Shown here piece by piece: positions 1 to 64,000 of a DNA stretch of 64,000 bases. The translations under genes and the position numbers were made by a program. Positions within the stretch are counted from its first letter, which is position 1. Every line of letters begins with the position of its first letter. Origin of the DNA: Spirochaetia bacterium (GTDB lineage Bacteria; Spirochaetota; Spirochaetia; SZUA-6; Bin103); assembly GCA_965243555.1 (NCBI GenBank), contig OZ251575.1:864463-928462 (forward strand). The letters run 5' to 3'. A model generated the notes under the pieces. It was not told where the DNA came from. It searched no databases and saw only the letters and a program-made list of their open reading frames with translations.

Positions 1-1251
1 CCCATAGATGTTATCCACGTCGCGCTCGGTTTGTTCGGCCAGCATGCGCATCGCGTTGGCGTGCTGCCGATTCCGCAGGTCGCGCTCGTCCTGGGTCAGC
101 CCCTGCGCTTCCGCCGCGCTCTCCGGCAGCGCCGCGCGCTCCGCCCGCAGGAACTCGCGCATCTCGGCGGCGTCGTCGAAGCCCAGAATGCGGGCACCCT
201 GTTCCAGCGCCGCCGCGTTGAGGTTCTGGGCCGCCCACTCGTCCTGCAGAGCGCCGGCAATCTCCACCAACTCGCCCAAGTCCTGGTAGTCGCCGAACGT
301 CGGATCGCGCTTCGCATACCAGTCCGCAAACTTCTCGTCCATCCGGCCAACGACCGCGGTGGCCTCATCGAGCGCGTCATAGGTCCGCCCGAACAACCCC
401 TCGAAGTTCGGATCGTCCTGCCAGGTCTCGCCGTCGTCATCCGAGAACTGGATGCGCCGGCGGCCGTCCGGGCCGGTCACCGTGCGATAGTCCCGGTCCG
501 CCGCTTTATTCAGGTCCTCCGCCTCACGATCCGCGTTGGCAAGGCGCCAATCCGCCTCCTTCTGGCGGTAGACAGCCCACGCCTCGTCGTCCGGCGTCAG
601 CTCCTTCGACGGCGGATTGTCATGGTGGTACTCGCTTGCCCAACTTGTCCCTCGTTTTCCACTCGCGTACAAGGTTCGTGGCGCGTTGCGGTATTTTTCG
701 TCGTATTGACCACGCGCTCTCTCGAACTCCGCGCAGGCCCCCTCCGGATCGCCGCTGCCTCGCGCCGCACTGCAGCGGTGGTAGAGCTGCTCGACGGCCT
801 TCCAGTCGGTATAGCGCTGGCTCTCGGTGGGCGGCTGCGGCCGCGGAGCGGCCTCCGGAGGCGGCTCCGCCGGCGGCTGCTCCGGCGGCGGCTGCTGCGC
901 CGGCGGCGGCTGCTGCGCCGGCGGCGGCGGTTGCTGCTGCCGTTGCGGCGGCGGCGCCGGTTGACTCTGCGGCGGCACCGGGCCGGGCGTGGGCGGCGCG
1001 CTGGTCACCGACTGGTTGCGGCCCATCCCCACGCCCGGAGCAAACGCCAGCGAGGGAGCGGCGCCGGCGCCGCCCCGCGACTGCGGCGGTACCGGCGCGC
1101 CGGCAGCGGGCTGCGGCGGCCCCGAAGGCTGCACCTTCCCGGTGTCCCCTACACGAATCTCCGCCGGCCCGCCGGCGCCGGCCGGGCGCCCGAGCGGATT
1201 GCGCTTACGCCGCTTCTTGAACCCGTCAATGGCCTGCCCCACCGTCGCCAC
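1..1251 (-). CDS. Hypothetical phage-module protein, partial (runs off window start). At least 415 aa, with a Pro/Gln-rich linker and an acidic, Trp-rich C-terminal part.
   Basis: I translated the minus strand from 1251 down to 1 by hand. The same frame continues past the TGA of the upstream gene (1255-1257) with no internal stop over 1250 nt. Third codon positions are G/C-rich. Candidate starts: GTG at 1251 (GGGGG 7 nt upstream) or ATG at 1026. It is absent from the ORF track, probably because it has no stop inside the window. Confidence 0.5.
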   Translation of the reverse strand, partial: MATVGQAIDGFKKRRKRNPLGRPAGAGGPAEIRVGDTGKVQPSGPPQPAAGAPVPPQSRGGAGAAPSLAFAPGVGMGRNQSVTSAPPTPGPVPPQSQPAPPPQRQQQPPPPAQQPPPAQQPPPEQPPAEPPPEAAPRPQPPTESQRYTDWKAVEQLYHRCSAARGSGDPEGACAEFERARGQYDEKYRNAPRTLYASGKRGTSWASEYHHDNPPSKELTPDDEAWAVYRQKEADWRLANADREAEDLNKAADRDYRTVTGPDGRRRIQFSDDDGETWQDDPNFEGLFGRTYDALDEATAVVGRMDEKFADWYAKRDPTFGDYQDLGELVEIAGALQDEWAAQNLNAAALEQGARILGFDDAAEMREFLRAERAALPESAAEAQGLTQDERDLRNRQHANAMRMLAEQTERDVDNIYG

Positions 1252-1254
1252 CGG

Positions 1255-3177
1255 TCAGCCCCCCGGGTGACGCCCGTAGTACTCAACGGTGATCGACAGC
1301 AAGGTCTGGTTCCCGGAATCGACGATCACAGAAACCAACCCCAACGTCGCCGGCACCGACCGGCGCACGATCCCCCTACGCTGCGCCACCTCCTCGGCCC
1401 CGACCACCACCGTCCGGAGCACCACCCCGCCGGCGCGCACGTAGGAGAGCGTCAGGCCCTCAGGCGGCGTCCCCACGGTCACCGTGACCGTCACCCGCGA
1501 TACCCGCTGCCCCGACGGATCACCGCTGCGCGTCGGCAGCCGCACGTACCGGCGCGCCGGCACCATCCCCTCCAGCCGGTAGAGCCGCGACCCCACCACC
1601 ACCACCGGCCGCCGGTCCACGGTCGTCCAGCTCATGGCGACCACTCCCGGCGCGATAAATGGGAACACGCTCACTTTCCAGCCGCCGCCCACGTCCGAGC
1701 GCAAGGACTCCGGGGCGACGACGAACGCCAGACCGTCACCCTCCTCCAGCGCCGCCGGCAGTGCGTCACCCGTAACCTTCACCGCGCCACCATGCGCCAG
1801 CACCAGCAGCAGCTCTTCCTCAATCAGGTGCGTCGCCAGCGTCCCCGATCCGCGCGCCGCATCCACCCAGCGCGCGCAGTGCCGAGTCACCTGCCGCACG
1901 TCGGCGCCGCGCAACATCGAGAGCCGCCCGACCCGGTCGCTGAACACCAGCCACTCGATATCGCTCTCCACGCTCTCCGGCGCGGCAGTGCCGACGGAAT
2001 CGGCGAGCTTCGTGACCCCCCAATTCTCGTCCGAGTTCCCGGTGATAGCGTGAATCGCGTGATCCATCAGCACGGCAAGGAAGCCGGTGTGACTCTTCAG
2101 CGCCACCACACGGTCCCCCCCGTAGGAGAAGTACTCCTGCCGCAGCTCCCACCCGCTGAGGCGGTTATAGGGACCGAATTGCAGACTATCGCCGAACGCC
2201 AGACACACTCGATTGCGGTGCAGCTCCACCAAGTGCGGCGTCTGCCCATACAGCACCAGCCGCAGGTACTGCCGGTGCTCGACCGCCACCGCCTGCAGCT
2301 CCTTCCCCTCATACGCGCCCGCCAGCCGAATAACCGCGCGAATCTGCCCCCTGCCGACAACCGCATCCGCCACGCCGCCGAACCCTTCGGAAGAAGTGCG
2401 CGCCATCGCAGGATCCCAGTCCGCCTCGAACACCAGCTCGGCGCCGGACACCGACCCCACCGCCACCACGTCAGCGTCATCGAACGGCGTCGCGCCGGTC
2501 CTGGCGTCCTCATCGAGGAACCACAGCTTGCCGGCGACGCCGGCCACGTCGTCGAACGTGAGCCGCACTGCCTGGAAGGTCACCGTACTGGCCACCGTCA
2601 CGAACCGCTGCCCGGCTGCCAGCGTCACCTGATCCCCGCTGCCCAGGTCCTCCACATCCGGAGAGACCAAGTCCTTGCGGAAGAGGTTGGCAAGCGCGGT
2701 CACCCCCACCTGATAGTCTACCCCCGGCCGACGCAGCCGCACGTCCAGACTCTCCAAGGTCACGGCGCTGTTATCGTCCAGCACCACCACCGGCCACAGC
2801 CCGGGCGCCGCGCACACCACCACCGTCCCGCTCGGCGTCCACACCCCGCTCACCCGCGCGGCCGCAGCGCCGCCCCACCCCGGAAGCGCGCGCGCAGCGC
2901 TGAGCGCCGACCCGTCCGCCGCCAGGATCGCGTACTCGTAGCCGGCGCCGGCGCCGTGCAGCACGACCACCGAGGTACGATCCGGACGCGGGACCCCGGC
3001 CAACACCCGCTTGCCGCTCGGCACAGCCGCATCGAGCAGTACCCACCCCAGCGCCGGCTCCAGCACCCCGCCGCGGGCGTACACGTTCAACGAGTCTTCC
3101 ATCTCCACCGGCTCCAGCGCCGTTGCGACGCGGCCGTTCACGCCCCCGCTAAAGTCCTGCCGGTAGGAGTACGCCAC
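1255..3177 (-). CDS. Hypothetical phage structural, tail-associated protein (~640 aa).
   Basis: Long minus-strand ORF (track 1255..3246). Its GTG at 3177 overlaps the TAG of the upstream gene (TAGTG), which suggests translational coupling. It lies within the tail-gene block. Confidence 0.5.
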   Translation of the reverse strand: MAYSYRQDFSGGVNGRVATALEPVEMEDSLNVYARGGVLEPALGWVLLDAAVPSGKRVLAGVPRPDRTSVVVLHGAGAGYEYAILAADGSALSAARALPGWGGAAAARVSGVWTPSGTVVVCAAPGLWPVVVLDDNSAVTLESLDVRLRRPGVDYQVGVTALANLFRKDLVSPDVEDLGSGDQVTLAAGQRFVTVASTVTFQAVRLTFDDVAGVAGKLWFLDEDARTGATPFDDADVVAVGSVSGAELVFEADWDPAMARTSSEGFGGVADAVVGRGQIRAVIRLAGAYEGKELQAVAVEHRQYLRLVLYGQTPHLVELHRNRVCLAFGDSLQFGPYNRLSGWELRQEYFSYGGDRVVALKSHTGFLAVLMDHAIHAITGNSDENWGVTKLADSVGTAAPESVESDIEWLVFSDRVGRLSMLRGADVRQVTRHCARWVDAARGSGTLATHLIEEELLLVLAHGGAVKVTGDALPAALEEGDGLAFVVAPESLRSDVGGGWKVSVFPFIAPGVVAMSWTTVDRRPVVVVGSRLYRLEGMVPARRYVRLPTRSGDPSGQRVSRVTVTVTVGTPPEGLTLSYVRAGGVVLRTVVVGAEEVAQRRGIVRRSVPATLGLVSVIVDSGNQTLLSITVEYYGRHPGG

Positions 3178-3926
3178 TAGGCCGCTCCGCCCTGGGGCCA
3201 GGCGAACGTGAAGGTGCGCGCTGCCCGCCGGTTGGTGCTGTTCCACCGCCGCAACGTGTAGGTCACCCGCTGCACCTCGCTGTCGAGCGCGTGGGACAAC
3301 CGCAAGCTGCCGATACGGGTAGCCCGGTTCGTATGGTCATTGTGCGACCGCGAGCTGTCGAAGCTGCTGCTGCCGGCGCCGCTCAGCGACGTGTACCCCC
3401 ACGGCTCCGCAGTCGATTTCCACTCCAAGGTAATCGTCCCGATCACCCCGACCCCCGGAACCGCCTCCTCACTGAAAAGGTCGTGGCCCTCGGCGTCCCG
3501 CCGAGCCCGAAAGTACTCGATGGCCGGGTACGCCCGCACCTCGAACAGGGCGGAGGCAGTCGAGATCTGGTTCTGGTCGTCGGTCACCGTGATCCGGTAC
3601 GTCGCCGACTGGTCCGGCCTGGTAAAGTCGTCTGTTCCCGACTCCCCGCTCACGGCGTGCGTGGTGGTCGTGCCGTCCGCGAGCGTCTGCGTGATGCCTA
3701 TGCTGGCGGCGGTCCCCGTGGGGATGTCCACGTCCCACTGAACCTGCACGTGGGGCGTGGTGCTGAACGCGCTGCGCAGAAGGGTGTTCGGGGTCACGCC
3801 GAACGACCTGATCGCCGGGCCGGCGCCGGCATGGTCCCACACTACGTCCGGGCCGCGGTACCGCTTCGGTACGACGTCGGCTCCTCGGTACCTGATCAGG
3901 GTGTCCGCGCCGCGACGTCTCGCCAT
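3177..3926 (-). CDS. Hypothetical phage protein (249 aa).
   Basis: ORF with its ATG 5 nt after the stop of the large tail protein. Ser/Thr-rich, consistent with a structural protein. Confidence 0.5.
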   Translation of the reverse strand: MARRRGADTLIRYRGADVVPKRYRGPDVVWDHAGAGPAIRSFGVTPNTLLRSAFSTTPHVQVQWDVDIPTGTAASIGITQTLADGTTTTHAVSGESGTDDFTRPDQSATYRITVTDDQNQISTASALFEVRAYPAIEYFRARRDAEGHDLFSEEAVPGVGVIGTITLEWKSTAEPWGYTSLSGAGSSSFDSSRSHNDHTNRATRIGSLRLSHALDSEVQRVTYTLRRWNSTNRRAARTFTFAWPQGGAA

Positions 3927-3930
3927 CGGC

Positions 3931-6900
3931 CTACCCGATCACGTCGTAGTAGGTGTCGGCATCGATCGTGCCAGCGGCCGCGGCCGCATCATACTGCGCT
4001 TGGGTCATACGGATGGCCTGCCGGCTTGCGGGGATCGTGTCGGTATTGCCCTCCTGCGCCCATGAGGTAGCGGGGTCGTCGAGCGTCCACTTCTCGGTAT
4101 CAGCGATCACCGGCACCTTGCCGGCGGCGACCACGGTACCGGCCGCATACCGCAGCCGCTCCGGCACCACCAGCGTGGTGAACGTCCACTTAGCCCCATC
4201 CCAGGTGTAGTCGCCCGGCTCGTACGTCACTGCCCCGATGGTCTGCGCCGCCAGCAAGTTCCCGCGCTCGCCGGTGATCGGCGAGCCCGGGAAGTGTGTC
4301 CAGTCGGGGATACCCTGCATCGCCTTGCGCGCCAAGTCGCGATCGTAGGTCCGCACCCGCTCGGTAGCGTTCACGCCGTTGATCCACCCACCATCTCCGT
4401 ACTGTATGTCGATGCTGTTGGTAAGGTTGCTATCAGATACCCGCTGCGCCCCTACCTGCGCGGTCGTCCAAATAACCGACACGCCAGGTTCTTGTACCGG
4501 AGCTACCTGGAGATCGTCAGATTGATTGCCGTTCACCCAAATCGCGATGGGAAGCCCGTCGCCACTCGTCTGCGGAAGCCGAATGACGTACCGATTCTCT
4601 GATGGCGAACCCGCACGGGTATCGAACTCCAGGCTCGTGATGCCGGGAAGTGGCGCGTTGCTGCGGTAGAGCCCCGGCGTGCCCGGTACCTGCGCGAAGA
4701 CCACGGCGGTGCCCGTCGGCGTCCCTGCCACCTTCTCGCGCACCACCATGCGGAAGTCCACGTCTGCGCTGCCCTCCGCCTCGTTGAAGCCCAAGTCCGG
4801 CTGCGGCGGCGTCCACTGCCGCGGCGTCGTGGTCCCGTCCGCAGCCTTGTCCTGCCATGACAACACGTTTCCGCCGGTATTGATGCTGCCAACGTGCCGC
4901 TCGCGCACGAAGTTCCGAGCGCCCTGCTGCGTCATGACCACCTGCTCGTAGTCTTCCGAGAAACCGAGCCGGTCCGCAACGACCGCGATCGCATCCACGG
5001 AACGAAGATACGCCACGTACAACACGCCATCCGCCTCGGACAGACCGCGCATAGACGAGTTGACCCTCAGCAGGCCCTGCGGCGGCGCCTTTGATGAGTC
5101 ATACACACCAGCGAGACTAAACGGGAAGATCTGCGGCTTGCCTTGTTGGTAGTCGCGGTCGGCCAGATAAAGGTAGCCGTCCCTGTAGTACATGCCGCCC
5201 GCATCCTTGGACTTGGACGCCGCCGCATCGATTACCGCGCGGGACAACGCAGTAAAGCTCAAGTCCCTGTTACCGTCCGCGCCCCACTTCTGCACGCCGT
5301 ACGCAGTGCCCCAAATATAGAAATCCGTCCCATCAGTCGCAAGCGCCTCCGACCCGCCGGTAGCCTGGAACCCCATCGACGGTACCGCCGCCCCGTTGAT
5401 AAAAGCCCCAACCTTTCCGGTACTACCGTTGATCAGGTAAAGGTGGTCTCCCTTCCACGTCAAGCCGCCTGCGTAGTTCGCCCCGATCTCCGCCTCTACT
5501 ACACCCCGAGTAAGAGTGGGGTACTGGTCAGTGTCAGGATCTCCATTCACGAATACACGGACGTCCCTCGTATCTATATCGATAACGGCAACGGTACGAC
5601 CGTCCTTCGCCGCACAACCGGCGAGCTCCGGGACGCGCCCGAAAGCAGCCGTCAGTGCTGTCTCAGATAAGCTATAAGCAGGCGCCGAACGCCACGGGAA
5701 ACTGCCGATCACGAAATTAACGCGTAGCACCACCACGTTTGCCGACGCCAGGAGTCCCTCCTGCTGCGCCGTCAGCCGGCTCGCACTCTTGAACGCCAGG
5801 CCATTCGTGATCACCCTATCGCGTTCCACGGCGATCCTCAGCACAGGAGCAGTCTCCGCGCTAGCTTCGCTGCTCCCTATCCGAATTAGCATGTGGGTAA
5901 TCGTTCCGTGGAAGAGGTTGGCGAGCGTATCCGACACGTCCCCGGGGTTAACCGTGATCTCAAACAGCCCGCGGTCCGCCTGCCCAGCCTCCACGACGCG
6001 CACATACTCGATCCCGCCTTCCTTTCCGTCCGGCAGATCGAACGTCCCGCTGTAGTTGGGCGGGACGTCCCCGGCGTTATAGGACATGCGCACGTAGACC
6101 GGCTGCCCCCGCTCCACCAGGAGGAAGCGCGGCTCGGAGCGCGCGTCAGCAAGGGGTTGCGTATACCGGTGTTCGTTGGACAGGTCGCCGCCCGCCGCCG
6201 CTTCCGGATTGGCCAGACCAATCGCGTACCGGCCTGCGTCGTCCGGCGCGCCAAGCCGAATCCCGGTCCCGGGGGTCGCTACACCACCCGCCCCGATAGC
6301 AGTACGGAACGCCACCTTCTTCGTATCCGTGCCAGCGTCCAGCTTCGCAGGTGTCACCGCGAGCGGCTCCCACGCCTGCCCGTCCGCGGTCTTCGTGAGC
6401 AGCTTCCCGGCATCGTCCGATACGCCCTCAGGAACGAGGCGCGCCGCCGGCGCCAGCGCTTCCACGCGCGCATCGATCTGCTCCTGATCCAGCCCGGCGC
6501 CCGCGAAGGTGAGCGTCACCGTGCTGCCGACCTGCCTCGCGGTGACCCCGTGCCCCTCGAAGTTCAGCTCGGCCACCGTGTTGAGATCCCCGCCTCCCAG
6601 GAGCGTGCCCCCGTCGCGTACGGTGAGACCGGGTAGCGTCAGGTGATAGATGGTGCCGCTGGTGGATGCCAGCGACACCTGCCGGCCGTCGAGCGCAATG
6701 CCGTCGACCTGCACCGCCTTGTCGAGCACCGCGCGGTCCTGCGGCAGCAAGTCAGTGCCGTGACCCACAATCACGTCGAAGGTGATGGTGCGGGCTTGGT
6801 CATCCTCCTCCACGTGGAGGTTCCCCGTGAAGTGCAGTATCTGCTTCAACGCTTGGTAGATGTCCGCCGGCGTCACACCGTTGCTCGGCATCCTTCCTCC

Positions 6901-7593
6901 TCCTCCCGCCACGAGCACCACCCTGCCAAGCTCATACCCACCTCCCACCCCGTATCCCCCCGGCACGGATAACGCCATGCCGGCGGGCTCCTTCGTCGCC
7001 CGCTCCTGGGCATAGCGCGCCACCAAATCTCGATAATCCCGCTGGCGGCGTTCCACCACCGCCTCGTCCCGCTGCATGCGCGCGGCATAGCTCGCCGCGT
7101 AGTACGCCAAGGCCTCGTGATACGCCCCAGACAGCACCGGCTCATCCGTCTCATCCGGCCCAAAGCTGACCGCGTTCTGCGACACCACCAGGTCGACCCT
7201 CCTCCCACCGGGGATCGGAGCATCAAGCCACAGCCGCGGAGGCGTCGCCTGCTCCACCGCGTAGTACGCCGGCGTCCCACCCACTCCACCAAAATCCGGG
7301 TCGCGCAGCACGTCCAGACCAAACCCATTCGTCGTGTCGCCCTCGGCCAGCGGCCGCTGGCGCGCGTCCACGTAGTAGGCCGCCACGATACGGTTCGTGG
7401 CCGCTGGCAGAGCATACGCGCGACCGTCGTCAGAGGCGCCGTGCAGCGTGAGGTCCGTATGTAGCCCGCCCACGTCGCGCGCGAACGCCACGCACGCCTG
7501 CCCCAAGAAAAGGTCCATCATGGCCGTCGTCACGCTGCCGTCGTCCACCTGGGCGAAGGCGTACGCGAACTGCCGCAGCTCACCTCGTGTCAC
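3931..7593 (-). CDS. Large phage tail-fibre or host-specificity-like protein (~1221 aa) with beta-propeller-type repeats.
   Basis: 1281-aa ORF. The probable start is the GTG at 7593, which overlaps the TGA of the upstream gene (GTGA). An internal Met at 7521 is an alternative. It contains repeats of the form YLYL..D / VLYVAYLRSVDAIAVV, as in NHL/YVTN propellers. It shares the motif LSW.K.AADGT.TP..WTP with paralog B1. Confidence 0.55.
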   Translation of the reverse strand: MTRGELRQFAYAFAQVDDGSVTTAMMDLFLGQACVAFARDVGGLHTDLTLHGASDDGRAYALPAATNRIVAAYYVDARQRPLAEGDTTNGFGLDVLRDPDFGGVGGTPAYYAVEQATPPRLWLDAPIPGGRRVDLVVSQNAVSFGPDETDEPVLSGAYHEALAYYAASYAARMQRDEAVVERRQRDYRDLVARYAQERATKEPAGMALSVPGGYGVGGGYELGRVVLVAGGGGRMPSNGVTPADIYQALKQILHFTGNLHVEEDDQARTITFDVIVGHGTDLLPQDRAVLDKAVQVDGIALDGRQVSLASTSGTIYHLTLPGLTVRDGGTLLGGGDLNTVAELNFEGHGVTARQVGSTVTLTFAGAGLDQEQIDARVEALAPAARLVPEGVSDDAGKLLTKTADGQAWEPLAVTPAKLDAGTDTKKVAFRTAIGAGGVATPGTGIRLGAPDDAGRYAIGLANPEAAAGGDLSNEHRYTQPLADARSEPRFLLVERGQPVYVRMSYNAGDVPPNYSGTFDLPDGKEGGIEYVRVVEAGQADRGLFEITVNPGDVSDTLANLFHGTITHMLIRIGSSEASAETAPVLRIAVERDRVITNGLAFKSASRLTAQQEGLLASANVVVLRVNFVIGSFPWRSAPAYSLSETALTAAFGRVPELAGCAAKDGRTVAVIDIDTRDVRVFVNGDPDTDQYPTLTRGVVEAEIGANYAGGLTWKGDHLYLINGSTGKVGAFINGAAVPSMGFQATGGSEALATDGTDFYIWGTAYGVQKWGADGNRDLSFTALSRAVIDAAASKSKDAGGMYYRDGYLYLADRDYQQGKPQIFPFSLAGVYDSSKAPPQGLLRVNSSMRGLSEADGVLYVAYLRSVDAIAVVADRLGFSEDYEQVVMTQQGARNFVRERHVGSINTGGNVLSWQDKAADGTTTPRQWTPPQPDLGFNEAEGSADVDFRMVVREKVAGTPTGTAVVFAQVPGTPGLYRSNAPLPGITSLEFDTRAGSPSENRYVIRLPQTSGDGLPIAIWVNGNQSDDLQVAPVQEPGVSVIWTTAQVGAQRVSDSNLTNSIDIQYGDGGWINGVNATERVRTYDRDLARKAMQGIPDWTHFPGSPITGERGNLLAAQTIGAVTYEPGDYTWDGAKWTFTTLVVPERLRYAAGTVVAAGKVPVIADTEKWTLDDPATSWAQEGNTDTIPASRQAIRMTQAQYDAAAAAGTIDADTYYDVIG

Positions 7594-8540
7594 CCGTAGA
7601 AGACCCGCCCCAGCAGCGCCGCCCGCCGCGTCCTCAGATTCCCGGAGGCCTCCGGGATCGCCACGGCCCGCAGATGCGCCGTGGTCGTCACCGGCCCCAA
7701 TGCGCCGCCAGCAATGTGCCCGATGGCGCCGCCCGAGGGCACGTTCACCGCCGCACCCAGATCCACGTCCACCCACCCCGCGACCTGCACGCTACCGACC
7801 GCGTTGGCGGCAGCGGTCACCGAATAGGTCGGCACGCCATAGACGATCACGCCGCCAGCCACCGCGTCCGCGAGAGCAGGCGCGCCCCCACCGCCGTAAA
7901 CCGCCCTCCAGGTCCCGGTGCGGCCCCGCCGCAACTGGGTAAGCCGACCCCTGGTTAGCCCCAGCGCCGCGTCGACGTCGAGAAACATCCCCCCATAGGA
8001 ATCAGTCAGCAGCGACTGCGACGGCAGCCCGTCAAAATCGCGTATGCGGCCCAGGGAGCGGTACAAGGTCAGCCGCAGATAGTCACCACCGAAAAGGTAC
8101 AGATCCCGGGCGTTTTGCGCCCCGACTTTGGTGTCCGTGATCTCCGCCACGGCCAAGTCAGCGGACGGAAGCCCCGCCGCAAGCGCAGCCGTCAACGCTG
8201 CCCGCGTCCCGCCCCGCACCAGAGCCGAGTCGGTATTCGTGCGAGTCACGGCCGCCGGCAGCGTAACCCCGGAAACGGCGCCATGGATCGCACACGGCAC
8301 CACGTCGTTCTGCTTCCCAGACCCGATGGTCACGCCGAACACACCAAAGCGAGCGCCCGCGCCAAACGTCGCGCTCGCAGCCCACTGCACCTCCCCGCCG
8401 ATCACCTTGTAGGTCAGCTCCACGGCCCGCAACACCGCCGTAGTGCCCGCGTCTTGCAGATGCGCGTGGAGAAAGCACAGGCCGTCCGGCCCCACGAGAG
8501 GCGTCAGCGGCTCCGCACCGCTCGACAGTCCCAGAAACAC
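7590..8540 (-). CDS. Hypothetical phage virion protein (316 aa).
   Basis: Minus-strand ORF lying between the capsid-proximal genes and the tail fibre gene. Gly/Ala/Thr-rich. Confidence 0.5.
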   Translation of the reverse strand: MFLGLSSGAEPLTPLVGPDGLCFLHAHLQDAGTTAVLRAVELTYKVIGGEVQWAASATFGAGARFGVFGVTIGSGKQNDVVPCAIHGAVSGVTLPAAVTRTNTDSALVRGGTRAALTAALAAGLPSADLAVAEITDTKVGAQNARDLYLFGGDYLRLTLYRSLGRIRDFDGLPSQSLLTDSYGGMFLDVDAALGLTRGRLTQLRRGRTGTWRAVYGGGGAPALADAVAGGVIVYGVPTYSVTAAANAVGSVQVAGWVDVDLGAAVNVPSGGAIGHIAGGALGPVTTTAHLRAVAIPEASGNLRTRRAALLGRVFYG

Positions 8541-8551
8541 CCCAGCCCCTC

Positions 8552-9007
8552 CTAGCCGTGCATCGCCGCGCCGCTGAGGAACACGGCATGGGTCTTGCTG
8601 GCCGCGCCAGCACCGGTAACCAAACCCCAGATAAGGCCGTCCGGCGTGGCGGCCGCCGCCGGCTCCACACCGCCAGCCTTCGCCTTGATCACCTTGTTCG
8701 CGGTGGTGTCCATCGAGGCAAGAAAGGTAGCAGCCACCGCGCCGTACAACACCACCCTCACGGCATCCCCCTTCTTACCAGCACCCATCGAAACCGCAGG
8801 AAACTGTCCCTTCGGCGCGGCCGTAATCACGTCGTCCAATTGGAACAGAGGACCGCCGTTCGCATAGCGCACCACGCCGGCGCTGCCGGCCGCGACCGTC
8901 GTACTCGCCGGAAGATCGCCGATCTTGGCGTCGACAAACATGCGCCCGTCCGAATCTTCCTGCCAACCAAATGCCAACGACCCATTCTGGGCAATAATCC
9001 CCGGCAT
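8552..9007 (-). CDS. Hypothetical phage head or head-tail protein (151 aa).
   Basis: The track ORF 8552..9139 is trimmed here to the ATG at 9007, which overlaps the TAA of the capsid gene (TAATG). Gly/Ala-rich. Confidence 0.45.
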   Translation of the reverse strand: MPGIIAQNGSLAFGWQEDSDGRMFVDAKIGDLPASTTVAAGSAGVVRYANGGPLFQLDDVITAAPKGQFPAVSMGAGKKGDAVRVVLYGAVAATFLASMDTTANKVIKAKAGGVEPAAAATPDGLIWGLVTGAGAASKTHAVFLSGAAMHG

Positions 9008-9963
9008 TATTTGAAGGAGTAGGAGTCCACGCCAGATATGTGAAACATCGTGCGCCTCCGGGTTGCGGTCAGCTGACCGGTCCACTCCACCACGCGGACC
9101 AGAGCGCCCGGGAACCCGGCCAGCGTCGCGTCGATCCACTGGCCGGTAGAGATCCCCTCCGCCGACTCATAGCAATCGATCGCGTCCAGGTCCAGCCCCC
9201 ACAGGTTCCCCTCCAGCCCAGCCTCATCGATGAACTGGTCAGCCACAAAATCGACACCCATGAACCGGAACGACGTTAGACCAAGCTCGACAGTTTCCTT
9301 CGACTGCGGGATCTGAAAACGGCCACCTTTATCCACCCAGGTCGCCTCAACCTGGCTATGGTCCACGCTGCTCAGGAAAATATGCGTCGGCTTCTTGTTG
9401 TTGAACTTCGCCCTGTTTATGCAGAAACTCAGCCCGTCGGACGCACCGCTATACATCTTCAGGTGGGCGGTGTTGTATTCCTTCGCCCGGAACTTTTCTT
9501 CGTCTATGCCGCCGAACGCCGACGCGCTCACGATTTCCGAAAGAGAGTGCACCGGACGCCCCTGCAGATCACGCACGTAGATATCACGCCCGATTTTGGT
9601 AGCCTGATCGTCGCGCTGCTCCTCCACCTTACGTGAGACCAGCCTAATCACCGCCTGCTGACCGACATTTTCCACCTTCTCGTCTTTATCGATCATATGC
9701 GGCGTGTCATAATAGGCCCACTCCGTCTTCACGGAGGTCATCGTCCTCCGCCCGCCGAGCACGACCTCCGACCGTGGGTCGCGCGAGCGCGTCGTGCCGA
9801 GCTCCGTGATGTTGATTGGAAACTGCGCAGACGTCCCGCCCGGCTGCATCCGTTTGCGGCGCTGCAGGAGCGCCAACAGCGCGCACTGCCGATATACATT
9901 CTCGGTAAAGCGGCCGTAATATGGCTTGCTCACCGCGTTCGCTTGCTCGATAGTTATTGCCAT
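9007..9963 (-). CDS. Putative major capsid protein (318 aa).
   Basis: It sits immediately downstream of the scaffold-like gene in portal-scaffold-capsid order. Its size and composition fit an HK97-fold coat protein. I found no motif-level confirmation. Confidence 0.5.
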   Translation of the reverse strand: MAITIEQANAVSKPYYGRFTENVYRQCALLALLQRRKRMQPGGTSAQFPINITELGTTRSRDPRSEVVLGGRRTMTSVKTEWAYYDTPHMIDKDEKVENVGQQAVIRLVSRKVEEQRDDQATKIGRDIYVRDLQGRPVHSLSEIVSASAFGGIDEEKFRAKEYNTAHLKMYSGASDGLSFCINRAKFNNKKPTHIFLSSVDHSQVEATWVDKGGRFQIPQSKETVELGLTSFRFMGVDFVADQFIDEAGLEGNLWGLDLDAIDCYESAEGISTGQWIDATLAGFPGALVRVVEWTGQLTATRRRTMFHISGVDSYSFK

Positions 9964-9975
9964 TCAGATTCCTCC

Positions 9976-10896
9976 TTACAAGGCGGCAAGCTGCCGCTCG
10001 CGAATGTCCGCAAACGTGTCGCCCGGCCGCGAAATATCGTCGGAGACGGGCGAACCGCCCCCCCCCGCCGGCAGGAGCGTCGGGCTCCCACCCGGCCGAT
10101 CCGCGACGTTGGGGGAGCCCGCCGCCGCGCTCGACGCCTGCCCCTCGCCATACGCATGCAGCTTCGCCGCGAGTGTAATGACCTCACGCTCCAGGTCAGG
10201 CGCCTCAGCTATCGCACGTAGCGTAGACCGCAGCTCCTGCTCGTTCACGCCGTGCGGGAACGAGCGCTGATCGGCGAGCACCTCCGCAATCAGCCGGTTC
10301 TCCTTCTCGACCGCCTGCCGGGCGCGATAGTCCTCCAGCACCGGCGCAAACTCGCGCATCACCTCCTGCTTCATCGCCTCACGGGCCGCCTGGTCCCGTT
10401 CCGCCACCGCAGACCCAGACGGCGACTGGCCAAGGATCTGGTTGACGTACTGCGCCACGTCGGGCCGCTCCCGCAGCAGCCTGTCCAACTGCTCATACCG
10501 TCCCCGCGACCCAGCCCAGCTTTGCGTCTCCTGCTGATGCTGCCGGACCGCAGCCTCATGCGCGCGCCGCGACTCCTGGAGCCTGGTCATCTGCGACGAG
10601 TAGTCGGCCATCGTCAGCCGCTCGCGCCGGCCGGTCTCAGTCTCCCGGTCAAGGTGCTCCTTCAGCGCCGCAGCGTCCGCAAACGACTGCCCGCCGTAGG
10701 AAAACCACGGCTCGGCGCCCGCGCCACCACCGGCGCCCGCGCCACCACCGGCGCCCGCGCCACCACCGGCGCCCGCGCCACCACCGGCGCCCGCGCCACC
10801 ACCGGCGCCCGCGCCACCACCGGCGCCCGCGCCATCGCCGGCGCCCGCGCCATCACCGGCGCCCGCGCCGCCGGTGCTCTCAGCCCCATCCCACAC
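9976..10896 (-). CDS. Putative scaffolding protein with an N-terminal (GAGAGG)n repeat.
   Basis: 306-aa protein: a Gly-Ala repeat followed by a coiled-coil-like Glu/Arg/Gln-rich body. It lies between the portal and capsid genes. Confidence 0.5.
   Translation of the reverse strand: MWDGAESTGGAGAGDGAGAGDGAGAGGGAGAGGGAGAGGGAGAGGGAGAGGGAGAGGGAGAEPWFSYGGQSFADAAALKEHLDRETETGRRERLTMADYSSQMTRLQESRRAHEAAVRQHQQETQSWAGSRGRYEQLDRLLRERPDVAQYVNQILGQSPSGSAVAERDQAAREAMKQEVMREFAPVLEDYRARQAVEKENRLIAEVLADQRSFPHGVNEQELRSTLRAIAEAPDLEREVITLAAKLHAYGEGQASSAAAGSPNVADRPGGSPTLLPAGGGGSPVSDDISRPGDTFADIRERQLAAL
10714..10875. repeat. Tandem 18-bp repeat (GGCGCCCGCGCCACCACC, ~9 copies, the last two variant) inside the scaffold gene.
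   Basis: Read directly from the sequence. It encodes the GAGAGG repeat. Confidence 0.85.
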
Positions 10897-10907
10897 GTCG
10901 TACCTCC

Positions 10908-11204
10908 TCAGCCATCGAACCTGCGTAGCAGTCCGTCCAGACCGCCGCCCGCCGGCCCTGCGCCCGCGCTCGACCGGCCCGCCCGGCCAAGCGCTCGCTC
11001 AGCCACGGCCCCCGCTCCGGGGCGCAGGTTCGCGCCATTGGCAATGTTCGCCATTTTGTCCATCGGGCTCGCGTTACCCAACTGCGTCCGCGTGAACTTG
11101 TGCAGCTCCTCCAACAGCGGTCGGTTCACGTCGATGCCCATCGTCTCCAACATCCACTCCGCGACCGTCGTCGCCTCGGTCACAGTGGCGGCGGTGCGGC
11201 CCAT
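10908..11204 (-). CDS. Small hypothetical protein (~98 aa) between the portal and scaffold genes.
   Basis: The track ORF 10908..11372 overlaps the portal 3' end. I trimmed it to the internal Met at 11204. Weakly supported. Confidence 0.3.
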   Translation of the reverse strand: MGRTAATVTEATTVAEWMLETMGIDVNRPLLEELHKFTRTQLGNASPMDKMANIANGANLRPGAGAVAERALGRAGRSSAGAGPAGGGLDGLLRRFDG

Positions 11205-11283
11205 TAGCACCTGCCCATCCAATGGGTTGAGCAGGCTGCGATTCGACTCCACCACGTCCGCCGGCGGCGCAGCGGCCGCGGCG

Positions 11284-13131
11284 CTAGGCGGCTGGGAGCG
11301 CCGGTGGTTCGATGCCGGTTTCGGTCCCGAAGGTGGCAGCATCTTGGCCTCCTGGAAGTGCAGCAGCAGCACCCTGCGCCTGCACCAAGTTCATCTGCAT
11401 GCGTTGGATCGTTTCCCGCCAACCCGGCCAGTTCAGGTGCCGCAACGTATCCTCGGCGTCAATAATTCCCATCTGGGCGAGCCTTAGCGCAAGATTCGCC
11501 CTGCTCTGAAGGTCGGTAGGCAGGCTGGATTGGGACTGCACCAATATCTGGAACCGCATGGAAACGCGGTCGGCACCCACCGGCAGCGCCCGCATAAGCC
11601 GATCGAGCGCCGCATCACGAGCACGTTCCCGGTCGGTCTCACCATGCAGGCTCGGCTCCTCCTCACCCTCCTCCTCCTGCGCATCAAATTCCTCGTCAAC
11701 ATAGCGCGAGATAATGCGCCGCGCATCGTCGAGGCGATTGGAGATGGTGCCGTACGTCACCCCGCCGTCGCTATCCTCGTTGGAAAAATACCTGGACTCG
11801 CGGTAGAATTCCATCATCACAGACAAGATCCGATGGAGAACCCGCTTGACGGACAACTCCAGCATCCGCACCCGAAGACGGGTACGAGTGTGCCCAGCTT
11901 CATAAAGCCCAGAAAACTCTTGAGCGGTCTGCCGCTCCCGCTTTGCAGACTGACCACGAATTATATCCGTGACCGAAGTCAAATCCTCGAGAACCGTCTC
12001 AAGAAATTGGATGTACTGGAACTCGGCCTGCAGCGGTGGGCTCGTAGGTACGGGCTCAATGCCAGTGTACCGTAGGTCGTCGCCGCCTTGATTTTTCTTT
12101 ACCCAAAACTGGCCGCCGCGGTGGAAGTCAGACTTCACCTTTTCGGCGTCCACCACCGTCGAATCGATAACATAATTGTTCCTGCAGGTGTTCCGCACCT
12201 TGCCGGCGACGGACTGGAGCACCTCATTGAGCTCGTCGACCAACGGCATTAGGTGCCGGCCTTCTCCCACCCCCCAGATCTCGTGCGACAAGCGATAGTC
12301 GTAGACCAAAACGAACGGAGGCTTGCCATGCCCAAATGGGCTCGGGTAGTCCGCGAGCAAGACCGGCTTGCCCTCCCGCCCCGACCGCGTGAAGGTCACG
12401 AAGCGCCCGTTCGGGTATTTCAGCCGCCGCCTCTTCGGTGCCTCGTCACCATCCTCACCCTTCAGATCATCTTCAACGGTGTCGTCACGAAGCCACAACT
12501 CGTACACCGTCGCCCAGGCGTTGGTGGCCGAGAACGAATCCAGGCTACCCGAGCTACGATCCAAATCCCCGTCATCGTCGTCGGGATCCGGCACGATGTC
12601 CCCAGCCGCCGCCGGATAGCGCCGGCGCAGGTCACCGAGCGTGTGTTTACGCCGCTTGCACACCCAGGCGCATTCATCCAGGTCAGAGTGCCGCCCGCGC
12701 TGAAAAACCAAGTGCATCGGATTTACCACTCCGACTCGCACCTCTTCCTCAGTTTCGTCGTAGTCGATCTGGAGGCACCCCTGCTCCATCAGAAGAGCAT
12801 CCTGGTAGGCGGCCTGAAGCTTGCTACCCATGTCCAGCTCCTCCCAGAGAAACTCCAACGCCCTATTCCACTCCTCGACGATTGGCTGGACCGCCGGGTT
12901 ACGGGCCACCACCGACCAGATCGGCCTGCTGTCTGTCATTAGCGGCGCGAGCTGACTGACCGTAGCGAACAGCTTTCCACAATCGACACGCGAGAGGTGG
13001 TCAGGGGTATCTTCGCCCCACACCTCACCCTCGTACACCCGGCGGTAGCGCTTCCACCGCTCCCGGCGTGTACTATCCTCCTTGTATCGTGCCTCGATGG
13101 TATCCACTGCCCGCGCCAAGTTGATGTCCAC
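11284..13131 (-). CDS. Putative portal protein (615 aa).
   Basis: Large acidic protein. It is the first big gene of the structural operon, diverging from the terminase and lying upstream of the scaffold and capsid genes. The call rests on position and size. Confidence 0.5.
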   Translation of the reverse strand: MDINLARAVDTIEARYKEDSTRRERWKRYRRVYEGEVWGEDTPDHLSRVDCGKLFATVSQLAPLMTDSRPIWSVVARNPAVQPIVEEWNRALEFLWEELDMGSKLQAAYQDALLMEQGCLQIDYDETEEEVRVGVVNPMHLVFQRGRHSDLDECAWVCKRRKHTLGDLRRRYPAAAGDIVPDPDDDDGDLDRSSGSLDSFSATNAWATVYELWLRDDTVEDDLKGEDGDEAPKRRRLKYPNGRFVTFTRSGREGKPVLLADYPSPFGHGKPPFVLVYDYRLSHEIWGVGEGRHLMPLVDELNEVLQSVAGKVRNTCRNNYVIDSTVVDAEKVKSDFHRGGQFWVKKNQGGDDLRYTGIEPVPTSPPLQAEFQYIQFLETVLEDLTSVTDIIRGQSAKRERQTAQEFSGLYEAGHTRTRLRVRMLELSVKRVLHRILSVMMEFYRESRYFSNEDSDGGVTYGTISNRLDDARRIISRYVDEEFDAQEEEGEEEPSLHGETDRERARDAALDRLMRALPVGADRVSMRFQILVQSQSSLPTDLQSRANLALRLAQMGIIDAEDTLRHLNWPGWRETIQRMQMNLVQAQGAAAALPGGQDAATFGTETGIEPPALPAA

Positions 13132-13132
13132 C

Positions 13133-13402
13133 CTAGACCCTCGGCTCCCGCAGAATTAGCCCCTCGCGGTCAAGATAGGTGTCCCGCTCGCGCTGGTTAC
13201 CGAAGTACCGCCCCAGCCCCCCGTCGAAGCCGGCGCGGAAGCGCACCTTGTGGCGCACCGGCGAGAACACCCGCTCCGCCACCCCGCCACAGGAGCCGCA
13301 CTTCCGCCTCAGCAGCTCACCGTCCGTCATGGACACCACGACTTCAGCCACGACCCCACACCTCCCACAACGAAAGTCGTAGCGCACATCCCCATGATAC
13401 AA
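13133..13402 (-). CDS. FmdB-family zinc-ribbon protein (89 aa).
   Basis: Two CxxC pairs (CGRCG ... CGSCGG), typical of FmdB/zinc-ribbon regulatory proteins. Its stop is 2 nt before the portal start. Confidence 0.55.
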   Translation of the reverse strand: MYHGDVRYDFRCGRCGVVAEVVVSMTDGELLRRKCGSCGGVAERVFSPVRHKVRFRAGFDGGLGRYFGNQRERDTYLDREGLILREPRV

Positions 13403-13534
13403 GTGATACAGTCTTCGTCAAAAGCCCAAATAAAGGTACGTACACAGGAATGCCCTGCAGAGCCGCTCAGGCGATAGCGCGCCGCCGCGGCCGGCGGTGC
13501 GCCGTACGTACCAATCGAGGAGTTATCATAGGCC
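13403..13534. promoter_or_regulatory. Divergent intergenic region between the zinc-ribbon/portal operon (minus) and the terminase gene (plus).
   Basis: An AT-richer 132-bp stretch with a direct repeat TGATACA x2. GAGGAG lies 12 nt before the terminase ATG. Confidence 0.3.
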
Positions 13535-15289
13535 ATGCCGCCACAGACGACGTACCTACCGGGCTTGGAGCCAGCCAACAGCACATCGGACGCGGCTCCG
13601 CCCCTGGCCATCTTACGGCCGGGGCTGCTCAGCACAGAGCAGGTGCTCGCGAAGTACCGAGACCTTCGCGGGGGCGCCCAGAGCACACGCGAGACTAAGC
13701 GCCAGCTCGTCCGCTGGCGCGCGACGCACGATCTCTTTTGGTTCGGTGACACCTTCCTCGGCTTGGGCGAATTCGTCGACCCGGTCAACAAGCGGCAGCG
13801 CGTCGATCCGATCCTGCACGGCGACCTGTGCAAGCAGTTGGCCGCGCGTACCTCCATCCTGATCCTCCTCCCGCGCGACCACGGTAAGTCGACCTGGGTC
13901 ACCGTCACGGTCGCCCAAGACCTGTTGGCGAACCCCGACTACGTTCGCACGCTAATAATTTCCGCCAGCGTGACCCTGGCCCGAGCGAGGCTACGCTATT
14001 TGGCCGACCTGCTCACCAGGCCCGCAGTGTTGTACTACTTCGCCGATATCATTCCGGAGCCTGGACGCGGATTCACAAATTGGGACGTTAAAAACGCCTA
14101 CGACCTGACCGTGCGCAAGAGCCCGAACCGCCTCGAGGCGCAGCACCAGGTGATGGTCTGCGGGTACGAAGCGCTGATTACCGGCCACCATTTCGATCAC
14201 ATAATCTGTGATGACGTGGTCGACGAAAAAACCGCCCGGAGCGAAACGAAGCGGCAGCTCGCAGCGGAACGCTTGACAGGCCTCAACGCGCTCAAGGAGC
14301 CCACCGGACGCTTCACGGTGATCGGCACACGATACCATGAGGACGACGTGTATAGCCGCTTGCTCAACTCCACGCTCCTGGAAACACACGTGGTACGGCA
14401 AGCCACCGAGCGCCCCCCGGAGGTCGCTACGGAGCCGGTACCGGACGGTGTCACGGCCGGAGCCCTCGAAGACCCTTGGAGCGCACCGATCTACGCGTTC
14501 TATGACAAGGAAATGCTCAACCTGGCCAAGGAGGCGGCATACGACTTGACGGGCCGCCACGAGTGGTTCTACACGCAGTACTACAACCAAGCGCGCGCAC
14601 CCAGCGAGGCGGTGTTCCCCGACCCGCAGAAGCACACATACGAGGACATACCGGTCAACGTGCTCACGACGTGCGAAGTGTTTATAGCGCTCGACACGGC
14701 CAACACCCAAAACGTCACGTCCGACCTCAACGCCATCGCCGTCGGCTACCGCGAGCCACAAGGGACCGTGTTCATCGAGGACACCGAGGCGCTAAAGGGC
14801 ACCTGGGAGGACGCCGCACGAGCGCTCGTGGGAATGATGCTGAAGCATCCGCCAAGAGGAGTCGCAGTAGAAACGACCTTCGCCGACAACTGGCTGGCGA
14901 TGTTCCGCCGCGTGCTGTCCGACATACTGCGCGACCTCGACTATGACCCGCCGCGCCTCCCGACACCCGAAATAGTGTTGCCGCGGCGTGGGCAGAACAA
15001 GGAGGAACGCATCGACCTCCTATTCGGTTCCGCATTCAGGACCGGCACCGTAGTGGTGCAGCGCGATCAGACCGAGCTGCTCGCCCAGATGGCCAGCTTT
15101 CCGAAGGGGCGCCACGACGACCTCGTGGATGCCACGGCGACCGTCTGCGCCCTCGCCGAGCCGTCCCAGCGCTACGTAACGTACTACGAACGCCCGAAAC
15201 CGCCGCCTAACCGCTTCGAGATGTTCCTGCACCGCAATCGCAAGTCCGGCTACCGGTACGGCGAAAACCTAGCCGGCTACCTGGCTTGA
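13535..15289 (+). CDS. terL: Terminase large subunit (584 aa).
   Basis: Walker A-like LLPRDHGKST, a DExx motif (IICDDVVDE), and a C-terminal nuclease-like region, matching the standard TerL architecture. Confidence 0.7.
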   Translation: MPPQTTYLPGLEPANSTSDAAPPLAILRPGLLSTEQVLAKYRDLRGGAQSTRETKRQLVRWRATHDLFWFGDTFLGLGEFVDPVNKRQRVDPILHGDLCKQLAARTSILILLPRDHGKSTWVTVTVAQDLLANPDYVRTLIISASVTLARARLRYLADLLTRPAVLYYFADIIPEPGRGFTNWDVKNAYDLTVRKSPNRLEAQHQVMVCGYEALITGHHFDHIICDDVVDEKTARSETKRQLAAERLTGLNALKEPTGRFTVIGTRYHEDDVYSRLLNSTLLETHVVRQATERPPEVATEPVPDGVTAGALEDPWSAPIYAFYDKEMLNLAKEAAYDLTGRHEWFYTQYYNQARAPSEAVFPDPQKHTYEDIPVNVLTTCEVFIALDTANTQNVTSDLNAIAVGYREPQGTVFIEDTEALKGTWEDAARALVGMMLKHPPRGVAVETTFADNWLAMFRRVLSDILRDLDYDPPRLPTPEIVLPRRGQNKEERIDLLFGSAFRTGTVVVQRDQTELLAQMASFPKGRHDDLVDATATVCALAEPSQRYVTYYERPKPPPNRFEMFLHRNRKSGYRYGENLAGYLA

Positions 15290-15443
15290 CCGGAGGGCCG
15301 ACGCCCCCTTACCATCGTCGCAGCTTGCGGCTGGCGCAAGCGCAACAGGCGCTGTCGTTAGGCCGGTCGCGCCGCCCGCCGGGATTGAGCCCCCGGCGCG
15401 CGGCATCCAAAAAATTTGGGCGCGTATACTCGCGGATGCTCTC

Positions 15444-15460
15444 CTTACTGTGAAGACACC
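15444..15460 (+). repeat. 17-bp perfect direct repeat CTTACTGTGAAGACACC, copy 1, upstream of the recombinase gene.
   Basis: Exact match to 16896..16912, read directly from the sequence. A 17-mer coincidence is negligible at 64 kb. Confidence 0.8.
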
Positions 15461-15800
15461 CCTACCCCCCCTCCCCCCGGTCGAACCCCCCCGGCACCCG
15501 TAGACGGGCGCACGCTCACCTACTCCACGCGTCCGCGGGCAAGTTGCACACGGATTGCCCGCGCGGCCCGCCGCGCGCCGAGTGAACGAACAGCGGTGGC
15601 TATTCAGCTCCTGCCGGTGCGCGCTGGGGGGGCGCCCTCCGGGGCGACAGCTCGTAGCCGGACCGCACCCCCCGCGCACGGGCGGCCCGGCCCGGCGCGC
15701 TCCCATCCGCACGCCCCTGCATGGTGGCCCGGGCGCGCCGTCATAGCGCCGCGCCGGGTCGCTGCCGGGCGCAAAACCACCCGTTTCGCTTGACCTGTGT

Positions 15801-15830
15801 TATCGCCTATGATTACACTTATAGGCGATG
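15801..15830. promoter_or_regulatory. Inverted repeat TATCGCCTAT-N10-ATAGGCGATg overlapping the recombinase start codon and putative promoter (TTGACC at 15790).
   Basis: The arms match 9/10 bp. A -35-like TTGACC lies 5 bp upstream. Candidate operator or recombinase-binding site. Confidence 0.45.
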
Positions 15831-16817
15831 ATAGACATGCAGCCGGCGGGCCAGCCGCTCGCCGATACCCTGGGCACCGAGCTTGCCGCCAAGGACGTGC
15901 TGCGCATCGAGCAGGCCCTGGATGCAGCGCGCAGCAAGAACACCCGGCGCCAGTACAAGTCAGCTTGGGCGACCTTCGCTTCCTGGGCCAACCTCAACGG
16001 CCACAAGGCGTTGCCGGCGGAAGCGCAAGTCATCGCGGCCTACTTGACCGAGATGGAGAGCAACAGGAAGTCGGCCAGCACCATCGAAGGCGCGCGCGCA
16101 GCCATCGGCGCAGCCCACCGTGACGCAGGGCTCGTTGATCCTACGCAGCATGAAGGCGTCCGCCGGGTGTTGCGCGGCGTCAAGCGCCAAGCGCGCGGTC
16201 GCGGTCGCGGTCAGGCGCAGGGACTCACTGCCGAAGACATAGCGGCTATGCTCGCGACCGCCGACATCCCGCGCCAAACAGGACGCGGCATCGAGTCGAC
16301 CGATCAGGCATCGGCGCGCGGCGCCATCGACAAGGCGATCTGCGGCCTACTCTTCCACGGCGGCCTCCGCCGAAGCGAAGCGGCAGCCCTCACGTGGGGA
16401 GACGTGCTCATTAACGACACCGGCGTGCTGGTCACCGTTCGCACATCGAAGACGAACCAGAAAGGCGACCGCCACGACGTGCGCTTCCTCAAGAACGGGT
16501 GCGCCGCGGCCATGCGTAGCCTGCGCAACCGCCGCGAGTGCGACCTACAGGGCCAACCGGAGGCCGGGGACCTCGTCCTCGGCGGTCTCAACGGTGCCAG
16601 CATCGCAAGGCGCCTCGCCGCCGCCGCGCGCGCCGCGGGGATCGACGGCCGCATCACCGGCCACTCCGGGCGCGTCGGCCTCGCCACCGAGCTCACGCAG
16701 CGCGGCGCCAGCACGACCGAGACGATGCTCGCCGGCGGTTGGACCACGGCGCGGATGGTCGCGCACTACAGCGCGGGCGCGGTCGCCGAGAGGGGCGCGG
16801 TCGCAAAGTATCTCTGA
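15828..16817 (+). CDS. Cre-like tyrosine site-specific recombinase/integrase (329 aa).
   Basis: The C-terminus GHSGRVGLATEL...AGGWTTARMVAHY parallels Cre SGHSARVGAARDM...AGGWTNVNIVMNY (catalytic His, Arg, Trp, Tyr). The N-terminal domain parallels Cre (LPAEAQVIAAYL vs FPAEPEDVRDYL). An alternative start is the ATG at 15837. Confidence 0.8.
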   Translation: MIDMQPAGQPLADTLGTELAAKDVLRIEQALDAARSKNTRRQYKSAWATFASWANLNGHKALPAEAQVIAAYLTEMESNRKSASTIEGARAAIGAAHRDAGLVDPTQHEGVRRVLRGVKRQARGRGRGQAQGLTAEDIAAMLATADIPRQTGRGIESTDQASARGAIDKAICGLLFHGGLRRSEAAALTWGDVLINDTGVLVTVRTSKTNQKGDRHDVRFLKNGCAAAMRSLRNRRECDLQGQPEAGDLVLGGLNGASIARRLAAAARAAGIDGRITGHSGRVGLATELTQRGASTTETMLAGGWTTARMVAHYSAGAVAERGAVAKYL

Positions 16818-16895
16818 ACGAGCGGCGATGGCCATTCAGTCGGCGGCTCCGAGCGCCGCGCGTCCCCCGAAACCTGCCCCGCGCCGGCCGCGCCT

Positions 16896-16912
16896 CTTAC
16901 TGTGAAGACACC
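16896..16912 (+). repeat. 17-bp perfect direct repeat CTTACTGTGAAGACACC, copy 2, 79 bp downstream of the recombinase stop.
   Basis: Exact match to 15444..15460. Confidence 0.8.
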
Positions 16913-16955
16913 TTCCGCGCAAACTCGCAAGTTCTTATTGCGTATACCGTAAGCA

Positions 16956-17426
16956 TTGCATAGCTACGCCGAATCGCAGGCCAAGGAACAGGCCCGGCAC
17001 CTCTGGAAACACCTCGTCGCAATGTTGCGCGCGCACACGCCCACGCACGTAGTCGCCACGCACCTTGAGATCGGCCGGAACAAGATCGAGCAGGTCCAGT
17101 GCGGGTCACTCCGCGCCTACTGGCTCGGCTCCTGGCTGCTGGGCATCCCACCGAGCGAACTATGCCGCGGCGGATGGTACGCACCACGCGGCGTCGACCA
17201 CACACCACCCCCAACGAACGTTGAAACCGCTGCGCTGTGGGAGAGCGCAACCGCGAAGCGGAAAGCACAGATCAGAGCCCAACACCCCGTTCGACTCCGA
17301 CTGACCTACACGCACCGCACCACCCGCCCAAGCTTGATCCGCGTGTGCCGCGTCGGCCCGGCTCTCTGGGGCACCGTCGCCGCCGCCTTTCAAGCCCTCG
17401 AACACGAGCGCCGACAACAACATTGA
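16956..17426 (+). CDS. Hypothetical protein (156 aa).
   Basis: Plus-strand ORF of plausible composition downstream of the recombinase. No recognisable domain. Confidence 0.3.
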   Translation: MHSYAESQAKEQARHLWKHLVAMLRAHTPTHVVATHLEIGRNKIEQVQCGSLRAYWLGSWLLGIPPSELCRGGWYAPRGVDHTPPPTNVETAALWESATAKRKAQIRAQHPVRLRLTYTHRTTRPSLIRVCRVGPALWGTVAAAFQALEHERRQQH

Positions 17427-17486
17427 ATCCGGCGACGGACGCCGGGCGGCCCCATTCGGGGGCGCCCACCAGGCGTCCCGTCCCTT

Positions 17487-17514
17487 GTCCCAATCTCTTT
17501 TGGGAGATTGGGAC
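17487..17514. repeat. Perfect 11-bp-stem hairpin (GTCCCAATCTC-ttttgg-GAGATTGGGAC), followed by TGGGAC direct repeats.
   Basis: Read directly from the sequence. There is no U-tract on either strand. It lies between the 156-aa ORF and the abiEii 3' end. Confidence 0.5.
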
Positions 17515-17660
17515 ACTGGGACATTGGGGAGTTGCAGCTAAGTAGTAGACAGACTATACATTATCGGTAGTCGTGTACGCTGCCGCGGGCGGGCCGTGTG
17601 CGCCGTAACGAGAGCTCCGGCTACCGAATAAACCCGCCCGCCCGCCCGCTGCGCGGGTCC

Positions 17661-18464
17661 TCAGCCGGCAGCGAGCACCGCTACGAGGTTGGAGCGCTGC
17701 AGCAGGTCGGCGTCGGCGGAGCGCTCCAGGAAAGGACGGACGTCGCCGATGAGCTGACCGACGTCAAGCCCCGCGAGTTGTGCGCGAAGGATCGACCGCC
17801 ACTCCCGCGCCCGGTAGCGGCCGACGCCTTCGGTCTGATCCAGGGCGCTCTGCAGCAACGGCAGATTCGGCTCCACCGGCGGGCGCCGCGTTCGGTACCA
17901 CACCAGATCGTACCAATCCCGGCCCTTCCGGTAGCGGCGGGTCAGGAGCGCGTGCAACTTCCCGGCCATCAGCGACGGCAGATCGTAGTGCGCCACCACG
18001 AAGGTCACGCCGCGTGTTACGATCGTGCGTTCGATGTGCGCCCCGGCGGGCGGGCGGGTGTCGATCTCGATCTTGATGGCGAGTTTCTGTTGCGGATGAC
18101 CGGACAGCCCTGTCTCGGCGAGCAGCGAGGAGGTCCGTACCCACGCTACCTGTACGGTCCGGCGGTCATTCCAGCGAACGGTACTGTCGAAACCGGCGAA
18201 GTGGAGGTCGCGCTTCAGCTTCTCCAACCAGACGCGCGGGTGGTATTCCGCCGCCGAGGTGCGACAGAAGTCGAGGTCCTCGGAGAAGCGCGGCAGATCC
18301 TCCAGCAGCCGGAGCGCGGTACCGCCCACAAACGCCACCGACCGTGACGCTTCGCTCTCGTGCAACGACCTCAGGGTGAAAACCTGGAGGTACTCGCGTA
18401 GCGCGTTGAGGCGTTGCGTGGGGTCGGTGTAGCGCTCGGCGGCGGCGAGCGCCTGCTCCTTCAC
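17661..18464 (-). CDS. abiEii: AbiEii/AbiGii-family nucleotidyltransferase toxin (type IV TA), ~267 aa.
   Basis: Family-typical motifs: FVGGTALRL, LPRFSEDLDF, and the C-terminal DWYDLVW. The GTG start at 18464 overlaps the TGA of abiEi (GTGA). Confidence 0.75.
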   Translation of the reverse strand: MKEQALAAAERYTDPTQRLNALREYLQVFTLRSLHESEASRSVAFVGGTALRLLEDLPRFSEDLDFCRTSAAEYHPRVWLEKLKRDLHFAGFDSTVRWNDRRTVQVAWVRTSSLLAETGLSGHPQQKLAIKIEIDTRPPAGAHIERTIVTRGVTFVVAHYDLPSLMAGKLHALLTRRYRKGRDWYDLVWYRTRRPPVEPNLPLLQSALDQTEGVGRYRAREWRSILRAQLAGLDVGQLIGDVRPFLERSADADLLQRSNLVAVLAAG

Positions 18465-19102
18465 AGTTCCTCGCCTTCGTCGTCGTGCAGGGAGCGGCAC
18501 TCCTGCCACACCCGCACGGCATGCCGAATCCGCGGCTTGCCCATACGCCGCGCAAGGGCGGCGAGGCGGCCAAGGTCGAACAGTTCGGTCTGCTGGAATC
18601 GCATCTCCGCCATCCGGTCGACATCCCACGCGCCGGGCGTCAGGTGGAACAGGTCAAGCAGCGCCTTCTCCACCGTGGCGACGATTGCGTCGCTGCCCGC
18701 GACCCGGACGGTGCGGTACCCGAAGAAGAACTCCCGCTTCACGTTGCGGTAGCTGAACGTGCCGAGCCGGTTCGCGAATTCGCGCGGGGTGCGCGTGGTG
18801 ACGCTGGTGTAGACCGGCACGCTTTCGGGAATCACGCCGTAGAAGCTCAGCGCCCACGCGCCGCTCAGGTAGGACGGGGCGTACAACGCGTTGGCCAGCG
18901 CGGCCGGCGCCAGCGGCGCGCGCCGGTAGCGGTCGGCCAGCGTGTAGCGGCCGCGGCGCAGGGCGACCACCTTGCCGGCCCGGCCCCAGCGGTGGAGCTG
19001 GCTCACCACGCTCGCCCGCGGCGCCGCGCTGAGCTGGGTCACCGTCGCCAAGTCGAACCACGGCTCCGCGCCGAGCAGCTCCACGACCGTGTCAAATCTC
19101 AT
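18461..19102 (-). CDS. abiEi: AbiEi-family antitoxin / transcriptional regulator (213 aa).
   Basis: The N-terminal wHTH-like region and C-terminal domain fit AbiEi (COG5340-like). It is immediately upstream of, and overlapping, the AbiEii toxin gene. Confidence 0.7.
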   Translation of the reverse strand: MRFDTVVELLGAEPWFDLATVTQLSAAPRASVVSQLHRWGRAGKVVALRRGRYTLADRYRRAPLAPAALANALYAPSYLSGAWALSFYGVIPESVPVYTSVTTRTPREFANRLGTFSYRNVKREFFFGYRTVRVAGSDAIVATVEKALLDLFHLTPGAWDVDRMAEMRFQQTELFDLGRLAALARRMGKPRIRHAVRVWQECRSLHDDEGEEL

Positions 19103-19208
19103 AGAGACGCGATCCGTTTACGATAATGTACCAAAGTGATGATTATCGTCAACCAGAGCGTGCGTGCCGCTCCTGTCCGCGCCTGCACGTCCCGGCGGCG
19201 GCTTGCGG

Positions 19209-20756
19209 TCAGCCGGCGGCCACCTCGAAGGCGGTCACGTTGCGAGTCGCGCGGCTGAACTCCACCCCGAGCAGGTGGATCGGCTCGCGCCCGTCCCGGT
19301 ACTTGGCGGCGTAGTCGCGCTCCCGCAACTGCGCCAGCGCGGTCCCCTCCCCCGCCTGCTCCGTTACCTTGAACTCGAACAGGTACACCTGCCCGCCGGC
19401 CCGCACCGCCATGTCCAGCCGCCCGACCGCGCTCGAATCCTCCACCACAATGTCATAGCCCAGCGCCGCGAAGTAGGAGTAGAACACGCTCGCGTAGTAG
19501 CCCTCGTAGCGGGCGATGTCGTTGTTGGAGTGCCACTCATACGGGATGCTCGCAAAGAAGGCGTGGAACAGCTCCCGCAGCCCGGCGCAGTCGGCCGCTT
19601 CCAGCAGGCGCGCCAGGCGGAAGCTGTTGGCCATCTGCCGGTCTCCGTCCCGCACCAGATGGCGCAACAGCACGTCGTTCAGGCTCTGCCGCACCTCCCG
19701 GTTCGGGTAGCCCAGCCGGTACACTGCCCTCCCGCCCAGCTCATCTTCCGCCTTGATCGTCAGGTAGCCGGTCTGGAACAGCAGCGCCTGGGTGCCTATG
19801 TGCTCCACGTCGAACGCCGACAGCAGCTCCTCGGTACCGACCATGTCGGCCAGCGACACGGTGGAGACTCGCCGCTCAAACAGCGTGTCGATCAGGAACG
19901 CCGGCGAGCCGGTCTCGAACCAGTGGGGCTTGAACTTGCGGCTGTCGAACAGCAGCAGCAGGTCAAACGGGTTGTACACCTTCTCGTCGCCCAGCCAGCA
20001 GTACCCGTTGTACCACTCGCGGATGCGATCGCGGTCCAGCCCCGGCAGCTCCGGGGCGAATACGGTGTCCAGGTCTTCTTCGGTGTAGCCGCAGATCGCC
20101 GAGTAGCGCGGGTCCAGCGTGAGGTCGGTGAGGTTGTTGAGGTCGGAGAACAGACTCATCTTGGAGAACTTGCTCACCCCGGTCAGGAAGGTAAAGCGCA
20201 CGTGCGCTTCACTGTCCTTGATCACCCCGTACAGACCGCGCAGGAAGGCGCGGTTGGCGCGGGCTACCTCGGGGGTTTCCAGCGCGTCCAGGATCGGCTT
20301 GTCGTACTCGTCCACCAGCACCGCCGCCTGCTGCCCGGTACGCTCGTGCAGGGCTTCCAGCAGGGATGCGAAACGGCCCGGCGCCGTCAGGTAGTCCGCC
20401 TCCACCCCGTTGCGCCGCTCCACGGCCGCGAGCTGCTCCATGACGTTGTCCCGCAACAGTCCCGGCTCCCTGAAACTGCCGCCGCCGAAGCTGAGCCGCA
20501 CCACGGGATGGCGCTGCGACCAGTCATGGCGTCCGTGGACGTGGAGCCCCTCGAACAATGCCTTGCTGCCCTCGAACAGCTCCTTGAGCGTGTCCAGAAA
20601 CAGACTCTTGCCGAACCGCCGCGGCCGCGACAGAAAGTAGTGCGTGCCCCCGTCGAGCAGACGTTCGACGTAGGGCGTCTTGTCCACGTAGTAACAATTC
20701 CGCTTGCGGAGCGTGCGGAAGGTCTGGATGCCGGTGGGCAGCCTGCGCCGGACCAT
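19209..20756 (-). CDS. Paralog A1: AAA-ATPase-like N-terminal domain plus C-terminal PD-(D/E)XK nuclease-like domain (~515 aa).
   Basis: N-terminus MVRRRLPTGIQTFRTLRKRNCYYVDKT..YFLSRPRRFGKS (the predicted-ATPase family signature). The C-terminus has D...FEFK (PD-(D/E)XK). I trimmed the track ORF to the Met homologous to the A2/A3 start. Confidence 0.7.
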   Translation of the reverse strand: MVRRRLPTGIQTFRTLRKRNCYYVDKTPYVERLLDGGTHYFLSRPRRFGKSLFLDTLKELFEGSKALFEGLHVHGRHDWSQRHPVVRLSFGGGSFREPGLLRDNVMEQLAAVERRNGVEADYLTAPGRFASLLEALHERTGQQAAVLVDEYDKPILDALETPEVARANRAFLRGLYGVIKDSEAHVRFTFLTGVSKFSKMSLFSDLNNLTDLTLDPRYSAICGYTEEDLDTVFAPELPGLDRDRIREWYNGYCWLGDEKVYNPFDLLLLFDSRKFKPHWFETGSPAFLIDTLFERRVSTVSLADMVGTEELLSAFDVEHIGTQALLFQTGYLTIKAEDELGGRAVYRLGYPNREVRQSLNDVLLRHLVRDGDRQMANSFRLARLLEAADCAGLRELFHAFFASIPYEWHSNNDIARYEGYYASVFYSYFAALGYDIVVEDSSAVGRLDMAVRAGGQVYLFEFKVTEQAGEGTALAQLRERDYAAKYRDGREPIHLLGVEFSRATRNVTAFEVAAG

Positions 20757-20769
20757 TCGTTCTCTTACC

Positions 20770-22662
20770 TCACACCCACGCCAGCAGCTCAAAGACGGTG
20801 TTGGCAAGCAACGTTTCGCCGTTGCCCACCAGGTAGACGATGTCCTTATCCGTATTAACCGTAGTGCCCGACCATTCCCGTTGTAACACTATCTTGACCC
20901 TGCGAACGGTGGCATCGTTCGTGGCCGACACCAGGTAGACGTTTGCGCCCAACCCGGTAACCCTTTGGTTCCACAGGACAGACGCCGCGAATCCCGTCCA
21001 CGGCAGAACCACTTCGGAGACTACCGCCGCACCGATCTTGACGCGAAACACGAGACCCAACCACGAATTCGGCAGCCGCCGCGGAACGTTCATCTCGCTT
21101 ACCCCACGCGCCGGTGACACCAGGTCGAATCCTGCGGGCGCCGTCCCCTCGATGACCCAGTTGACCGGCGGAAGCGTAGACGCGGAGTACAAGCCGGCGG
21201 CGGGCGACAGCGTCGCTATCAGCGCGCCGACGTGATTCGGCGTCCACGCCGCCGGCGTCTCGGTGCCGTCCGCAGCGACTTTGACCCACGAAAGCGTGCC
21301 GGCGGTCTCGTCCAGGCTCTTGACGTGCTGCTCGCGCGCCTCCGCCTGCAGCCGCGCCTTGCTCATGGTGCGGTAGCCGTACAACGACGCCTCAGGGTAT
21401 GCCGTAACCGCCTTCGACGCCGTAAACGCGGCCACGTAAAACCCGACGTCGCCCAAGTACAGAATCCCAGCAGCAGGGTCGTATGCCGCCCCCGTCAACC
21501 CGCGAAAGCCGGACCGGCCTGCCGTTACCTGCGAACCGGTGAGGGTAAGCCCCGGAACTTCTTTACCGGTGGCTACGTTGTAGGCGTACACCGCGTCTCC
21601 GCTGCCCCCGTAGATCAGCACGTCCCCTACGAACGTCGCAGCGCCGACCCCCTCCGTTCCCGGCAGCTTCACGTGCTTGGTAGCCGTGCCGCTCTTGAAC
21701 ACGCGCGCAAGACCGAACCCGTCAATCACCCACAGATCGTTGTCGTGCCATGCCATACACCACACGCTTCCCAACCTGCCAACGGCCAACTTGGAAACTT
21801 TGATCTCGTCCCCGGCCACCTCCTCGGGCCTTTGCTCAGCCGTTCCGGGGTGCGACAACCTGAACACCTTGATCGGCTTACGGTACCCGTCCGCCGTAAT
21901 CGCGAGCTTTTTGCTGGTGTGGTTGTAGGACAGTCCATGGACCGGAGCAACACCAGTCCCGGTGATGTCCGCGCCGGGAAACCTGCGACCGTTCTTGAAC
22001 GCGAAGACTCTGCCCGAACGAGTACTGCCAACGAGGACCACGCCATTCTCAACGACTTCCAAGGCGCCTGGCTTGATCCTGCCCAACTCAGTCGCATCAA
22101 TGTCCTTGCTGCTATCTCGGTTCCACCCCGTTACCGCGCCATGCGTGAGCCGAAAATTGATCCTCACGTATGCCGGGGCCTCAGTGCTCAGCACAGCAGG
22201 ATCGCCGCCAAGCGCCTCCGCGGTGACGATCGCCAGGGTATCGGTGGTCCCCGTGTCCTTGATCACCTTCTCAATGCTCTTCCTATCCGTCACCGCCGCC
22301 TCCGCAGTGGCGCCCATCTGCAAGATAAGCGCATCGACCGTGCCGGCGGCGAACAGGTTGGCCAGCGTCCGAGAGGCGTCATGCGGCAAAGTCGTCACCT
22401 TGAACTTGCCGGCGTCCCGGTTGCCGCTCGTACCCACGCGCACGTAGGAAAACTGCGCAGTCACCGCCCCGTCCGCGCTAATCGGGAACGTGCCCTGATA
22501 GGTCCGCGTCCGGGCGTTGTGCTCCAGCCGCACTACGTGAGGATCGGACTTCTGAATCGCCTCCAGACGCCACTCTTTGACCGGATCAAGCGCCCGTTGC
22601 GCGAACTTGTCGGCTGCGGCCAATTCACGGCCGGCTTGCGGCCGGGGATTGGTAACCGCCAC
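20770..22662 (-). CDS. Paralog B1: large protein (630 aa) with a beta-propeller-repeat body related to the phage tail protein, plus the conserved B-family C-terminal domain.
   Basis: GTG start per the track. The body shares repeats and the motif LSWVKVAADGTETPAAWTP with the 3931..7593 tail protein (NVLSWQDKAADGTTTPRQWTP). The C-terminal ~110 aa are homologous to B2 and B3. The 5' end sits out of frame behind a leader module. Confidence 0.55.
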   Translation of the reverse strand: MAVTNPRPQAGRELAAADKFAQRALDPVKEWRLEAIQKSDPHVVRLEHNARTRTYQGTFPISADGAVTAQFSYVRVGTSGNRDAGKFKVTTLPHDASRTLANLFAAGTVDALILQMGATAEAAVTDRKSIEKVIKDTGTTDTLAIVTAEALGGDPAVLSTEAPAYVRINFRLTHGAVTGWNRDSSKDIDATELGRIKPGALEVVENGVVLVGSTRSGRVFAFKNGRRFPGADITGTGVAPVHGLSYNHTSKKLAITADGYRKPIKVFRLSHPGTAEQRPEEVAGDEIKVSKLAVGRLGSVWCMAWHDNDLWVIDGFGLARVFKSGTATKHVKLPGTEGVGAATFVGDVLIYGGSGDAVYAYNVATGKEVPGLTLTGSQVTAGRSGFRGLTGAAYDPAAGILYLGDVGFYVAAFTASKAVTAYPEASLYGYRTMSKARLQAEAREQHVKSLDETAGTLSWVKVAADGTETPAAWTPNHVGALIATLSPAAGLYSASTLPPVNWVIEGTAPAGFDLVSPARGVSEMNVPRRLPNSWLGLVFRVKIGAAVVSEVVLPWTGFAASVLWNQRVTGLGANVYLVSATNDATVRRVKIVLQREWSGTTVNTDKDIVYLVGNGETLLANTVFELLAWV

Positions 22663-22820
22663 ACCTTCGGCTCGCCCGTAATCGCTACCGCCTGCGTCTC
22701 CTTCCCGCTCGAAATGATGACGTTCGTAGCCGCAAGCAGTGCCTCATTATGCCGCAGTGCAGCCTCGAACTCGGAGGGCTGTGGGTTCGATTGCCGTCTC
22801 GGCCCCGTAGGTCGCAGCAT
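22533..22820 (-). pseudogene. Leader-module ORF (MLRPTGPRRQSNPQPSEFEAALRHNE...) that runs out of frame into the B1 body.
   Basis: AGGAGG-N8-ATG leader near-identical to the B2 5' end. The reading frame is offset by 1 nt from the B1 frame. This may be a recombination junction, a frameshifted gene, or a site of programmed frameshifting. Confidence 0.35.
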
Positions 22821-22824
22821 CAGC
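22778..22824. repeat. Conserved leader-module core (type I) upstream of B1.
   Basis: About 47 bp (CGATTGCCGTCTCGGCCCCGTAGGTCGCAGCATCAGCTCCACCTCCT) near-identical to 24606..24652. It contains the RBS and start of the leader peptide. Confidence 0.7.
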
Positions 22825-23107
22825 TCCACCTCCTTGCATCTTTGCATCTTTGCGCAGCCGCGCCGTAGCGTGCCAGTTCAGACCCATTCGTATACCTCAA
22901 TGGTTGCTTGGGCCGGAATCTCATTGCCATTACCACGCACGTCAAGCTTGTGTCCGCGCGGTCCGGGTCGGCATCCGGTACCTTCGGCGTGCCCGGAATC
23001 GCTACCGCTACCGACTCCTTCCCGCTCGGAATGGTGACGTTCGCCGCCGCCGTAAGCAGTTGCTCGTCGTACCGTAGCGCCTGCTCGAACTCAGCCCGCC
23101 CTACCAC
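22820..23107 (-). pseudogene. Truncated B3-type 5' gene fragment (VGRAEFEQALRYDEQLL...DPDR, then divergent).
   Basis: It matches the B3 N-terminal ~50 aa and diverges after DPDR. It is preceded by a type II leader carrying ACG in place of the ATG. Confidence 0.4.
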
Positions 23108-23177
23108 TTGGCACTCGCCTCAATCTGCCCCCGCACCGGCGGCTGCGCTATCGGCCGCCGGTGGCGGGGCCGGGGGT

Positions 23178-23224
23178 TGATGGCCGTTTCGGCCCGTAGG
23201 GTCGCAACGTCAGGTCCACCTCCT
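23178..23224. repeat. Conserved leader-module core (type II, with start codon mutated to ACG) upstream of the truncated B fragment.
   Basis: Near-identical to 29628..29677. Confidence 0.7.
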
Positions 23225-24638
23225 ATACCCATGCGCGCAATTCGAAAGTGGTATTGGTCTTGATAGGCGTGTTGTTGCCAATTACAAATAGCGCATCCTT
23301 GCGTGGACGGATGTACTCTCGCTGCAGCGCCAACTTGATGTTGCGCCTCGTCCTGTCATCGGTCGCATTGATGATGTAAACTGATGTACCCAAATGGTCT
23401 TCGACTTCGCTTTGCCAGGCTGATCCTGTCCGGAAAGGCAACCACGGGACGTACACCCTCTCTATTACCTTCACCCCGACCTTCACCACGACGACCAACC
23501 CCAACCAGGATTCCGGAAGCACCCTGGGAACGTTCATCGAACCGAAGACATGCGGCGGGCCGACCCGGTCGAAGCCCGTCGGAATGCCGCTTGAAAACAC
23601 CCAGTCGGCTCCGGGGCGCGCGCTAGCCCCTGGCGTTCCCGCCGGCCACTCTAGTGTTGCTACCAAGGCCCCCACGTGAGTCCTCGGGGCCGCGTCCGTG
23701 GGTGAAAGGGATACGCCAAGGTCCGCGGTGATGCGGAACGTGCGAGACTCCGCTGCTCCCTGGTAGGTCCAGTAGTAGCCGGTGGTGTTGTTGGCGTTGC
23801 GGCCAAGGTAGAAGTGAACTTCGCCGAGCTTGACGTTCGACCGGTACACGCCTACGCCGCCGCCGATCTCCAGCCCCTCCACGGGGTCGCCAACTTCCCA
23901 ACTCGCCACCGCCGCAAGCTCCGAGAGAAAGACAATCTCGGTGATGTCGTGCGTCCTATTATTGTCGGTGGTGAAGCCAATATCGTCGGTCCTGCCGCCG
24001 CCGGTGATCGTCAGGGTCAGCGACACGTACAGCTCTCCGCGGTTGTAGTCGTCCAGGTCCAATGGCGTGCTGAACGGAATCAGCGCGGCACCACTAACTT
24101 GGTTGTCGGAGCTGTCATTCACGTCAAGGGCAGCGATGGTGGCGCGATCTTCCAGCACGGTGAGGCGCGGAACAGGGGGCAGCTTTACCGCCGCGATCTT
24201 CGACGCGTTCGAACGGCGCGCCCACGGTTCAAGGTCAATCGAAGACACCGTGATCGCTACCGAGTAGGTGCCCGCCCGATCCGCGGAGAACAGGAACTGC
24301 GAATCGGTCGACCGCGCCAGCATGCAGAGCGTGCTGCCCATCGAATGCACGACGGCGTTCTTTGAATTCAGCTCCGCGCCGCGCGTAACTACCGGCTTCG
24401 CCAGCAAGGCCGACAGGTCGAACCGCACGGCGCTGACGCCCACCTTCCATATCACCTCACGGTCCGGGTCGGCATCCGGCACCTTCGGACTGTCCGTGAT
24501 CAATGCCGCCTGCGTCTCCGACCCGTTTTGAATGGTCACGCTCTTCGCCGCAGGCCATGGCTCGTTATGCCGTAGCGCCGCCTCGAACTTGGAGGGCTGT
24601 GAGTTCGATTGCCGTCTCGGCCCCGTAGGTCGCAACAT
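23223..24638 (-). CDS. Paralog B2 (~471 aa): fused leader, B-type body, and conserved C-terminal domain.
   Basis: AGGAGG lies 8 nt before the ATG at 24638. The N-terminus is MLRPTGPRRQSNSQPSKFEAALRHNE. The body is homologous to B3. The C-terminus is homologous to B1 and B3 (NVPRVLPESWLGLVV...FELRAWV). Confidence 0.55.
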   Translation of the reverse strand: MLRPTGPRRQSNSQPSKFEAALRHNEPWPAAKSVTIQNGSETQAALITDSPKVPDADPDREVIWKVGVSAVRFDLSALLAKPVVTRGAELNSKNAVVHSMGSTLCMLARSTDSQFLFSADRAGTYSVAITVSSIDLEPWARRSNASKIAAVKLPPVPRLTVLEDRATIAALDVNDSSDNQVSGAALIPFSTPLDLDDYNRGELYVSLTLTITGGGRTDDIGFTTDNNRTHDITEIVFLSELAAVASWEVGDPVEGLEIGGGVGVYRSNVKLGEVHFYLGRNANNTTGYYWTYQGAAESRTFRITADLGVSLSPTDAAPRTHVGALVATLEWPAGTPGASARPGADWVFSSGIPTGFDRVGPPHVFGSMNVPRVLPESWLGLVVVVKVGVKVIERVYVPWLPFRTGSAWQSEVEDHLGTSVYIINATDDRTRRNIKLALQREYIRPRKDALFVIGNNTPIKTNTTFELRAWV

Positions 24639-24652
24639 CAGGTCCACCTCCT
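24606..24652. repeat. Conserved leader-module core (type I) at the B2 5' end.
   Basis: Matches 22778..22824. Confidence 0.7.
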
Positions 24653-24717
24653 TACATCTCTCTGTGCCGATAGTAGCTCACCTCGCCGTCCACCGCCACC
24701 GTGCCACCCACCGCAAT

Positions 24718-26583
24718 CTAGTCGTTGTCCAGGATGGTGACGGTCGCCGTGCACCGCCCCCCGCAGGTTACGTTGGTACTGTGAGGCCGATCATCAGTTG
24801 GGGTCAGGCCGATTTCCTCCAGATCGCGCGTGCTGAGCGGGCCGATGTGCAGCTGGAACGTCTCCGTCTCTTCTTTGACGAGATCGCCGACTATGCGAAA
24901 CTGAATTTCTTGTGAACACCGAGGGTCATCGTCGCCCGGCGCACGACTGCAAGGGGGGTTCCCGGTGAAGTAGCCCCAAACAAAGTCGATGATTCCGCTA
25001 CGTAAATTAATAGGAAAAAGAATCGTGTAGTCGGTGCCAGAGCAGCTTCCCGAAGGGGTGTGCTGCGTCCGGGGTGAGGTGCACGGGGTTGCCGTGCCCG
25101 GCGTAGCCCAGTATTTGAAATACAAGTGCTCGGGGATTGAGGTCACATTAAGGTATATCTTGACCTGTACCCATCCGTTCTCGTAGCCTTCGGTTAAAGT
25201 ATCGTCGCGTTCCGTAAAGGTATAGGTCAGGTCGGCGAACGAGATCGTCGGCGGCGTCTCCTCGGCCGGTGGAGGGACTGGGGCCGGCGGCTCCGCGGTT
25301 GGCGGCGCCGGCTGCTCGGCCGGTGGCGGCGCTGGGGCGGTGGTGAACGACCACACCTTGCCAAAGCCCTCTAACCCGCTTTCGTTCAAGGCATCCACCA
25401 TCCAATAGTAGCGCGTTTCGGGCGCCAGCTCCGCCGACGTGGGGATCCTCAAGAAGGTAGACGTGGTTCGAGTCGACCTGTTCCGCCAAAGGAGCTCACT
25501 TGTGGTGCTCCAGTACACATTGTAGTGGGTAGCGCGGGGCGCGGCGGCCCAACTCAAAAGCGGCCCGGCAACCGTCACGCCGGTCGCCCCGTCGCGCGGC
25601 TGCGGGTTGCTGGCATATCCGGGAGCGCGTATGGTGGTGAACGACCACACGTTGCCGCGGATGGTGCCGGCTTCGGTCTTTACGTCCACCCGCCAGTAAT
25701 AGCGCGTTTCCCACAGCCGAGGCGCCCAGGCGCCAACCTCATAGGAGTTGTTCACGGTATTGAGCGGCCATTCCGTACCCTCAAGGCCGTCCGCGGGGAG
25801 ATCGTTCGTGGTGCCCATGTAGAAGTCGTAGCTGAGAGCGCCGGGCGCGGCGTCCCAACTGAAAGTTACTGCGCCGCGGCTCACGCCGGTCGCCCCGTTG
25901 CGGGGCGACGGGTTCCTGGCAGCTCCGGGAGGGCCGGTTGCGGGCGGCGGAGCACCGTCGCCCGGCGGCGGACTCGGAGCCGGCGGCGTCTCATCGCCCG
26001 GGGCCGGACCTGGGGCGGGCGGCGTTTCATCGTCGCGCGGCGACGGACCCACGGTCGGCGGCGCGGGCCGGCCGGCGGGGATGGTCGGCGCCACGTCGTC
26101 CGGCAGGGTTTCCAGGTCGAAGTCATCCGGCAGGTCGATCACTCGCGCTATGCACTCGTCGTTGGTGTTGACCACGCAGCTCGAGCCGTCGGCGCGGCGG
26201 CTGAGGACGTACAACCGATTACCGCCGGGGTAACGGATCACGATCAGATAGTACTGCGACTGCTGCGCCTGCTCGGTCCGGCCGTCCGGCACCGACAAGC
26301 CGGCCTGCAGCGACTGATTCGCGGGGTCCATGCAGGTGGCCGGCGCGGTGGCGCCGCCCATGTGCAGCTTGTCGGAGACGATCGCGCCGTGGACTCCCGC
26401 GCCGCGGTCGAGCAGCCGAATTGCCGAGTCGTCGCACGAGGCCTGCGGCGCGGCCGGCGCCGGGTTCGCCGCAGTCTCCGGCTCCGGGTCCGGGGTGACC
26501 GCCGCCCCGCAGGCGGCCAGGATTGCGGTCAGCGCGAACAGCGCCGCCCACCGTGTCCACAAGCGTTTCGTTGTCTTTATCAT
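24718..26583 (-). CDS. Paralog L1: secreted lipoprotein (~621 aa) with a Pro-rich linker, FN3-like repeats, and a C-terminal Calx-beta-like domain.
   Basis: Signal peptide plus lipobox (LTAILAAC). YYWRVD...VWSFTT FN3-like motifs occur twice. The C-terminal TVTILDND resembles a Calx-beta end. The first ~230 aa are near-identical to L2. I trimmed the start to MIKTTKRLW. Confidence 0.6.
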   Translation of the reverse strand: MIKTTKRLWTRWAALFALTAILAACGAAVTPDPEPETAANPAPAAPQASCDDSAIRLLDRGAGVHGAIVSDKLHMGGATAPATCMDPANQSLQAGLSVPDGRTEQAQQSQYYLIVIRYPGGNRLYVLSRRADGSSCVVNTNDECIARVIDLPDDFDLETLPDDVAPTIPAGRPAPPTVGPSPRDDETPPAPGPAPGDETPPAPSPPPGDGAPPPATGPPGAARNPSPRNGATGVSRGAVTFSWDAAPGALSYDFYMGTTNDLPADGLEGTEWPLNTVNNSYEVGAWAPRLWETRYYWRVDVKTEAGTIRGNVWSFTTIRAPGYASNPQPRDGATGVTVAGPLLSWAAAPRATHYNVYWSTTSELLWRNRSTRTTSTFLRIPTSAELAPETRYYWMVDALNESGLEGFGKVWSFTTAPAPPPAEQPAPPTAEPPAPVPPPAEETPPTISFADLTYTFTERDDTLTEGYENGWVQVKIYLNVTSIPEHLYFKYWATPGTATPCTSPRTQHTPSGSCSGTDYTILFPINLRSGIIDFVWGYFTGNPPCSRAPGDDDPRCSQEIQFRIVGDLVKEETETFQLHIGPLSTRDLEEIGLTPTDDRPHSTNVTCGGRCTATVTILDND

Positions 26584-26663
26584 CGTCAGTCTCCTCTCGG
26601 AACGGTCGCCAGTGCCCTGGGTATAACCCAGCGAGCGAGCGAATCTCCTGCGCGGCTCTGGTC

Positions 26664-28076
26664 CTAGTCGTCGTCTATGATCGTGAGTTTCGCCCGGCAC
26701 CGGCCGCAGGTCACCGGGAAACCTTTATGAGGGATGACTTCTATGAATACCGTCTCATTTTCTTCCTTTACCCGATCGCCGATAATGACTGGCCCATGAC
26801 TAAACGGCCCGCAGACTCGGTGTGGCGAACCTTCAGGAATATTGCGGCACGGCTCCATCTCATAGTGCGCGGAGAAATCAACCCAGTCGACTCCTTCCGC
26901 CACCCTCATTTGAAGATCGAAGTGCCCGTCGGTCGCCGTGCCCCCGCCCATCTTAAAGAAAATATGGAGGTCCCGGGCCGCCGTGACGGGCGAACTCAAG
27001 GTCACCTCGAAGTCGACATCAAAATACCCGTCGTCGCCTTCGAGAACGCTCTGATCGGCAGAAAGCGATATCGTCGGCTGCGCTGGCGTCTCCTCGGCCG
27101 GTGGAGGGGCTGGAACTGGGGCCGGCGGTGGCGCCGCGGCAGGAGCGGTGGTGAACGACCACACGGCGCCGCGGGTGGTCCCGGCTTCGTTCTTTGCGTC
27201 CACCCGCCAGTAGTAGACCGTTTCGGCATCCAGATCCGCCGAGGCTGAGATCCTCAAGGCCGTGAACGAGGTGTTGATCGGCGTATCCAGGTCGGTGTTC
27301 TCGGCGCCCCAGTACACGTCGTAGCTGAGCGCGCGCGGCGCGGCGGCCCAACTCAAGAGCGGACCGCCAACCGTCACGCCGGTCGCCGCGTCACTCGGCT
27401 GCGGACTGGTGGCAGCTCCGGGAGGCGTGCCGGCTGTGGGCGGCGGCGCACCGTCGCCCGGCGGCGGACTCGGAGCCGGCGGCGTCTCATCACCCGGGGC
27501 CGGACCTGGGGCGGGCGGCGTTTCATCGTCGCCCGGCGACGGACCCACGGTCGGCGGCGCGGGCCGGCCGGCGGGGATGGTCGGCGCTATGTCCTCCGGC
27601 AGGGTTTCGAGGTTGAAGTCATCCGGCAGGTCGGTCACTCGCGCTATGCACTCGTCGTTGGTGTCGACCACGCAGCTCGTGCCGTCGGCGCGGCGGCTGA
27701 GGACGTACAGCCGATTACCGCCGGGGTAGCGGATCACGATCAGATAGTACTGCGACTGCTGCGCCTGCTCGGTCCGGCCGTCCGGCACCGACAAGCCGGC
27801 CAGCAGCGACTGATTCGCGGGGTCCATGCAGGTGGCCGGCGCGGTGGCGCCGCCCATGTGCAGCTTGTCGGAGACGATCGCGCCGTGGACTCCCGCGCCG
27901 CGTTCGAGCACGCTGATCGCCAGGTCGTCGCACGAGGCCTGCCGCGCGGGCGGCTCCAGGTTCGCCGGCGGCTCCAGGTCCGGGGTGACCGCCGCCCCGC
28001 AGGCGGCCAGGATTGCAGTCAGCGCAAGCAACGCCGCCCACCGTGTCCACAACCACAATGCTTTCGTTGTCTTCAT
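26664..28076 (-). CDS. Paralog L2: secreted lipoprotein (470 aa) with an FN3-like repeat and a C-terminal Calx-beta-like domain.
   Basis: Start MKTTKALWLWTRWAALLALTAILAAC (lipobox). C-terminal motif KLTIIDDD. The N-terminal half is near-identical to L1. The C-terminal region is lower in GC. Confidence 0.6.
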   Translation of the reverse strand: MKTTKALWLWTRWAALLALTAILAACGAAVTPDLEPPANLEPPARQASCDDLAISVLERGAGVHGAIVSDKLHMGGATAPATCMDPANQSLLAGLSVPDGRTEQAQQSQYYLIVIRYPGGNRLYVLSRRADGTSCVVDTNDECIARVTDLPDDFNLETLPEDIAPTIPAGRPAPPTVGPSPGDDETPPAPGPAPGDETPPAPSPPPGDGAPPPTAGTPPGAATSPQPSDAATGVTVGGPLLSWAAAPRALSYDVYWGAENTDLDTPINTSFTALRISASADLDAETVYYWRVDAKNEAGTTRGAVWSFTTAPAAAPPPAPVPAPPPAEETPAQPTISLSADQSVLEGDDGYFDVDFEVTLSSPVTAARDLHIFFKMGGGTATDGHFDLQMRVAEGVDWVDFSAHYEMEPCRNIPEGSPHRVCGPFSHGPVIIGDRVKEENETVFIEVIPHKGFPVTCGRCRAKLTIIDDD

Positions 28077-28107
28077 CGTCAGTCTCCTCTCCGCACTAAC
28101 GGGGTTG

Positions 28108-29556
28108 TCATATCCACTGGAGCAGCTCGATGGAGGTGCCGGCCTTGATCTGCTCGGCGTTGCCCACGACCTCGAGGCGGTCCTTCGTCGTACTGGCCCA
28201 CTCGCGTTGCAGCACCAGCTTCACGGTGCGTGCCGTGGAGTCGTCACTTACGAGCAAATGGAATACGTTCGTGCCGAAGGGGGAGGGTCCTATCCGACTG
28301 TCCCAGGCAACGTCTTCGTGGATGGGGACCCAGGGAAGGAATACCTGCGACACCGTATTGGTGGTGCCCACCTTCGTCCGCACTACCACGCCCGCCATGT
28401 TATCCGGCAGCACCCTCGGAACGTTCAACTGCCCGTTGCTGCCTCCGGTCGCTTCGAAATCACGGGGAGCCCCGCTTTGCACCACCCAGGCCGCAGCCGG
28501 GCGCGCATTCGCCGCTAGCGTGCCGGCAGGAATGTCAAGCTTGGCAATCAACGGTCCGACGTGTCCGGTAGACGAAGTAGCCGCGGGCGCGTCAGTCCGC
28601 GAGAACGACACCTCCATCGTGGCGGTCAGTGTCACATCCGACCCGCTCGTCCCGCCACCGGAGTAGCGCAGCAGGTAACCGAGCTCGTTGTTGGCGTTCT
28701 TGGCAAAGTAGAACGACAGCAGACCCAGTTGGTTGAAGCTATCGTGCAGGTACACGCTGGAACCGACCGGCTCCCCGTGAAAGGGCCCACTGCTCACGTA
28801 CGTACCCAGTGCAGATACATCCGATGCCAACACTACTCCGTCGAACGTGTAGGTACGGTCCTCGTTCGTGCCGAAACCGGCCACTAGCACCGAACGATCG
28901 TCGAAGGTAACCGTCATCACCACGTGCAACTCGCCGGTCCGGTGTTCGTCCAGATCGAATGCCGGCGCCAGCGCCCTGAACGAGCCGGTTGACATGCTGT
29001 TGGTGTTATGGATGCGCATCCCGACAGCCCTCCCGGCGTGCAGAATCTGCAGCCCGGTCAGCTTCCGCACGCGCGCGTCGACCTGTGCCTGCGTCAGCCA
29101 CGGCGACGGCAGATTCGCCGCCGCGACCTTCGTCGCGTTCGACCGGCGCGCCCACGGTTCAAGGTCAATCGAGGACACCGCGAGCTCCACCGAGTAGGTG
29201 TCCGCCCGGTCCGCGGAGAACAGGAACTGCGAAGCGGCCGTCTCCGACGCGGCCGTCCGCGCCAGCATGCAGAGCGTGCTGCCCACCGAGAACACGACGG
29301 AGTTGGTTGAATCCAAGACCGTGGTCGTCGTAACTGTCACCGCCGGCTTCGCCCGCAACGCGGACAGGTCGAACCGCACGGTGCTGCCGTCCACCGTCCA
29401 TATCACCTCACGGTCCGGGTCGGCAGCCGGCACCTCCGGCGTGCCCGGAATCGCTACCACTACCGATTCCTTCCCGCTCGCAATGGTAACGGCCGTAGCC
29501 GGGAGCAGTTGCTCGTCGTACCGTAGCGCCCCCTCGAACTCGGCACGCGCTACCAT
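28108..29556 (-). CDS. Paralog B3 (482 aa): B2-like body and conserved C-terminal domain, preceded by a leader uORF.
   Basis: Its ATG lies within AAATGGTAG and overlaps the uORF stop. The N-terminus MVARAEFEGALRYDEQLL is homologous to the B2 segment SKFEAALRHNE. The body (STLCMLAR..SSIDLEPWARRSNA) is homologous to B2. The conserved C-terminus ends ..ELLQWI. Confidence 0.55.
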   Translation of the reverse strand: MVARAEFEGALRYDEQLLPATAVTIASGKESVVVAIPGTPEVPAADPDREVIWTVDGSTVRFDLSALRAKPAVTVTTTTVLDSTNSVVFSVGSTLCMLARTAASETAASQFLFSADRADTYSVELAVSSIDLEPWARRSNATKVAAANLPSPWLTQAQVDARVRKLTGLQILHAGRAVGMRIHNTNSMSTGSFRALAPAFDLDEHRTGELHVVMTVTFDDRSVLVAGFGTNEDRTYTFDGVVLASDVSALGTYVSSGPFHGEPVGSSVYLHDSFNQLGLLSFYFAKNANNELGYLLRYSGGGTSGSDVTLTATMEVSFSRTDAPAATSSTGHVGPLIAKLDIPAGTLAANARPAAAWVVQSGAPRDFEATGGSNGQLNVPRVLPDNMAGVVVRTKVGTTNTVSQVFLPWVPIHEDVAWDSRIGPSPFGTNVFHLLVSDDSTARTVKLVLQREWASTTKDRLEVVGNAEQIKAGTSIELLQWI

Positions 29557-29663
29557 TTGGCACCCGCCTCAATCCGCTCCCGCACCGGCGGCGGCGCTAT
29601 CAGCCGGCCGCGGCGGGGGCTGGGGCCCGATGGCCGTTTCGGCCCCGTAGTAGGTCGCAACAT
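29550..29663 (-). CDS. Leader uORF (37 codons, MLRPTTGPKRPSGPSPRRGRLIAPPPVRERIEAGAKW) upstream of B3, translationally coupled to it.
   Basis: AGGAGG lies 8 nt before the ATG. Its stop TAG overlaps the B3 start (ATGGTAG). It is the same leader as B2, with a ~75-nt insertion. Confidence 0.35.
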   Translation of the reverse strand: MLRPTTGPKRPSGPSPRRGRLIAPPPVRERIEAGAKW

Positions 29664-29677
29664 CAGGTCCGCCTCCT
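29628..29677. repeat. Conserved leader-module core (type II) at the 5' end of the B3 uORF.
   Basis: Matches 23178..23224. Confidence 0.7.
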
Positions 29678-29767
29678 GCATCCGTGCCCGGTCGTCGGAC
29701 AGTGCGAGCTCCAGGATTGGGTGTATCCATGCGCGTGTCAACCCGGCAAGCCCGGCCGGCCGGCGGG

Positions 29768-31315
29768 TCAGGCGTCGTCGGCCTCGAAGGCGGTCAGGGT
29801 GCGCGTCTTGCGGCTGAACTCCACGCCGATCAGGTGGATGGACTTACCGCGGCCCAGGTACTTGGCGGCGTAGCCGCGCTCCCGCAGCTGCGCCAGCGCT
29901 GCCCCCTCCCCCGCCTGTTCCACCACCTTGAACTCGAACAGGTAGACGTGGCCGCCGGTCCGCACCGCCATGTCCAGCCGCCCAACCGCGCTCGACTCCT
30001 CCACCACAATGTCATAGCCCAACGCCGCGAAGTAGGAGTAGAACACGCTGGCGTAGTAGCCCTCGTAGCGCGCGATGTCGTTGTTGACGTGCCACTCATA
30101 CGGGATGCTCGCAAAGAACGCTTGGAAAAGCTCCCGCAGACCGGCGCAGTCGGCCGCTTTCAGCAGGCGCGCCAGGCGGATTCTGTCCGCCGTCTGCGCC
30201 CGGGCGCCCGGCGCCAGGCGGCGCAACAGCACGCGGTTCAGGCTCTGCCGTACTTCCCGGTTCGGATAGCCCAGCCGGTACACCTGCTCCCCGTCCAGGT
30301 CCTCCTCGTCCGTGATCGTCAGATAGCCGGTCTGGAACAGCAGCGCCTCGGTGCCTATCTCCTCCACGTCGAACGCCGACAGCAGCTCACGAGTGCCGAC
30401 CATGTCCTCCAGCGAAACGGTGGAGACCTGCCGCTCGAACAGCGTGTCGACCAGGAACTTCGGCGAGCCGGTCTCGAACCAGTAGGCATCGAACTCGCGG
30501 CTGTCGAACAGCAGCAGCAGGTCAAACGGGTTGTACACCTTCTCATCGCCGCGCCAGCAATAGCCGTTGTACCACTCGCGGATGCGCTCGCGGTCCAGCC
30601 CGGCCAGCTCCGGGGCGAACACCGTGTCCAAGTCTTCCTCGGTGTAGCCACAGATCGCGGAGTAGCGCTGGTCCAGCGTGATGTCGGTGAGGTTATTGAG
30701 CTGCGAGAACAGGTTCACCTTGGAGAACTTGCTTACGCCGGTCAGCAACGCAAACCGTATGCGCGCGTCGCTCGCCTTGATCACCCCGTACACGTTGCGC
30801 AGAATGTCGCGGTTGGCGCTCGCCACGGCCGGCGTGCCCAGCATGTCCAGGATCGGCTTGTCGTATTCGTCCACCAGCACAACCACCCGCCGCCCGCTCC
30901 GTTGGTGCAGCACTTCCAGCAGGTGCGCGAAGCGGCCCGGCACCGTAAGAGCGTCCGTCTCCACCCCGTGGCGCCGTTCCTCGGCCGCGAGCAGGTCCAC
31001 GAGGCTGTCCTCCAACAGGTTCGGCTGCCGGTAGTCGCCGCCGGCAAAGTCCAGCCGCACCACCGGATTGGGCTCGCCCCAGGTCCAACCGGCATGGACG
31101 CGGAGCCCCTCGAACAGCTTCTCGCTGCCTTCGAACAGCTCCTTCATGGTGTCGACGAGTAAGCTCTTCCCGAACCGCCGCGGCCGCGACAGGAAGTAGC
31201 GCGTCCCTTCGGCGACCAGACGTTCGATGAAGGCGGTCTTGTCGACGTAGTAGCAGTTCTCCTCCCGCAGCACGCGGAAACTCTGGATGCCGATCGGCAA
31301 CCGGCGCTTGACCAT
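29768..31315 (-). CDS. Paralog A2: AAA-ATPase-like plus PD-(D/E)XK protein (515 aa).
   Basis: MVKRRLPIGIQSF...YFLSRPRRFGKS. The C-terminal 150 aa are almost identical to A3. Confidence 0.7.
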   Translation of the reverse strand: MVKRRLPIGIQSFRVLREENCYYVDKTAFIERLVAEGTRYFLSRPRRFGKSLLVDTMKELFEGSEKLFEGLRVHAGWTWGEPNPVVRLDFAGGDYRQPNLLEDSLVDLLAAEERRHGVETDALTVPGRFAHLLEVLHQRSGRRVVVLVDEYDKPILDMLGTPAVASANRDILRNVYGVIKASDARIRFALLTGVSKFSKVNLFSQLNNLTDITLDQRYSAICGYTEEDLDTVFAPELAGLDRERIREWYNGYCWRGDEKVYNPFDLLLLFDSREFDAYWFETGSPKFLVDTLFERQVSTVSLEDMVGTRELLSAFDVEEIGTEALLFQTGYLTITDEEDLDGEQVYRLGYPNREVRQSLNRVLLRRLAPGARAQTADRIRLARLLKAADCAGLRELFQAFFASIPYEWHVNNDIARYEGYYASVFYSYFAALGYDIVVEESSAVGRLDMAVRTGGHVYLFEFKVVEQAGEGAALAQLRERGYAAKYLGRGKSIHLIGVEFSRKTRTLTAFEADDA

Positions 31316-31339
31316 CAGCCCATCACACCATCGAACAGG

Positions 31340-32884
31340 TCAGGCGTCCGCCGCCTCGAAGGCGGTCAGGGTGCGCGTCTCGCGGCTGAACTCCACGCCA
31401 ATCAGGTGGATGGACTTACCGCGGCCCCGGTACTTGGCGGCGTAGCCGCGCTCCCGCAGCTGCGCCAGCGCCGCCCCCTCCCCCGCCTGCTCCACCACCT
31501 TGAACTCAAACAGGTAGACGTGGCCGCCGGTGCGCACCGCCATGTCCAGCCGCCCAACCGCGCTCGACTCCTCCACCACAATGTCATAGCCCAGCGCCGC
31601 GAAGTAGGAATAGAACACGCTGGCGTAGTACCCCTCATAACGGGCTATGTCGTTGTTGGTATGCCACTCATACGGGATGCTCGCAAAGAACGCTTGGAAA
31701 AGCTCCTGCAGGCCGGCGCAGTCGGCCGCTTCGAGCAGGCGCTCCAGGTGCGTGCTGTTGGCCATCTGCCGCGCATCGTCCCGCACCAGATGGAGCAGCA
31801 GATGCTCATTCAGGCTCTGCCGCACCTCCCGGTTCGGATAGCCCAGCCGGTACACCGTTCTCCGGCCGCGCTTCACTTCCGTGATCGTCAGGTAGCCGGT
31901 CTGGAACAGCAGCGCCTCGGTGCTTACGTGATCCACGTCGAACGCCGACAGCAGGCGCTCGGTGCCCACCATCTGCTCCAACGATACGGAGGAGACCCGC
32001 CGCTTGAACAGCGTCTCCACCAGAAACGCCGGCGAGCCGGTCTCGAACCAGTGGGCGTCGAACGTGCGGCGGCGCAGCAGCAGTAGCACGTCGAACGGGT
32101 TGTAGACCTTCTCCTGGCCCAGCCAGCTATAGCCGTTGTACCAGGCGCGCACCTCCTCCCGGTCCAGTCCTCCGAGCTCCGGCGCGAACACGGTGTCCAA
32201 GTCGCCTTCCGTGTAGCCGCAGATCGACGAGTAGGCCGGCTCCAGCGTGATGTCGATAAGGTTATTGAGCTGCGAGAACAGGCTCATCTTGGAGAACTTG
32301 CTCACCCCGGTCAGAAACGTGAACCGTACGTGCGCGTCGGAGTCCTTGATCACGCCGTACACGCCGCGCAGGAAGCCGCGGTTGGCGCGGGCCACCGGCG
32401 GCGTCTCCAGCGCATCCAGGATCGGTTTGTCGTATTCGTCCACCAGCACCACGACCCGCCGGCCGGTCCGTTCATGCAGGGCTTCCAGCAGGTGCGCGAA
32501 GCGGCCCGGAACCGTGCGGGAGTGCGCATCCACCCCGTGGCGCCGTTCCATCGCCTCGATCTGCTCCAGGACGTTGTCCGCCACCAAGTACGGCTCGGTG
32601 AAGCTGCCGCCGGCGAAACTCAGCCGCACCACCGGATTGGGCTCGCCCCAGGTCCAGCCGGGGTGGATGCGGAGCCCCTTGAACAGCTTCTCGTTGCCCT
32701 CGAACAGCTCCTTCAGCGTATCCAGGAACAGGCTCTTGCCGAACCGCCGCGGCCGCGACAGGAAGTAGTGCGTACCTTCGTCGACCAAGCGTTCAATGAA
32801 GGCCGTCTTGTCGACGTAGTAGCAGTTCCGCTCCCGGATCCTGCGGAAGCTCTGGATGCCGATCGGCAACCGGCGCTTGACCAT
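31340..32884 (-). CDS. Paralog A3: AAA-ATPase-like plus PD-(D/E)XK protein (514 aa).
   Basis: Same family as A2. The first ~40 nt of the CDS and the ~25 nt upstream are identical to A2. Confidence 0.7.
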   Translation of the reverse strand: MVKRRLPIGIQSFRRIRERNCYYVDKTAFIERLVDEGTHYFLSRPRRFGKSLFLDTLKELFEGNEKLFKGLRIHPGWTWGEPNPVVRLSFAGGSFTEPYLVADNVLEQIEAMERRHGVDAHSRTVPGRFAHLLEALHERTGRRVVVLVDEYDKPILDALETPPVARANRGFLRGVYGVIKDSDAHVRFTFLTGVSKFSKMSLFSQLNNLIDITLEPAYSSICGYTEGDLDTVFAPELGGLDREEVRAWYNGYSWLGQEKVYNPFDVLLLLRRRTFDAHWFETGSPAFLVETLFKRRVSSVSLEQMVGTERLLSAFDVDHVSTEALLFQTGYLTITEVKRGRRTVYRLGYPNREVRQSLNEHLLLHLVRDDARQMANSTHLERLLEAADCAGLQELFQAFFASIPYEWHTNNDIARYEGYYASVFYSYFAALGYDIVVEESSAVGRLDMAVRTGGHVYLFEFKVVEQAGEGAALAQLRERGYAAKYRGRGKSIHLIGVEFSRETRTLTAFEAADA

Positions 32885-32921
32885 CAGCCCATCATACCAC
32901 GGAGGGCCGGCCAGTAGTCCA

Positions 32922-33191
32922 TTATTCGTTGAGGCGCGTCAGGGCCCAGATCAGCGCGAGCGCGCCGAATCCGGCGGCGAACAGGTTGACGCCGTTGAAG
33001 TGCGCCAGCCGTTCGATCACCCCGGCGAGCAACTGATCCGCCACGCCGCCGAGCACGGCGCCGATCAGGCCGACGACGAGCGCGCCCCAGAAGTCGCCGA
33101 GGACGCGCCGCCGCAGGATGAAGCGCCAGAAGATGGCGGCCGCCAGCCCGACGGTTACGTAGGTCAGGCCAACGTCGACGTACCGGAACAC
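32922..33191 (-). CDS. GlsB/YeaQ/YmgE-family stress-response membrane protein (89 aa).
   Basis: Two hydrophobic segments with the G..G...G spacing typical of the transglycosylase-associated YeaQ/YmgE family. Confidence 0.65.
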   Translation of the reverse strand: MFRYVDVGLTYVTVGLAAAIFWRFILRRRVLGDFWGALVVGLIGAVLGGVADQLLAGVIERLAHFNGVNLFAAGFGALALIWALTRLNE

Positions 33192-33201
33192 GCGGGATCG
33201 G

Positions 33202-33873
33202 CTACGGGAGCGTCAGGAAGATCGAGCCAAGGTAGAGCGGTTCGCTATACCGTTCCCGGCCGTCGCCGCCGCGGCCGTAGGAAAGCACGTAGAGTTGCAA
33301 GTAGAACGGCTCCCCGGCGCAGTCGTTCGCGAGTTGCGGCAGCGCCGCCACGTCGGCGTCACCGGCCTGAAACTGATCGCAGGTGAACCGCTCGTACCTG
33401 CCGTCGGTTTGCTCCACGCCGCGCCGTAGCGAGACGGCGCGCTCGCCGCCCGTGGCCACCGGGTCGCCGCCGCCGCTAACCGGAGAAAAGTCCAGGGTGA
33501 TCGTCCCGTGACGTCCGGTGTTCGGTACTTTGATCAGCGGCCGGTCGGCCTGGTCGACCGGGTGCCGCCTGTCCTCGTCGGCCAGCCGCACGAAGCGCCG
33601 GCGCACGGCGGCGAGGCTGCCGAGGTTGCGGTCGGTAAAGGCGCCGGGCGCCGAGAAGCGGTAGTACACCTCGTAGCCGAAGCTCACCACGTCCCCGCCG
33701 ATGGGGCCGGCGGGCTGCGAGAAGGTGAACCGGTGGAGGATGGTACTGGCCGACGGAGCGGTCGGCCGCGGCAGCGGCGCCTGGGGGTTGGCGGGCAGGC
33801 CGCAGCCGCCGACGGCGCCGGTCAGGGCCGCCGCGAGCAGCACGCCGCCGAACCGCCTCCGGAAGTGCCCCAA
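33202..33873 (-). CDS. Putative lipoprotein (~223 aa).
   Basis: A TTG start gives MGHFRRRFGGVLLAAALTGAVGGC (signal peptide and lipobox). The upstream part of the track ORF 33202..34617 is Arg-rich shadow and is discarded. Confidence 0.45.
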   Translation of the reverse strand: MGHFRRRFGGVLLAAALTGAVGGCGLPANPQAPLPRPTAPSASTILHRFTFSQPAGPIGGDVVSFGYEVYYRFSAPGAFTDRNLGSLAAVRRRFVRLADEDRRHPVDQADRPLIKVPNTGRHGTITLDFSPVSGGGDPVATGGERAVSLRRGVEQTDGRYERFTCDQFQAGDADVAALPQLANDCAGEPFYLQLYVLSYGRGGDGRERYSEPLYLGSIFLTLP

Positions 33874-33881
33874 GAAAACCC

Positions 33882-34586
33882 CTACTCCGCCGGCAGCCGG
33901 CCCTCGGTCTCCAGGGTGATGAGGCGGTTGCGCGCCGCCGCGGCCCAGCGGCTGCCGCCGTGCTCGTCGGTCAGGCGGTCGTAGCCGGCCGCCGCCGCGG
34001 CGTGGTCGCCGCGCTGTTCGGCCAGGCGCGCAATCGAGAACAGGGCGCGCGGCGCCAGAGTGGCGCCCTCCCACTGCTCCACCAACCGCTGCAGGTACTC
34101 GGCCGCGGCCTCCGGCTGCCCCGCCTCCTCCTGCGCCACCGCGGCGTTGTAGATGCTCAGCGGCGCCAGATAGCTCTCCGGCCAGCGCGCCGCGACTTCT
34201 TCCCAGTCGGCCGCCGCGGCGTCCCACTCCCGCAACTCGAACTGGTATTGGGCGCGCACGTACAGCGCCCGCTGCGCCGCGTAGCGCCGCGGGAACTGCC
34301 GCAGGATCTGTTCCACGTCGCCGAGCAGGGCGTCGCCGAGGTTGCTCTTGCGGGTGCCCTCCGGCTCCGCCTGCCAGGTCTCGAACTGCTCCTGCAGGCG
34401 CTCGGCGCGCAACGCCGAGCTCGCCGCCACGCTGCGCTCCCGCTCCGCCCACGCCAGCCAGATGATCAGCGCCGCCAGCACCGCGCCGGCAACCACCAGC
34501 AACGGCACCCGGTAGCGCTCGACGACCGCCGAGATTACGGCCGCGGCGCCCGCCGTCCCGCTCGGGGCATTCGCTGCGCGGCTCAT
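33882..34586 (-). CDS. Membrane-anchored tetratricopeptide-like protein (234 aa).
   Basis: A single N-terminal transmembrane helix followed by TPR-like helical repeats. Its ATG overlaps the rpsA stop (TGATG). Confidence 0.55.
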   Translation of the reverse strand: MSRAANAPSGTAGAAAVISAVVERYRVPLLVVAGAVLAALIIWLAWAERERSVAASSALRAERLQEQFETWQAEPEGTRKSNLGDALLGDVEQILRQFPRRYAAQRALYVRAQYQFELREWDAAAADWEEVAARWPESYLAPLSIYNAAVAQEEAGQPEAAAEYLQRLVEQWEGATLAPRALFSIARLAEQRGDHAAAAAGYDRLTDEHGGSRWAAAARNRLITLETEGRLPAE

Positions 34587-36289
34587 CAGTTGGAGGAGCG
34601 GTCGCGCAGAAACTCACCCAGGGACACCCGGTCCGACTGATCGTCGTCGTGGATGTACTTCACCAGCTCCTGGCGCTCCTCGCGGCGCTGCAACTCGCGC
34701 AACGACAGCGACAGGCGCTGCTTCTCGGCGCTGATCTCGGTGACCACGGCCTTGACCTGGGCGCCCGGCTCCAGCTCCGCGCGCGCCTTGTCGACGCTGC
34801 CGCCGCCGGGGTCGGCAAGCTGGTTGTTGGCGATGAGCCCCTCGATGCCGCCCTGCACGCGCACGAACACCCCGAAGTCGGTCTTGCTGGTTACCTCCCC
34901 CTCGATCACGCTGCCGCGCCGGAAGGCGCGCGTCAGCGCCACCCACGGATCGTCGGAGAGCTGCTTCAGGCCGAGCCGGATGCGGCGCGCCTTCTTGTCC
35001 AGGTCCACCACCGCGACCTCCAGCTCCTGCTCGGTGCGCACCACCGAGGCGGGGTTGCGCACCTTCTTGGTCCACGACATGTCGTCGACGTGCAGCAGGC
35101 CGTCGATCCCCTCCTCCAGTTGCACGAAGGCGCCGTAGCTGGTGATGTTGCGCACGATGCCCTTTACCACCTTGCCGGGCGGGTAGCGCTCCTCGGCGCT
35201 GTCCCAGGGGTTGGGCAGCACGTGCTTGAGGCCCAGCGACAGCTTGCCGCGCTCCAGGTCGTAGGCCAGGATCTTCACCCGCACCTCGTCGCCGTTGCCG
35301 AGGATCTCACGCGGATGGCCGATTTTCTTGACCCACGACATGTCGGAGATGTGCAACAACCCCTCGATGCCGGCCTCGATTTCGATGAACGCGCCGAAGT
35401 CGGTAATCTTGGTCACCTTGCCGGTGACCTGATCCTCGAGCGCGTAGCGTTCCTCGAACGTCGTCCACGGGTCGGGCGTGAAGTGCTTGAGGCTGAGATT
35501 GACCTTCTGCGAGTCGCGGTCGATGCGGATCACCTTGACGTTGACCTCTTCGCCGATCACCACCGCGTCCTTGGGCGACGCCACGTGGCCCCAGCGCATG
35601 TCGTTGACGTGCAGCAGGCCGTCGAAGCCGCCGAGGTCGACGAACGCGCCGAACGAGGTGAAGGTCTTGACCGTGCCGCGGTACACGTCGCCGATCGCCG
35701 CGGTCTCGTAGAACTGGTCGCGCTTCTTCTTGGCCTCGCGCTCCAGCCACGCCTTGCGGTTCAGGACGATGTTCACCTTGCCGCGGTTGTAGAGCTGCTC
35801 CACGAAGAACCGCGTGTCCAGGCCCACGTAGGCGTCTTCGTCGCGCACGCGCATCACGTCCACCTTGGAAAAGGGCACGAAGGCGCGCAGCGCGGCGCCG
35901 AGGTCCACCTCGTAGCCGCCCTTGATCTTGCGGGTGATGCGGCCGGCCACCGGATCGCCGGTCTCGCCGGACTCCTTGAGGGCGCGCCAGATCACCTGCT
36001 CGTCGGCCTTGCGCTTGGACACCACCACCTCGCCGTGGCGGCCCTCCTTGCGCAGCAGCACCACGTTGACCTCGTCGTCCACGTGCGGCGGCTCGCCGAA
36101 CTCGTCAATCGGGATCCGGCCCTCCGACTTGAGACCTACGTCGACAAATACCATTTCGGGGCCAACCTCGATAACGCGGCCGGTGATCAGCTGACCCTCT
36201 TCCACCCGGTCGAGCCGGGTGATGTATTGCTCTTGAAGCTGAGATTCAAAGGACTGGGGCGGAGACACGCCCATTTCCGAGTCGCTCAT
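34586..36289 (-). CDS. rpsA: 30S ribosomal protein S1.
   Basis: Multiple S1 domains (GxV.G.V..I..FGAFV repeated). I trimmed the start to MSDSEMGV... Confidence 0.9.
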   Translation of the reverse strand: MSDSEMGVSPPQSFESQLQEQYITRLDRVEEGQLITGRVIEVGPEMVFVDVGLKSEGRIPIDEFGEPPHVDDEVNVVLLRKEGRHGEVVVSKRKADEQVIWRALKESGETGDPVAGRITRKIKGGYEVDLGAALRAFVPFSKVDVMRVRDEDAYVGLDTRFFVEQLYNRGKVNIVLNRKAWLEREAKKKRDQFYETAAIGDVYRGTVKTFTSFGAFVDLGGFDGLLHVNDMRWGHVASPKDAVVIGEEVNVKVIRIDRDSQKVNLSLKHFTPDPWTTFEERYALEDQVTGKVTKITDFGAFIEIEAGIEGLLHISDMSWVKKIGHPREILGNGDEVRVKILAYDLERGKLSLGLKHVLPNPWDSAEERYPPGKVVKGIVRNITSYGAFVQLEEGIDGLLHVDDMSWTKKVRNPASVVRTEQELEVAVVDLDKKARRIRLGLKQLSDDPWVALTRAFRRGSVIEGEVTSKTDFGVFVRVQGGIEGLIANNQLADPGGGSVDKARAELEPGAQVKAVVTEISAEKQRLSLSLRELQRREERQELVKYIHDDDQSDRVSLGEFLRDRSSN

Positions 36290-36302
36290 AATGCGAACAG
36301 GA

Positions 36303-37001
36303 TTACTCCGGGAGGAAATTGCTGGGGACAAGGCAACAAAGGTTCGCACAAACTTCGGCAACCGTCAAGCGCGAGGTGTCAATCCGCCTGGCGTCCGCCG
36401 CGGGGCGCAGCGCGCCCACCGGTTTGCGCCGGTCGCGGCGGTCGCGGTCGGCGAGCGACGCCGCCACCTGCGCCACGCGCGCCGGCCCGGCGCGCGGCCC
36501 GGGAACGGCCTCCGCGGCGCCGCGCTGGCGGGCGCGGCGCGCCGCGCGCACCTCCGGCGCGGCGTCCAGAAACACCTTGAGCACCGCGCCGGGAAACACC
36601 TCGGTGCCGACGTCGCGGCCTTCCATCACCCACCGGCCGCGCCCGGCGGTCGCCCGCAGCACGCGGTTTACCGCCGCCCGCACGCCGGGAATGGCGGATA
36701 CCTGCGCCACGCGGCGGTCCACCGCGGCGACGTGCAGCCCCGCGCTCAGGTCGCGGCCGTTGGCGCGCACCGCGCTGCCGGCCACCTCCCAGCGCACTGA
36801 CCGCACCAGGGCAACCACCTCCGCTGCCGGCGCCTCCGCGCCCAGGCGCTCCAGCACCAGCCGGGTGACGCCGCGGTACAGCGCGCCGGAACTGATCCAC
36901 GGCACGCCGAGGCGCCGCGCCAGGCACGCCGCGGCGGTGGTCTTGCCGCAGCCGGAGGGTCCGTCGATGGCGATTACCGGCACCGGCGATTCAGAAACCA
37001 T
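36303..37001 (-). CDS. cmk: Cytidylate kinase.
   Basis: P-loop IAIDGPSGCGKTT. The classic cmk-rpsA adjacency. Confidence 0.85.
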   Translation of the reverse strand: MVSESPVPVIAIDGPSGCGKTTAAACLARRLGVPWISSGALYRGVTRLVLERLGAEAPAAEVVALVRSVRWEVAGSAVRANGRDLSAGLHVAAVDRRVAQVSAIPGVRAAVNRVLRATAGRGRWVMEGRDVGTEVFPGAVLKVFLDAAPEVRAARRARQRGAAEAVPGPRAGPARVAQVAASLADRDRRDRRKPVGALRPAADARRIDTSRLTVAEVCANLCCLVPSNFLPE

Positions 37002-37741
37002 GCCACCTCGCGCGCGGTCAACGGCCGCCAGCCGCCGGGCGCCAGGCCGCGCAACGTCACCGGCCCCACCCGTACCCGGGTGAGGCGCAGCACCTGCAGG
37101 CCGGCGCTGCCCAGCACGCGGCGAATCTCGCGGTTGCGGCCCTCGGTCAGGGTCAGCGTCACGCGCGCGCCGGGCTCCAGCCGGTAGCCGGCCAGCCGGT
37201 AGGTGACGCCGCCGATGCGGCAGCCGGCGCGGTATTCCTCCAGTACCGCCGCCGGCACGCGGCGGTCGGTGACCACGTCGTACTCCTTCTCCACCCCGAA
37301 GCGCGGGTGGGTGGCGCGCACCGCGAGCTCACCCTGGTTGGTAAACAGGATCAATCCCGCGGAGTCCAGGTCCAGCCGCCCGGCGTGGAACAGGCGCCCC
37401 GCGCCGGCCGGCAACAGGGAGCGGGCCAGCGGCCGCCGGCCGGGGTCGCGGTTCGAGCACAGGTAGCCGGGCGGCTTGTGCAGCGCCAGCGAGCAGGGCG
37501 CCGCGGCCGCGGTGACCTCCCGGCCGTCGACCGTCACCCGGTCGCCGGCCCCTACCCTGCTCCCCTGCGCCACCACCGGCTCACCGTTCACCGTCACCCG
37601 CCCGGCGGCGATCAGGCGCTCGCCGGCGCGCCGCGACGCCACTCCCGCGCGCGCCAGGAACACCTGCAGCCGGGCGCCCCGGTTGCGTTCCGCGCCGCCC
37701 CCGCCGGCGCCGCTTGCGCCGCCCGCCGCGGCGTCACTCAT
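36974..37741 (-). CDS. rluB: rRNA pseudouridine synthase of the RluB/RsuA family, with an N-terminal S4 domain.
   Basis: RLQVFLARAGVASRR (S4 domain) and HAGRLDLDSAGLIL (catalytic Asp motif). The scpA-scpB-rluB context supports the assignment. Confidence 0.75.
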   Translation of the reverse strand: MSDAAAGGASGAGGGGAERNRGARLQVFLARAGVASRRAGERLIAAGRVTVNGEPVVAQGSRVGAGDRVTVDGREVTAAAAPCSLALHKPPGYLCSNRDPGRRPLARSLLPAGAGRLFHAGRLDLDSAGLILFTNQGELAVRATHPRFGVEKEYDVVTDRRVPAAVLEEYRAGCRIGGVTYRLAGYRLEPGARVTLTLTEGRNREIRRVLGSAGLQVLRLTRVRVGPVTLRGLAPGGWRPLTAREVAWFLNRRCR

Positions 37742-38402
37742 CGGCGGCCCGGAACCGGGCGCGGTCGGCGTCGGTCAGCTTCGGCAGGTCGGCAATTGAG
37801 GTCAGCCCGAACACCCGCAGAAACTCCGCCGAGGTGCCGTACTGGATTGGCCGCCCCGGCGCCTCCTTGCGCCCCACCTCGCGTATCAGGTCGCGCTCGC
37901 CGAGCATGCGGATCATGGCGTCCGGCGACACCCCGCGAATCGTCTCGATTTCGCTGCGGGTGACCGGCTGCGAGTAGGCGATGATCGCCAGGGTCTCGAG
38001 CGCCGCGCGCGACATCCGGCCCTGCGACAGGCGCCCGTAGTGGGGCCGCAGCCACGGCCACAGCTCCGGTTTCGGCACCAGCGCGTAGCCGCCGGCCACC
38101 TCCAGCACCTGCACGCCATGACCGCGCCCGGCAAAGCGCCGCCGCACCTCGGCCACCGCCTCCTGCGCCGCGGCTACCGCCAGCCCGGTGAGCCGCGCCA
38201 ACCGTTCCGCGCTCTGCGGCTCCGGCTCCAGGAACAGAATCGCCTCCACCAGGCGGCTTTGCTCCTCCGCCCCGCCCGGCGCCGCCGCGCCCGCCGCCGG
38301 CTGCGGCGCGGCGGCGCCGCCGGCGGTGGGCGCCGCTACGGGTTCCGGCGCGCGGCCCCCGTTGGCGGCGGCGCGCTCCGCCGCGCTCCCGGCGGCGCTC
38401 AC
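37734..38402 (-). CDS. scpB: Segregation and condensation protein B.
   Basis: ScpB-typical wHTH motifs IEAILFL and PVTRSEIE.IRGV. Downstream of scpA. Confidence 0.85.
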   Translation of the reverse strand: MSAAGSAAERAAANGGRAPEPVAAPTAGGAAAPQPAAGAAAPGGAEEQSRLVEAILFLEPEPQSAERLARLTGLAVAAAQEAVAEVRRRFAGRGHGVQVLEVAGGYALVPKPELWPWLRPHYGRLSQGRMSRAALETLAIIAYSQPVTRSEIETIRGVSPDAMIRMLGERDLIREVGRKEAPGRPIQYGTSAEFLRVFGLTSIADLPKLTDADRARFRAADE

Positions 38403-39310
38403 TCGTTGCCCGCCGCGCCGCCCGCGCCGCCGGCGCCGGCCGCCGGCCGCCCGCGCCGCACGGTAATCGCCGCGAACGGCTGGCGCTGCACCACCACGAT
38501 CGCCTGCGCCTTGGCCAGCTCCAGCACGGCCCAGAACGCGCAGATGATCTCAATGGCGGAACCGCCGCGCACCAGTTCCGAGAATGCAAACGCCGCGCTC
38601 CGCGCCAGCCGCTCGTGCACCAGGGCCACCTTCTCCTTGACGGTAAACTCCTCGTACAGGCTGGTGAACCGTTCGCCGCCGATCGCCGCCACGATCTCCC
38701 GGAACGCCGCCAGCAGTTCATCCGGGGAAAGCCGCACCTCCTCCGGCTCATGGTTCACTACCGACTCCGGCAGCAGCCGCGGCGCGGAGCGGGTAATGAT
38801 CCAGTGCGCCTGCCGTTGCTGCTCGGCCAACGCCTCGCTCAGACGCTTGAAGCGCTGATACTCCAGCAGTTGCTCGACCAGCTCCCGGCGCGGGTCCTCG
38901 TACGGCTCGTCGGAATCGTACGGCAGCGGCAGCAGCATGCGCGACTTGATCTGCAGCAGGGTGGCGGCCATCACCCGGAAGCGGGTCAGGTCTTCGAGGC
39001 GCTGCTGCGCCGGGGCGCCTCCCGCCGGCTCCGCGGCGCCGCGCTGCCGGCCGGCGGCCGCCAAGTGGTGCAGGTACTGATCGGTGATGGTGGCAATCGG
39101 AATGTCGTAGACGTTCACTTCGGCGCGTTGGATGAGCTGCAGCAGCAGGTCGAGCGGCCCCTCGAAGTCCCCGAGGTGAAAGCTCACCTCCGTGCCGCCG
39201 CCGTTCGCGCCGCCCGCGGAGCCTGCGCCGCCGCCCGCCGCGGCCGGCGCCCCGAACGGAAGTTCCGGGGCGGCGCGGCCGTTGCCCTGATCGTGCGGCG
39301 CTGCCGGCAT
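38399..39310 (-). CDS. scpA: Segregation and condensation protein A.
   Basis: FEGPLDLLLQLI..EVNVYDIPIA.ITDQY, the ScpA N-terminal signature. Confidence 0.8.
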   Translation of the reverse strand: MPAAPHDQGNGRAAPELPFGAPAAAGGGAGSAGGANGGGTEVSFHLGDFEGPLDLLLQLIQRAEVNVYDIPIATITDQYLHHLAAAGRQRGAAEPAGGAPAQQRLEDLTRFRVMAATLLQIKSRMLLPLPYDSDEPYEDPRRELVEQLLEYQRFKRLSEALAEQQRQAHWIITRSAPRLLPESVVNHEPEEVRLSPDELLAAFREIVAAIGGERFTSLYEEFTVKEKVALVHERLARSAAFAFSELVRGGSAIEIICAFWAVLELAKAQAIVVVQRQPFAAITVRRGRPAAGAGGAGGAAGNE

Positions 39311-39331
39311 CCGCGGGCGCTCGAGCGCTCT

Positions 39332-40417
<1,086 letters not shown>

Positions 40418-40507
40418 CAGATTCCTCCTGGGGCTGCCACCGAACCGGCGTGCCGGTCACGTGCGGTTGCAGCCCGACTGTGATGGCAATGACAACGGCG
40501 CGGCGTT

Positions 40508-40560
40508 GCCGGTGCTTCTAAAATAGTGAAAATAGTTTCGGCGCGGCGGGCCGCGGCCTC
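40508..40560 (-). terminator. Putative intrinsic terminator downstream of rpe. On the minus strand it reads as a GC hairpin followed by a U-rich tail.
   Basis: Minus strand: GGCGCcga-GGCCGCGGCC-cgccGCGCC, followed by GAAACUAUUUUCACUAUUUU. Confidence 0.35.
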
Positions 40561-40634
40561 GGCGCCGCATGATAGGCCGGCCCCCCGCGCGCGGTCAATG
40601 CGGGCGCTCACTCACTCACCCAACGCGGCGCGCG

Positions 40635-41345
40635 TCAGCCCTCCCCGGCGCCGGCGAGCGCGCGCAGCGCGGCGCCCGGCTGCGCGGCGCCGTAGAAGGC
40701 GGTGCCGGCCACCAGTACGTCGGCGCCGGCGCGCCGCGCCCGCGCCGCGGTCGCCGCGTTGATGCCGCCGTCGACCTGGATCAGGAACGAGGCCGCGGCG
40801 GCCTGCCGCAGGGCCGCCACCGCGCCCACCTTCTCCAGGCAGCGGGGAATGAGCCGCTGGCCGCCGTATCCGGGATTCACCGTCATCACCAGCACCAGGT
40901 CCGGGAGGTCGAGCACCTCGCCGAGCAGCGCCGCCGGCGTGGCCGGCACCAGCGCCACCCCGGCGCCAACCCCCGCCGCACGGATTTCCTGCAGGGTACG
41001 GTGCACGTGCGTGGCCGCCTCCAGGTGGAAAGTGATGAGGTCGGCGCCCGCCTCCGCGAACGCCGCCACGTGGCGCTCCGGGTGGCAGGTCATCAGGTGG
41101 ACGTCGAGCAGCAGGTCGGTGCGGCGGCGGAGGGCAGCCACGGTCTGCGCGCCAAAGGAAATGGGCGGCACGAACACGCCGTCCATCACGTCGAGGTGCA
41201 GCCAGCGCGCCCCGGCCTCGGCTGCGCGGGCCGCGGCGGCGGCCAGGTCGGCGCCGTCCGCGGCCAGAATGGAGGGCGCCACCACCGGGAGCGGCGGCCG
41301 ACCGGCGGGCGGCAGGAAGGGGCGCAGGCGCTCGGCGCGGCTCAT
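40635..41345 (-). CDS. rpe: Ribulose-phosphate 3-epimerase.
   Basis: PSILAAD..L, HLDVMDG.FVP, and VMTVNPGYGGQ motifs. I trimmed the start to MSRAER... Confidence 0.85.
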   Translation of the reverse strand: MSRAERLRPFLPPAGRPPLPVVAPSILAADGADLAAAAARAAEAGARWLHLDVMDGVFVPPISFGAQTVAALRRRTDLLLDVHLMTCHPERHVAAFAEAGADLITFHLEAATHVHRTLQEIRAAGVGAGVALVPATPAALLGEVLDLPDLVLVMTVNPGYGGQRLIPRCLEKVGAVAALRQAAAASFLIQVDGGINAATAARARRAGADVLVAGTAFYGAAQPGAALRALAGAGEG

Positions 41346-41443
41346 GGCGGCGCCATGGTAGCGGGGTTGGCGCGGCCCGGACAACCCGCGTTGACCGGCC
41401 GCGCCCGCGCGGTGTAGGCTGCCGCCGATAGCGCAAACCCCAC

Positions 41444-42469
41444 ATGACCGACCAGCAGCTCACGTTCGACGAGAACGACATCGCGCACTTGGTCAACGGT
41501 GCGTACGACCGGTTGCGAGACGGAGAATATGGGGAGGCCGCCGCGTTGCTGGAGCGCGCCCTCGAACTCGACCCGGAGTACGAGGGAGTGAGCGTTACGC
41601 TCAAGTGCGTGCGCTTCTGGGAAGAGCGCCGGCAGCGGCTGGAGGAAATCGAGTCGAGCGCCGACCGGGCGGTGTATCTGCTGGAGCAGTGGACTTCGTT
41701 CCGCGGCTTTGCGGCGCGCATTGGGGAACTGCCGGAGCGATGCTACCAGGACGTCAAGCACCACGTGCACGCCAGCGCCGTCGCCTGGCTGCTGCAGACC
41801 TCCGCCGCGGACCTGCCGCCGGCCGCGGCTGCCGCGCATTATCTGCGGCCAAGCGCGCAGACCCGGCGGCTGCTGCTCATTGGCCACTCCTTCAAGGCGA
41901 TGGGCGACTTCGCCAACGCCGTCCGCTGCCTGGAGCAGGCGCGCGGCGCGGAGGCCGGCTGGGCGCCGCTGCTGGCCGAGCTCGCCGACTGCTACTCACT
42001 GATCGAAGAGACCCGCGCCGCCAAGATCTTCTTTCGCGAGGCCTTTTTCCTGGGGGCCGCGGAGATCCCGGTGGAGGAGCTGGAGTCGCCCATGATCCGG
42101 CGCCTGGTGAGCGCCGTGAAGGATGCCGGAGTGACCCGCGGCGTGCGCGAGTGGGTGCCGGTCTACGGCGTCCTGTTGGGGGCGTTCAGCATCACGCGCG
42201 AACTCACCGCCCTGGAATACGGGAAGCTGCGGCAGTCGATCTTCGAGCTGGAGCAGGGGCTCGGCGTCAAGGCCACGCCGGACGGGCTCACGGTGGCGGC
42301 CGCGCCGCCGGAGGACGCGCAGGCCGCCCTGATACCGCGTTTGATCTACCGCTACTTCTGGTTGATCGAACACTACCGGGCCGCCGGTGAGGACGCCGCC
42401 AAGGTGGAAGAAGTATTGCGCCGCGTCAAGGTGCTCGACGCGGGCGTGCATCAACGCTACGTCAGTTAG
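41444..42469 (+). CDS. Hypothetical helical protein (341 aa).
   Basis: Clean plus-strand ORF. A possible sigma70-like promoter (TTGACC-N18-TAGGCT) lies upstream. No recognisable domain. Confidence 0.5.
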   Translation: MTDQQLTFDENDIAHLVNGAYDRLRDGEYGEAAALLERALELDPEYEGVSVTLKCVRFWEERRQRLEEIESSADRAVYLLEQWTSFRGFAARIGELPERCYQDVKHHVHASAVAWLLQTSAADLPPAAAAAHYLRPSAQTRRLLLIGHSFKAMGDFANAVRCLEQARGAEAGWAPLLAELADCYSLIEETRAAKIFFREAFFLGAAEIPVEELESPMIRRLVSAVKDAGVTRGVREWVPVYGVLLGAFSITRELTALEYGKLRQSIFELEQGLGVKATPDGLTVAAAPPEDAQAALIPRLIYRYFWLIEHYRAAGEDAAKVEEVLRRVKVLDAGVHQRYVS

Positions 42470-42489
42470 TATACTATTGGAGTAACACC

Positions 42490-45252
42490 ATGCCGGAAAC
42501 GAAGCCAGACACCATGCCCGACACGAAGCCGGATACCATGCCGGATACCCTCGCCAGCCGAATCGGGGAGATGATCAACGAGGAAAAGTGGACGCGTACC
42601 GACCTGTCCGAGTACTCGATATCGAATTTCCATACGTTCGACGAGACGCTCAAGCAGATCTTCGCCGAAGAGATACCGGACGAAGCCCAGGAGATCTGCG
42701 AGGAGCATCTGCAGACCTCCCGCGACAGCGTGATCGGTCTGTACCTGGCCGGCATCATCGCGCTCAGGAAGCGCATCGTCGACGACTCCAATCTGGTCGT
42801 GCTGACCAACATGTTCGTCGACAGCGAGAAGTGGAACATCGTCGAGTATCTGTGTCAACAGATTCTGGAGTATGGCGAGAACAAGTTTGCGCTGCGCACG
42901 CTGGCCGACACCTACGCCCGGAAGAACGATCAGGAGAACCAGTATGAAATACTGGAGCGCCTCATCAAGGTAGACTACGAAGAAGCCGACACGGTGCGCC
43001 GGCTGGCTGAAAAGCGGGAGCAGGACGGCGACCTCGACGGCGCCCTCGCCTACTACAAGAAGGCGCTGCACCGCTACATCAACCGGCGCCAGTTCTCGCA
43101 CGTGCGGCAGATGTGGGAAAAGGTCATTGAGTTCGAGTCGGAAGACCTGGAGGGCCTGATGCAAATCGAAAGCAAGGTGGTGCGGACGCTGGGCGGGGAC
43201 CGCGCCATCACCCTGCTGGAGATGCTCTACCCCTACTACCGGGAACAGGACAACTGGACCGCTTCGGCCGACATATTGAAACGGATCCTCAATCACGACC
43301 CCAAGAAAAACGGCGCGCGCGCCGAGTTGGTGGACGTGTACACCAACCGTTACGCCGGCCACAGCCATCTGCAGGAGTACCTCAAGCTCTCCAACCTGAA
43401 TCAGTCGTGGCGCAACGTGCAGGACGCCATTGCCGACTTCGAGAAGCACATCAGCTTTGACGAAGGCAACTACGTGTTCCATCGCACCTGGGGATTGGGG
43501 CGGATCAAGGAAATCAAGGACGACCTCTTCACCATCGACTTTCTGAAGAAGCGTGGTCACCAGATGTCGCTGAAAATGGCGGTGAACGCGCTCCACATTC
43601 TCGACGGCGAGCACATCTGGGTGCTGCGCGCCACGGTGCCGCGCGACAAGCTCAAGGCGCGGGTCAAGGCGGAACCGGAGTGGGCGCTGCGCGTCGTGAT
43701 AAAGAGCTTCGACAACGCCGCGGACATGAAGCGGGTCAAGGCCGAGCTGGTGCCGCGCATCCTCACGCCCGCGGAGTGGACCCGGTGGAGCACCGACGCG
43801 CGCCGCATCCTCAAGACCAACGCCTGGTTCGGGACCGTGAGCGGCAAGCTCGATCACTACACGGTGCGGGAGCGGGAGATTACCTTCGAGGAGAAGACCT
43901 ACAACACCTTCCGCACCGACAAGAGTTTCTTCAACCGGGTGCAGACCCTGCACGAGTTTCTGGACCACACCGAGGGTGAGTCGGAGTACCTCGGCGAGAT
44001 GTTCGAGTACTTCGTCGGATTCTTGCGGGCGCCGTCGGCGCAGGCCGAGAACAACCTCGCCAGTTTTCTGATCGTGGAGAAGCTGATCGCCGCGCATCCG
44101 CATCTGAATCCCGGCGTACCCGTTCAATTTCGCGAGCTGTTCTCGCAGGTGGAGGACCTCGAGGAGGTGTTCGGCGCGCTCGACGGAGCCGGGCTCGCCA
44201 AGGAGTTCCTGGCCCACGTGCGCGCCGACATCGGGGCCTGGCCGCACGTCTACGCCCGCATCTTCCTGTTCTATCCGGCGCGTCAGATTCTCGACGAGCT
44301 CACGACCAACGAGCAGACCGACGTGGTGGCCGAGCTGATCGCCGACATCGTCGACGACTACCGCGACTACCGTTTGCCGTTCGTGTGGATGGTGCGCAAC
44401 GACAACGGCGCCGGCTGGCTGCGCGAGCACGGCGTCAAGGACGAGAAGATCATGATCGGCATGATTCATCTGCTCGATCTGACCTACCGCGACATCGGCA
44501 ACCGGCGCGACGTTCCGGCGAACCGCAAGCTGAACCGCCAGATCTCCGACTATCTGTTCAAGGAAGGCAATCTCAACGACTACATTGGCGCCATTGACTC
44601 GGCAAGCGAGGAGTCCATTGACCGCATCTACACGCTGGTGGCGGACGTCAAGGAGCTCGATCCTTCGGTCAAGCTGAACGTGCGCCAGCACATCAAGGAG
44701 AAGTTTCCGGCGTACCGGTTCGACGACGAGGCGGTCCGGGACAGCGTGCGCAGCGGCCTGCTGGTCACCCGCTTCGGCTACGAAAACCGGCAGCGCGAAT
44801 TGCGCCAGATTCTGGAAGATGAGATACCGGAAAACTCCAAGGAAATTGGAATCGCGCTGCAGAAGGGAGATCTGCGCGAGAACGCCGAATACAAGGCCGC
44901 GTTGGAGAAGCAGGAGCAACTCAAGAATGCCGTTTCCCGGCTGCAGGAGGATCTGCAGAACGCGCAGATCTTCGACCTGGCGGAGGCCAACGACTCGGTG
45001 ATTTCGTTCGGTACCGAAGTGCGGCTCACCAACGTCGACAGCAATACCAGCGAGCGCTACGTGATCCTCGGGCCGTGGGAGTCGGACCCGGAGCACAACG
45101 TCATCTCCTATCTGTCGCCGCTCGGCGCCAAGCTGTGGCAGCACCGCGCCAACGACGAGCTGCAGTTCACGATCAACGACAAGGACTTTCACTACCGCAT
45201 CGAGCGCATCGACAAGGTAACCGAGGAGCGCTTGCCGGGGCGCTCCGGCTAA
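42490..45252 (+). CDS. Giant GreA/GreB-family protein (920 aa): a ~770-aa N-terminal extension plus a C-terminal GreA coiled-coil and FKBP-like domain.
   Basis: The C-terminus is GDLRENAEYKAA...(coiled coil)...ERYVILGPWESDPEHNVISYLSPLG (Gre signature). The N-terminus begins with the MP(E/D)TKPDT x3 repeats. Confidence 0.7.
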   Translation: MPETKPDTMPDTKPDTMPDTLASRIGEMINEEKWTRTDLSEYSISNFHTFDETLKQIFAEEIPDEAQEICEEHLQTSRDSVIGLYLAGIIALRKRIVDDSNLVVLTNMFVDSEKWNIVEYLCQQILEYGENKFALRTLADTYARKNDQENQYEILERLIKVDYEEADTVRRLAEKREQDGDLDGALAYYKKALHRYINRRQFSHVRQMWEKVIEFESEDLEGLMQIESKVVRTLGGDRAITLLEMLYPYYREQDNWTASADILKRILNHDPKKNGARAELVDVYTNRYAGHSHLQEYLKLSNLNQSWRNVQDAIADFEKHISFDEGNYVFHRTWGLGRIKEIKDDLFTIDFLKKRGHQMSLKMAVNALHILDGEHIWVLRATVPRDKLKARVKAEPEWALRVVIKSFDNAADMKRVKAELVPRILTPAEWTRWSTDARRILKTNAWFGTVSGKLDHYTVREREITFEEKTYNTFRTDKSFFNRVQTLHEFLDHTEGESEYLGEMFEYFVGFLRAPSAQAENNLASFLIVEKLIAAHPHLNPGVPVQFRELFSQVEDLEEVFGALDGAGLAKEFLAHVRADIGAWPHVYARIFLFYPARQILDELTTNEQTDVVAELIADIVDDYRDYRLPFVWMVRNDNGAGWLREHGVKDEKIMIGMIHLLDLTYRDIGNRRDVPANRKLNRQISDYLFKEGNLNDYIGAIDSASEESIDRIYTLVADVKELDPSVKLNVRQHIKEKFPAYRFDDEAVRDSVRSGLLVTRFGYENRQRELRQILEDEIPENSKEIGIALQKGDLRENAEYKAALEKQEQLKNAVSRLQEDLQNAQIFDLAEANDSVISFGTEVRLTNVDSNTSERYVILGPWESDPEHNVISYLSPLGAKLWQHRANDELQFTINDKDFHYRIERIDKVTEERLPGRSG

Positions 45253-45302
45253 GCCGTTCCGGCCGCCAAGGCGAGGGCCGCTCCGGGGCGGGGCCGCTCC
45301 GC

Positions 45303-46880
45303 TCAGCGCCGCCACCAGGCCAGCTTGAGCGGCCGGTAGAGGGCCAGAACCGCGGCCCCCGCGGCGCCGCCCAGGGCGGCGGTTAACACCGCGTTGCGCC
45401 AGGTGCTGCCGGGCTGCCACCAAGTTCCGGTGGCCGCGGCCGCCGCCCACAGCAGCAGCGCCAACGCCGCGTTTGCGGCCAGCGTGCGCGCGGCGTGCGG
45501 CAGCAGGCGGCTGCTCCGCAACTCCGGCAGCCGCCGCCGCGCGACCACCAGCAGCAGCGCCGCGCCGGCGGAAAAGGCCACCGAGTTGGCCACCGCCAGG
45601 CCCGCCACCCGTAGCGGCGTTTCCTTCAACAGCAGGGCCAGCGGGACGTCGATGGCGGCGATCAGCAGAGCGCCAAGAAACGGCGTGCGGTAGTCGCCGG
45701 CGGCGAAGAAGTAGCGTTGCGCGAAGGTGAACGCCCCGGCGCTGACCAGCCCGGCGGCGTAGCCGGCCAGCACCCCGGCGGCCAGGGCGGTGCCGGCGGG
45801 CGTGAAGGTCATGCGTTCCAGGGCCACGCGAATCACCGCCTCGCCGAAGAACAGGTAGAACAGGGCCGGGGGCAGCAGCAGATCGGTGATCATCATCAAA
45901 CCGTCGCCAAAGCTGCGCGCCAGCGCCGCGCTCTCGCCGGCCGCGGCGTAGCGGCTCATGCGCGGAAAGTGAGCGGTAACGACCGACACCGAGAAGATGC
46001 CGAAGGGAAGCTGCCAGAACACCAACGCGTTGGCGAGCGCCGAGGTGCTGCCATCCTCCAGCCCGGAGGCGAAGATGATCGATACCTGCTGGATGACGGC
46101 GAACACCGAGGCCGACGCCACCACCGGAATCCACTGCCGCACGATGCGCCGCACGCGCGGGTCGCCGCGCCACCGGAAGTCGGGCCGCAGATCGTAGCCG
46201 CGCCGCAGGAACGCCGGGAGCTGGCCCACTACCCCGCCGACGCCGCCGGCCAGGATGCCGACGCCCGCCGCCGTCAGCCCCCAGTGGCGGTGCAACAGCG
46301 CGATGGCGAGGATCACGTTGACCGAAAACAGCAGCGGCGCCAGCGCCGGCGTCACGAACACGTCGTGGCAGTTGAGCGCGGCCATCAGCACCGAGCTGAT
46401 GCTGACCAGCAACAGATAGGGAAACACCAGCCGGAACAACTCCGCCGCCAGCTCCATCTTCCACGGCTCCGGGAACTCCAGCACCGCGCCCACCACCGGC
46501 TGCGCCAGCACCACGGCGGCCACCACCACGATGCTCACCGCGGCCACCAGCAGGGTCAGCAGGCGGCGTACCAGGGAGCGCGGGTCGCCCGCCTGCGCCG
46601 CCTCCTGCCCCGCCTCCTGCCGCTGCACCGCGCGCGCCAGTTCCGGGATCAGCGCCGAGGAGAGCGCGCCCTCGGCCAGCAGCTTGCGCAGGTTGTTGGG
46701 GATCATGAACACCGCGTTGAGCACGTCGGCGGCGCCGGTAGCGCCGAACACCGCGCCGATCACGGCCACGCGGACGAAGCCGAGCAGCCGCGACAGACTG
46801 GTGCAGATCGCCAGCGCCAGCACCGCGCGGCGCGGGCCGGCCTCGCCACCGGCGCCGCTAGCCTGCGGGGGCTGCGGCAC
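45303..46880 (-). CDS. murJ: Lipid II flippase MurJ.
   Basis: A ~14-transmembrane protein with the MurJ N-terminal motif RLLGFVR...FGA..DA..AVFMIPN.LR.LLAEGALS.A.IP. Confidence 0.85.
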   Translation of the reverse strand: MPQPPQASGAGGEAGPRRAVLALAICTSLSRLLGFVRVAVIGAVFGATGAADVLNAVFMIPNNLRKLLAEGALSSALIPELARAVQRQEAGQEAAQAGDPRSLVRRLLTLLVAAVSIVVVAAVVLAQPVVGAVLEFPEPWKMELAAELFRLVFPYLLLVSISSVLMAALNCHDVFVTPALAPLLFSVNVILAIALLHRHWGLTAAGVGILAGGVGGVVGQLPAFLRRGYDLRPDFRWRGDPRVRRIVRQWIPVVASASVFAVIQQVSIIFASGLEDGSTSALANALVFWQLPFGIFSVSVVTAHFPRMSRYAAAGESAALARSFGDGLMMITDLLLPPALFYLFFGEAVIRVALERMTFTPAGTALAAGVLAGYAAGLVSAGAFTFAQRYFFAAGDYRTPFLGALLIAAIDVPLALLLKETPLRVAGLAVANSVAFSAGAALLLVVARRRLPELRSSRLLPHAARTLAANAALALLLWAAAAATGTWWQPGSTWRNAVLTAALGGAAGAAVLALYRPLKLAWWRR

Positions 46881-48006
46881 CGGCGCCCTCGAGATAGTCG
46901 CTCAGGAAGCGGCGGCGAAAGGCGGCAAAGGCGCCGCGGTCAATGGCGGAGCGGACCTCCTCCAGCAGCCGCGCCATAAAGGCGAGGTTGTGATAGGTAG
47001 TGAGCACCGGGGCCATGATCTCGCGCTGGTTGAACAGGTGGCGCAGGTAGCCGCGGCTGAAGCGAGCGCACACTTTGCAGCCGCAGGCGGGATCCACCGG
47101 CTCGTCGCTGGCGCCGGCCGCGGCGGCGCGCAGGTTCAGCGGCCCGTTGCGGGTAAGGGCGCGCGCGTTGCGCGCCACCCGGGTGGGATACACGCAGTCG
47201 AACATGTCGGCGCCGGCCGCGGCCGCCTCCACCGCGTAGTCGGGGCTGCCCACGCCCATCACGTAGCGCGGCCGGTCCGCCGGCAGCAGCTCCAGCGAGA
47301 GGGTGAGAAACTCCAGGAACTGGCTGCGGCTCTCGCCCACGGAGAGGCCGCCGACGGCGTAACCGGGCAGCTCCAGGCCGCGCAGTTGCTCCGCGGAGCG
47401 GGCGCGCAGGTCGCGGTGAAAGTGGCCCTGCACGATGCCGAACAGCGCCCCCACCCGCCCGCCGGCGCGCCGTTCGGCTTCCCAGGCGCGCTTGCTCGCG
47501 GCCGCCCAGCGGCAGGTCAGCTCCACCGCCCGCTCCGCCTCGCCGCGCCCGGCCGCGGCCGCGCTGCACACGTCCAGCGGCATCAGCACGTCGCTGCCGA
47601 ACGCAACCTGGCTGGCGACGACGCTCGCCGGCGTAAAGGAGAGCGCGCTGCCGTCCAGGTGCGAGCGGAATCGGACTCCATCCTCGTCCAGGCGGCGCAG
47701 GGTTGCCAGCGAGAACACCTGGAAGCCGCCGGAGTCGGTGAGCAGGTTGCCCTCCCAGCCCATGAAGCGATGCAGGCCGCCGGCTTGGCGGATGCGCTCC
47801 GCGCCGGGCCGCACCATCAGGTGGTAGGTGTTGCTCAGCAGCACGCGGAAGCCCAGGTCCGCCAGATCCTCCGGCCACGCCGCCTTGACCGAAGCGCTGG
47901 TTGCCACCGGCATGAACAACGGGGTAGCGGCCGGCCCGCGCCCGGTGACCAGGCGCCCGCGGCGCGCGGCGCTGCCGCGGTCCTGGCGCTCGACGACGAA
48001 CTCCAC
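46858..48006 (-). CDS. tgt: Queuine tRNA-ribosyltransferase.
   Basis: ARRGRL.T..G...TP.FMPV.T, DSGGFQ, and the zinc site CxCxxC...H. Confidence 0.9.
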   Translation of the reverse strand: MEFVVERQDRGSAARRGRLVTGRGPAATPLFMPVATSASVKAAWPEDLADLGFRVLLSNTYHLMVRPGAERIRQAGGLHRFMGWEGNLLTDSGGFQVFSLATLRRLDEDGVRFRSHLDGSALSFTPASVVASQVAFGSDVLMPLDVCSAAAAGRGEAERAVELTCRWAAASKRAWEAERRAGGRVGALFGIVQGHFHRDLRARSAEQLRGLELPGYAVGGLSVGESRSQFLEFLTLSLELLPADRPRYVMGVGSPDYAVEAAAAGADMFDCVYPTRVARNARALTRNGPLNLRAAAAGASDEPVDPACGCKVCARFSRGYLRHLFNQREIMAPVLTTYHNLAFMARLLEEVRSAIDRGAFAAFRRRFLSDYLEGAGAAAPAG

Positions 48007-48017
48007 GCCGCTCCCCG

Positions 48018-49118
48018 TCAGGTGCGCGCCACTTGCAGCAGCGTCACGCCGGCCAGCAGGAACAGCAGCAGCGCGCCGAACGCCCCCGCCTCCGGCGACA
48101 GCACGCCGAGCTGGGCCAGGATGCCGCCCACTAGGCGCAGCACGTAGAACACCACGGCGATGGCCAACGCCAGCAGCATGCTCATCAGCACGATGTTGCG
48201 GCGCATCAGGCCGCCCACCGCGGCGGCGATCAGCGTTACCGCCAGCGGGGTGGCGGCGAAGCTGAGCTTGCCGTAGGATTCGGTCAGCGCGGCGCGGTAG
48301 TCGCGCCCGGCGCGGCGCAGGGTCTCCACCCAGGCCAGCGCGTCGCGGTAGCGCATCTCGTTCACCTCCCGGTTGCCGCGGCGGAACGCCGCCGGCCCCT
48401 CGGCGAACGCGGCTGCCGAGTAGCTCTCCCGGTGCTCCTCCTCCATCGCCGCCGGACCGTTGCCGTGGCCGTTGCCGGCGCCGCCGCTCCGGGAAAACCG
48501 CCGCACGTTCTCGAACCGCCAGCGGTCCTCCTCCCAGCGCGCCCGCTCGGCGTCCAGCCGCATCGCCACCCCGCCGTCCGGGGCGCGTTGGATCACCAGC
48601 ACGTCGGTGAGCTCGGCGCGTTCGTCGTCGTAGCTGCCGGCATGGTACACCACGCTACGGTCGGCGCTGGTAATGGTCACGTTGAAGTTGTCCAGCGGCA
48701 GACTGAGGTCCAGCGCGGTGCGGTGCAGCCGGTTCTTGAGGCGCAGGGTGTCGATCGCCACCGCGTCCTCGAACAGAAACAGGGCGCCGCTCAGCAGCGC
48801 GCCGAGCAGCGCCAGCGGCGCCACCAGCCGGCGCAGGCTCACGCCGGAGCCGAAGATGGCGATCAGCTCGTTGCGCGCGTAGCAGGTGCCCATGGTATGG
48901 GCGACCGCGAACAGCAGCGCGACCGGCACCGCGAAGATGACGCAGGTGGGCAGGTACAGCAGCGCGATGCGCGCAATCGTCCCCGGGGCCACGCCGGCGG
49001 ACAGGTAGCGGTACAGGTTGGGCGTCAGGTCGGCCAGCTCCAGAATCAGGACGAAGAACAGCACCGCGATGGCGAACACCGGCAGCAGCGAGCTCAGGAT
49101 CATGCGCTGTAGCCGCAT
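48018..49118 (-). CDS. lptG: LptF/LptG-family LPS export permease (probable LptG).
   Basis: YjgP/YjgQ-family topology. I trimmed the track ORF to MRLQRMILSS. The upstream Arg-rich part is shadow. Confidence 0.7.
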   Translation of the reverse strand: MRLQRMILSSLLPVFAIAVLFFVLILELADLTPNLYRYLSAGVAPGTIARIALLYLPTCVIFAVPVALLFAVAHTMGTCYARNELIAIFGSGVSLRRLVAPLALLGALLSGALFLFEDAVAIDTLRLKNRLHRTALDLSLPLDNFNVTITSADRSVVYHAGSYDDERAELTDVLVIQRAPDGGVAMRLDAERARWEEDRWRFENVRRFSRSGGAGNGHGNGPAAMEEEHRESYSAAAFAEGPAAFRRGNREVNEMRYRDALAWVETLRRAGRDYRAALTESYGKLSFAATPLAVTLIAAAVGGLMRRNIVLMSMLLALAIAVVFYVLRLVGGILAQLGVLSPEAGAFGALLLFLLAGVTLLQVART

Positions 49119-50395
49119 CGCCACCGCCACGTCAGGTAGAGCGCGCCCGACAGCGCCAGCACCGCCAGGTTGGGGGCCCAGATCGCCAGGGCCGGAGCGA
49201 ACTGATGGCGCAGCCCGCCGCCGTGGGCCGACACCAGCAGCGACCAGTATCCCGCCGCCACCACCATTCCCACCAGCAGGCCGTAGGCGCGGCCGCTGCG
49301 CGGCGCCAGGAACGCCGCGGGCACGGCGAACAGCGAAAAGATCAGGCACGCCGCCGGCATCGCCAGCTTCTTGTGGAACTCGAACAGGTGGTTGCGCAGC
49401 TCGGCGTCCGGCTCCGGCGCGGCCGCCGCGGCCAGGGCGCGGTGCTCGTCCGCGAGCCGCTGCCGCTCCTGCCGGAGCAGCGCGTCGCGTTGGTCCGGCG
49501 GCGCCTCCGCCACCCGCCCGGCGGCGGCGCCGACCGCGTGCAGCAGGGCATGCGCGGTCACCGCGTCTTGCTCCCGCCGGCGTTGTTGCCGCTGCTCGCG
49601 CCGCAACGTGATGGCGCGCCACACGTCGATCGAGCTCTGCGCGGCCGGCCCGATTTCCACCAGCGCCTCGACGATCTCCGGGAGCACGATGTTGTACTCC
49701 ATGCCGGCGGCGCGGGCGTATTCGAAGTCGCCCCGGTCGGCGCCGATCAGATGGGTAAACACGGCGCCGAGCTGCAGCGAGATCACCCCCGCCTGCAAGC
49801 CGCTCTCGCGCAGGCCCACCGTGCCCGCGGTAATCACGCGCTGGCGGCCGGAGTCGGCGCGATCGATAATCGTCACCTCTTCCAGCGCGCCGCCGCGCAG
49901 GCCGCCGGTTACGATGGAGCTGTCCTCGAAGTGGGTTACCGTGTTCGGCTCCAGCTCCAGCCCCGGATTGTGATTCAGGATGCGGCGGTAGACGCGGTTG
50001 AACTCGATGGTGCCGGCCGGCAGCAGCACGTCGTTGGTGGCGAACGACAGCCCCGAAAACAGCACCCCCAGGAACACCAGCGGCGCCATTCCCCCCAACA
50101 GGCGGATCCCGGCGGCCTGCAGGGCAACCAGTTCCCGGTCGGCGCGCAGCCGCCCCAGCGCCATGAGCGCGCCGAGCAGCGTGGCGAAGGGCAGCGCCAG
50201 GTGGATGATCTGCGGCAGCGAGTAGAGTACCAGCAACCCCACGTCGCCGATCGGCACCTGCCGGGCCATGATGTCGGAGGCGGTTACCAGCAGCACGTTG
50301 ATGAAGAAGATGGAAAAGAAGAACAGGAACGAAACCAGAACCGAAATCAGGAACTCGCGCGCCACGTAGCGCGTCAGCAGGCCGCTACGGTACAT
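49100..50395 (-). CDS. lptF: LptF/LptG-family LPS export permease (probable LptF).
   Basis: Start MYRSGLLTRYVAREFL (typical LptF). Six transmembrane helices and a periplasmic domain. Confidence 0.7.
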   Translation of the reverse strand: MYRSGLLTRYVAREFLISVLVSFLFFFSIFFINVLLVTASDIMARQVPIGDVGLLVLYSLPQIIHLALPFATLLGALMALGRLRADRELVALQAAGIRLLGGMAPLVFLGVLFSGLSFATNDVLLPAGTIEFNRVYRRILNHNPGLELEPNTVTHFEDSSIVTGGLRGGALEEVTIIDRADSGRQRVITAGTVGLRESGLQAGVISLQLGAVFTHLIGADRGDFEYARAAGMEYNIVLPEIVEALVEIGPAAQSSIDVWRAITLRREQRQQRRREQDAVTAHALLHAVGAAAGRVAEAPPDQRDALLRQERQRLADEHRALAAAAAPEPDAELRNHLFEFHKKLAMPAACLIFSLFAVPAAFLAPRSGRAYGLLVGMVVAAGYWSLLVSAHGGGLRHQFAPALAIWAPNLAVLALSGALYLTWRWRCGYSA

Positions 50396-50446
50396 CCTCT
50401 ACCCCGCTTGGTCCGCCGCCGGCCGCCGGCGCCTGCCCGCGGCCCG

Positions 50447-51721
50447 CTACCAGTCGAACGGCACGCGGCGCAGGTCGTCCACGTTTCCGGTACCGTAGGC
50501 GAGCAGATTGAAGCCGCCCGGCTGCAGCAGGCGGGCGCTCAGCGCGGCCACCTCGCGGGCGCTTACCGAGCGCAGCAGCCGCGCCGCCCGGTCCATCTCG
50601 AGCACCCGTCCGAACATCTGATACTGCCCCGCCAGCCGCTTCATGCGGGTTTCCATGTCCTCTTTGGCAAACACCATGCTGCCGGTGACGTGGCTGATCG
50701 CCGCGTCCACCTCGGCCTCGGAGAGCGGCTCGTCGGCCAGGCGCCGCAACTCCCGATTCAACGCCTGCAGCAGTCTCGCGGCCAGCTCCGGCATCGCGTT
50801 GGCGTAGATTCCCCAACCCCAGACGTCGGAGTAGTGACTGCGAAACGATTCCACGGTGTAGCACAATCCCTGATCTTCGCGCAGGTGCTGGAACAGGCGC
50901 GAGCTCATCGACTCGCCGAACGCCGTGGACAGCACCACCAGCGCGAGATAGGCCGCCGGGTCGGCGGCCGGCTCGAAGGTGGTGCCAAGGTACACCTGGG
51001 TCTGCTGATGGTGGCCGGCGGCGTAGTCGCGCGCGGCATGGCGCCGCGGCCGCTCCCGCGCCGGCGCCGCCTCCGCCGCGTTCCCGTCCCCGGCCCCGGC
51101 AGCCGGCAGCCGCTCGCTCAGGGTGCGCGCCAGCGCGTCGGCGTCCAGCGCGCCGGCGGCCGCCACCGTCAGGTGGCGGGGATGGCAACGGCTGCGGTAG
51201 AAGGCGGCGAGGGCCTGCCGCTCGATGCGCTCCACCTCCGCCACCACGCCGGCGACGCGCGCCGCCAGCGGATGGGAGCGCCACAGGCCCTCCACGAACA
51301 GTTGGTACGCCTGCTCGTCCGGGGCGTCCTCGGCGGCGCGGATCTCGTTGCTCACCACCACTTTTTCCTTAGCGATCTCCGCCTCGGCCAGCGCCGCCGA
51401 GGTCACCATGTCGCACAGAATATCCAGCGCCAGCGGCGCGTGGTCCGCCGGCAGGGTGCAGTAGAAGCAGGTGGTCTCCTTGTCGGTAAAGGCGTTGATC
51501 GACCCCCCGACGCGGTCCACCTGCAAGGCAATGTCCAACGCGGAACGCCGCGCCGTGCCCTTGAACAGCATGTGTTCCAGGAAGTGGGCGTAGCCGCGCT
51601 GGTGGGAAAGTTCGTCGCGCGAGCCGGTCGGGTACCAGAACCCGAGCGAACAGGTTGCGGTAGTGGTGACCGGCTCGCAAAGCAGGGTGACGCCGTTGGC
51701 GAGCGTCCCCTGCTCGATCAA
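50447..51721 (-). CDS. M16-family zinc peptidase (insulinase-like).
   Basis: The inverted zinc-binding motif HFLEH..F.GT. The classic position upstream of pnp. Confidence 0.8.
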   Translation of the reverse strand: MIEQGTLANGVTLLCEPVTTTATCSLGFWYPTGSRDELSHQRGYAHFLEHMLFKGTARRSALDIALQVDRVGGSINAFTDKETTCFYCTLPADHAPLALDILCDMVTSAALAEAEIAKEKVVVSNEIRAAEDAPDEQAYQLFVEGLWRSHPLAARVAGVVAEVERIERQALAAFYRSRCHPRHLTVAAAGALDADALARTLSERLPAAGAGDGNAAEAAPARERPRRHAARDYAAGHHQQTQVYLGTTFEPAADPAAYLALVVLSTAFGESMSSRLFQHLREDQGLCYTVESFRSHYSDVWGWGIYANAMPELAARLLQALNRELRRLADEPLSEAEVDAAISHVTGSMVFAKEDMETRMKRLAGQYQMFGRVLEMDRAARLLRSVSAREVAALSARLLQPGGFNLLAYGTGNVDDLRRVPFDW

Positions 51722-54081
51722 CCGTCGCTCCGGCGATAGCCCGAATCGGAGCGCCCGCGGTCGCGGTCACGATCGCGGTCCCGGTCGAAGCGGCCGCGCC
51801 GCGGCGGGCGCCCGCGGTCGCGGTCGCGATCCCGGTCCCGGTCGGGGCGCCGGTCGCGGCCCCAATCACCGTCGCGGCGCCCGCCGTCCCGCCGCCCGCC
51901 GTCGCGGCGGCCACCGTCACGCGGGCGCCCGCCGTCGCGGCGCCCGGCCAGCGCCGGGCGCGAGTCGGCGAAGCGCCCCACCGGCAGCTCGTCGCTGTCG
52001 AACGCCTCGGCGTTGGCCAGGTTGGAGCGTCCGAGACGGTCGATCTCGATCAGCCGCACGCGCACTTCCTGACCGATCTCCAGCACGTCGGACACCGAGT
52101 CCACGTGCTCGCGGGAAATCTTGGAGATGTGCAGCAGCCCCTCCTTGCCGGGCAGGAACTCCACGAACGCGCCGAAGTCCATGATGCGCTTTACCGTGCC
52201 GTCGTAGTCCTTGCCGATTTCCGGTTCCTCGACCGCGGCCTTGACCAGCTCCAGCGCCTTCTCGGCGGCCTGCTTGCGCCGCGCGAAGATCGTGATCGTG
52301 CCGTCGCGGCCCACGTTCACGTCCGCCCCGCTCTGCTCGGTAATCGCGCGGATGTTGGCGCCGCCGGTGCCGATCAACGCGCCGATCTTGTCCTCGGGAA
52401 TGGTGGTGGTCAGGATCTGCGGAGCGTGGTCGGAGACGTCGCGCCGCGGCTCCTTGATGGTGGCGGCCATGATCTCCAGAATCTTGAGGCGTCCGGCCTT
52501 GGCCTTCTCCAGCGCCTGCTGCAGCACGGCGCGATCTACCCCGGCCACCTTGATGTCCATCTGAAACGCGGTGATGCCGTTTTCGGTGCCGGCGACCTTG
52601 AAGTCCATGTCGCCGAGGTGATCCTCTTCGCCGAGGATGTCGCTGAGCACCACGTGGCGCTCGCCGTCGGTGACCAACCCCATCGCAATGCCGGCCACCG
52701 ACTTCTTGATCGGCACTCCGGCGTTGAGCAGGCTCAGGGTGCCGCCGCATACCGAGGCCATGGAGGAGGAGCCGTTGGACTCCAGGATCTCCGAAACCAG
52801 GCGGATCGTGTAGGGAAACTCCTCCTTGGAGGGAATCATCCCCTCCAGCGCCCGCTCGGCCAAGTGGCCGTGGCCCACCTCGCGCCGCCCGGTGCCGAGG
52901 CGCCCGGTCTCCCCCACCGAGAACGGCGGAAAGTTGTAGTGCAGCATGAAGCCCTTGCGGGTGTCGTGATCGGTTTCCAGCGCGTCCAGGACGCGCAGCT
53001 CGTCGCTCTCGCTGCCCAGGGTGGAGAGTGCCAGCGCCTGGGTCTCGCCGCGCGTGAACAGCGCGGAGCCGTGGGAGCGCGGCAGCACGTCCACTTCGCA
53101 GGTGATGGGCCGAATGTCGTCCGGCCCGCGCCCGTCGGTGCGTACCTGCCGCGACAGGATCGACTCCCGCACCACGTGGGTCTCCAGGTCTTCCAGCAGG
53201 GCGCGCGCCCGCCCCCGCTCGTCCTCCGCGACGCGCTCCGCGAACTGCTCCAGAGCGGCGGCGGCGACCTCCTTGATGGCGTTGGAGCGCTCGAACTTGC
53301 CCTTGACGAAGCACGCCTCCTGCATCTTCGGCAGCGCCCACTGCCACAGCTCATCGTGCACGGCGAGCGGCGCCGGCGCCGCCGGCAACGGCAGCTTGGC
53401 GCCGCGCCCGGCGGCGGCCGCAAGCTGCTGCTGCAGCGCGCACAGCTCCTTGATGCGCTCGTGCGCCAGGGTCACCGCCTCCACCATGCGCTCCTCGCCG
53501 GCCTCGGCGGCGCCGCCTTCGACCATGGTGATTCCGGTAGCGGTGCCCGCCACCACGATTTCCAGAGTCGCCTCGGCGCGCTGCTCGTAGGTGGGATTGA
53601 CCACCAGCTCGCCGGCCACTTCGGCGACGCGCACCGCGCCGACCGGCCCGTCGAACGGTATGTCGGAGATGGTCACCGCGGCGGACGCCGCCACCATCGC
53701 CACCACGTCGGGCGGGTTCTCCTGGTCGGCGGAAATTACCGTGGGCACCACCTGGATGTCGCGCTTGAACGCCTTGCTGAACAGCGGCCGCAACGGCCGG
53801 TCAATGAGCCGCGACACCAGAATCTCGCGATCCTTGGGGCGGCCTTCCCGTTTGAAGATCGACCCCGGAATCTTGCCGGCCGCGTACGCCTTCTCGTTGT
53901 ACTCCACCTGCAGCGGTACGTAGTCGAGGCCGTCAATGGTGTTTTCCGAACAGCACACCGTGGCCAGAACGGCCGACCCGCCATACTCGGCGTATACCGC
54001 GCCGTTGGCCTGCCGCGCCAGGCGGCCGGTCTCGAGAATCAATTCCTGGCTGCCGAGGCGGCAGCTTACTCGTTGTAACAT
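51718..54081 (-). CDS. pnp: Polyribonucleotide nucleotidyltransferase (PNPase), with an unusual RD/RG-rich C-terminal extension of ~90 aa.
   Basis: Two RNase PH domains, KH and S1 domains. The tail reads [44 protein letters not shown]... Confidence 0.95.
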   Translation of the reverse strand: MLQRVSCRLGSQELILETGRLARQANGAVYAEYGGSAVLATVCCSENTIDGLDYVPLQVEYNEKAYAAGKIPGSIFKREGRPKDREILVSRLIDRPLRPLFSKAFKRDIQVVPTVISADQENPPDVVAMVAASAAVTISDIPFDGPVGAVRVAEVAGELVVNPTYEQRAEATLEIVVAGTATGITMVEGGAAEAGEERMVEAVTLAHERIKELCALQQQLAAAAGRGAKLPLPAAPAPLAVHDELWQWALPKMQEACFVKGKFERSNAIKEVAAAALEQFAERVAEDERGRARALLEDLETHVVRESILSRQVRTDGRGPDDIRPITCEVDVLPRSHGSALFTRGETQALALSTLGSESDELRVLDALETDHDTRKGFMLHYNFPPFSVGETGRLGTGRREVGHGHLAERALEGMIPSKEEFPYTIRLVSEILESNGSSSMASVCGGTLSLLNAGVPIKKSVAGIAMGLVTDGERHVVLSDILGEEDHLGDMDFKVAGTENGITAFQMDIKVAGVDRAVLQQALEKAKAGRLKILEIMAATIKEPRRDVSDHAPQILTTTIPEDKIGALIGTGGANIRAITEQSGADVNVGRDGTITIFARRKQAAEKALELVKAAVEEPEIGKDYDGTVKRIMDFGAFVEFLPGKEGLLHISKISREHVDSVSDVLEIGQEVRVRLIEIDRLGRSNLANAEAFDSDELPVGRFADSRPALAGRRDGGRPRDGGRRDGGRRDGGRRDGDWGRDRRPDRDRDRDRDRGRPPRRGRFDRDRDRDRDRGRSDSGYRRSDG

Positions 54082-54102
54082 GTAGTTCGTTCCTTGTTTT
54101 GG

Positions 54103-54384
54103 TTAGCGGCGCAGGCCGAGGGCGGCCAGAGTCGCGCGGTAGCGCTCCAGGTCGCTGTTGCGCAGGTAGCGCAGAAGCCGGCGGCGCTTGCCTACCATCT
54201 TCAGCAGGCCGCGGCGGGAGGCGTGGTCCTTGCGGTGCTCGCGAAAGTGCTCGGTCAACTGTTGAATGCGCCGCGTGAGCAGCGCAATCTGTACTTCGGT
54301 GCGTCCGGTATCGCGTCCGGAACCGTCGTCATCGGAACCAAACTCGCCGATGATCGCGGTTACTTGCTTTGGGTCGAGAGCCAA
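54103..54384 (-). CDS. rpsO: 30S ribosomal protein S15.
   Basis: Size and motifs ([19 protein letters not shown]...H.KD..SRRGLL) match S15. Confidence 0.9.
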
Positions 54385-55313
54385 TGTTCCTTACTTCTCC
54401 TGTATCGTGGGATGTCGCGGCGCGTCTCGAGCTGCCGGTGAAACCGCAGGACTTCGGGAGCGCATGGCAGGTTGGCCGGCCACGCGCAACGCACGCCGTC
54501 GGCCGCTACCTCGACCTCGGCCGCTACCGTGCCGCCGCCGGCTACCACCGCCGACGCGGCGTAGGTTCCCGGCGGCGGAAGAATCTGTTCCAACGGCCCC
54601 GCGGCGACGTACGCCGCGGCGCCGTTTGCCGTTGCGCGGCAGGTTGAGCCCGCCCGGCGGCCAGCCTCGCGGCGAATCGTGCCCACTCTGCGGATCGTGC
54701 CCGCGGTGCCCGCCCCCCGAAGATCAACCTCGAACGGCAAGCCCATCATTTCGTGGGCCGCGGCGAAGTCTCCTGCCCGCACCGCCGCCCGAATCCTGGT
54801 GCTGCTGACGGCCGCGCTGCCGTTTTCCGTACCGCCTCCGGCCATCACCGGCGGCACTACCGCAACCGGCACTCCGGCCGGAGACAACAGCCGCCGCAGC
54901 TCAACCACGTCGGTGTCGCGCCCGCGGCCGCAACGAAAATCCACACCGACCACCAACTTGCGGAGCTCCGTGACGCGCAGCAGCGCGGCGATGAACTCCC
55001 TGCCTGATAGTCTACTGAATTGTACGGAAAAGTCAATCAGTATCAGATCGGTCACGCCCAGCGCCGCGAACCGCTCGCGCCGCTGGCGCAGCGTGGTCAG
55101 CGTCCCCGGATGCTCCCCGGCCAGCACCGCGCGCGGGTGTTGGCGAAAGGTCAGCACCGCGCGGCGAACCCCCGCCGCGGCGCCCGCGGCCAGCCGCCGC
55201 AGAATCTCACGGTGACCGCGGTGCACCCCGTCGAAGGTACCGATCGCCAGCCGCACCGGGCCGCGCAGCGCCTCGCGCCCGGCGGTCAGGCCGTGCCAGG
55301 TGGTGACCACCAT
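54360..55313 (-). CDS. ribF: Bifunctional riboflavin kinase / FMN adenylyltransferase.
   Basis: [12 protein letters not shown] and the downstream kinase domain. Its 3' end overlaps the rpsO start by ~25 nt. Confidence 0.85.
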
Positions 55314-55340
55314 CAGCCGGCCCCCGGCCGCGCGCGCGCC

Positions 55341-56222
55341 TCAGGCGTCGGCAAACACGCCGGCATAGCTCCAGCCCTCCGCGTTCCAACGCAGCACCGC
55401 CAGCAGGCGCTCATCTTCGTCGAACGCCGCGTAATAGTCGGCGCCCGGCGCCGGCGGCGCGGTGAACAGGGCGGCGCTGAGCGCCTGCCCGCGCAGCAGG
55501 CGATGGCGGAACCGCGCCTGCACCCGCAACGCGCTCACCCCCGGAAGGCGCTTCAGGAACGCGGCCGGCGGCAGCACGTGATGCGGGCGAAACTGCTCGG
55601 GAGAGACCGCCTCGCCGCTGCCGAACGGCCCGATTGCGGTGCGCTGCAGGCGCACCACGTAGGCGCAGGAGCCGGCCGCGGCGCCCAGGTCGCGCGCCCA
55701 GGAGCGCACGTAGGTGCCCGCGCTCACGCTCAGCGCCGCGGTCAGGTCGGGCGGCTGCCAATGCAACAGGTCCGCCGCGGTCACCGTCACCTCGCGTAGC
55801 GGCAGCTCCGGTTGCTCGCCGCGCCGCGCCAGCGCGTAGGCCCGCCGCCCCCCCACCTGCACCGCCGAGTAGGCCGGCGGGCGCTGGCGAATTTTCCCAA
55901 GCAGGGCGGGCAGCGCGGCTCGAATGCGTTCCAACTCCGGCACCGGCGCCTCGCGCACTACCCGCCCCTCCGGATCCAGCGTGTCGGTTTCGACGCCGAA
56001 CCGAATCACCGCCAGATAACGCTTCGGCAGGCCGCTCAGAAGCGGCGCCAGCCGGGTGGCGCGCCCGGCCAGCACCCCCAGCAGGCCGGTGGCGAAGGGG
56101 TCCAGGGTGCCGGCGTGGCCGGCCCGCCGCGTAGCGAGCGCTCGCTTTACCGGCGCCAGACACTGAAAACTGGAGATCCCCGCCGGCTTGTCCAACAACA
56201 CCAGGCCGCCGCTGGCTGACAT
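55341..56222 (-). CDS. truB: tRNA pseudouridine(55) synthase TruB.
   Basis: LLDKPAGISSF and GHAGTLDP (catalytic Asp). Confidence 0.85.
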   Translation of the reverse strand: MSASGGLVLLDKPAGISSFQCLAPVKRALATRRAGHAGTLDPFATGLLGVLAGRATRLAPLLSGLPKRYLAVIRFGVETDTLDPEGRVVREAPVPELERIRAALPALLGKIRQRPPAYSAVQVGGRRAYALARRGEQPELPLREVTVTAADLLHWQPPDLTAALSVSAGTYVRSWARDLGAAAGSCAYVVRLQRTAIGPFGSGEAVSPEQFRPHHVLPPAAFLKRLPGVSALRVQARFRHRLLRGQALSAALFTAPPAPGADYYAAFDEDERLLAVLRWNAEGWSYAGVFADA

Positions 56223-56237
56223 CGCGTTCCCGGAACG

Positions 56238-56585
56238 TCAGCGCCCGACGTCCTTGAGCTGCTGGGTAACGCGAAACCCATCCAGAATCGAGGTGTCGGC
56301 GATAAAGCGCAGCTTTGGCGTGTGGCGCATCCGCAACTGGCGCCCGATGCGGGCCTGCAGGAAACCGGCGGCGTGGTTGAGGGCGTCCACGGTGGCGGCA
56401 AGCACCTGTTGGTCGCCGTAGTACGAGACGTAGACCCGAGCCGAAGTCAGGTCCTTGGCCACGCGCACCCCGGCAACGGTCACCAGCGACTCGACCCTGG
56501 GGTCCTTCAGGGTGTTGCTGCTGATCAGGCGGCTTATCTCGGCGCCGAGAAAGCTCTCAACCCTTCTGAGCCGCAGCTCCGACAT
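56238..56585 (-). CDS. rbfA: Ribosome-binding factor A.
   Basis: 115-aa KH-like protein in the infB-rbfA-truB context. Confidence 0.85.
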   Translation of the reverse strand: MSELRLRRVESFLGAEISRLISSNTLKDPRVESLVTVAGVRVAKDLTSARVYVSYYGDQQVLAATVDALNHAAGFLQARIGRQLRMRHTPKLRFIADTSILDGFRVTQQLKDVGR

Positions 56586-59511
56586 GTTGTGGGCGCCGTT
56601 CCCGCGCCGGCTGGCCGGTGCCGTTGGTAAGCGGCTCGCCCAGCTTCTTGGCCACCGTGCGCTGTTCGATTACGTCGATGGTGTCGCTCACCTTGACGTC
56701 GTTGAAGCCTTCGATGCGAATGCCGCACTCGAAGCCCGACTCCACTTCGCGCACGTCGTCCTTGAAGCGCCGCAGGGTGACGATGCGCCCGCGATAGACC
56801 GGGCGCCCGTCGCGAATGACCTGCGCCAGCGCGCCGCGCCGCACCGTGCCCGACTGCACGTAGCTGCCGGCGATGGTGCCGACCCGGGAGATACGGAACA
56901 GCTCGCGCACCTCGACGCTGCCCACCGTGTCCTCCACCACGTCGGGCGTCAGCAGCCCCTCCATGGCGGAGCGCACGTCGTCTATCACCTCGTAGATGAT
57001 GTCGTACTTGCGGATTTCGACCTTTTCCTGGTCGGCCAGCGCCTGGGCGTTGGGCGTGGGCCGGATGTGAAAGCCGATGATGATGGCGTTCGACGCCGAC
57101 GCCAGCGCCACGTCGTCCTTGTTCACCGCGCCGGCCGCGGAGTGGATGACGCTGAGCTTGATTTCGGAGGTGCTGAGCCGCTCCAGGGCGCTCCGCAGCG
57201 CCTCCACCGAGCCGTAGACGTCGCCCTTGATGATCAGCTTGAGGTCCTTGGTCTCGCCTTCGCTGATCTGCTGGTAGAGGTTGTCCAGGGTGACCTTGGT
57301 GACGTTCTGCGCCTCTTCCGCCTTCTTCAACTCCTGGCGCTTGGCGCCGACCTGACGCGCGGTCTTTTCGTTCTCGGTGGCCTGAAACGGATCCCCCGCC
57401 TCCGGCAGCCCGGCGATGCCGACGATCTGGATCGGCTGCGCCGGGGTCGCCTCGGTCACCCGCTCGCCGCGGTCGGTAAACATGGCGCGCACCTTGCCGG
57501 AGTAGACGCCGCCCACGAAGGAGTCGCCGGTGCGCAAGGTGCCCTTCTGGATCATCACGGTGGCGACGATGCCGCGCCCGAGGTCCACCGCCGACTCCAC
57601 GACCCGGCCCACCGCGCGCGCCTGGTAGTTGGCCTTGAGCTCCAGCAACTCGGCCTGCAGCAGGATGCTGTCCAGCAGGTCGCCGATGCCGTCGCCGGTG
57701 AGCGCCGAAATCTCGTTGAACAGGGTGGAGCCGCCCCATGCGTCCGAGATCAGCTCGTGGCCCGACAGTTGCTGCCGCACGCGGTCGGGATTGGCGTCCG
57801 GCAGGTCCATCTTGTTGATCGCCACGATGATCGGGACGCCGGCCGCCTTGGCGTGGTTGATCGCCTCCACGGTCTGCGGCATCAGGCCGTCGTCCGCGGC
57901 CACCACCAGCACCACGATGTCGGTGAGCTGCGCCCCCCGGGCGCGCATCTCGGTAAACGCCGCGTGGCCGGGGGTGTCGAGAAAGGCGACGCGGCCGCGC
58001 GGCGTGTCCACCGAGTAGGCGCCGATGTGCTGGGTAATCCCGCCCGCCTCCCCGGCCACCACGTTGGCCTGGCGAATGGCGTCGAGCAACTGAGTCTTGC
58101 CGTGGTCGACGTGGCCCATGATGGTGACGATGGGAGGCCGCGGCCGCATCGCTTCCGGCGTGTCCGCGTCCTCCTCTATCACGGTTTCGTCGAACAGGGA
58201 GACCACGTTGACCTTGGAGCCATACTCCTCGGCCAGCAGGGTCGCGGTATCGGAGTCGATCTGCTGATTGATGGTCACCATGGTGCCCATCGACATCAGC
58301 TTGGCGATCAGGTCGGAGGCCTTGAGGTTCAACTTGCGGGCCAGCTCCGAAACCGTGATCACCTCCAGAATGTCGATTTCCTTCGGCACCGGGTTGGCCA
58401 CCGGCACCGGCTTCTTGCGGGCGCGGGAGAGCTTTTCCTCGTGCTCCTCCGGGCCGACGTGGTAACCGAGGCTGGTGCGGCGCTTCGGCCTGGTGCGGAA
58501 GATGCGCTTGCCGCCGGGGCGGCCGTCGGAAATCGGCGGCGCCGGCGCCCCGCCCCCGCTGCGCGGCAGGCCGAACCGGCTCGGGCCGGCGCCGCGCCCG
58601 GCGCCGGCCGGGGGCCGCCCGCGCGGCGGCGCGGCGCCGCGCGAAGCGGCGGCCGCCGGGCGTCCGCCCGCGCCGCGTTCCGCCGGCCCGCGCATACCGC
58701 CGCCGCCGCGCCCCGGCGGCAGGCGCCCGCGCCCCCCCGGCGCGCGCGCTGCCGGCCGCCGCCAGTTGCCGCGTTCGCGAATCTCGGGCAGCGGCTGATC
58801 GCTGTCGCGGGCGCGGGAAATTGGCCGCAACGGCGCTTCCGCGGCCCGAATGCGGTCGGCGGAAGAAGTGAGCCGGCGGCCGGCGCCGGGCCGGGCCGGG
58901 CCGCCGTCACGCGGCCGGCCGCCGGGCCGCGCCAGCCGCTGGCCGTCCCGGCGCGGGGGCGGGCCGGAGCCTCCCCGCCCCGCTCCCGGCCGCCGCGGCG
59001 GGCGCTCGGAGCGCGGCCGCTCGCGGTTCGCGGGCTCGGGGCGCGGGCGCGGCGGCGCCCCGCCGGTGCGGTCGCCGGCGGCAGGCCGTTGCGGGGCAGC
59101 CGCCGGCGGGGCCTGGGCGGCAGCGGCCGCGGGCTGCGCGGGCGGAGGCGGAGGCGGCGCCGCCTCCGGCTCGCGGCCACCGGCGGCGCCGGCAACGGCC
59201 GCGGGCCGAGACTCAGGCTCCGACGCCGCCGGTGCCGGAGGCGGGGTTGCGCCGGAGTCCTGCTTGGCGGGGTCTTGCCGGGCGGCCGCCGGGGGTGGCT
59301 TGAGCACCACCTTGCGGCGCTGCTTCTTGACGACGACGATGCGGCGCCGCGCCTTGTCGGCGCCGACTCCGTCGCCGCCGGCGGACTCCGCGGGCGCCGC
59401 GGGCGCGGCCTTGGGAGGCTCCGGCTTGCGCTTGATAAGCGTGGCCTTGGGCCGTTGCCGCTCGTCGGAGTCCTGCCGCTCGGGGTTGGAAACGGTTTTG
59501 TCGTCGCTCAT
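56557..59511 (-). CDS. infB: Translation initiation factor IF-2, with a long low-complexity Pro/Ala/Arg-rich N-terminal region.
   Basis: G-domain motifs [17 protein letters not shown], followed by the downstream beta-barrels. Confidence 0.95.
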
Positions 59512-59561
59512 TCTCTAGCTCGCAGTATCCGGGCGGCGCCGGTGCCTGTCAATCGACCGGT

Positions 59562-61238
59562 TCACGCCGACTCCTCGTCCTCTTCCACTACTTCGACGTT
59601 TTCCTCAATGATCCGCAGCAGCGTCGTTACGTCCTCGGAGGAGAGCCCTTCCACCGCGCCAAGCTGCGCTTCGGTCATGGACACCACTTCCACCACGTCG
59701 TCCAACCCGGCCGCCTTCAGCGCCGCGGCGATCCCTGCCGGCAGCCCCGGCAGCTCACTCGCAAGCACCACCTCCGCCGGCTCCTCGCCGGCCTCACCTG
59801 CCGCGGGCGCTTCTTGCGGGGCCGCGGGCGCTTCCGGCTCTGCCGGCGCGACCGGCGGCGCGGCGGCGACCGGCGGCAGCGCGGCCGCTACCGGCGCTTC
59901 CTCAACCTCCGGCTCCGGCGCGGGGTCGGCGGGAGGCGGCTCCTCCTCCACGATCTCCACGTTTTCCTCGATCAGCTTCCGCAGGCCGCCGACATCCTGC
60001 TCCGACAGATCCGGCAGCGCCCGGAGCTGCTCCGCGCTCATCGCCACCAGGGTCTCCAGCAGCTCGACGCCGGCGGCCTTGAGCGCCGCCGTCACCCGCG
60101 GTGCGATGCCCGGCAGTTGCGCCACCTCGGTAATCTCTTCCTGCGCGCCGCCGAACAACGCCTCCGCGGCGCTGCGCGAGTCGGCCCGCTCCATCTCGTT
60201 CACCTGCGCGCGGGTGCGCACGTCGATGCTCCAGTCGGTGAGGCGGTTGGCCAGCCGCACGTTCAACCCCTGCTTGCCGATCGCCAGCGAAAACTGACTC
60301 TCCGGCACCACCGCCAGCGCCTGCCGCTTGGCTTCGTCCAGCACGATCACCTGCTCCACCTCGGCCGGCTTCAGCGCCTCGGTAATGAACGAGCGCACGT
60401 CCGGGTCATAGCGCAGCACGTCGATCTTCTCCCCTTCCAGCTCGCGCACCACGGTCTGAATGCGCACGCCGCGCATGCCGACGCAGGCGCCCACCGGATC
60501 CACGTCGTCGCGGGTCGAGTAGACCGACATCTTGGTGCGGTAGCCCGGTTCCCGCACCATCTTGTGAATCTCGATGGTGCGGTCGTAGATTTCCGGCACC
60601 TCCAGCTCGAAGATCTTCTTGACGAACTCGGTGTGGGTGCGGGTGAGGATGATCTGCAGGCCGAGATCGGACTTCTCCACCTCGTAGATCATGGCGCGCA
60701 CGCGGTCGTTGGGGCGGTAGATCTCGCGCGGTGACTGATAGCGGCGCGGCAGGATTCCCTCGGTGCGGCCCAGATCGACGAAGATGGTGGCGTTCCGCTC
60801 GCGCTGGTAGTAGCCGACGATCAGCTCGCCCTCGCGGTCCTTGAACTCGGAGTAGAGCGTGTCCTTCTGAATCTCGCGGAGCGACTGGCGCGCCTTCTGC
60901 TTGGCGGTCTGGATCGACACCCGGTCGAAGTCGCGCGGGTTGATCTCGATCAGCAGCTCGTCCCCCAGTTCGGCGTCGTCGTTGTAGGTCAACGCGTCGG
61001 TCAGGGTGATCTCCAGCGCCTGGTCTTCGACTTCCTGGTCCGGCACGATCTTCTTCTGCGCGAAGATGGAGACCGAGGTGGCGTCTTCCGCAAAGCGCAC
61101 CACGGCATTGTCCACGGTCCCGTACTTCCGCTTGTAGGCCGCCAGCAGCGTGTCCTCGATGGTGGACATCACCAGCTCCTCCGAGATGCCGCGTTCCTGG
61201 ATTATCTGGCGGATTGCAAGCGCCATTTCGCTCGACAT
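59562..61238 (-). CDS. nusA: Transcription termination/antitermination factor NusA, with a duplicated C-terminal acidic repeat domain.
   Basis: S1 and KH domains, plus two repeats of ~60 aa of the form LPG..A...AALKAAG...E.V.MS.EQL. Confidence 0.9.
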   Translation of the reverse strand: MSSEMALAIRQIIQERGISEELVMSTIEDTLLAAYKRKYGTVDNAVVRFAEDATSVSIFAQKKIVPDQEVEDQALEITLTDALTYNDDAELGDELLIEINPRDFDRVSIQTAKQKARQSLREIQKDTLYSEFKDREGELIVGYYQRERNATIFVDLGRTEGILPRRYQSPREIYRPNDRVRAMIYEVEKSDLGLQIILTRTHTEFVKKIFELEVPEIYDRTIEIHKMVREPGYRTKMSVYSTRDDVDPVGACVGMRGVRIQTVVRELEGEKIDVLRYDPDVRSFITEALKPAEVEQVIVLDEAKRQALAVVPESQFSLAIGKQGLNVRLANRLTDWSIDVRTRAQVNEMERADSRSAAEALFGGAQEEITEVAQLPGIAPRVTAALKAAGVELLETLVAMSAEQLRALPDLSEQDVGGLRKLIEENVEIVEEEPPPADPAPEPEVEEAPVAAALPPVAAAPPVAPAEPEAPAAPQEAPAAGEAGEEPAEVVLASELPGLPAGIAAALKAAGLDDVVEVVSMTEAQLGAVEGLSSEDVTTLLRIIEENVEVVEEDEESA

Positions 61239-61243
61239 TGTAA

Positions 61244-61720
61244 CTACGCTCCCCCTCCTTCGGCGCCGGTAAGCTGCGCGCGCCGAATACTCGCTATCGG
61301 CATGGTCGCGGCGGCGCCGGCAATACGCAACGTAACGCGGTCACCGGCCGCGCGTTCGATAACGGCGTGCTCCCACTCGGTCGAGTCGCCGCGCAGCACG
61401 CGCACCCCCTTGCCGGCAAAGATGGCGTACTCGTGCGGCTGCCGCAACGTACGCTCAATGCCGGGCGAACAAACCTCCAACGCGAGCCCGCTCAGGTCGG
61501 CGCCGCCGGGGTCCTCGATGAACGGCAGATTGAACTGAATCCCGCGCGTGAGGCGCTCCAGGGCGGCCGTGTCCATGCCGGACTCGCGGTACACGACGAC
61601 CCGCAGGCGCCGCGCGCGCCGGCTGCGCTGGAGCCCCAGCTCGACGCACTCAAAACCCTCGGCCCGGATCAGAGGTTCCAGCGCCTCCGCAAGATGCTGC
61701 TCGGTAACGTCCCGCGCCAA
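61244..61720 (-). CDS. rimP: Ribosome maturation factor RimP.
   Basis: 158-aa protein immediately upstream of nusA. Confidence 0.85.
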   Translation of the reverse strand: MARDVTEQHLAEALEPLIRAEGFECVELGLQRSRRARRLRVVVYRESGMDTAALERLTRGIQFNLPFIEDPGGADLSGLALEVCSPGIERTLRQPHEYAIFAGKGVRVLRGDSTEWEHAVIERAAGDRVTLRIAGAAATMPIASIRRAQLTGAEGGGA

Positions 61721-61804
61721 AGTTCTCCGCTAACGTAGCCATCGCGGCGCCCGGTTGTCAACCGTTGCGAGGCAACACGTCGCTGCGAGTCCGAACGAGC
61801 CGGG

Positions 61805-62522
61805 TCAATCCCGCACCAGGGTCAGCACGCGGACCTCAGGCGTGCCGGCGGCGGTGAGCAACGCGGCGCACTCGTGGGCGGTGGCGCCGGTGGTGAATAC
61901 GTCGTCGAGCAGCACCACCGGGCGCGGTTCCGGCTGCAGCAGGCGGATGCGGCCCTGCAGGTTGCCGGCGCGGGACGCGGAGTCCAACCCCTTCTGCTGG
62001 CGCCCGCCGCGCCGGCGCAGCAGGCGGCGCACCGGCAGCCGGTGAACGCGCTGCAGGCGGCGCGCGAGCAGGTCGACGGTGTCGTACCCGTAGTGGAGGA
62101 TACGTTGCGGGCGCGCCGGCACCGGCACCACCGCGGCTGCGCCGTAGCCGGCGGCGAGGCGCACCGCCAGCAGCTCGGCGAACAGGTCCGCGAGCCCGGT
62201 GCAGCCGGCGAACTTGAACTCCTGCAGCAGCTCCTGCGGCAGCCCGCGGTAGTCGAACAGTGCCTCGTGCGAGTGGAACGCCAGCTCCCGGTCGCGGCAC
62301 AGCAGGCAGGGAGTCTCCTGCTCCGGCAGCACCTCCGCTCCGCAACGGGGACAGTAGCCGGCCGCCGGGCGCAGCGCCGCGCGCACCGCCCGGCGGCAGC
62401 AGCGGCACAACGGGAGCTGCCCGCTGCCAACCGCCAGCCCGGCGCCGCAGCCGGCGCAGCGCGGCGGAAACAGCAGGTCCAGCGCCGCGGTGGCGGCGCG
62501 CCGCGCCGGGCCGGCGGTCACG
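61805..62522 (-). CDS. comF: ComF-family protein (phosphoribosyltransferase-like).
   Basis: A zinc-finger CxxC x2 N-terminus and a C-terminal PRTase motif VLLDDVFTTGAT. I trimmed the track ORF to the GTG at 62522, which overlaps the mutS stop. The Arg/Gly-rich upstream part is discarded. Confidence 0.6.
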
Positions 62523-64000
62523 GCCCGCTCCCCCGCAGCTCGCCCTGCCAGCGCGCCAGCAGCTCCAGCGCCTGCAGCGGCGTGGTGGCCTCCACGTCCA
62601 CCGCCGCCACCGCCCGGCCCACCAGCTCGTAGGCCGAAAACAGATCCTGCTGGCGGTAGCTTGCCGCCGCCGCGGGCTCCGGCGCCGCCGCGGGCGCGGC
62701 CGGCGGCGCGGCGCCCGCCCCCGCGCCCGGCTCCATCTGCTGCAGCAGCTCCCGGGCGCGCGCCACCACCGCCTGCGGCACCCCGGCCAGGGCGGCGACG
62801 TGCACGCCGTAGGAGCGGTCCGCGGCCCCGGCGGCGACGCGCTTCAAGAACACCACCTCCTGGTCTTCCTCGACCACCTGCATGGCGAAGTTGGCGGCGC
62901 CGGGATGGCGGAGCTGGGCCAGTTCCCGCAGGTGGGTGGCGAACAGGGTCTGCGCGCGCACCTCCTCGAGCAGGTACTCGCACGTCGCCCAGGCGATGGC
63001 GCGCCCATCCTCGGTGCTGGTGCCGCGGCCGATCTCGTCCAGAATCACCAGGCTGTGCGCGGTGGCGGCGCGCAGGATGCGCGCGGTCTCGTTCATCTCC
63101 ACCAGGAAGGTGGACTCGCCGCGCGCCAGGTTGTCGCTGGCGCCGACCCGGCAGAAGATCCCGTCCACCACGCCGACGCGGGCGGAGGCGGCGGGCACGA
63201 ACGATCCGAGCTGCGCCATCAGCACGATCAGCGCGGTCTGCCGCAGGTAGGTGGACTTGCCCGCCATGTTGGGGCCGGTGAGCACCACGAAGCGGGTGCC
63301 GTCCGGCTCCAGCGCCAGATCGTTGGGCACGAACGCGCCCGCCGGCAACGTCGCCTCCACCACCGGGTGGCGCCCCTCCCGGATCACGATGCCGGCGCCC
63401 GGCGGCCCGAGCTGCGGGCGGGTATAGCCGCCGGCGGTGGCCGCCAGCGCCAGGCTCTGCGCCAGGTCGACGCCGGCCAGCGCGCGCCCCAGGGCCAGCA
63501 CCGCCGGCACCTGACCGGCCACCTGCGCGCGCACCGCCAGGAACGCGGCGCGCTCCAGCTCGCGCAGGCGCTCGCCGGCGACCGCGATGTCGTGGTCAAG
63601 TTGGCGCAGCCGGTCGGTGGTGAAGCGCTCGGCGCCGACCAGCGACTGGCGCCGCACGAAGTGGCCGGGCACGCGCCCCGCCTGCGCGCTGCGCACCTCC
63701 AGATACCACCCCAGCACGCGGTTGTAGCGCAGCTTGAGGCCGGGGATACCCGCGGCCGCCCGCTCCTCCTCCAGGTAGGAGTGCAGCAGCGTTTCCGCGT
63801 CCTGCGCGGCGCTTCGCAGTCGGTCCAATTCCTCGTCATGACCCGGTCGCATGATGCCCCCCTCGGTAATGGACAACGGGGGTTCGTCCACCAACGCTTC
63901 TTCGATCAGCGCCGCCACCGGTTCGGCGGCGGCCGCCACGTCCGGGAGCGGGCCGGCGAGACCGCCGTCCGCGCGCTCCGCGGCGTCCGGGTGAGCGCTC
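62518..64000 (-). CDS. mutS: DNA mismatch repair protein MutS, C-terminal ~490 aa. The N-terminus lies beyond the window end.
   Basis: Walker A GPNMAGKST, TFLVEMNET, and DEIGRGTSTEDG. The ORF is open to position 64000. Confidence 0.9.
   Translation of the reverse strand, partial: SAHPDAAERADGGLAGPLPDVAAAAEPVAALIEEALVDEPPLSITEGGIMRPGHDEELDRLRSAAQDAETLLHSYLEEERAAAGIPGLKLRYNRVLGWYLEVRSAQAGRVPGHFVRRQSLVGAERFTTDRLRQLDHDIAVAGERLRELERAAFLAVRAQVAGQVPAVLALGRALAGVDLAQSLALAATAGGYTRPQLGPPGAGIVIREGRHPVVEATLPAGAFVPNDLALEPDGTRFVVLTGPNMAGKSTYLRQTALIVLMAQLGSFVPAASARVGVVDGIFCRVGASDNLARGESTFLVEMNETARILRAATAHSLVILDEIGRGTSTEDGRAIAWATCEYLLEEVRAQTLFATHLRELAQLRHPGAANFAMQVVEEDQEVVFLKRVAAGAADRSYGVHVAALAGVPQAVVARARELLQQMEPGAGAGAAPPAAPAAAPEPAAAASYRQQDLFSAYELVGRAVAAVDVEATTPLQALELLARWQGELRGSGP

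Follow-up and report, generated by a model that had tools for sequence, protein, structure and literature searches.

Three genes on one strand of a 64,000-nt window of a Spirochaetia genome (the window being the whole stretch of DNA analyzed here) encode proteins that are nearly alike at their ends and much less so in between, raising the question of how such genes were assembled and what they do. All three (A1, A2, and A3; Table 1) are members of the DUF1703 family, in which an AAA-ATPase-like domain is followed by a C-terminal PD-(D/E)XK nuclease. Pfam searches placed PF09820 (AAA-ATPase_like) at residues 7–203 (E ~1e-60) and PF08011 (PDDEXK_9) at residues ~417–507 (E ~1e-21) of each protein, with scores of 200–211 and 74–79 bits that lie above the gathering cut-offs of 26.1 and 25.5 bits, respectively; for A3, the E values were 1.4e-62 and 3.9e-22. 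A sequence-only reading of the window had named the same two domains and had placed A2 and A3 correctly as a tandem pair. The atypical Walker A (RPRRFGKS) and Walker B (DEYD) motifs that define the family (Knizewski et al. 2007, PMC1913061) are intact in A1–A3, as is the D...ExK motif. The residues of PD-(D/E)XK motifs I–IV (E418, D448, E461-x-K463, and Q476) are present in all three proteins and, in the family alignment, are either invariant or conserved at 90% or more.

Table 1. Positions of the DUF1703 genes, their parts, and neighboring features in the window.
Feature	Window position	Position in gene	Strand	Description
Type IV toxin-antitoxin pair	17661–19102		minus	Directly downstream of A1
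AbiEii nucleotidyltransferase	17661–18629 (ORF)		minus	True start probably near 18464; PF08843, E = 2.1e-23
AbiEi-like ORF	18461–19102		minus	Part of the pair downstream of A1
A1	19209–20756		minus	DUF1703 paralog, 515 aa counted from the ATG at 20756; 10.5 kb from A2
A2	29768–31315		minus	DUF1703-family gene, 515 aa; downstream partner of the tandem pair; protein P0001
3′ block of A2	29768–30055	CDS nt 1261–1548	minus	Matches A3 31340–31627 at 95.8%
HV2 region of A2	30146–30418	codons ~300–390	minus	Predicted winged-helix region: β-hairpin "wing" (333–349) and subsequent helices
Walker B of A2, DEYD	30860–30871	codons 149–152	minus	Invariant columns
HV1 cassette of A2	30896–31024	codons ~98–140	minus	Two predicted helices between β2 (85–89) and the Walker B strand (144–149)
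Walker A of A2, RPRRFGKS	31163–31186	codons 44–51	minus	Invariant columns
A3–A2 spacer	31316–31339		minus	24 nt, CCTGTTCGATGGTGTGATGGGCTG; degenerate box copy TGTGAT
A3	31340–32884		minus	DUF1703-family gene, 514 aa; upstream partner of the tandem pair; protein P0035
Upstream box of A3	32885–32900		minus	TGGTATGATGGGCTG; TGnTATGAT, resembling an extended −10 motif, ends 6 nt upstream of the ATG

Sliding-window identity between A2 and A3 is not uniform along the genes: it reaches 92–98% only from ~nt 1170 onward, and the middle lies at 57–90%, in agreement with the divergent middles described in the sequence-only reading. The last 285 nt differ at 12 positions (95.8% identical) and the last 136 codons at seven amino acids; A1 has the same C-terminal block at 83–97% nucleotide identity and is 91–95% identical to A2 over nt 1126–1350. 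The 3′ block of A2 contains the nuclease core (D448, E461, and K463 at 29927–29974). The nearest neighbor of A2 switches along the gene, with a middle that matches a copy from a different genome (L001_10001) at 90–95% but A3 at only 77–85%, and a final ~270 nt that are closest to A3 (96%). Within nt 217–1156, 132 informative sites side with L001_10001 versus 32 with A3, and at both ends of the gene 52 side with A3 versus 17. Maximum-chi-square breakpoints on triplets gave a permutation p of 0.001 on all sites, the lowest value attainable with 1000 permutations, and of 0.001–0.003 on third codon positions alone; the breakpoints are located in conserved framework sequence. When copies are clustered region by region, the resulting types are shuffled across 21 Spirochaetia copies and likewise across the paralogs of the source genome. 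The non-uniform identity and the breakpoint tests together support recombination among paralogs, and we consider it very probable that the window genes are mosaic members of the DUF1703 family.

Unequal selection after plain duplication, with A2 and A3 the products of one tandem duplication, A1 an older copy, and no exchange among them, could produce some of the same features. Purifying selection does contribute, with pN of 0.00–0.01 over the last 95 codons of A2 and A3 and pN of 0.02–0.05 against pS of 0.30–0.33 in codons 381–440; the first 35 nt of the coding sequence encode the family-wide N-terminal motif RRLPIGIQ(S/T)F, and entropy across the family is lowest in the framework regions. However, breakpoints remained significant at third positions, the middle of A2 resembles a copy from another genome more than it resembles its tandem partner, region types are shuffled among copies, and in random inter-genome pairs the ends (0.76/0.73) are no closer than the core (0.76–0.77). 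The nearest-neighbor switches and breakpoint tests appear to largely refute plain duplication, which we regard as very improbable.

The sequence-only reading had explained the pattern as ongoing gene conversion that homogenizes the gene ends. Segmental exchange among paralogs holds up, but its timing and direction do not: the longest identical run between A2 and A3 is 61 nt and their most similar block has a pS of 0.10–0.13, so that the exchanges within the window appear to be old rather than ongoing, and replacement of the middles would be an equally good explanation of the pattern. The excess of A2–A3 similarity at the 3′ end over the tandem copies of a sister genome (L003) is marginal (19 versus 7–8 sites, p ~0.03–0.05) and is not significant at third positions, so that the shared C-terminal module may be older than the divergence of the two genomes. 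Purifying selection conserves codons 381–440 and accounts for part of the C-terminal identity. At the 5′ end, the coding sequences are identical over the first 35 nt and the upstream sequences over 10 nt, or over 16 nt with one A/G mismatch (GGT(A/G)TGATGGGCTG); this identity is real but shorter than the ~40 and ~25 nt initially described, and it consists of the conserved N-terminal motif plus a conserved upstream box. The similarity of the A2 and A3 ends has three sources: common ancestry of the C-terminal module and purifying selection each explain a part, and the start-proximal box explains the 5′ end.

The three genes are part of a larger set. Eleven DUF1703 protein clusters, including A2 and A3, are encoded on the same 4,969,198-bp contig, which with A1 makes at least 12 copies in the genome. 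This lineage-specific expansion with intragenic recombination (breakpoint p = 0.001) has a precedent: Siozios et al. 2019 (PMC6387759) reported expansion and intragenic recombination of DUF1703 genes in Cardinium hertigii cCpun and a midge Rickettsia, and the pattern in the window is hence a real but new example, not a new kind. Most species have fewer than four DUF1703 copies, and 9.8% have 10 or more (PMC6387759). We compared 115 copies at 79 loci, which include tandem pairs or arrays in many phyla, and the family as a whole comprises 2,960 clusters (50% identity) at E ≤ 1e-30 and 19,024 at E ≤ 1e-3; it is annotated only as "ATP-binding protein".

Could the genes be propagating themselves? 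A selfish unit made up of a ~30-nt leader and an ORF, spreading via its own nuclease in a homing-like or copy-out manner, would account for the copy number here, for at least 13 copies on the chromosome and plasmid of Calditerrivibrio, for copies on 68 plasmids, and for the tandem arrays. It would also suit the sharp unit borders, with inter-copy similarity beginning ~15–30 nt before the ATG and stopping at the stop codon, and the 64–70% identity between copies across phyla, close homologues being found in Spirochaetia, Latescibacterota, Binatia, Vicinamibacterales, Pseudomonadales, and Thermodesulfobacteriota; a DUF1703 homologue is also present within the selfish element Medea of Tribolium (PMC6387759). 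Yet no terminal inverted repeats flank the units and no transposase or integrase recurs as a neighbor in the 79 loci, observations on which we also rejected a transposable element or insertion sequence. The GC content of copies follows that of the host (0.51–0.54 in genomes of ~0.50 and 0.65–0.69 in genomes of ~0.70), indicating that the copies are long resident, and dN/dS is 0.13–0.29 throughout. Synteny points the same way: A1 is the ortholog of L002_10001 in the sister genome, where the trio of A1 and the two AbiE genes is conserved within 3.1 kb at 88.6% identity, and another locus (L161–L165) is identical across samples. We therefore find self-propagation improbable.

Variation among close copies is concentrated in two places. 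Some neighboring pairs are 97–100% identical except at nt 300–450 and/or nt 900–1200, where identity is 57–81%, and the borders of these two cassettes, HV1 and HV2, are sharp. In A2, the HV1 cassette matches the L001_10001 type (at least 90% nucleotide identity) between flanks that do not, and the HV2 region matches the L003 type (at least 90%). Family-wide entropy maxima coincide with HV1 and HV2. Both cassettes are under purifying selection (dN/dS of 0.29 and 0.17), and positive selection was found in neither (dN/dS < 1). All types of substitution occur; HV1 swaps are not confined to adenines (among them G>C 14, C>G 10, A>G 13, and G>A 9), and we rejected a diversity-generating retroelement target on that ground.

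An AlphaFold2 model of A2 (pLDDT 86.4, pTM 0.85) contains an AAA+ core, a lid, and a C-terminal winged helix of the Orc1/Cdc6 type, and its best PDB match was 2qby_A, Orc1/Cdc6 on origin DNA (Foldseek E = 1.6e-4, probability 0.99, 405 columns). Whole-chain TM-scores against Orc1/Cdc6 were low (0.23–0.29), indicating that domain orientation differs. Fold recognition had earlier linked the DUF1703 ATPase region to Cdc6 (1fnn; PMC1913061). Archaeal Orc1/Cdc6 proteins (2qby, 1fnn) are the best structural match to the N-terminal two thirds of the model and share with it an AAA+ core with two helices between β2 and the Walker B strand; unlike them, DUF1703 proteins have an atypical Walker A and a fused C-terminal nuclease, occur in many copies per genome, and show no link to replication origins, and their sensor 1 and 2 residues are not conserved (PMC1913061). 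Both their copy number and the fused nuclease speak against a role in origin recognition or replication. In the predicted A2 model, helices 98–116 and 125–140 occupy the position of the initiator-specific motif, with which HV1 would thus coincide. From their secondary-structure positions and the Foldseek match, HV1 and HV2 may be DNA-recognition elements, a plausible assignment that we hold with some doubt.

The nuclease part of the model matches CinB (probability 1.00) and resembles resolvase and splicing-endonuclease folds. Combined with the Orc1/Cdc6 match, this resemblance could also fit chromosome maintenance or repair factors acting on the cell's own DNA, for instance during recombination or repair, with copy number reflecting dosage or subfunctionalization; one source labels a homologue "Holliday junction resolvase-like predicted endonuclease", and some copies lie stably amid purely housekeeping genes. 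Such a role is decidedly improbable, given the patchy distribution and strongly variable copy number of the family (PMC6387759), the carriage of copies on plasmids, and the hypervariable, shuffled cassettes, which are atypical of housekeeping repair proteins.

We propose that the window genes belong to a mosaic DUF1703 repertoire with two exchangeable cassettes, which as a whole is probably the best explanation of the data. Recombination among paralogs, tandem as well as dispersed, built the mosaics by gene conversion or by unequal crossing-over; across the family, near-identical neighboring copies differ in HV1 and HV2. The cassettes would sit where Orc1/Cdc6 touches DNA, namely at the helical insert of the ATPase and at the winged helix with its wing, and the paralogs would form a set of ATP-dependent nucleases that pair a single cutting module with varied nucleic-acid recognition surfaces, reshuffled by cassette exchange. 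In Type I restriction systems, the HsdS subunit has two swappable target-recognition domains that are exchanged between paralogs via conserved flanks. The likeness to DUF1703 is one of analogy, in that a conserved framework with two variable modules yields new combinations by recombination; DUF1703 proteins have no sequence or fold kinship with HsdS and no methyltransferase partner. The likeliest use of such a repertoire would be to tell foreign DNA apart, in defense or exclusion.

Genomic neighborhoods bear on this suggestion in both directions. The toxin-antitoxin pair and phage-like module that led the sequence-only reading to propose an immunity or exclusion function are both present in the window; the AbiEi-like ORF had no significant Pfam match. 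The other neighbors of A1–A3 are a small membrane protein and ORFs without assignment. None of A1–A3 matched a PADLOC-DB v2.0.0 family at E ≤ 0.01 or any NCBIfam model. Across the 79 loci, each DUF1703 gene is a self-contained unit without a conserved operon partner, the most widespread neighbor family occurring in just 11. That family, AAA_14-DUF4143 (PADLOC PDC-S01), accounts for 6 of 145 nearest neighbors; Cas3 and a DUF1156 methylase each occur in five loci, and these three, together with PARIS-like, MADS, BREX, DISARM, and Hma components, lie no more than 10 kb away at some of the loci. Defense models match nearest neighbors, but distal control genes (at least 6 kb away) are equally rich in such matches, so that the counts stand without a genome-wide baseline. 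With defense-rich and housekeeping loci both represented, a defense role of the copies is possible but doubtful. A more far-reaching version, in which DUF1703 is a widespread unrecognized single-gene immune or exclusion system whose two cassettes read DNA for a constant PD-(D/E)XK nuclease, seems unlikely; tandem and dispersed arrays would then be kept as a recombining library of specificities, a protein-only counterpart of target-recognition-domain shuffling in Type I restriction.

Other ATPase families provide partial parallels. AAA_14-DUF4143 proteins, a candidate anti-phage system, and Arch_ATPase (PF01637) proteins are, like DUF1703, single-gene ATPases that are multi-copy in many genomes, and the DUF1703 ATPase region was first linked to PF01637 (PMC1913061); they nevertheless belong to other Pfam families, and A1–A3 had no PDC-S01 match. 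A review (PMC10952713) lists PF09820 as a domain found in RdrA, PARIS, and Old-tin proteins. We rejected RADAR (RdrA/RdrB) for A1–A3, which had no PADLOC RdrA match and no adjacent adenosine deaminase; the DUF1703 ATPase, unlike RdrA, carries a fused nuclease.

Ankyrin-repeat proteins rank among the most frequent neighbors (11 of 79 loci), and many homologue-bearing MAGs belong to what we take to be sponge-microbiome lineages, both of which would suit nucleases acting as secreted or host-directed effectors of a symbiont, diversified through interaction with a eukaryotic host. An effector role has been proposed for Cardinium cCpun, where 10 of 25 DUF1703 paralogs have predicted signal peptides (PMC6387759). 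A1–A3, however, begin directly with the conserved ATPase-domain motif; their Pfam matches start at residue 7, and a signal peptide has no space ahead of them. Expansions just as large are found in free-living thermophiles, among them Calditerrivibrio, Deferribacter, and Hydrogenimonas, and the predicted Orc1/Cdc6-like DNA-binding module points to DNA inside the cell as the target. An effector function is extremely improbable here.

The cCpun and Rickettsia proteins have the same PF09820 + PF08011 architecture, with paralog recombination detected by RDP4 and PHI and horizontal transfer inferred (PMC6387759). The paralogs of the window genome differ from them in being 68–90% alike at the amino acid level (versus a mean of 39%), partly tandem with 24–27-nt spacers, without signal peptides, and in a high-GC Spirochaetia host. 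Neither the two replaceable cassettes nor the start-proximal box is described in PMC6387759. To that description our analysis adds that variation is concentrated in two discrete, sharp-bordered cassettes, that these coincide with the parts of an Orc1/Cdc6-like fold predicted to contact DNA, and that tandem arrays recur in many phyla. The cassette reading yields a testable idea of DUF1703 function, namely that the cassettes set the DNA target. If true, DUF1703 would join the defense or exclusion nucleases as another specificity library maintained via gene conversion; if it fails, the genes would be an ordinary recombining multigene family.

The start-proximal box may have a role in expression. 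A scan for the sigma-70 consensus found no two-hexamer promoter, leaving a promoter reading without support from that side, but the −10-like motif that ends so close to the A3 start codon suggests the promoter of a leaderless mRNA. The L003 tandem copies have a comparable 27-nt spacer containing TGGTATGAT, and a TGGTAnGAT box precedes most Spirochaetia copies, tandem and non-tandem alike. In 15 of 18 copies from sister-lineage Spirochaetia, TAnnnT lies 4–8 nt upstream of the start; in the window it is absent from A1 and A2 and present in A3.

The three DUF1703-family paralogs of the window comprise a solitary copy, A1, and two copies, A2 and A3, whose tandem arrangement was correctly recognized in a sequence-only reading of this DNA. 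That reading had also called an ATPase-like domain joined to a PD-(D/E)XK domain, and Pfam agrees for all three proteins: PF09820 (AAA-ATPase_like) matches residues 7-203 (E about 1e-60) and PF08011 (PDDEXK_9) matches residues about 417-507 (E about 1e-21). Each protein has an atypical Walker A motif (RPRRFGKS), a Walker B motif (DEYD) and the nuclease residues E418, D448, E461-x-K463 and Q476, and the Walker and nuclease columns are invariant or nearly so in alignments of 77 and 113 homologues. These motifs fit how Knizewski et al. 2007 (PMC1913061) characterized DUF1703. A1-A3 matched no model in PADLOC, a defence-system database, or in NCBIfam.

Coordinates of the paralogs, their start-proximal boxes and neighbouring features in the window
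Feature	Position	Strand	Remarks
SU10-type adaptor	3931-7776		prophage-like module
P22/SU10-type portal	11284-13131		prophage-like module
Terminase-like ORF	13535-15289		prophage-like module
Tyrosine integrase	15828-16817		prophage-like module
AbiEi-like ORF and AbiEii	17661-19102	minus	type IV toxin-antitoxin pair, directly downstream of A1
A1	19209-20756	minus	515 aa, counted from the ATG at 20756
A2	29768-31315	minus	515 aa; 24 nt between A3 and A2
Box of A2	31316-31339	minus	A3-A2 spacer; degenerate (TGTGAT)
A3	31340-32884	minus	514 aa; tandem partner of A2
Box of A3	32885-32900	minus	intact version

Nucleotide alignment with flanks traced the similarity among A1-A3 from about 16 nt upstream of the ATG up to the stop codon, and identity was non-uniform along the genes. 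Upstream of both A2 and A3 lies GGT(A/G)TGATGGGCTG, followed by 35 identical coding bases; the identical 5' ends claimed earlier are real, although their lengths had been set slightly generously. The middles of A2 and A3 are divergent, as had been proposed (57-90% nucleotide identity), and beyond about nt 1170 identity is 92-98%; the last 285 nt differ at 12 positions and the last 136 codons at seven amino acids, so that the claim of near-identity over the last ~150 codons holds for a slightly shorter stretch. The C-terminal block of A1 is shared with the tandem pair at 83-97% identity, again as proposed. In 40-codon windows, the likeness of A2 and A3 at codons 381-440 is due to purifying selection, because non-synonymous divergence (pN) is low at 0.02-0.05 while synonymous divergence (pS) is 0.30-0.33; across codons 421-515 pS drops to 0.10-0.13, compared with 0.2-0.49 elsewhere. 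The first ~32 coding bases of A3 and A2 (32847-32878 and 31278-31309) are imperfectly palindromic around CCGATCGG, with 83% self-complementarity across overlapping 18-nt arms, which may be a mere by-product of the GC-rich codons for a conserved LPIGI motif or a protein-binding site.

We scored the closest sequence along each window copy among 101 full-length family genes taken from the window and 78 related loci. The nearest neighbour of A2 shifts from the tandem copies of L003, a locus in another genome (nt 1-225, 89-93%), to L001_10001, a copy in a different Spirochaetia genome (OZ251573.1; nt 151-675, 89-95%), then to copies at loci L002 and L003 (nt 601-1200, 87-95%), A1 (nt 1126-1350, 91-95%) and A3 (nt 1276-1545, 96%). 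Maximum-chi-square breakpoint tests on four triplets gave p = 0.001 with all sites, which is the floor for 1000 permutations, and p = 0.001-0.003 when restricted to third codon positions. Within nt 217-1156 of A2, 132 informative sites agree with L001_10001 and 32 with A3, while outside this interval 52 agree with A3 and 17 with L001_10001. Recombination among the paralogs is well supported because of these nearest-neighbour switches and breakpoint tests, and the same results leave a simple duplication unsupported. The sequence-only reading had proposed ongoing gene conversion at the gene ends; exchange among paralogs is supported (p ≤ 0.003), ongoing homogenization of the ends is not. The L003 tandem copies carry a C-terminal module of the same type as A2 and A3 (91-92%), and the extra affinity between A2 and A3 over these copies at the 3' end (19 versus 7-8 sites, p about 0.03-0.05) was not significant at third positions alone. 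Exchange between A2 and A3 is thus not recent, given this marginal 3' excess and a longest identical run of only 61 nt. Replacement of the middles would explain the pattern just as well.

Neighbouring copies in other genomes are often 97-100% identical save for one or two blocks at 57-81%, as in the pair at locus L009, where ten 150-nt bins have identities of 0.98, 0.88, 0.64, 1.00, 0.96, 0.98, 0.98, 1.00, 0.99 and 0.98; the same block-wise divergence was seen at L024, L039, L078 and L002. Fine mapping placed one variable cassette, HV1, at codons about 98-140 and the other, HV2, at codons about 300-320, 331-350 and 361-390 with conserved islands in between, and entropy maxima in 112 diverse representatives coincide with both. 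The sharp cassette borders and the occurrence of all substitution types mark this as cassette replacement rather than adenine-directed mutagenesis, and on this substitution spectrum the idea that a diversity-generating retroelement produced the hypervariable blocks was rejected. When regions were typed at a threshold of 90% nucleotide identity in 21 Spirochaetia copies, HV1, HV2 and C-terminal types occurred in shuffled combinations: A2 joins an HV1 of the L001_10001 type to an HV2 of the L003 type, A3 has an HV1 and an HV2 of its own, and the two share a type of C-terminal module. Other paralogs of the source genome are shuffled likewise, with identical HV2 and different HV1 in protein clusters P0057 and P0081. 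Values of dN/dS in closely related cassettes were 0.29 and 0.17, revealing no positive selection there, and 0.13-0.16 in the framework. As closely related cassettes are under purifying selection, the cassettes are functional modules, not junk.

A sequence search of the PDB yielded no match, and a first AlphaFold2 model from 77 close homologues (pLDDT 53.5), which had no Foldseek match at E ≤ 0.001, was discarded. A second homologue search seeded with a Calditerrivibrio plasmid copy deepened the alignment to 113 sequences (37-88% identity), and the model built from it reached pLDDT 86.4 and pTM 0.85. Its top Foldseek match in the PDB was an Orc1/Cdc6 initiator with origin DNA (2qby_A, E = 1.6e-4, probability 0.99, 405 columns), with low TM-scores, followed by Apaf-1; the C-terminal domain matched the PD-(D/E)XK nuclease CinB (probability 1.00). 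This result is in line with the assignment to Cdc6 made by fold recognition in 2007 (PMC1913061). In the model, HV1 is a helix pair flanked by strand 85-89 and the Walker B strand (144-149), and HV2 covers a winged-helix-like unit with a beta-hairpin at 333-349. The two DNA-contacting elements of Orc1/Cdc6-DNA complexes are a helical insert at that position and a winged helix with its wing. Because HV1 and HV2 lie at the predicted positions of these elements, we infer that the variable cassettes may serve as recognition surfaces.

A TGGTAnGAT-like box (TGGTATGAT) lies 4-8 nt upstream of the start codon in 15 of 18 related Spirochaetia copies, and comparable boxes occur in some other phyla; that of A1 is degenerate (TAAGAG). 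Since the box precedes tandem and solitary copies alike, the 5' identity of A2 and A3 largely reflects a conserved element. The box reads as an extended -10 element (TGnTATGAT), placed where it would make transcription begin with the A of the start codon, and it could thus be a promoter for a leaderless mRNA; it could also serve in translational coupling. Alternatively, it may be read as a mini-ORF of three codons (ATG ATG GGC TGA), with a stop that overlaps the start codon. A sigma-70 two-hexamer scan of 29400-33400 found neither promoter nor terminator, and an Rfam scan of the whole window returned no match.

The source genome holds at least 12 family copies, namely A1 and 11 protein clusters on the 4,969,198-bp contig, including A2 (P0001) and A3 (P0035), and a sister genome holds at least seven. 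The ortholog of A1 is L002_10001, and the two regions are 88.6% identical across 3.1 kb, including two downstream genes. Tandem pairs or arrays also occur at loci of Spirochaetia, Vicinamibacteria, Latescibacterota and Terriglobia, and on a Calditerrivibrio plasmid with five copies; the Calditerrivibrio chromosome has at least eight more. At 50% identity and E ≤ 1e-30, the family amounts to 2,960 clusters. Homologues at 64-70% identity were found in six phylum-level groups; family proteins as a whole retain 62-70% across Spirochaetia, Latescibacterota, Binatia, Vicinamibacterales, Pseudomonadales and Thermodesulfobacteriota, and, as a separate set, Deferribacterota, Campylobacterota, Peptococcaceae and Aquificota. 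Such cross-phylum identity is unusually high for an accessory gene that is patchy and multi-copy. The GC content of family genes tracks that of the host genome, in full adaptation to each host; recent horizontal transfer was rejected on this ground, and the homologues are thus not recent arrivals. The family is rare on plasmids (68 of 72,556 records). It is also rare on phages, where only 33 of 50,697 records match, each of them an uncultured gut contig with no more than 40% identity; IMG/VR has 140 matching stretches, and a phage-borne origin is unlikely. Near the triple tandem array of L003, a fourth, frameshift-split copy (17782-19327 of that locus; tblastn segments of residues 1-170 and 171-515) is probably a pseudogene, and truncated copies also occur at L044, L062, L063 and L079.

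For Cardinium cCpun, Siozios et al. 2019 (PMC6387759) reported a similar expansion: 25 DUF1703 paralogs of unknown function, recombination detected by RDP4 and PHI, horizontal transfer inferred, and multi-copy genomes scattered across bacteria. Because the window trio is likewise multi-copy and recombining, it is a further example of the kind described there, to which our analysis adds the tandem organization, two discrete cassettes with structural placement, and the start-proximal box.

The toxin-antitoxin pair and phage-like module noted earlier were both recovered. An AbiEi-like ORF precedes AbiEii (PF08843, E = 2.1e-23); the A1-AbiE trio is kept at L002, and an AbiE pair also occurs at L053. 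The prophage-like module spans 3931-16817 and includes a zinc-ribbon ORF; similarity to the sister genome stops at 17661, on its integrase side, and the window contains no tRNA genes. Within ORF 9976-10896 of this region, an 18-nt unit (CGGCGCCCGCGCCACCAC) is repeated head to tail about ten times at 10677-10910 and encodes a six-residue Gly/Ala-rich protein repeat. Upstream of A3 are genes for a small membrane protein, a lipoprotein and a TPR protein, and rpsA and cmk. Across 79 loci, no neighbour family was common to more than 11; the commonest were AAA_14-DUF4143 (PADLOC candidate PDC-S01) and ankyrin proteins, and Cas3 and a DUF1156 methylase were each present at five. Many family loci are defence-rich, by counts set against distal genes only, because even genes at least 6 kb away have strong defence-model matches, including Hma, BrxH, DISARM, type III methylase and Cas; these distal genes, the distance control, are hence uninformative on enrichment. 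In five samples, a Deferribacteraceae copy is surrounded by isoprenoid, radical-SAM and two-component genes. An immunity role for the family would be a reasonable hypothesis.

The 8.8-kb block between A1 and A2 (20770-29556, minus strand) has lower GC (62-65%) and is missing from the sister genome. ORFs 28108-29556, 23223-24647 and 20770-22662 and a 95-aa fragment (22820-23107) have common N- and C-terminal modules (75-89% nucleotide identity), and two lipoprotein-like ORFs (26664-28076 and 24718-26700) with Pro-rich linkers and repeated YYW(R/M)VD(A/V) modules have 300-nt blocks in common at 95%. The block is a second mosaic paralog set; its ORFs had no convincing match in Pfam or PHROG and were not conserved beside family members at other loci. 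Elsewhere, two plus-strand ORFs called by a GC3 heuristic at 48432-51739 combine a GC of 0.91-0.95 at first codon positions with only about 0.70-0.72 at third positions, which suggests that the true genes use a different frame or the opposite strand.
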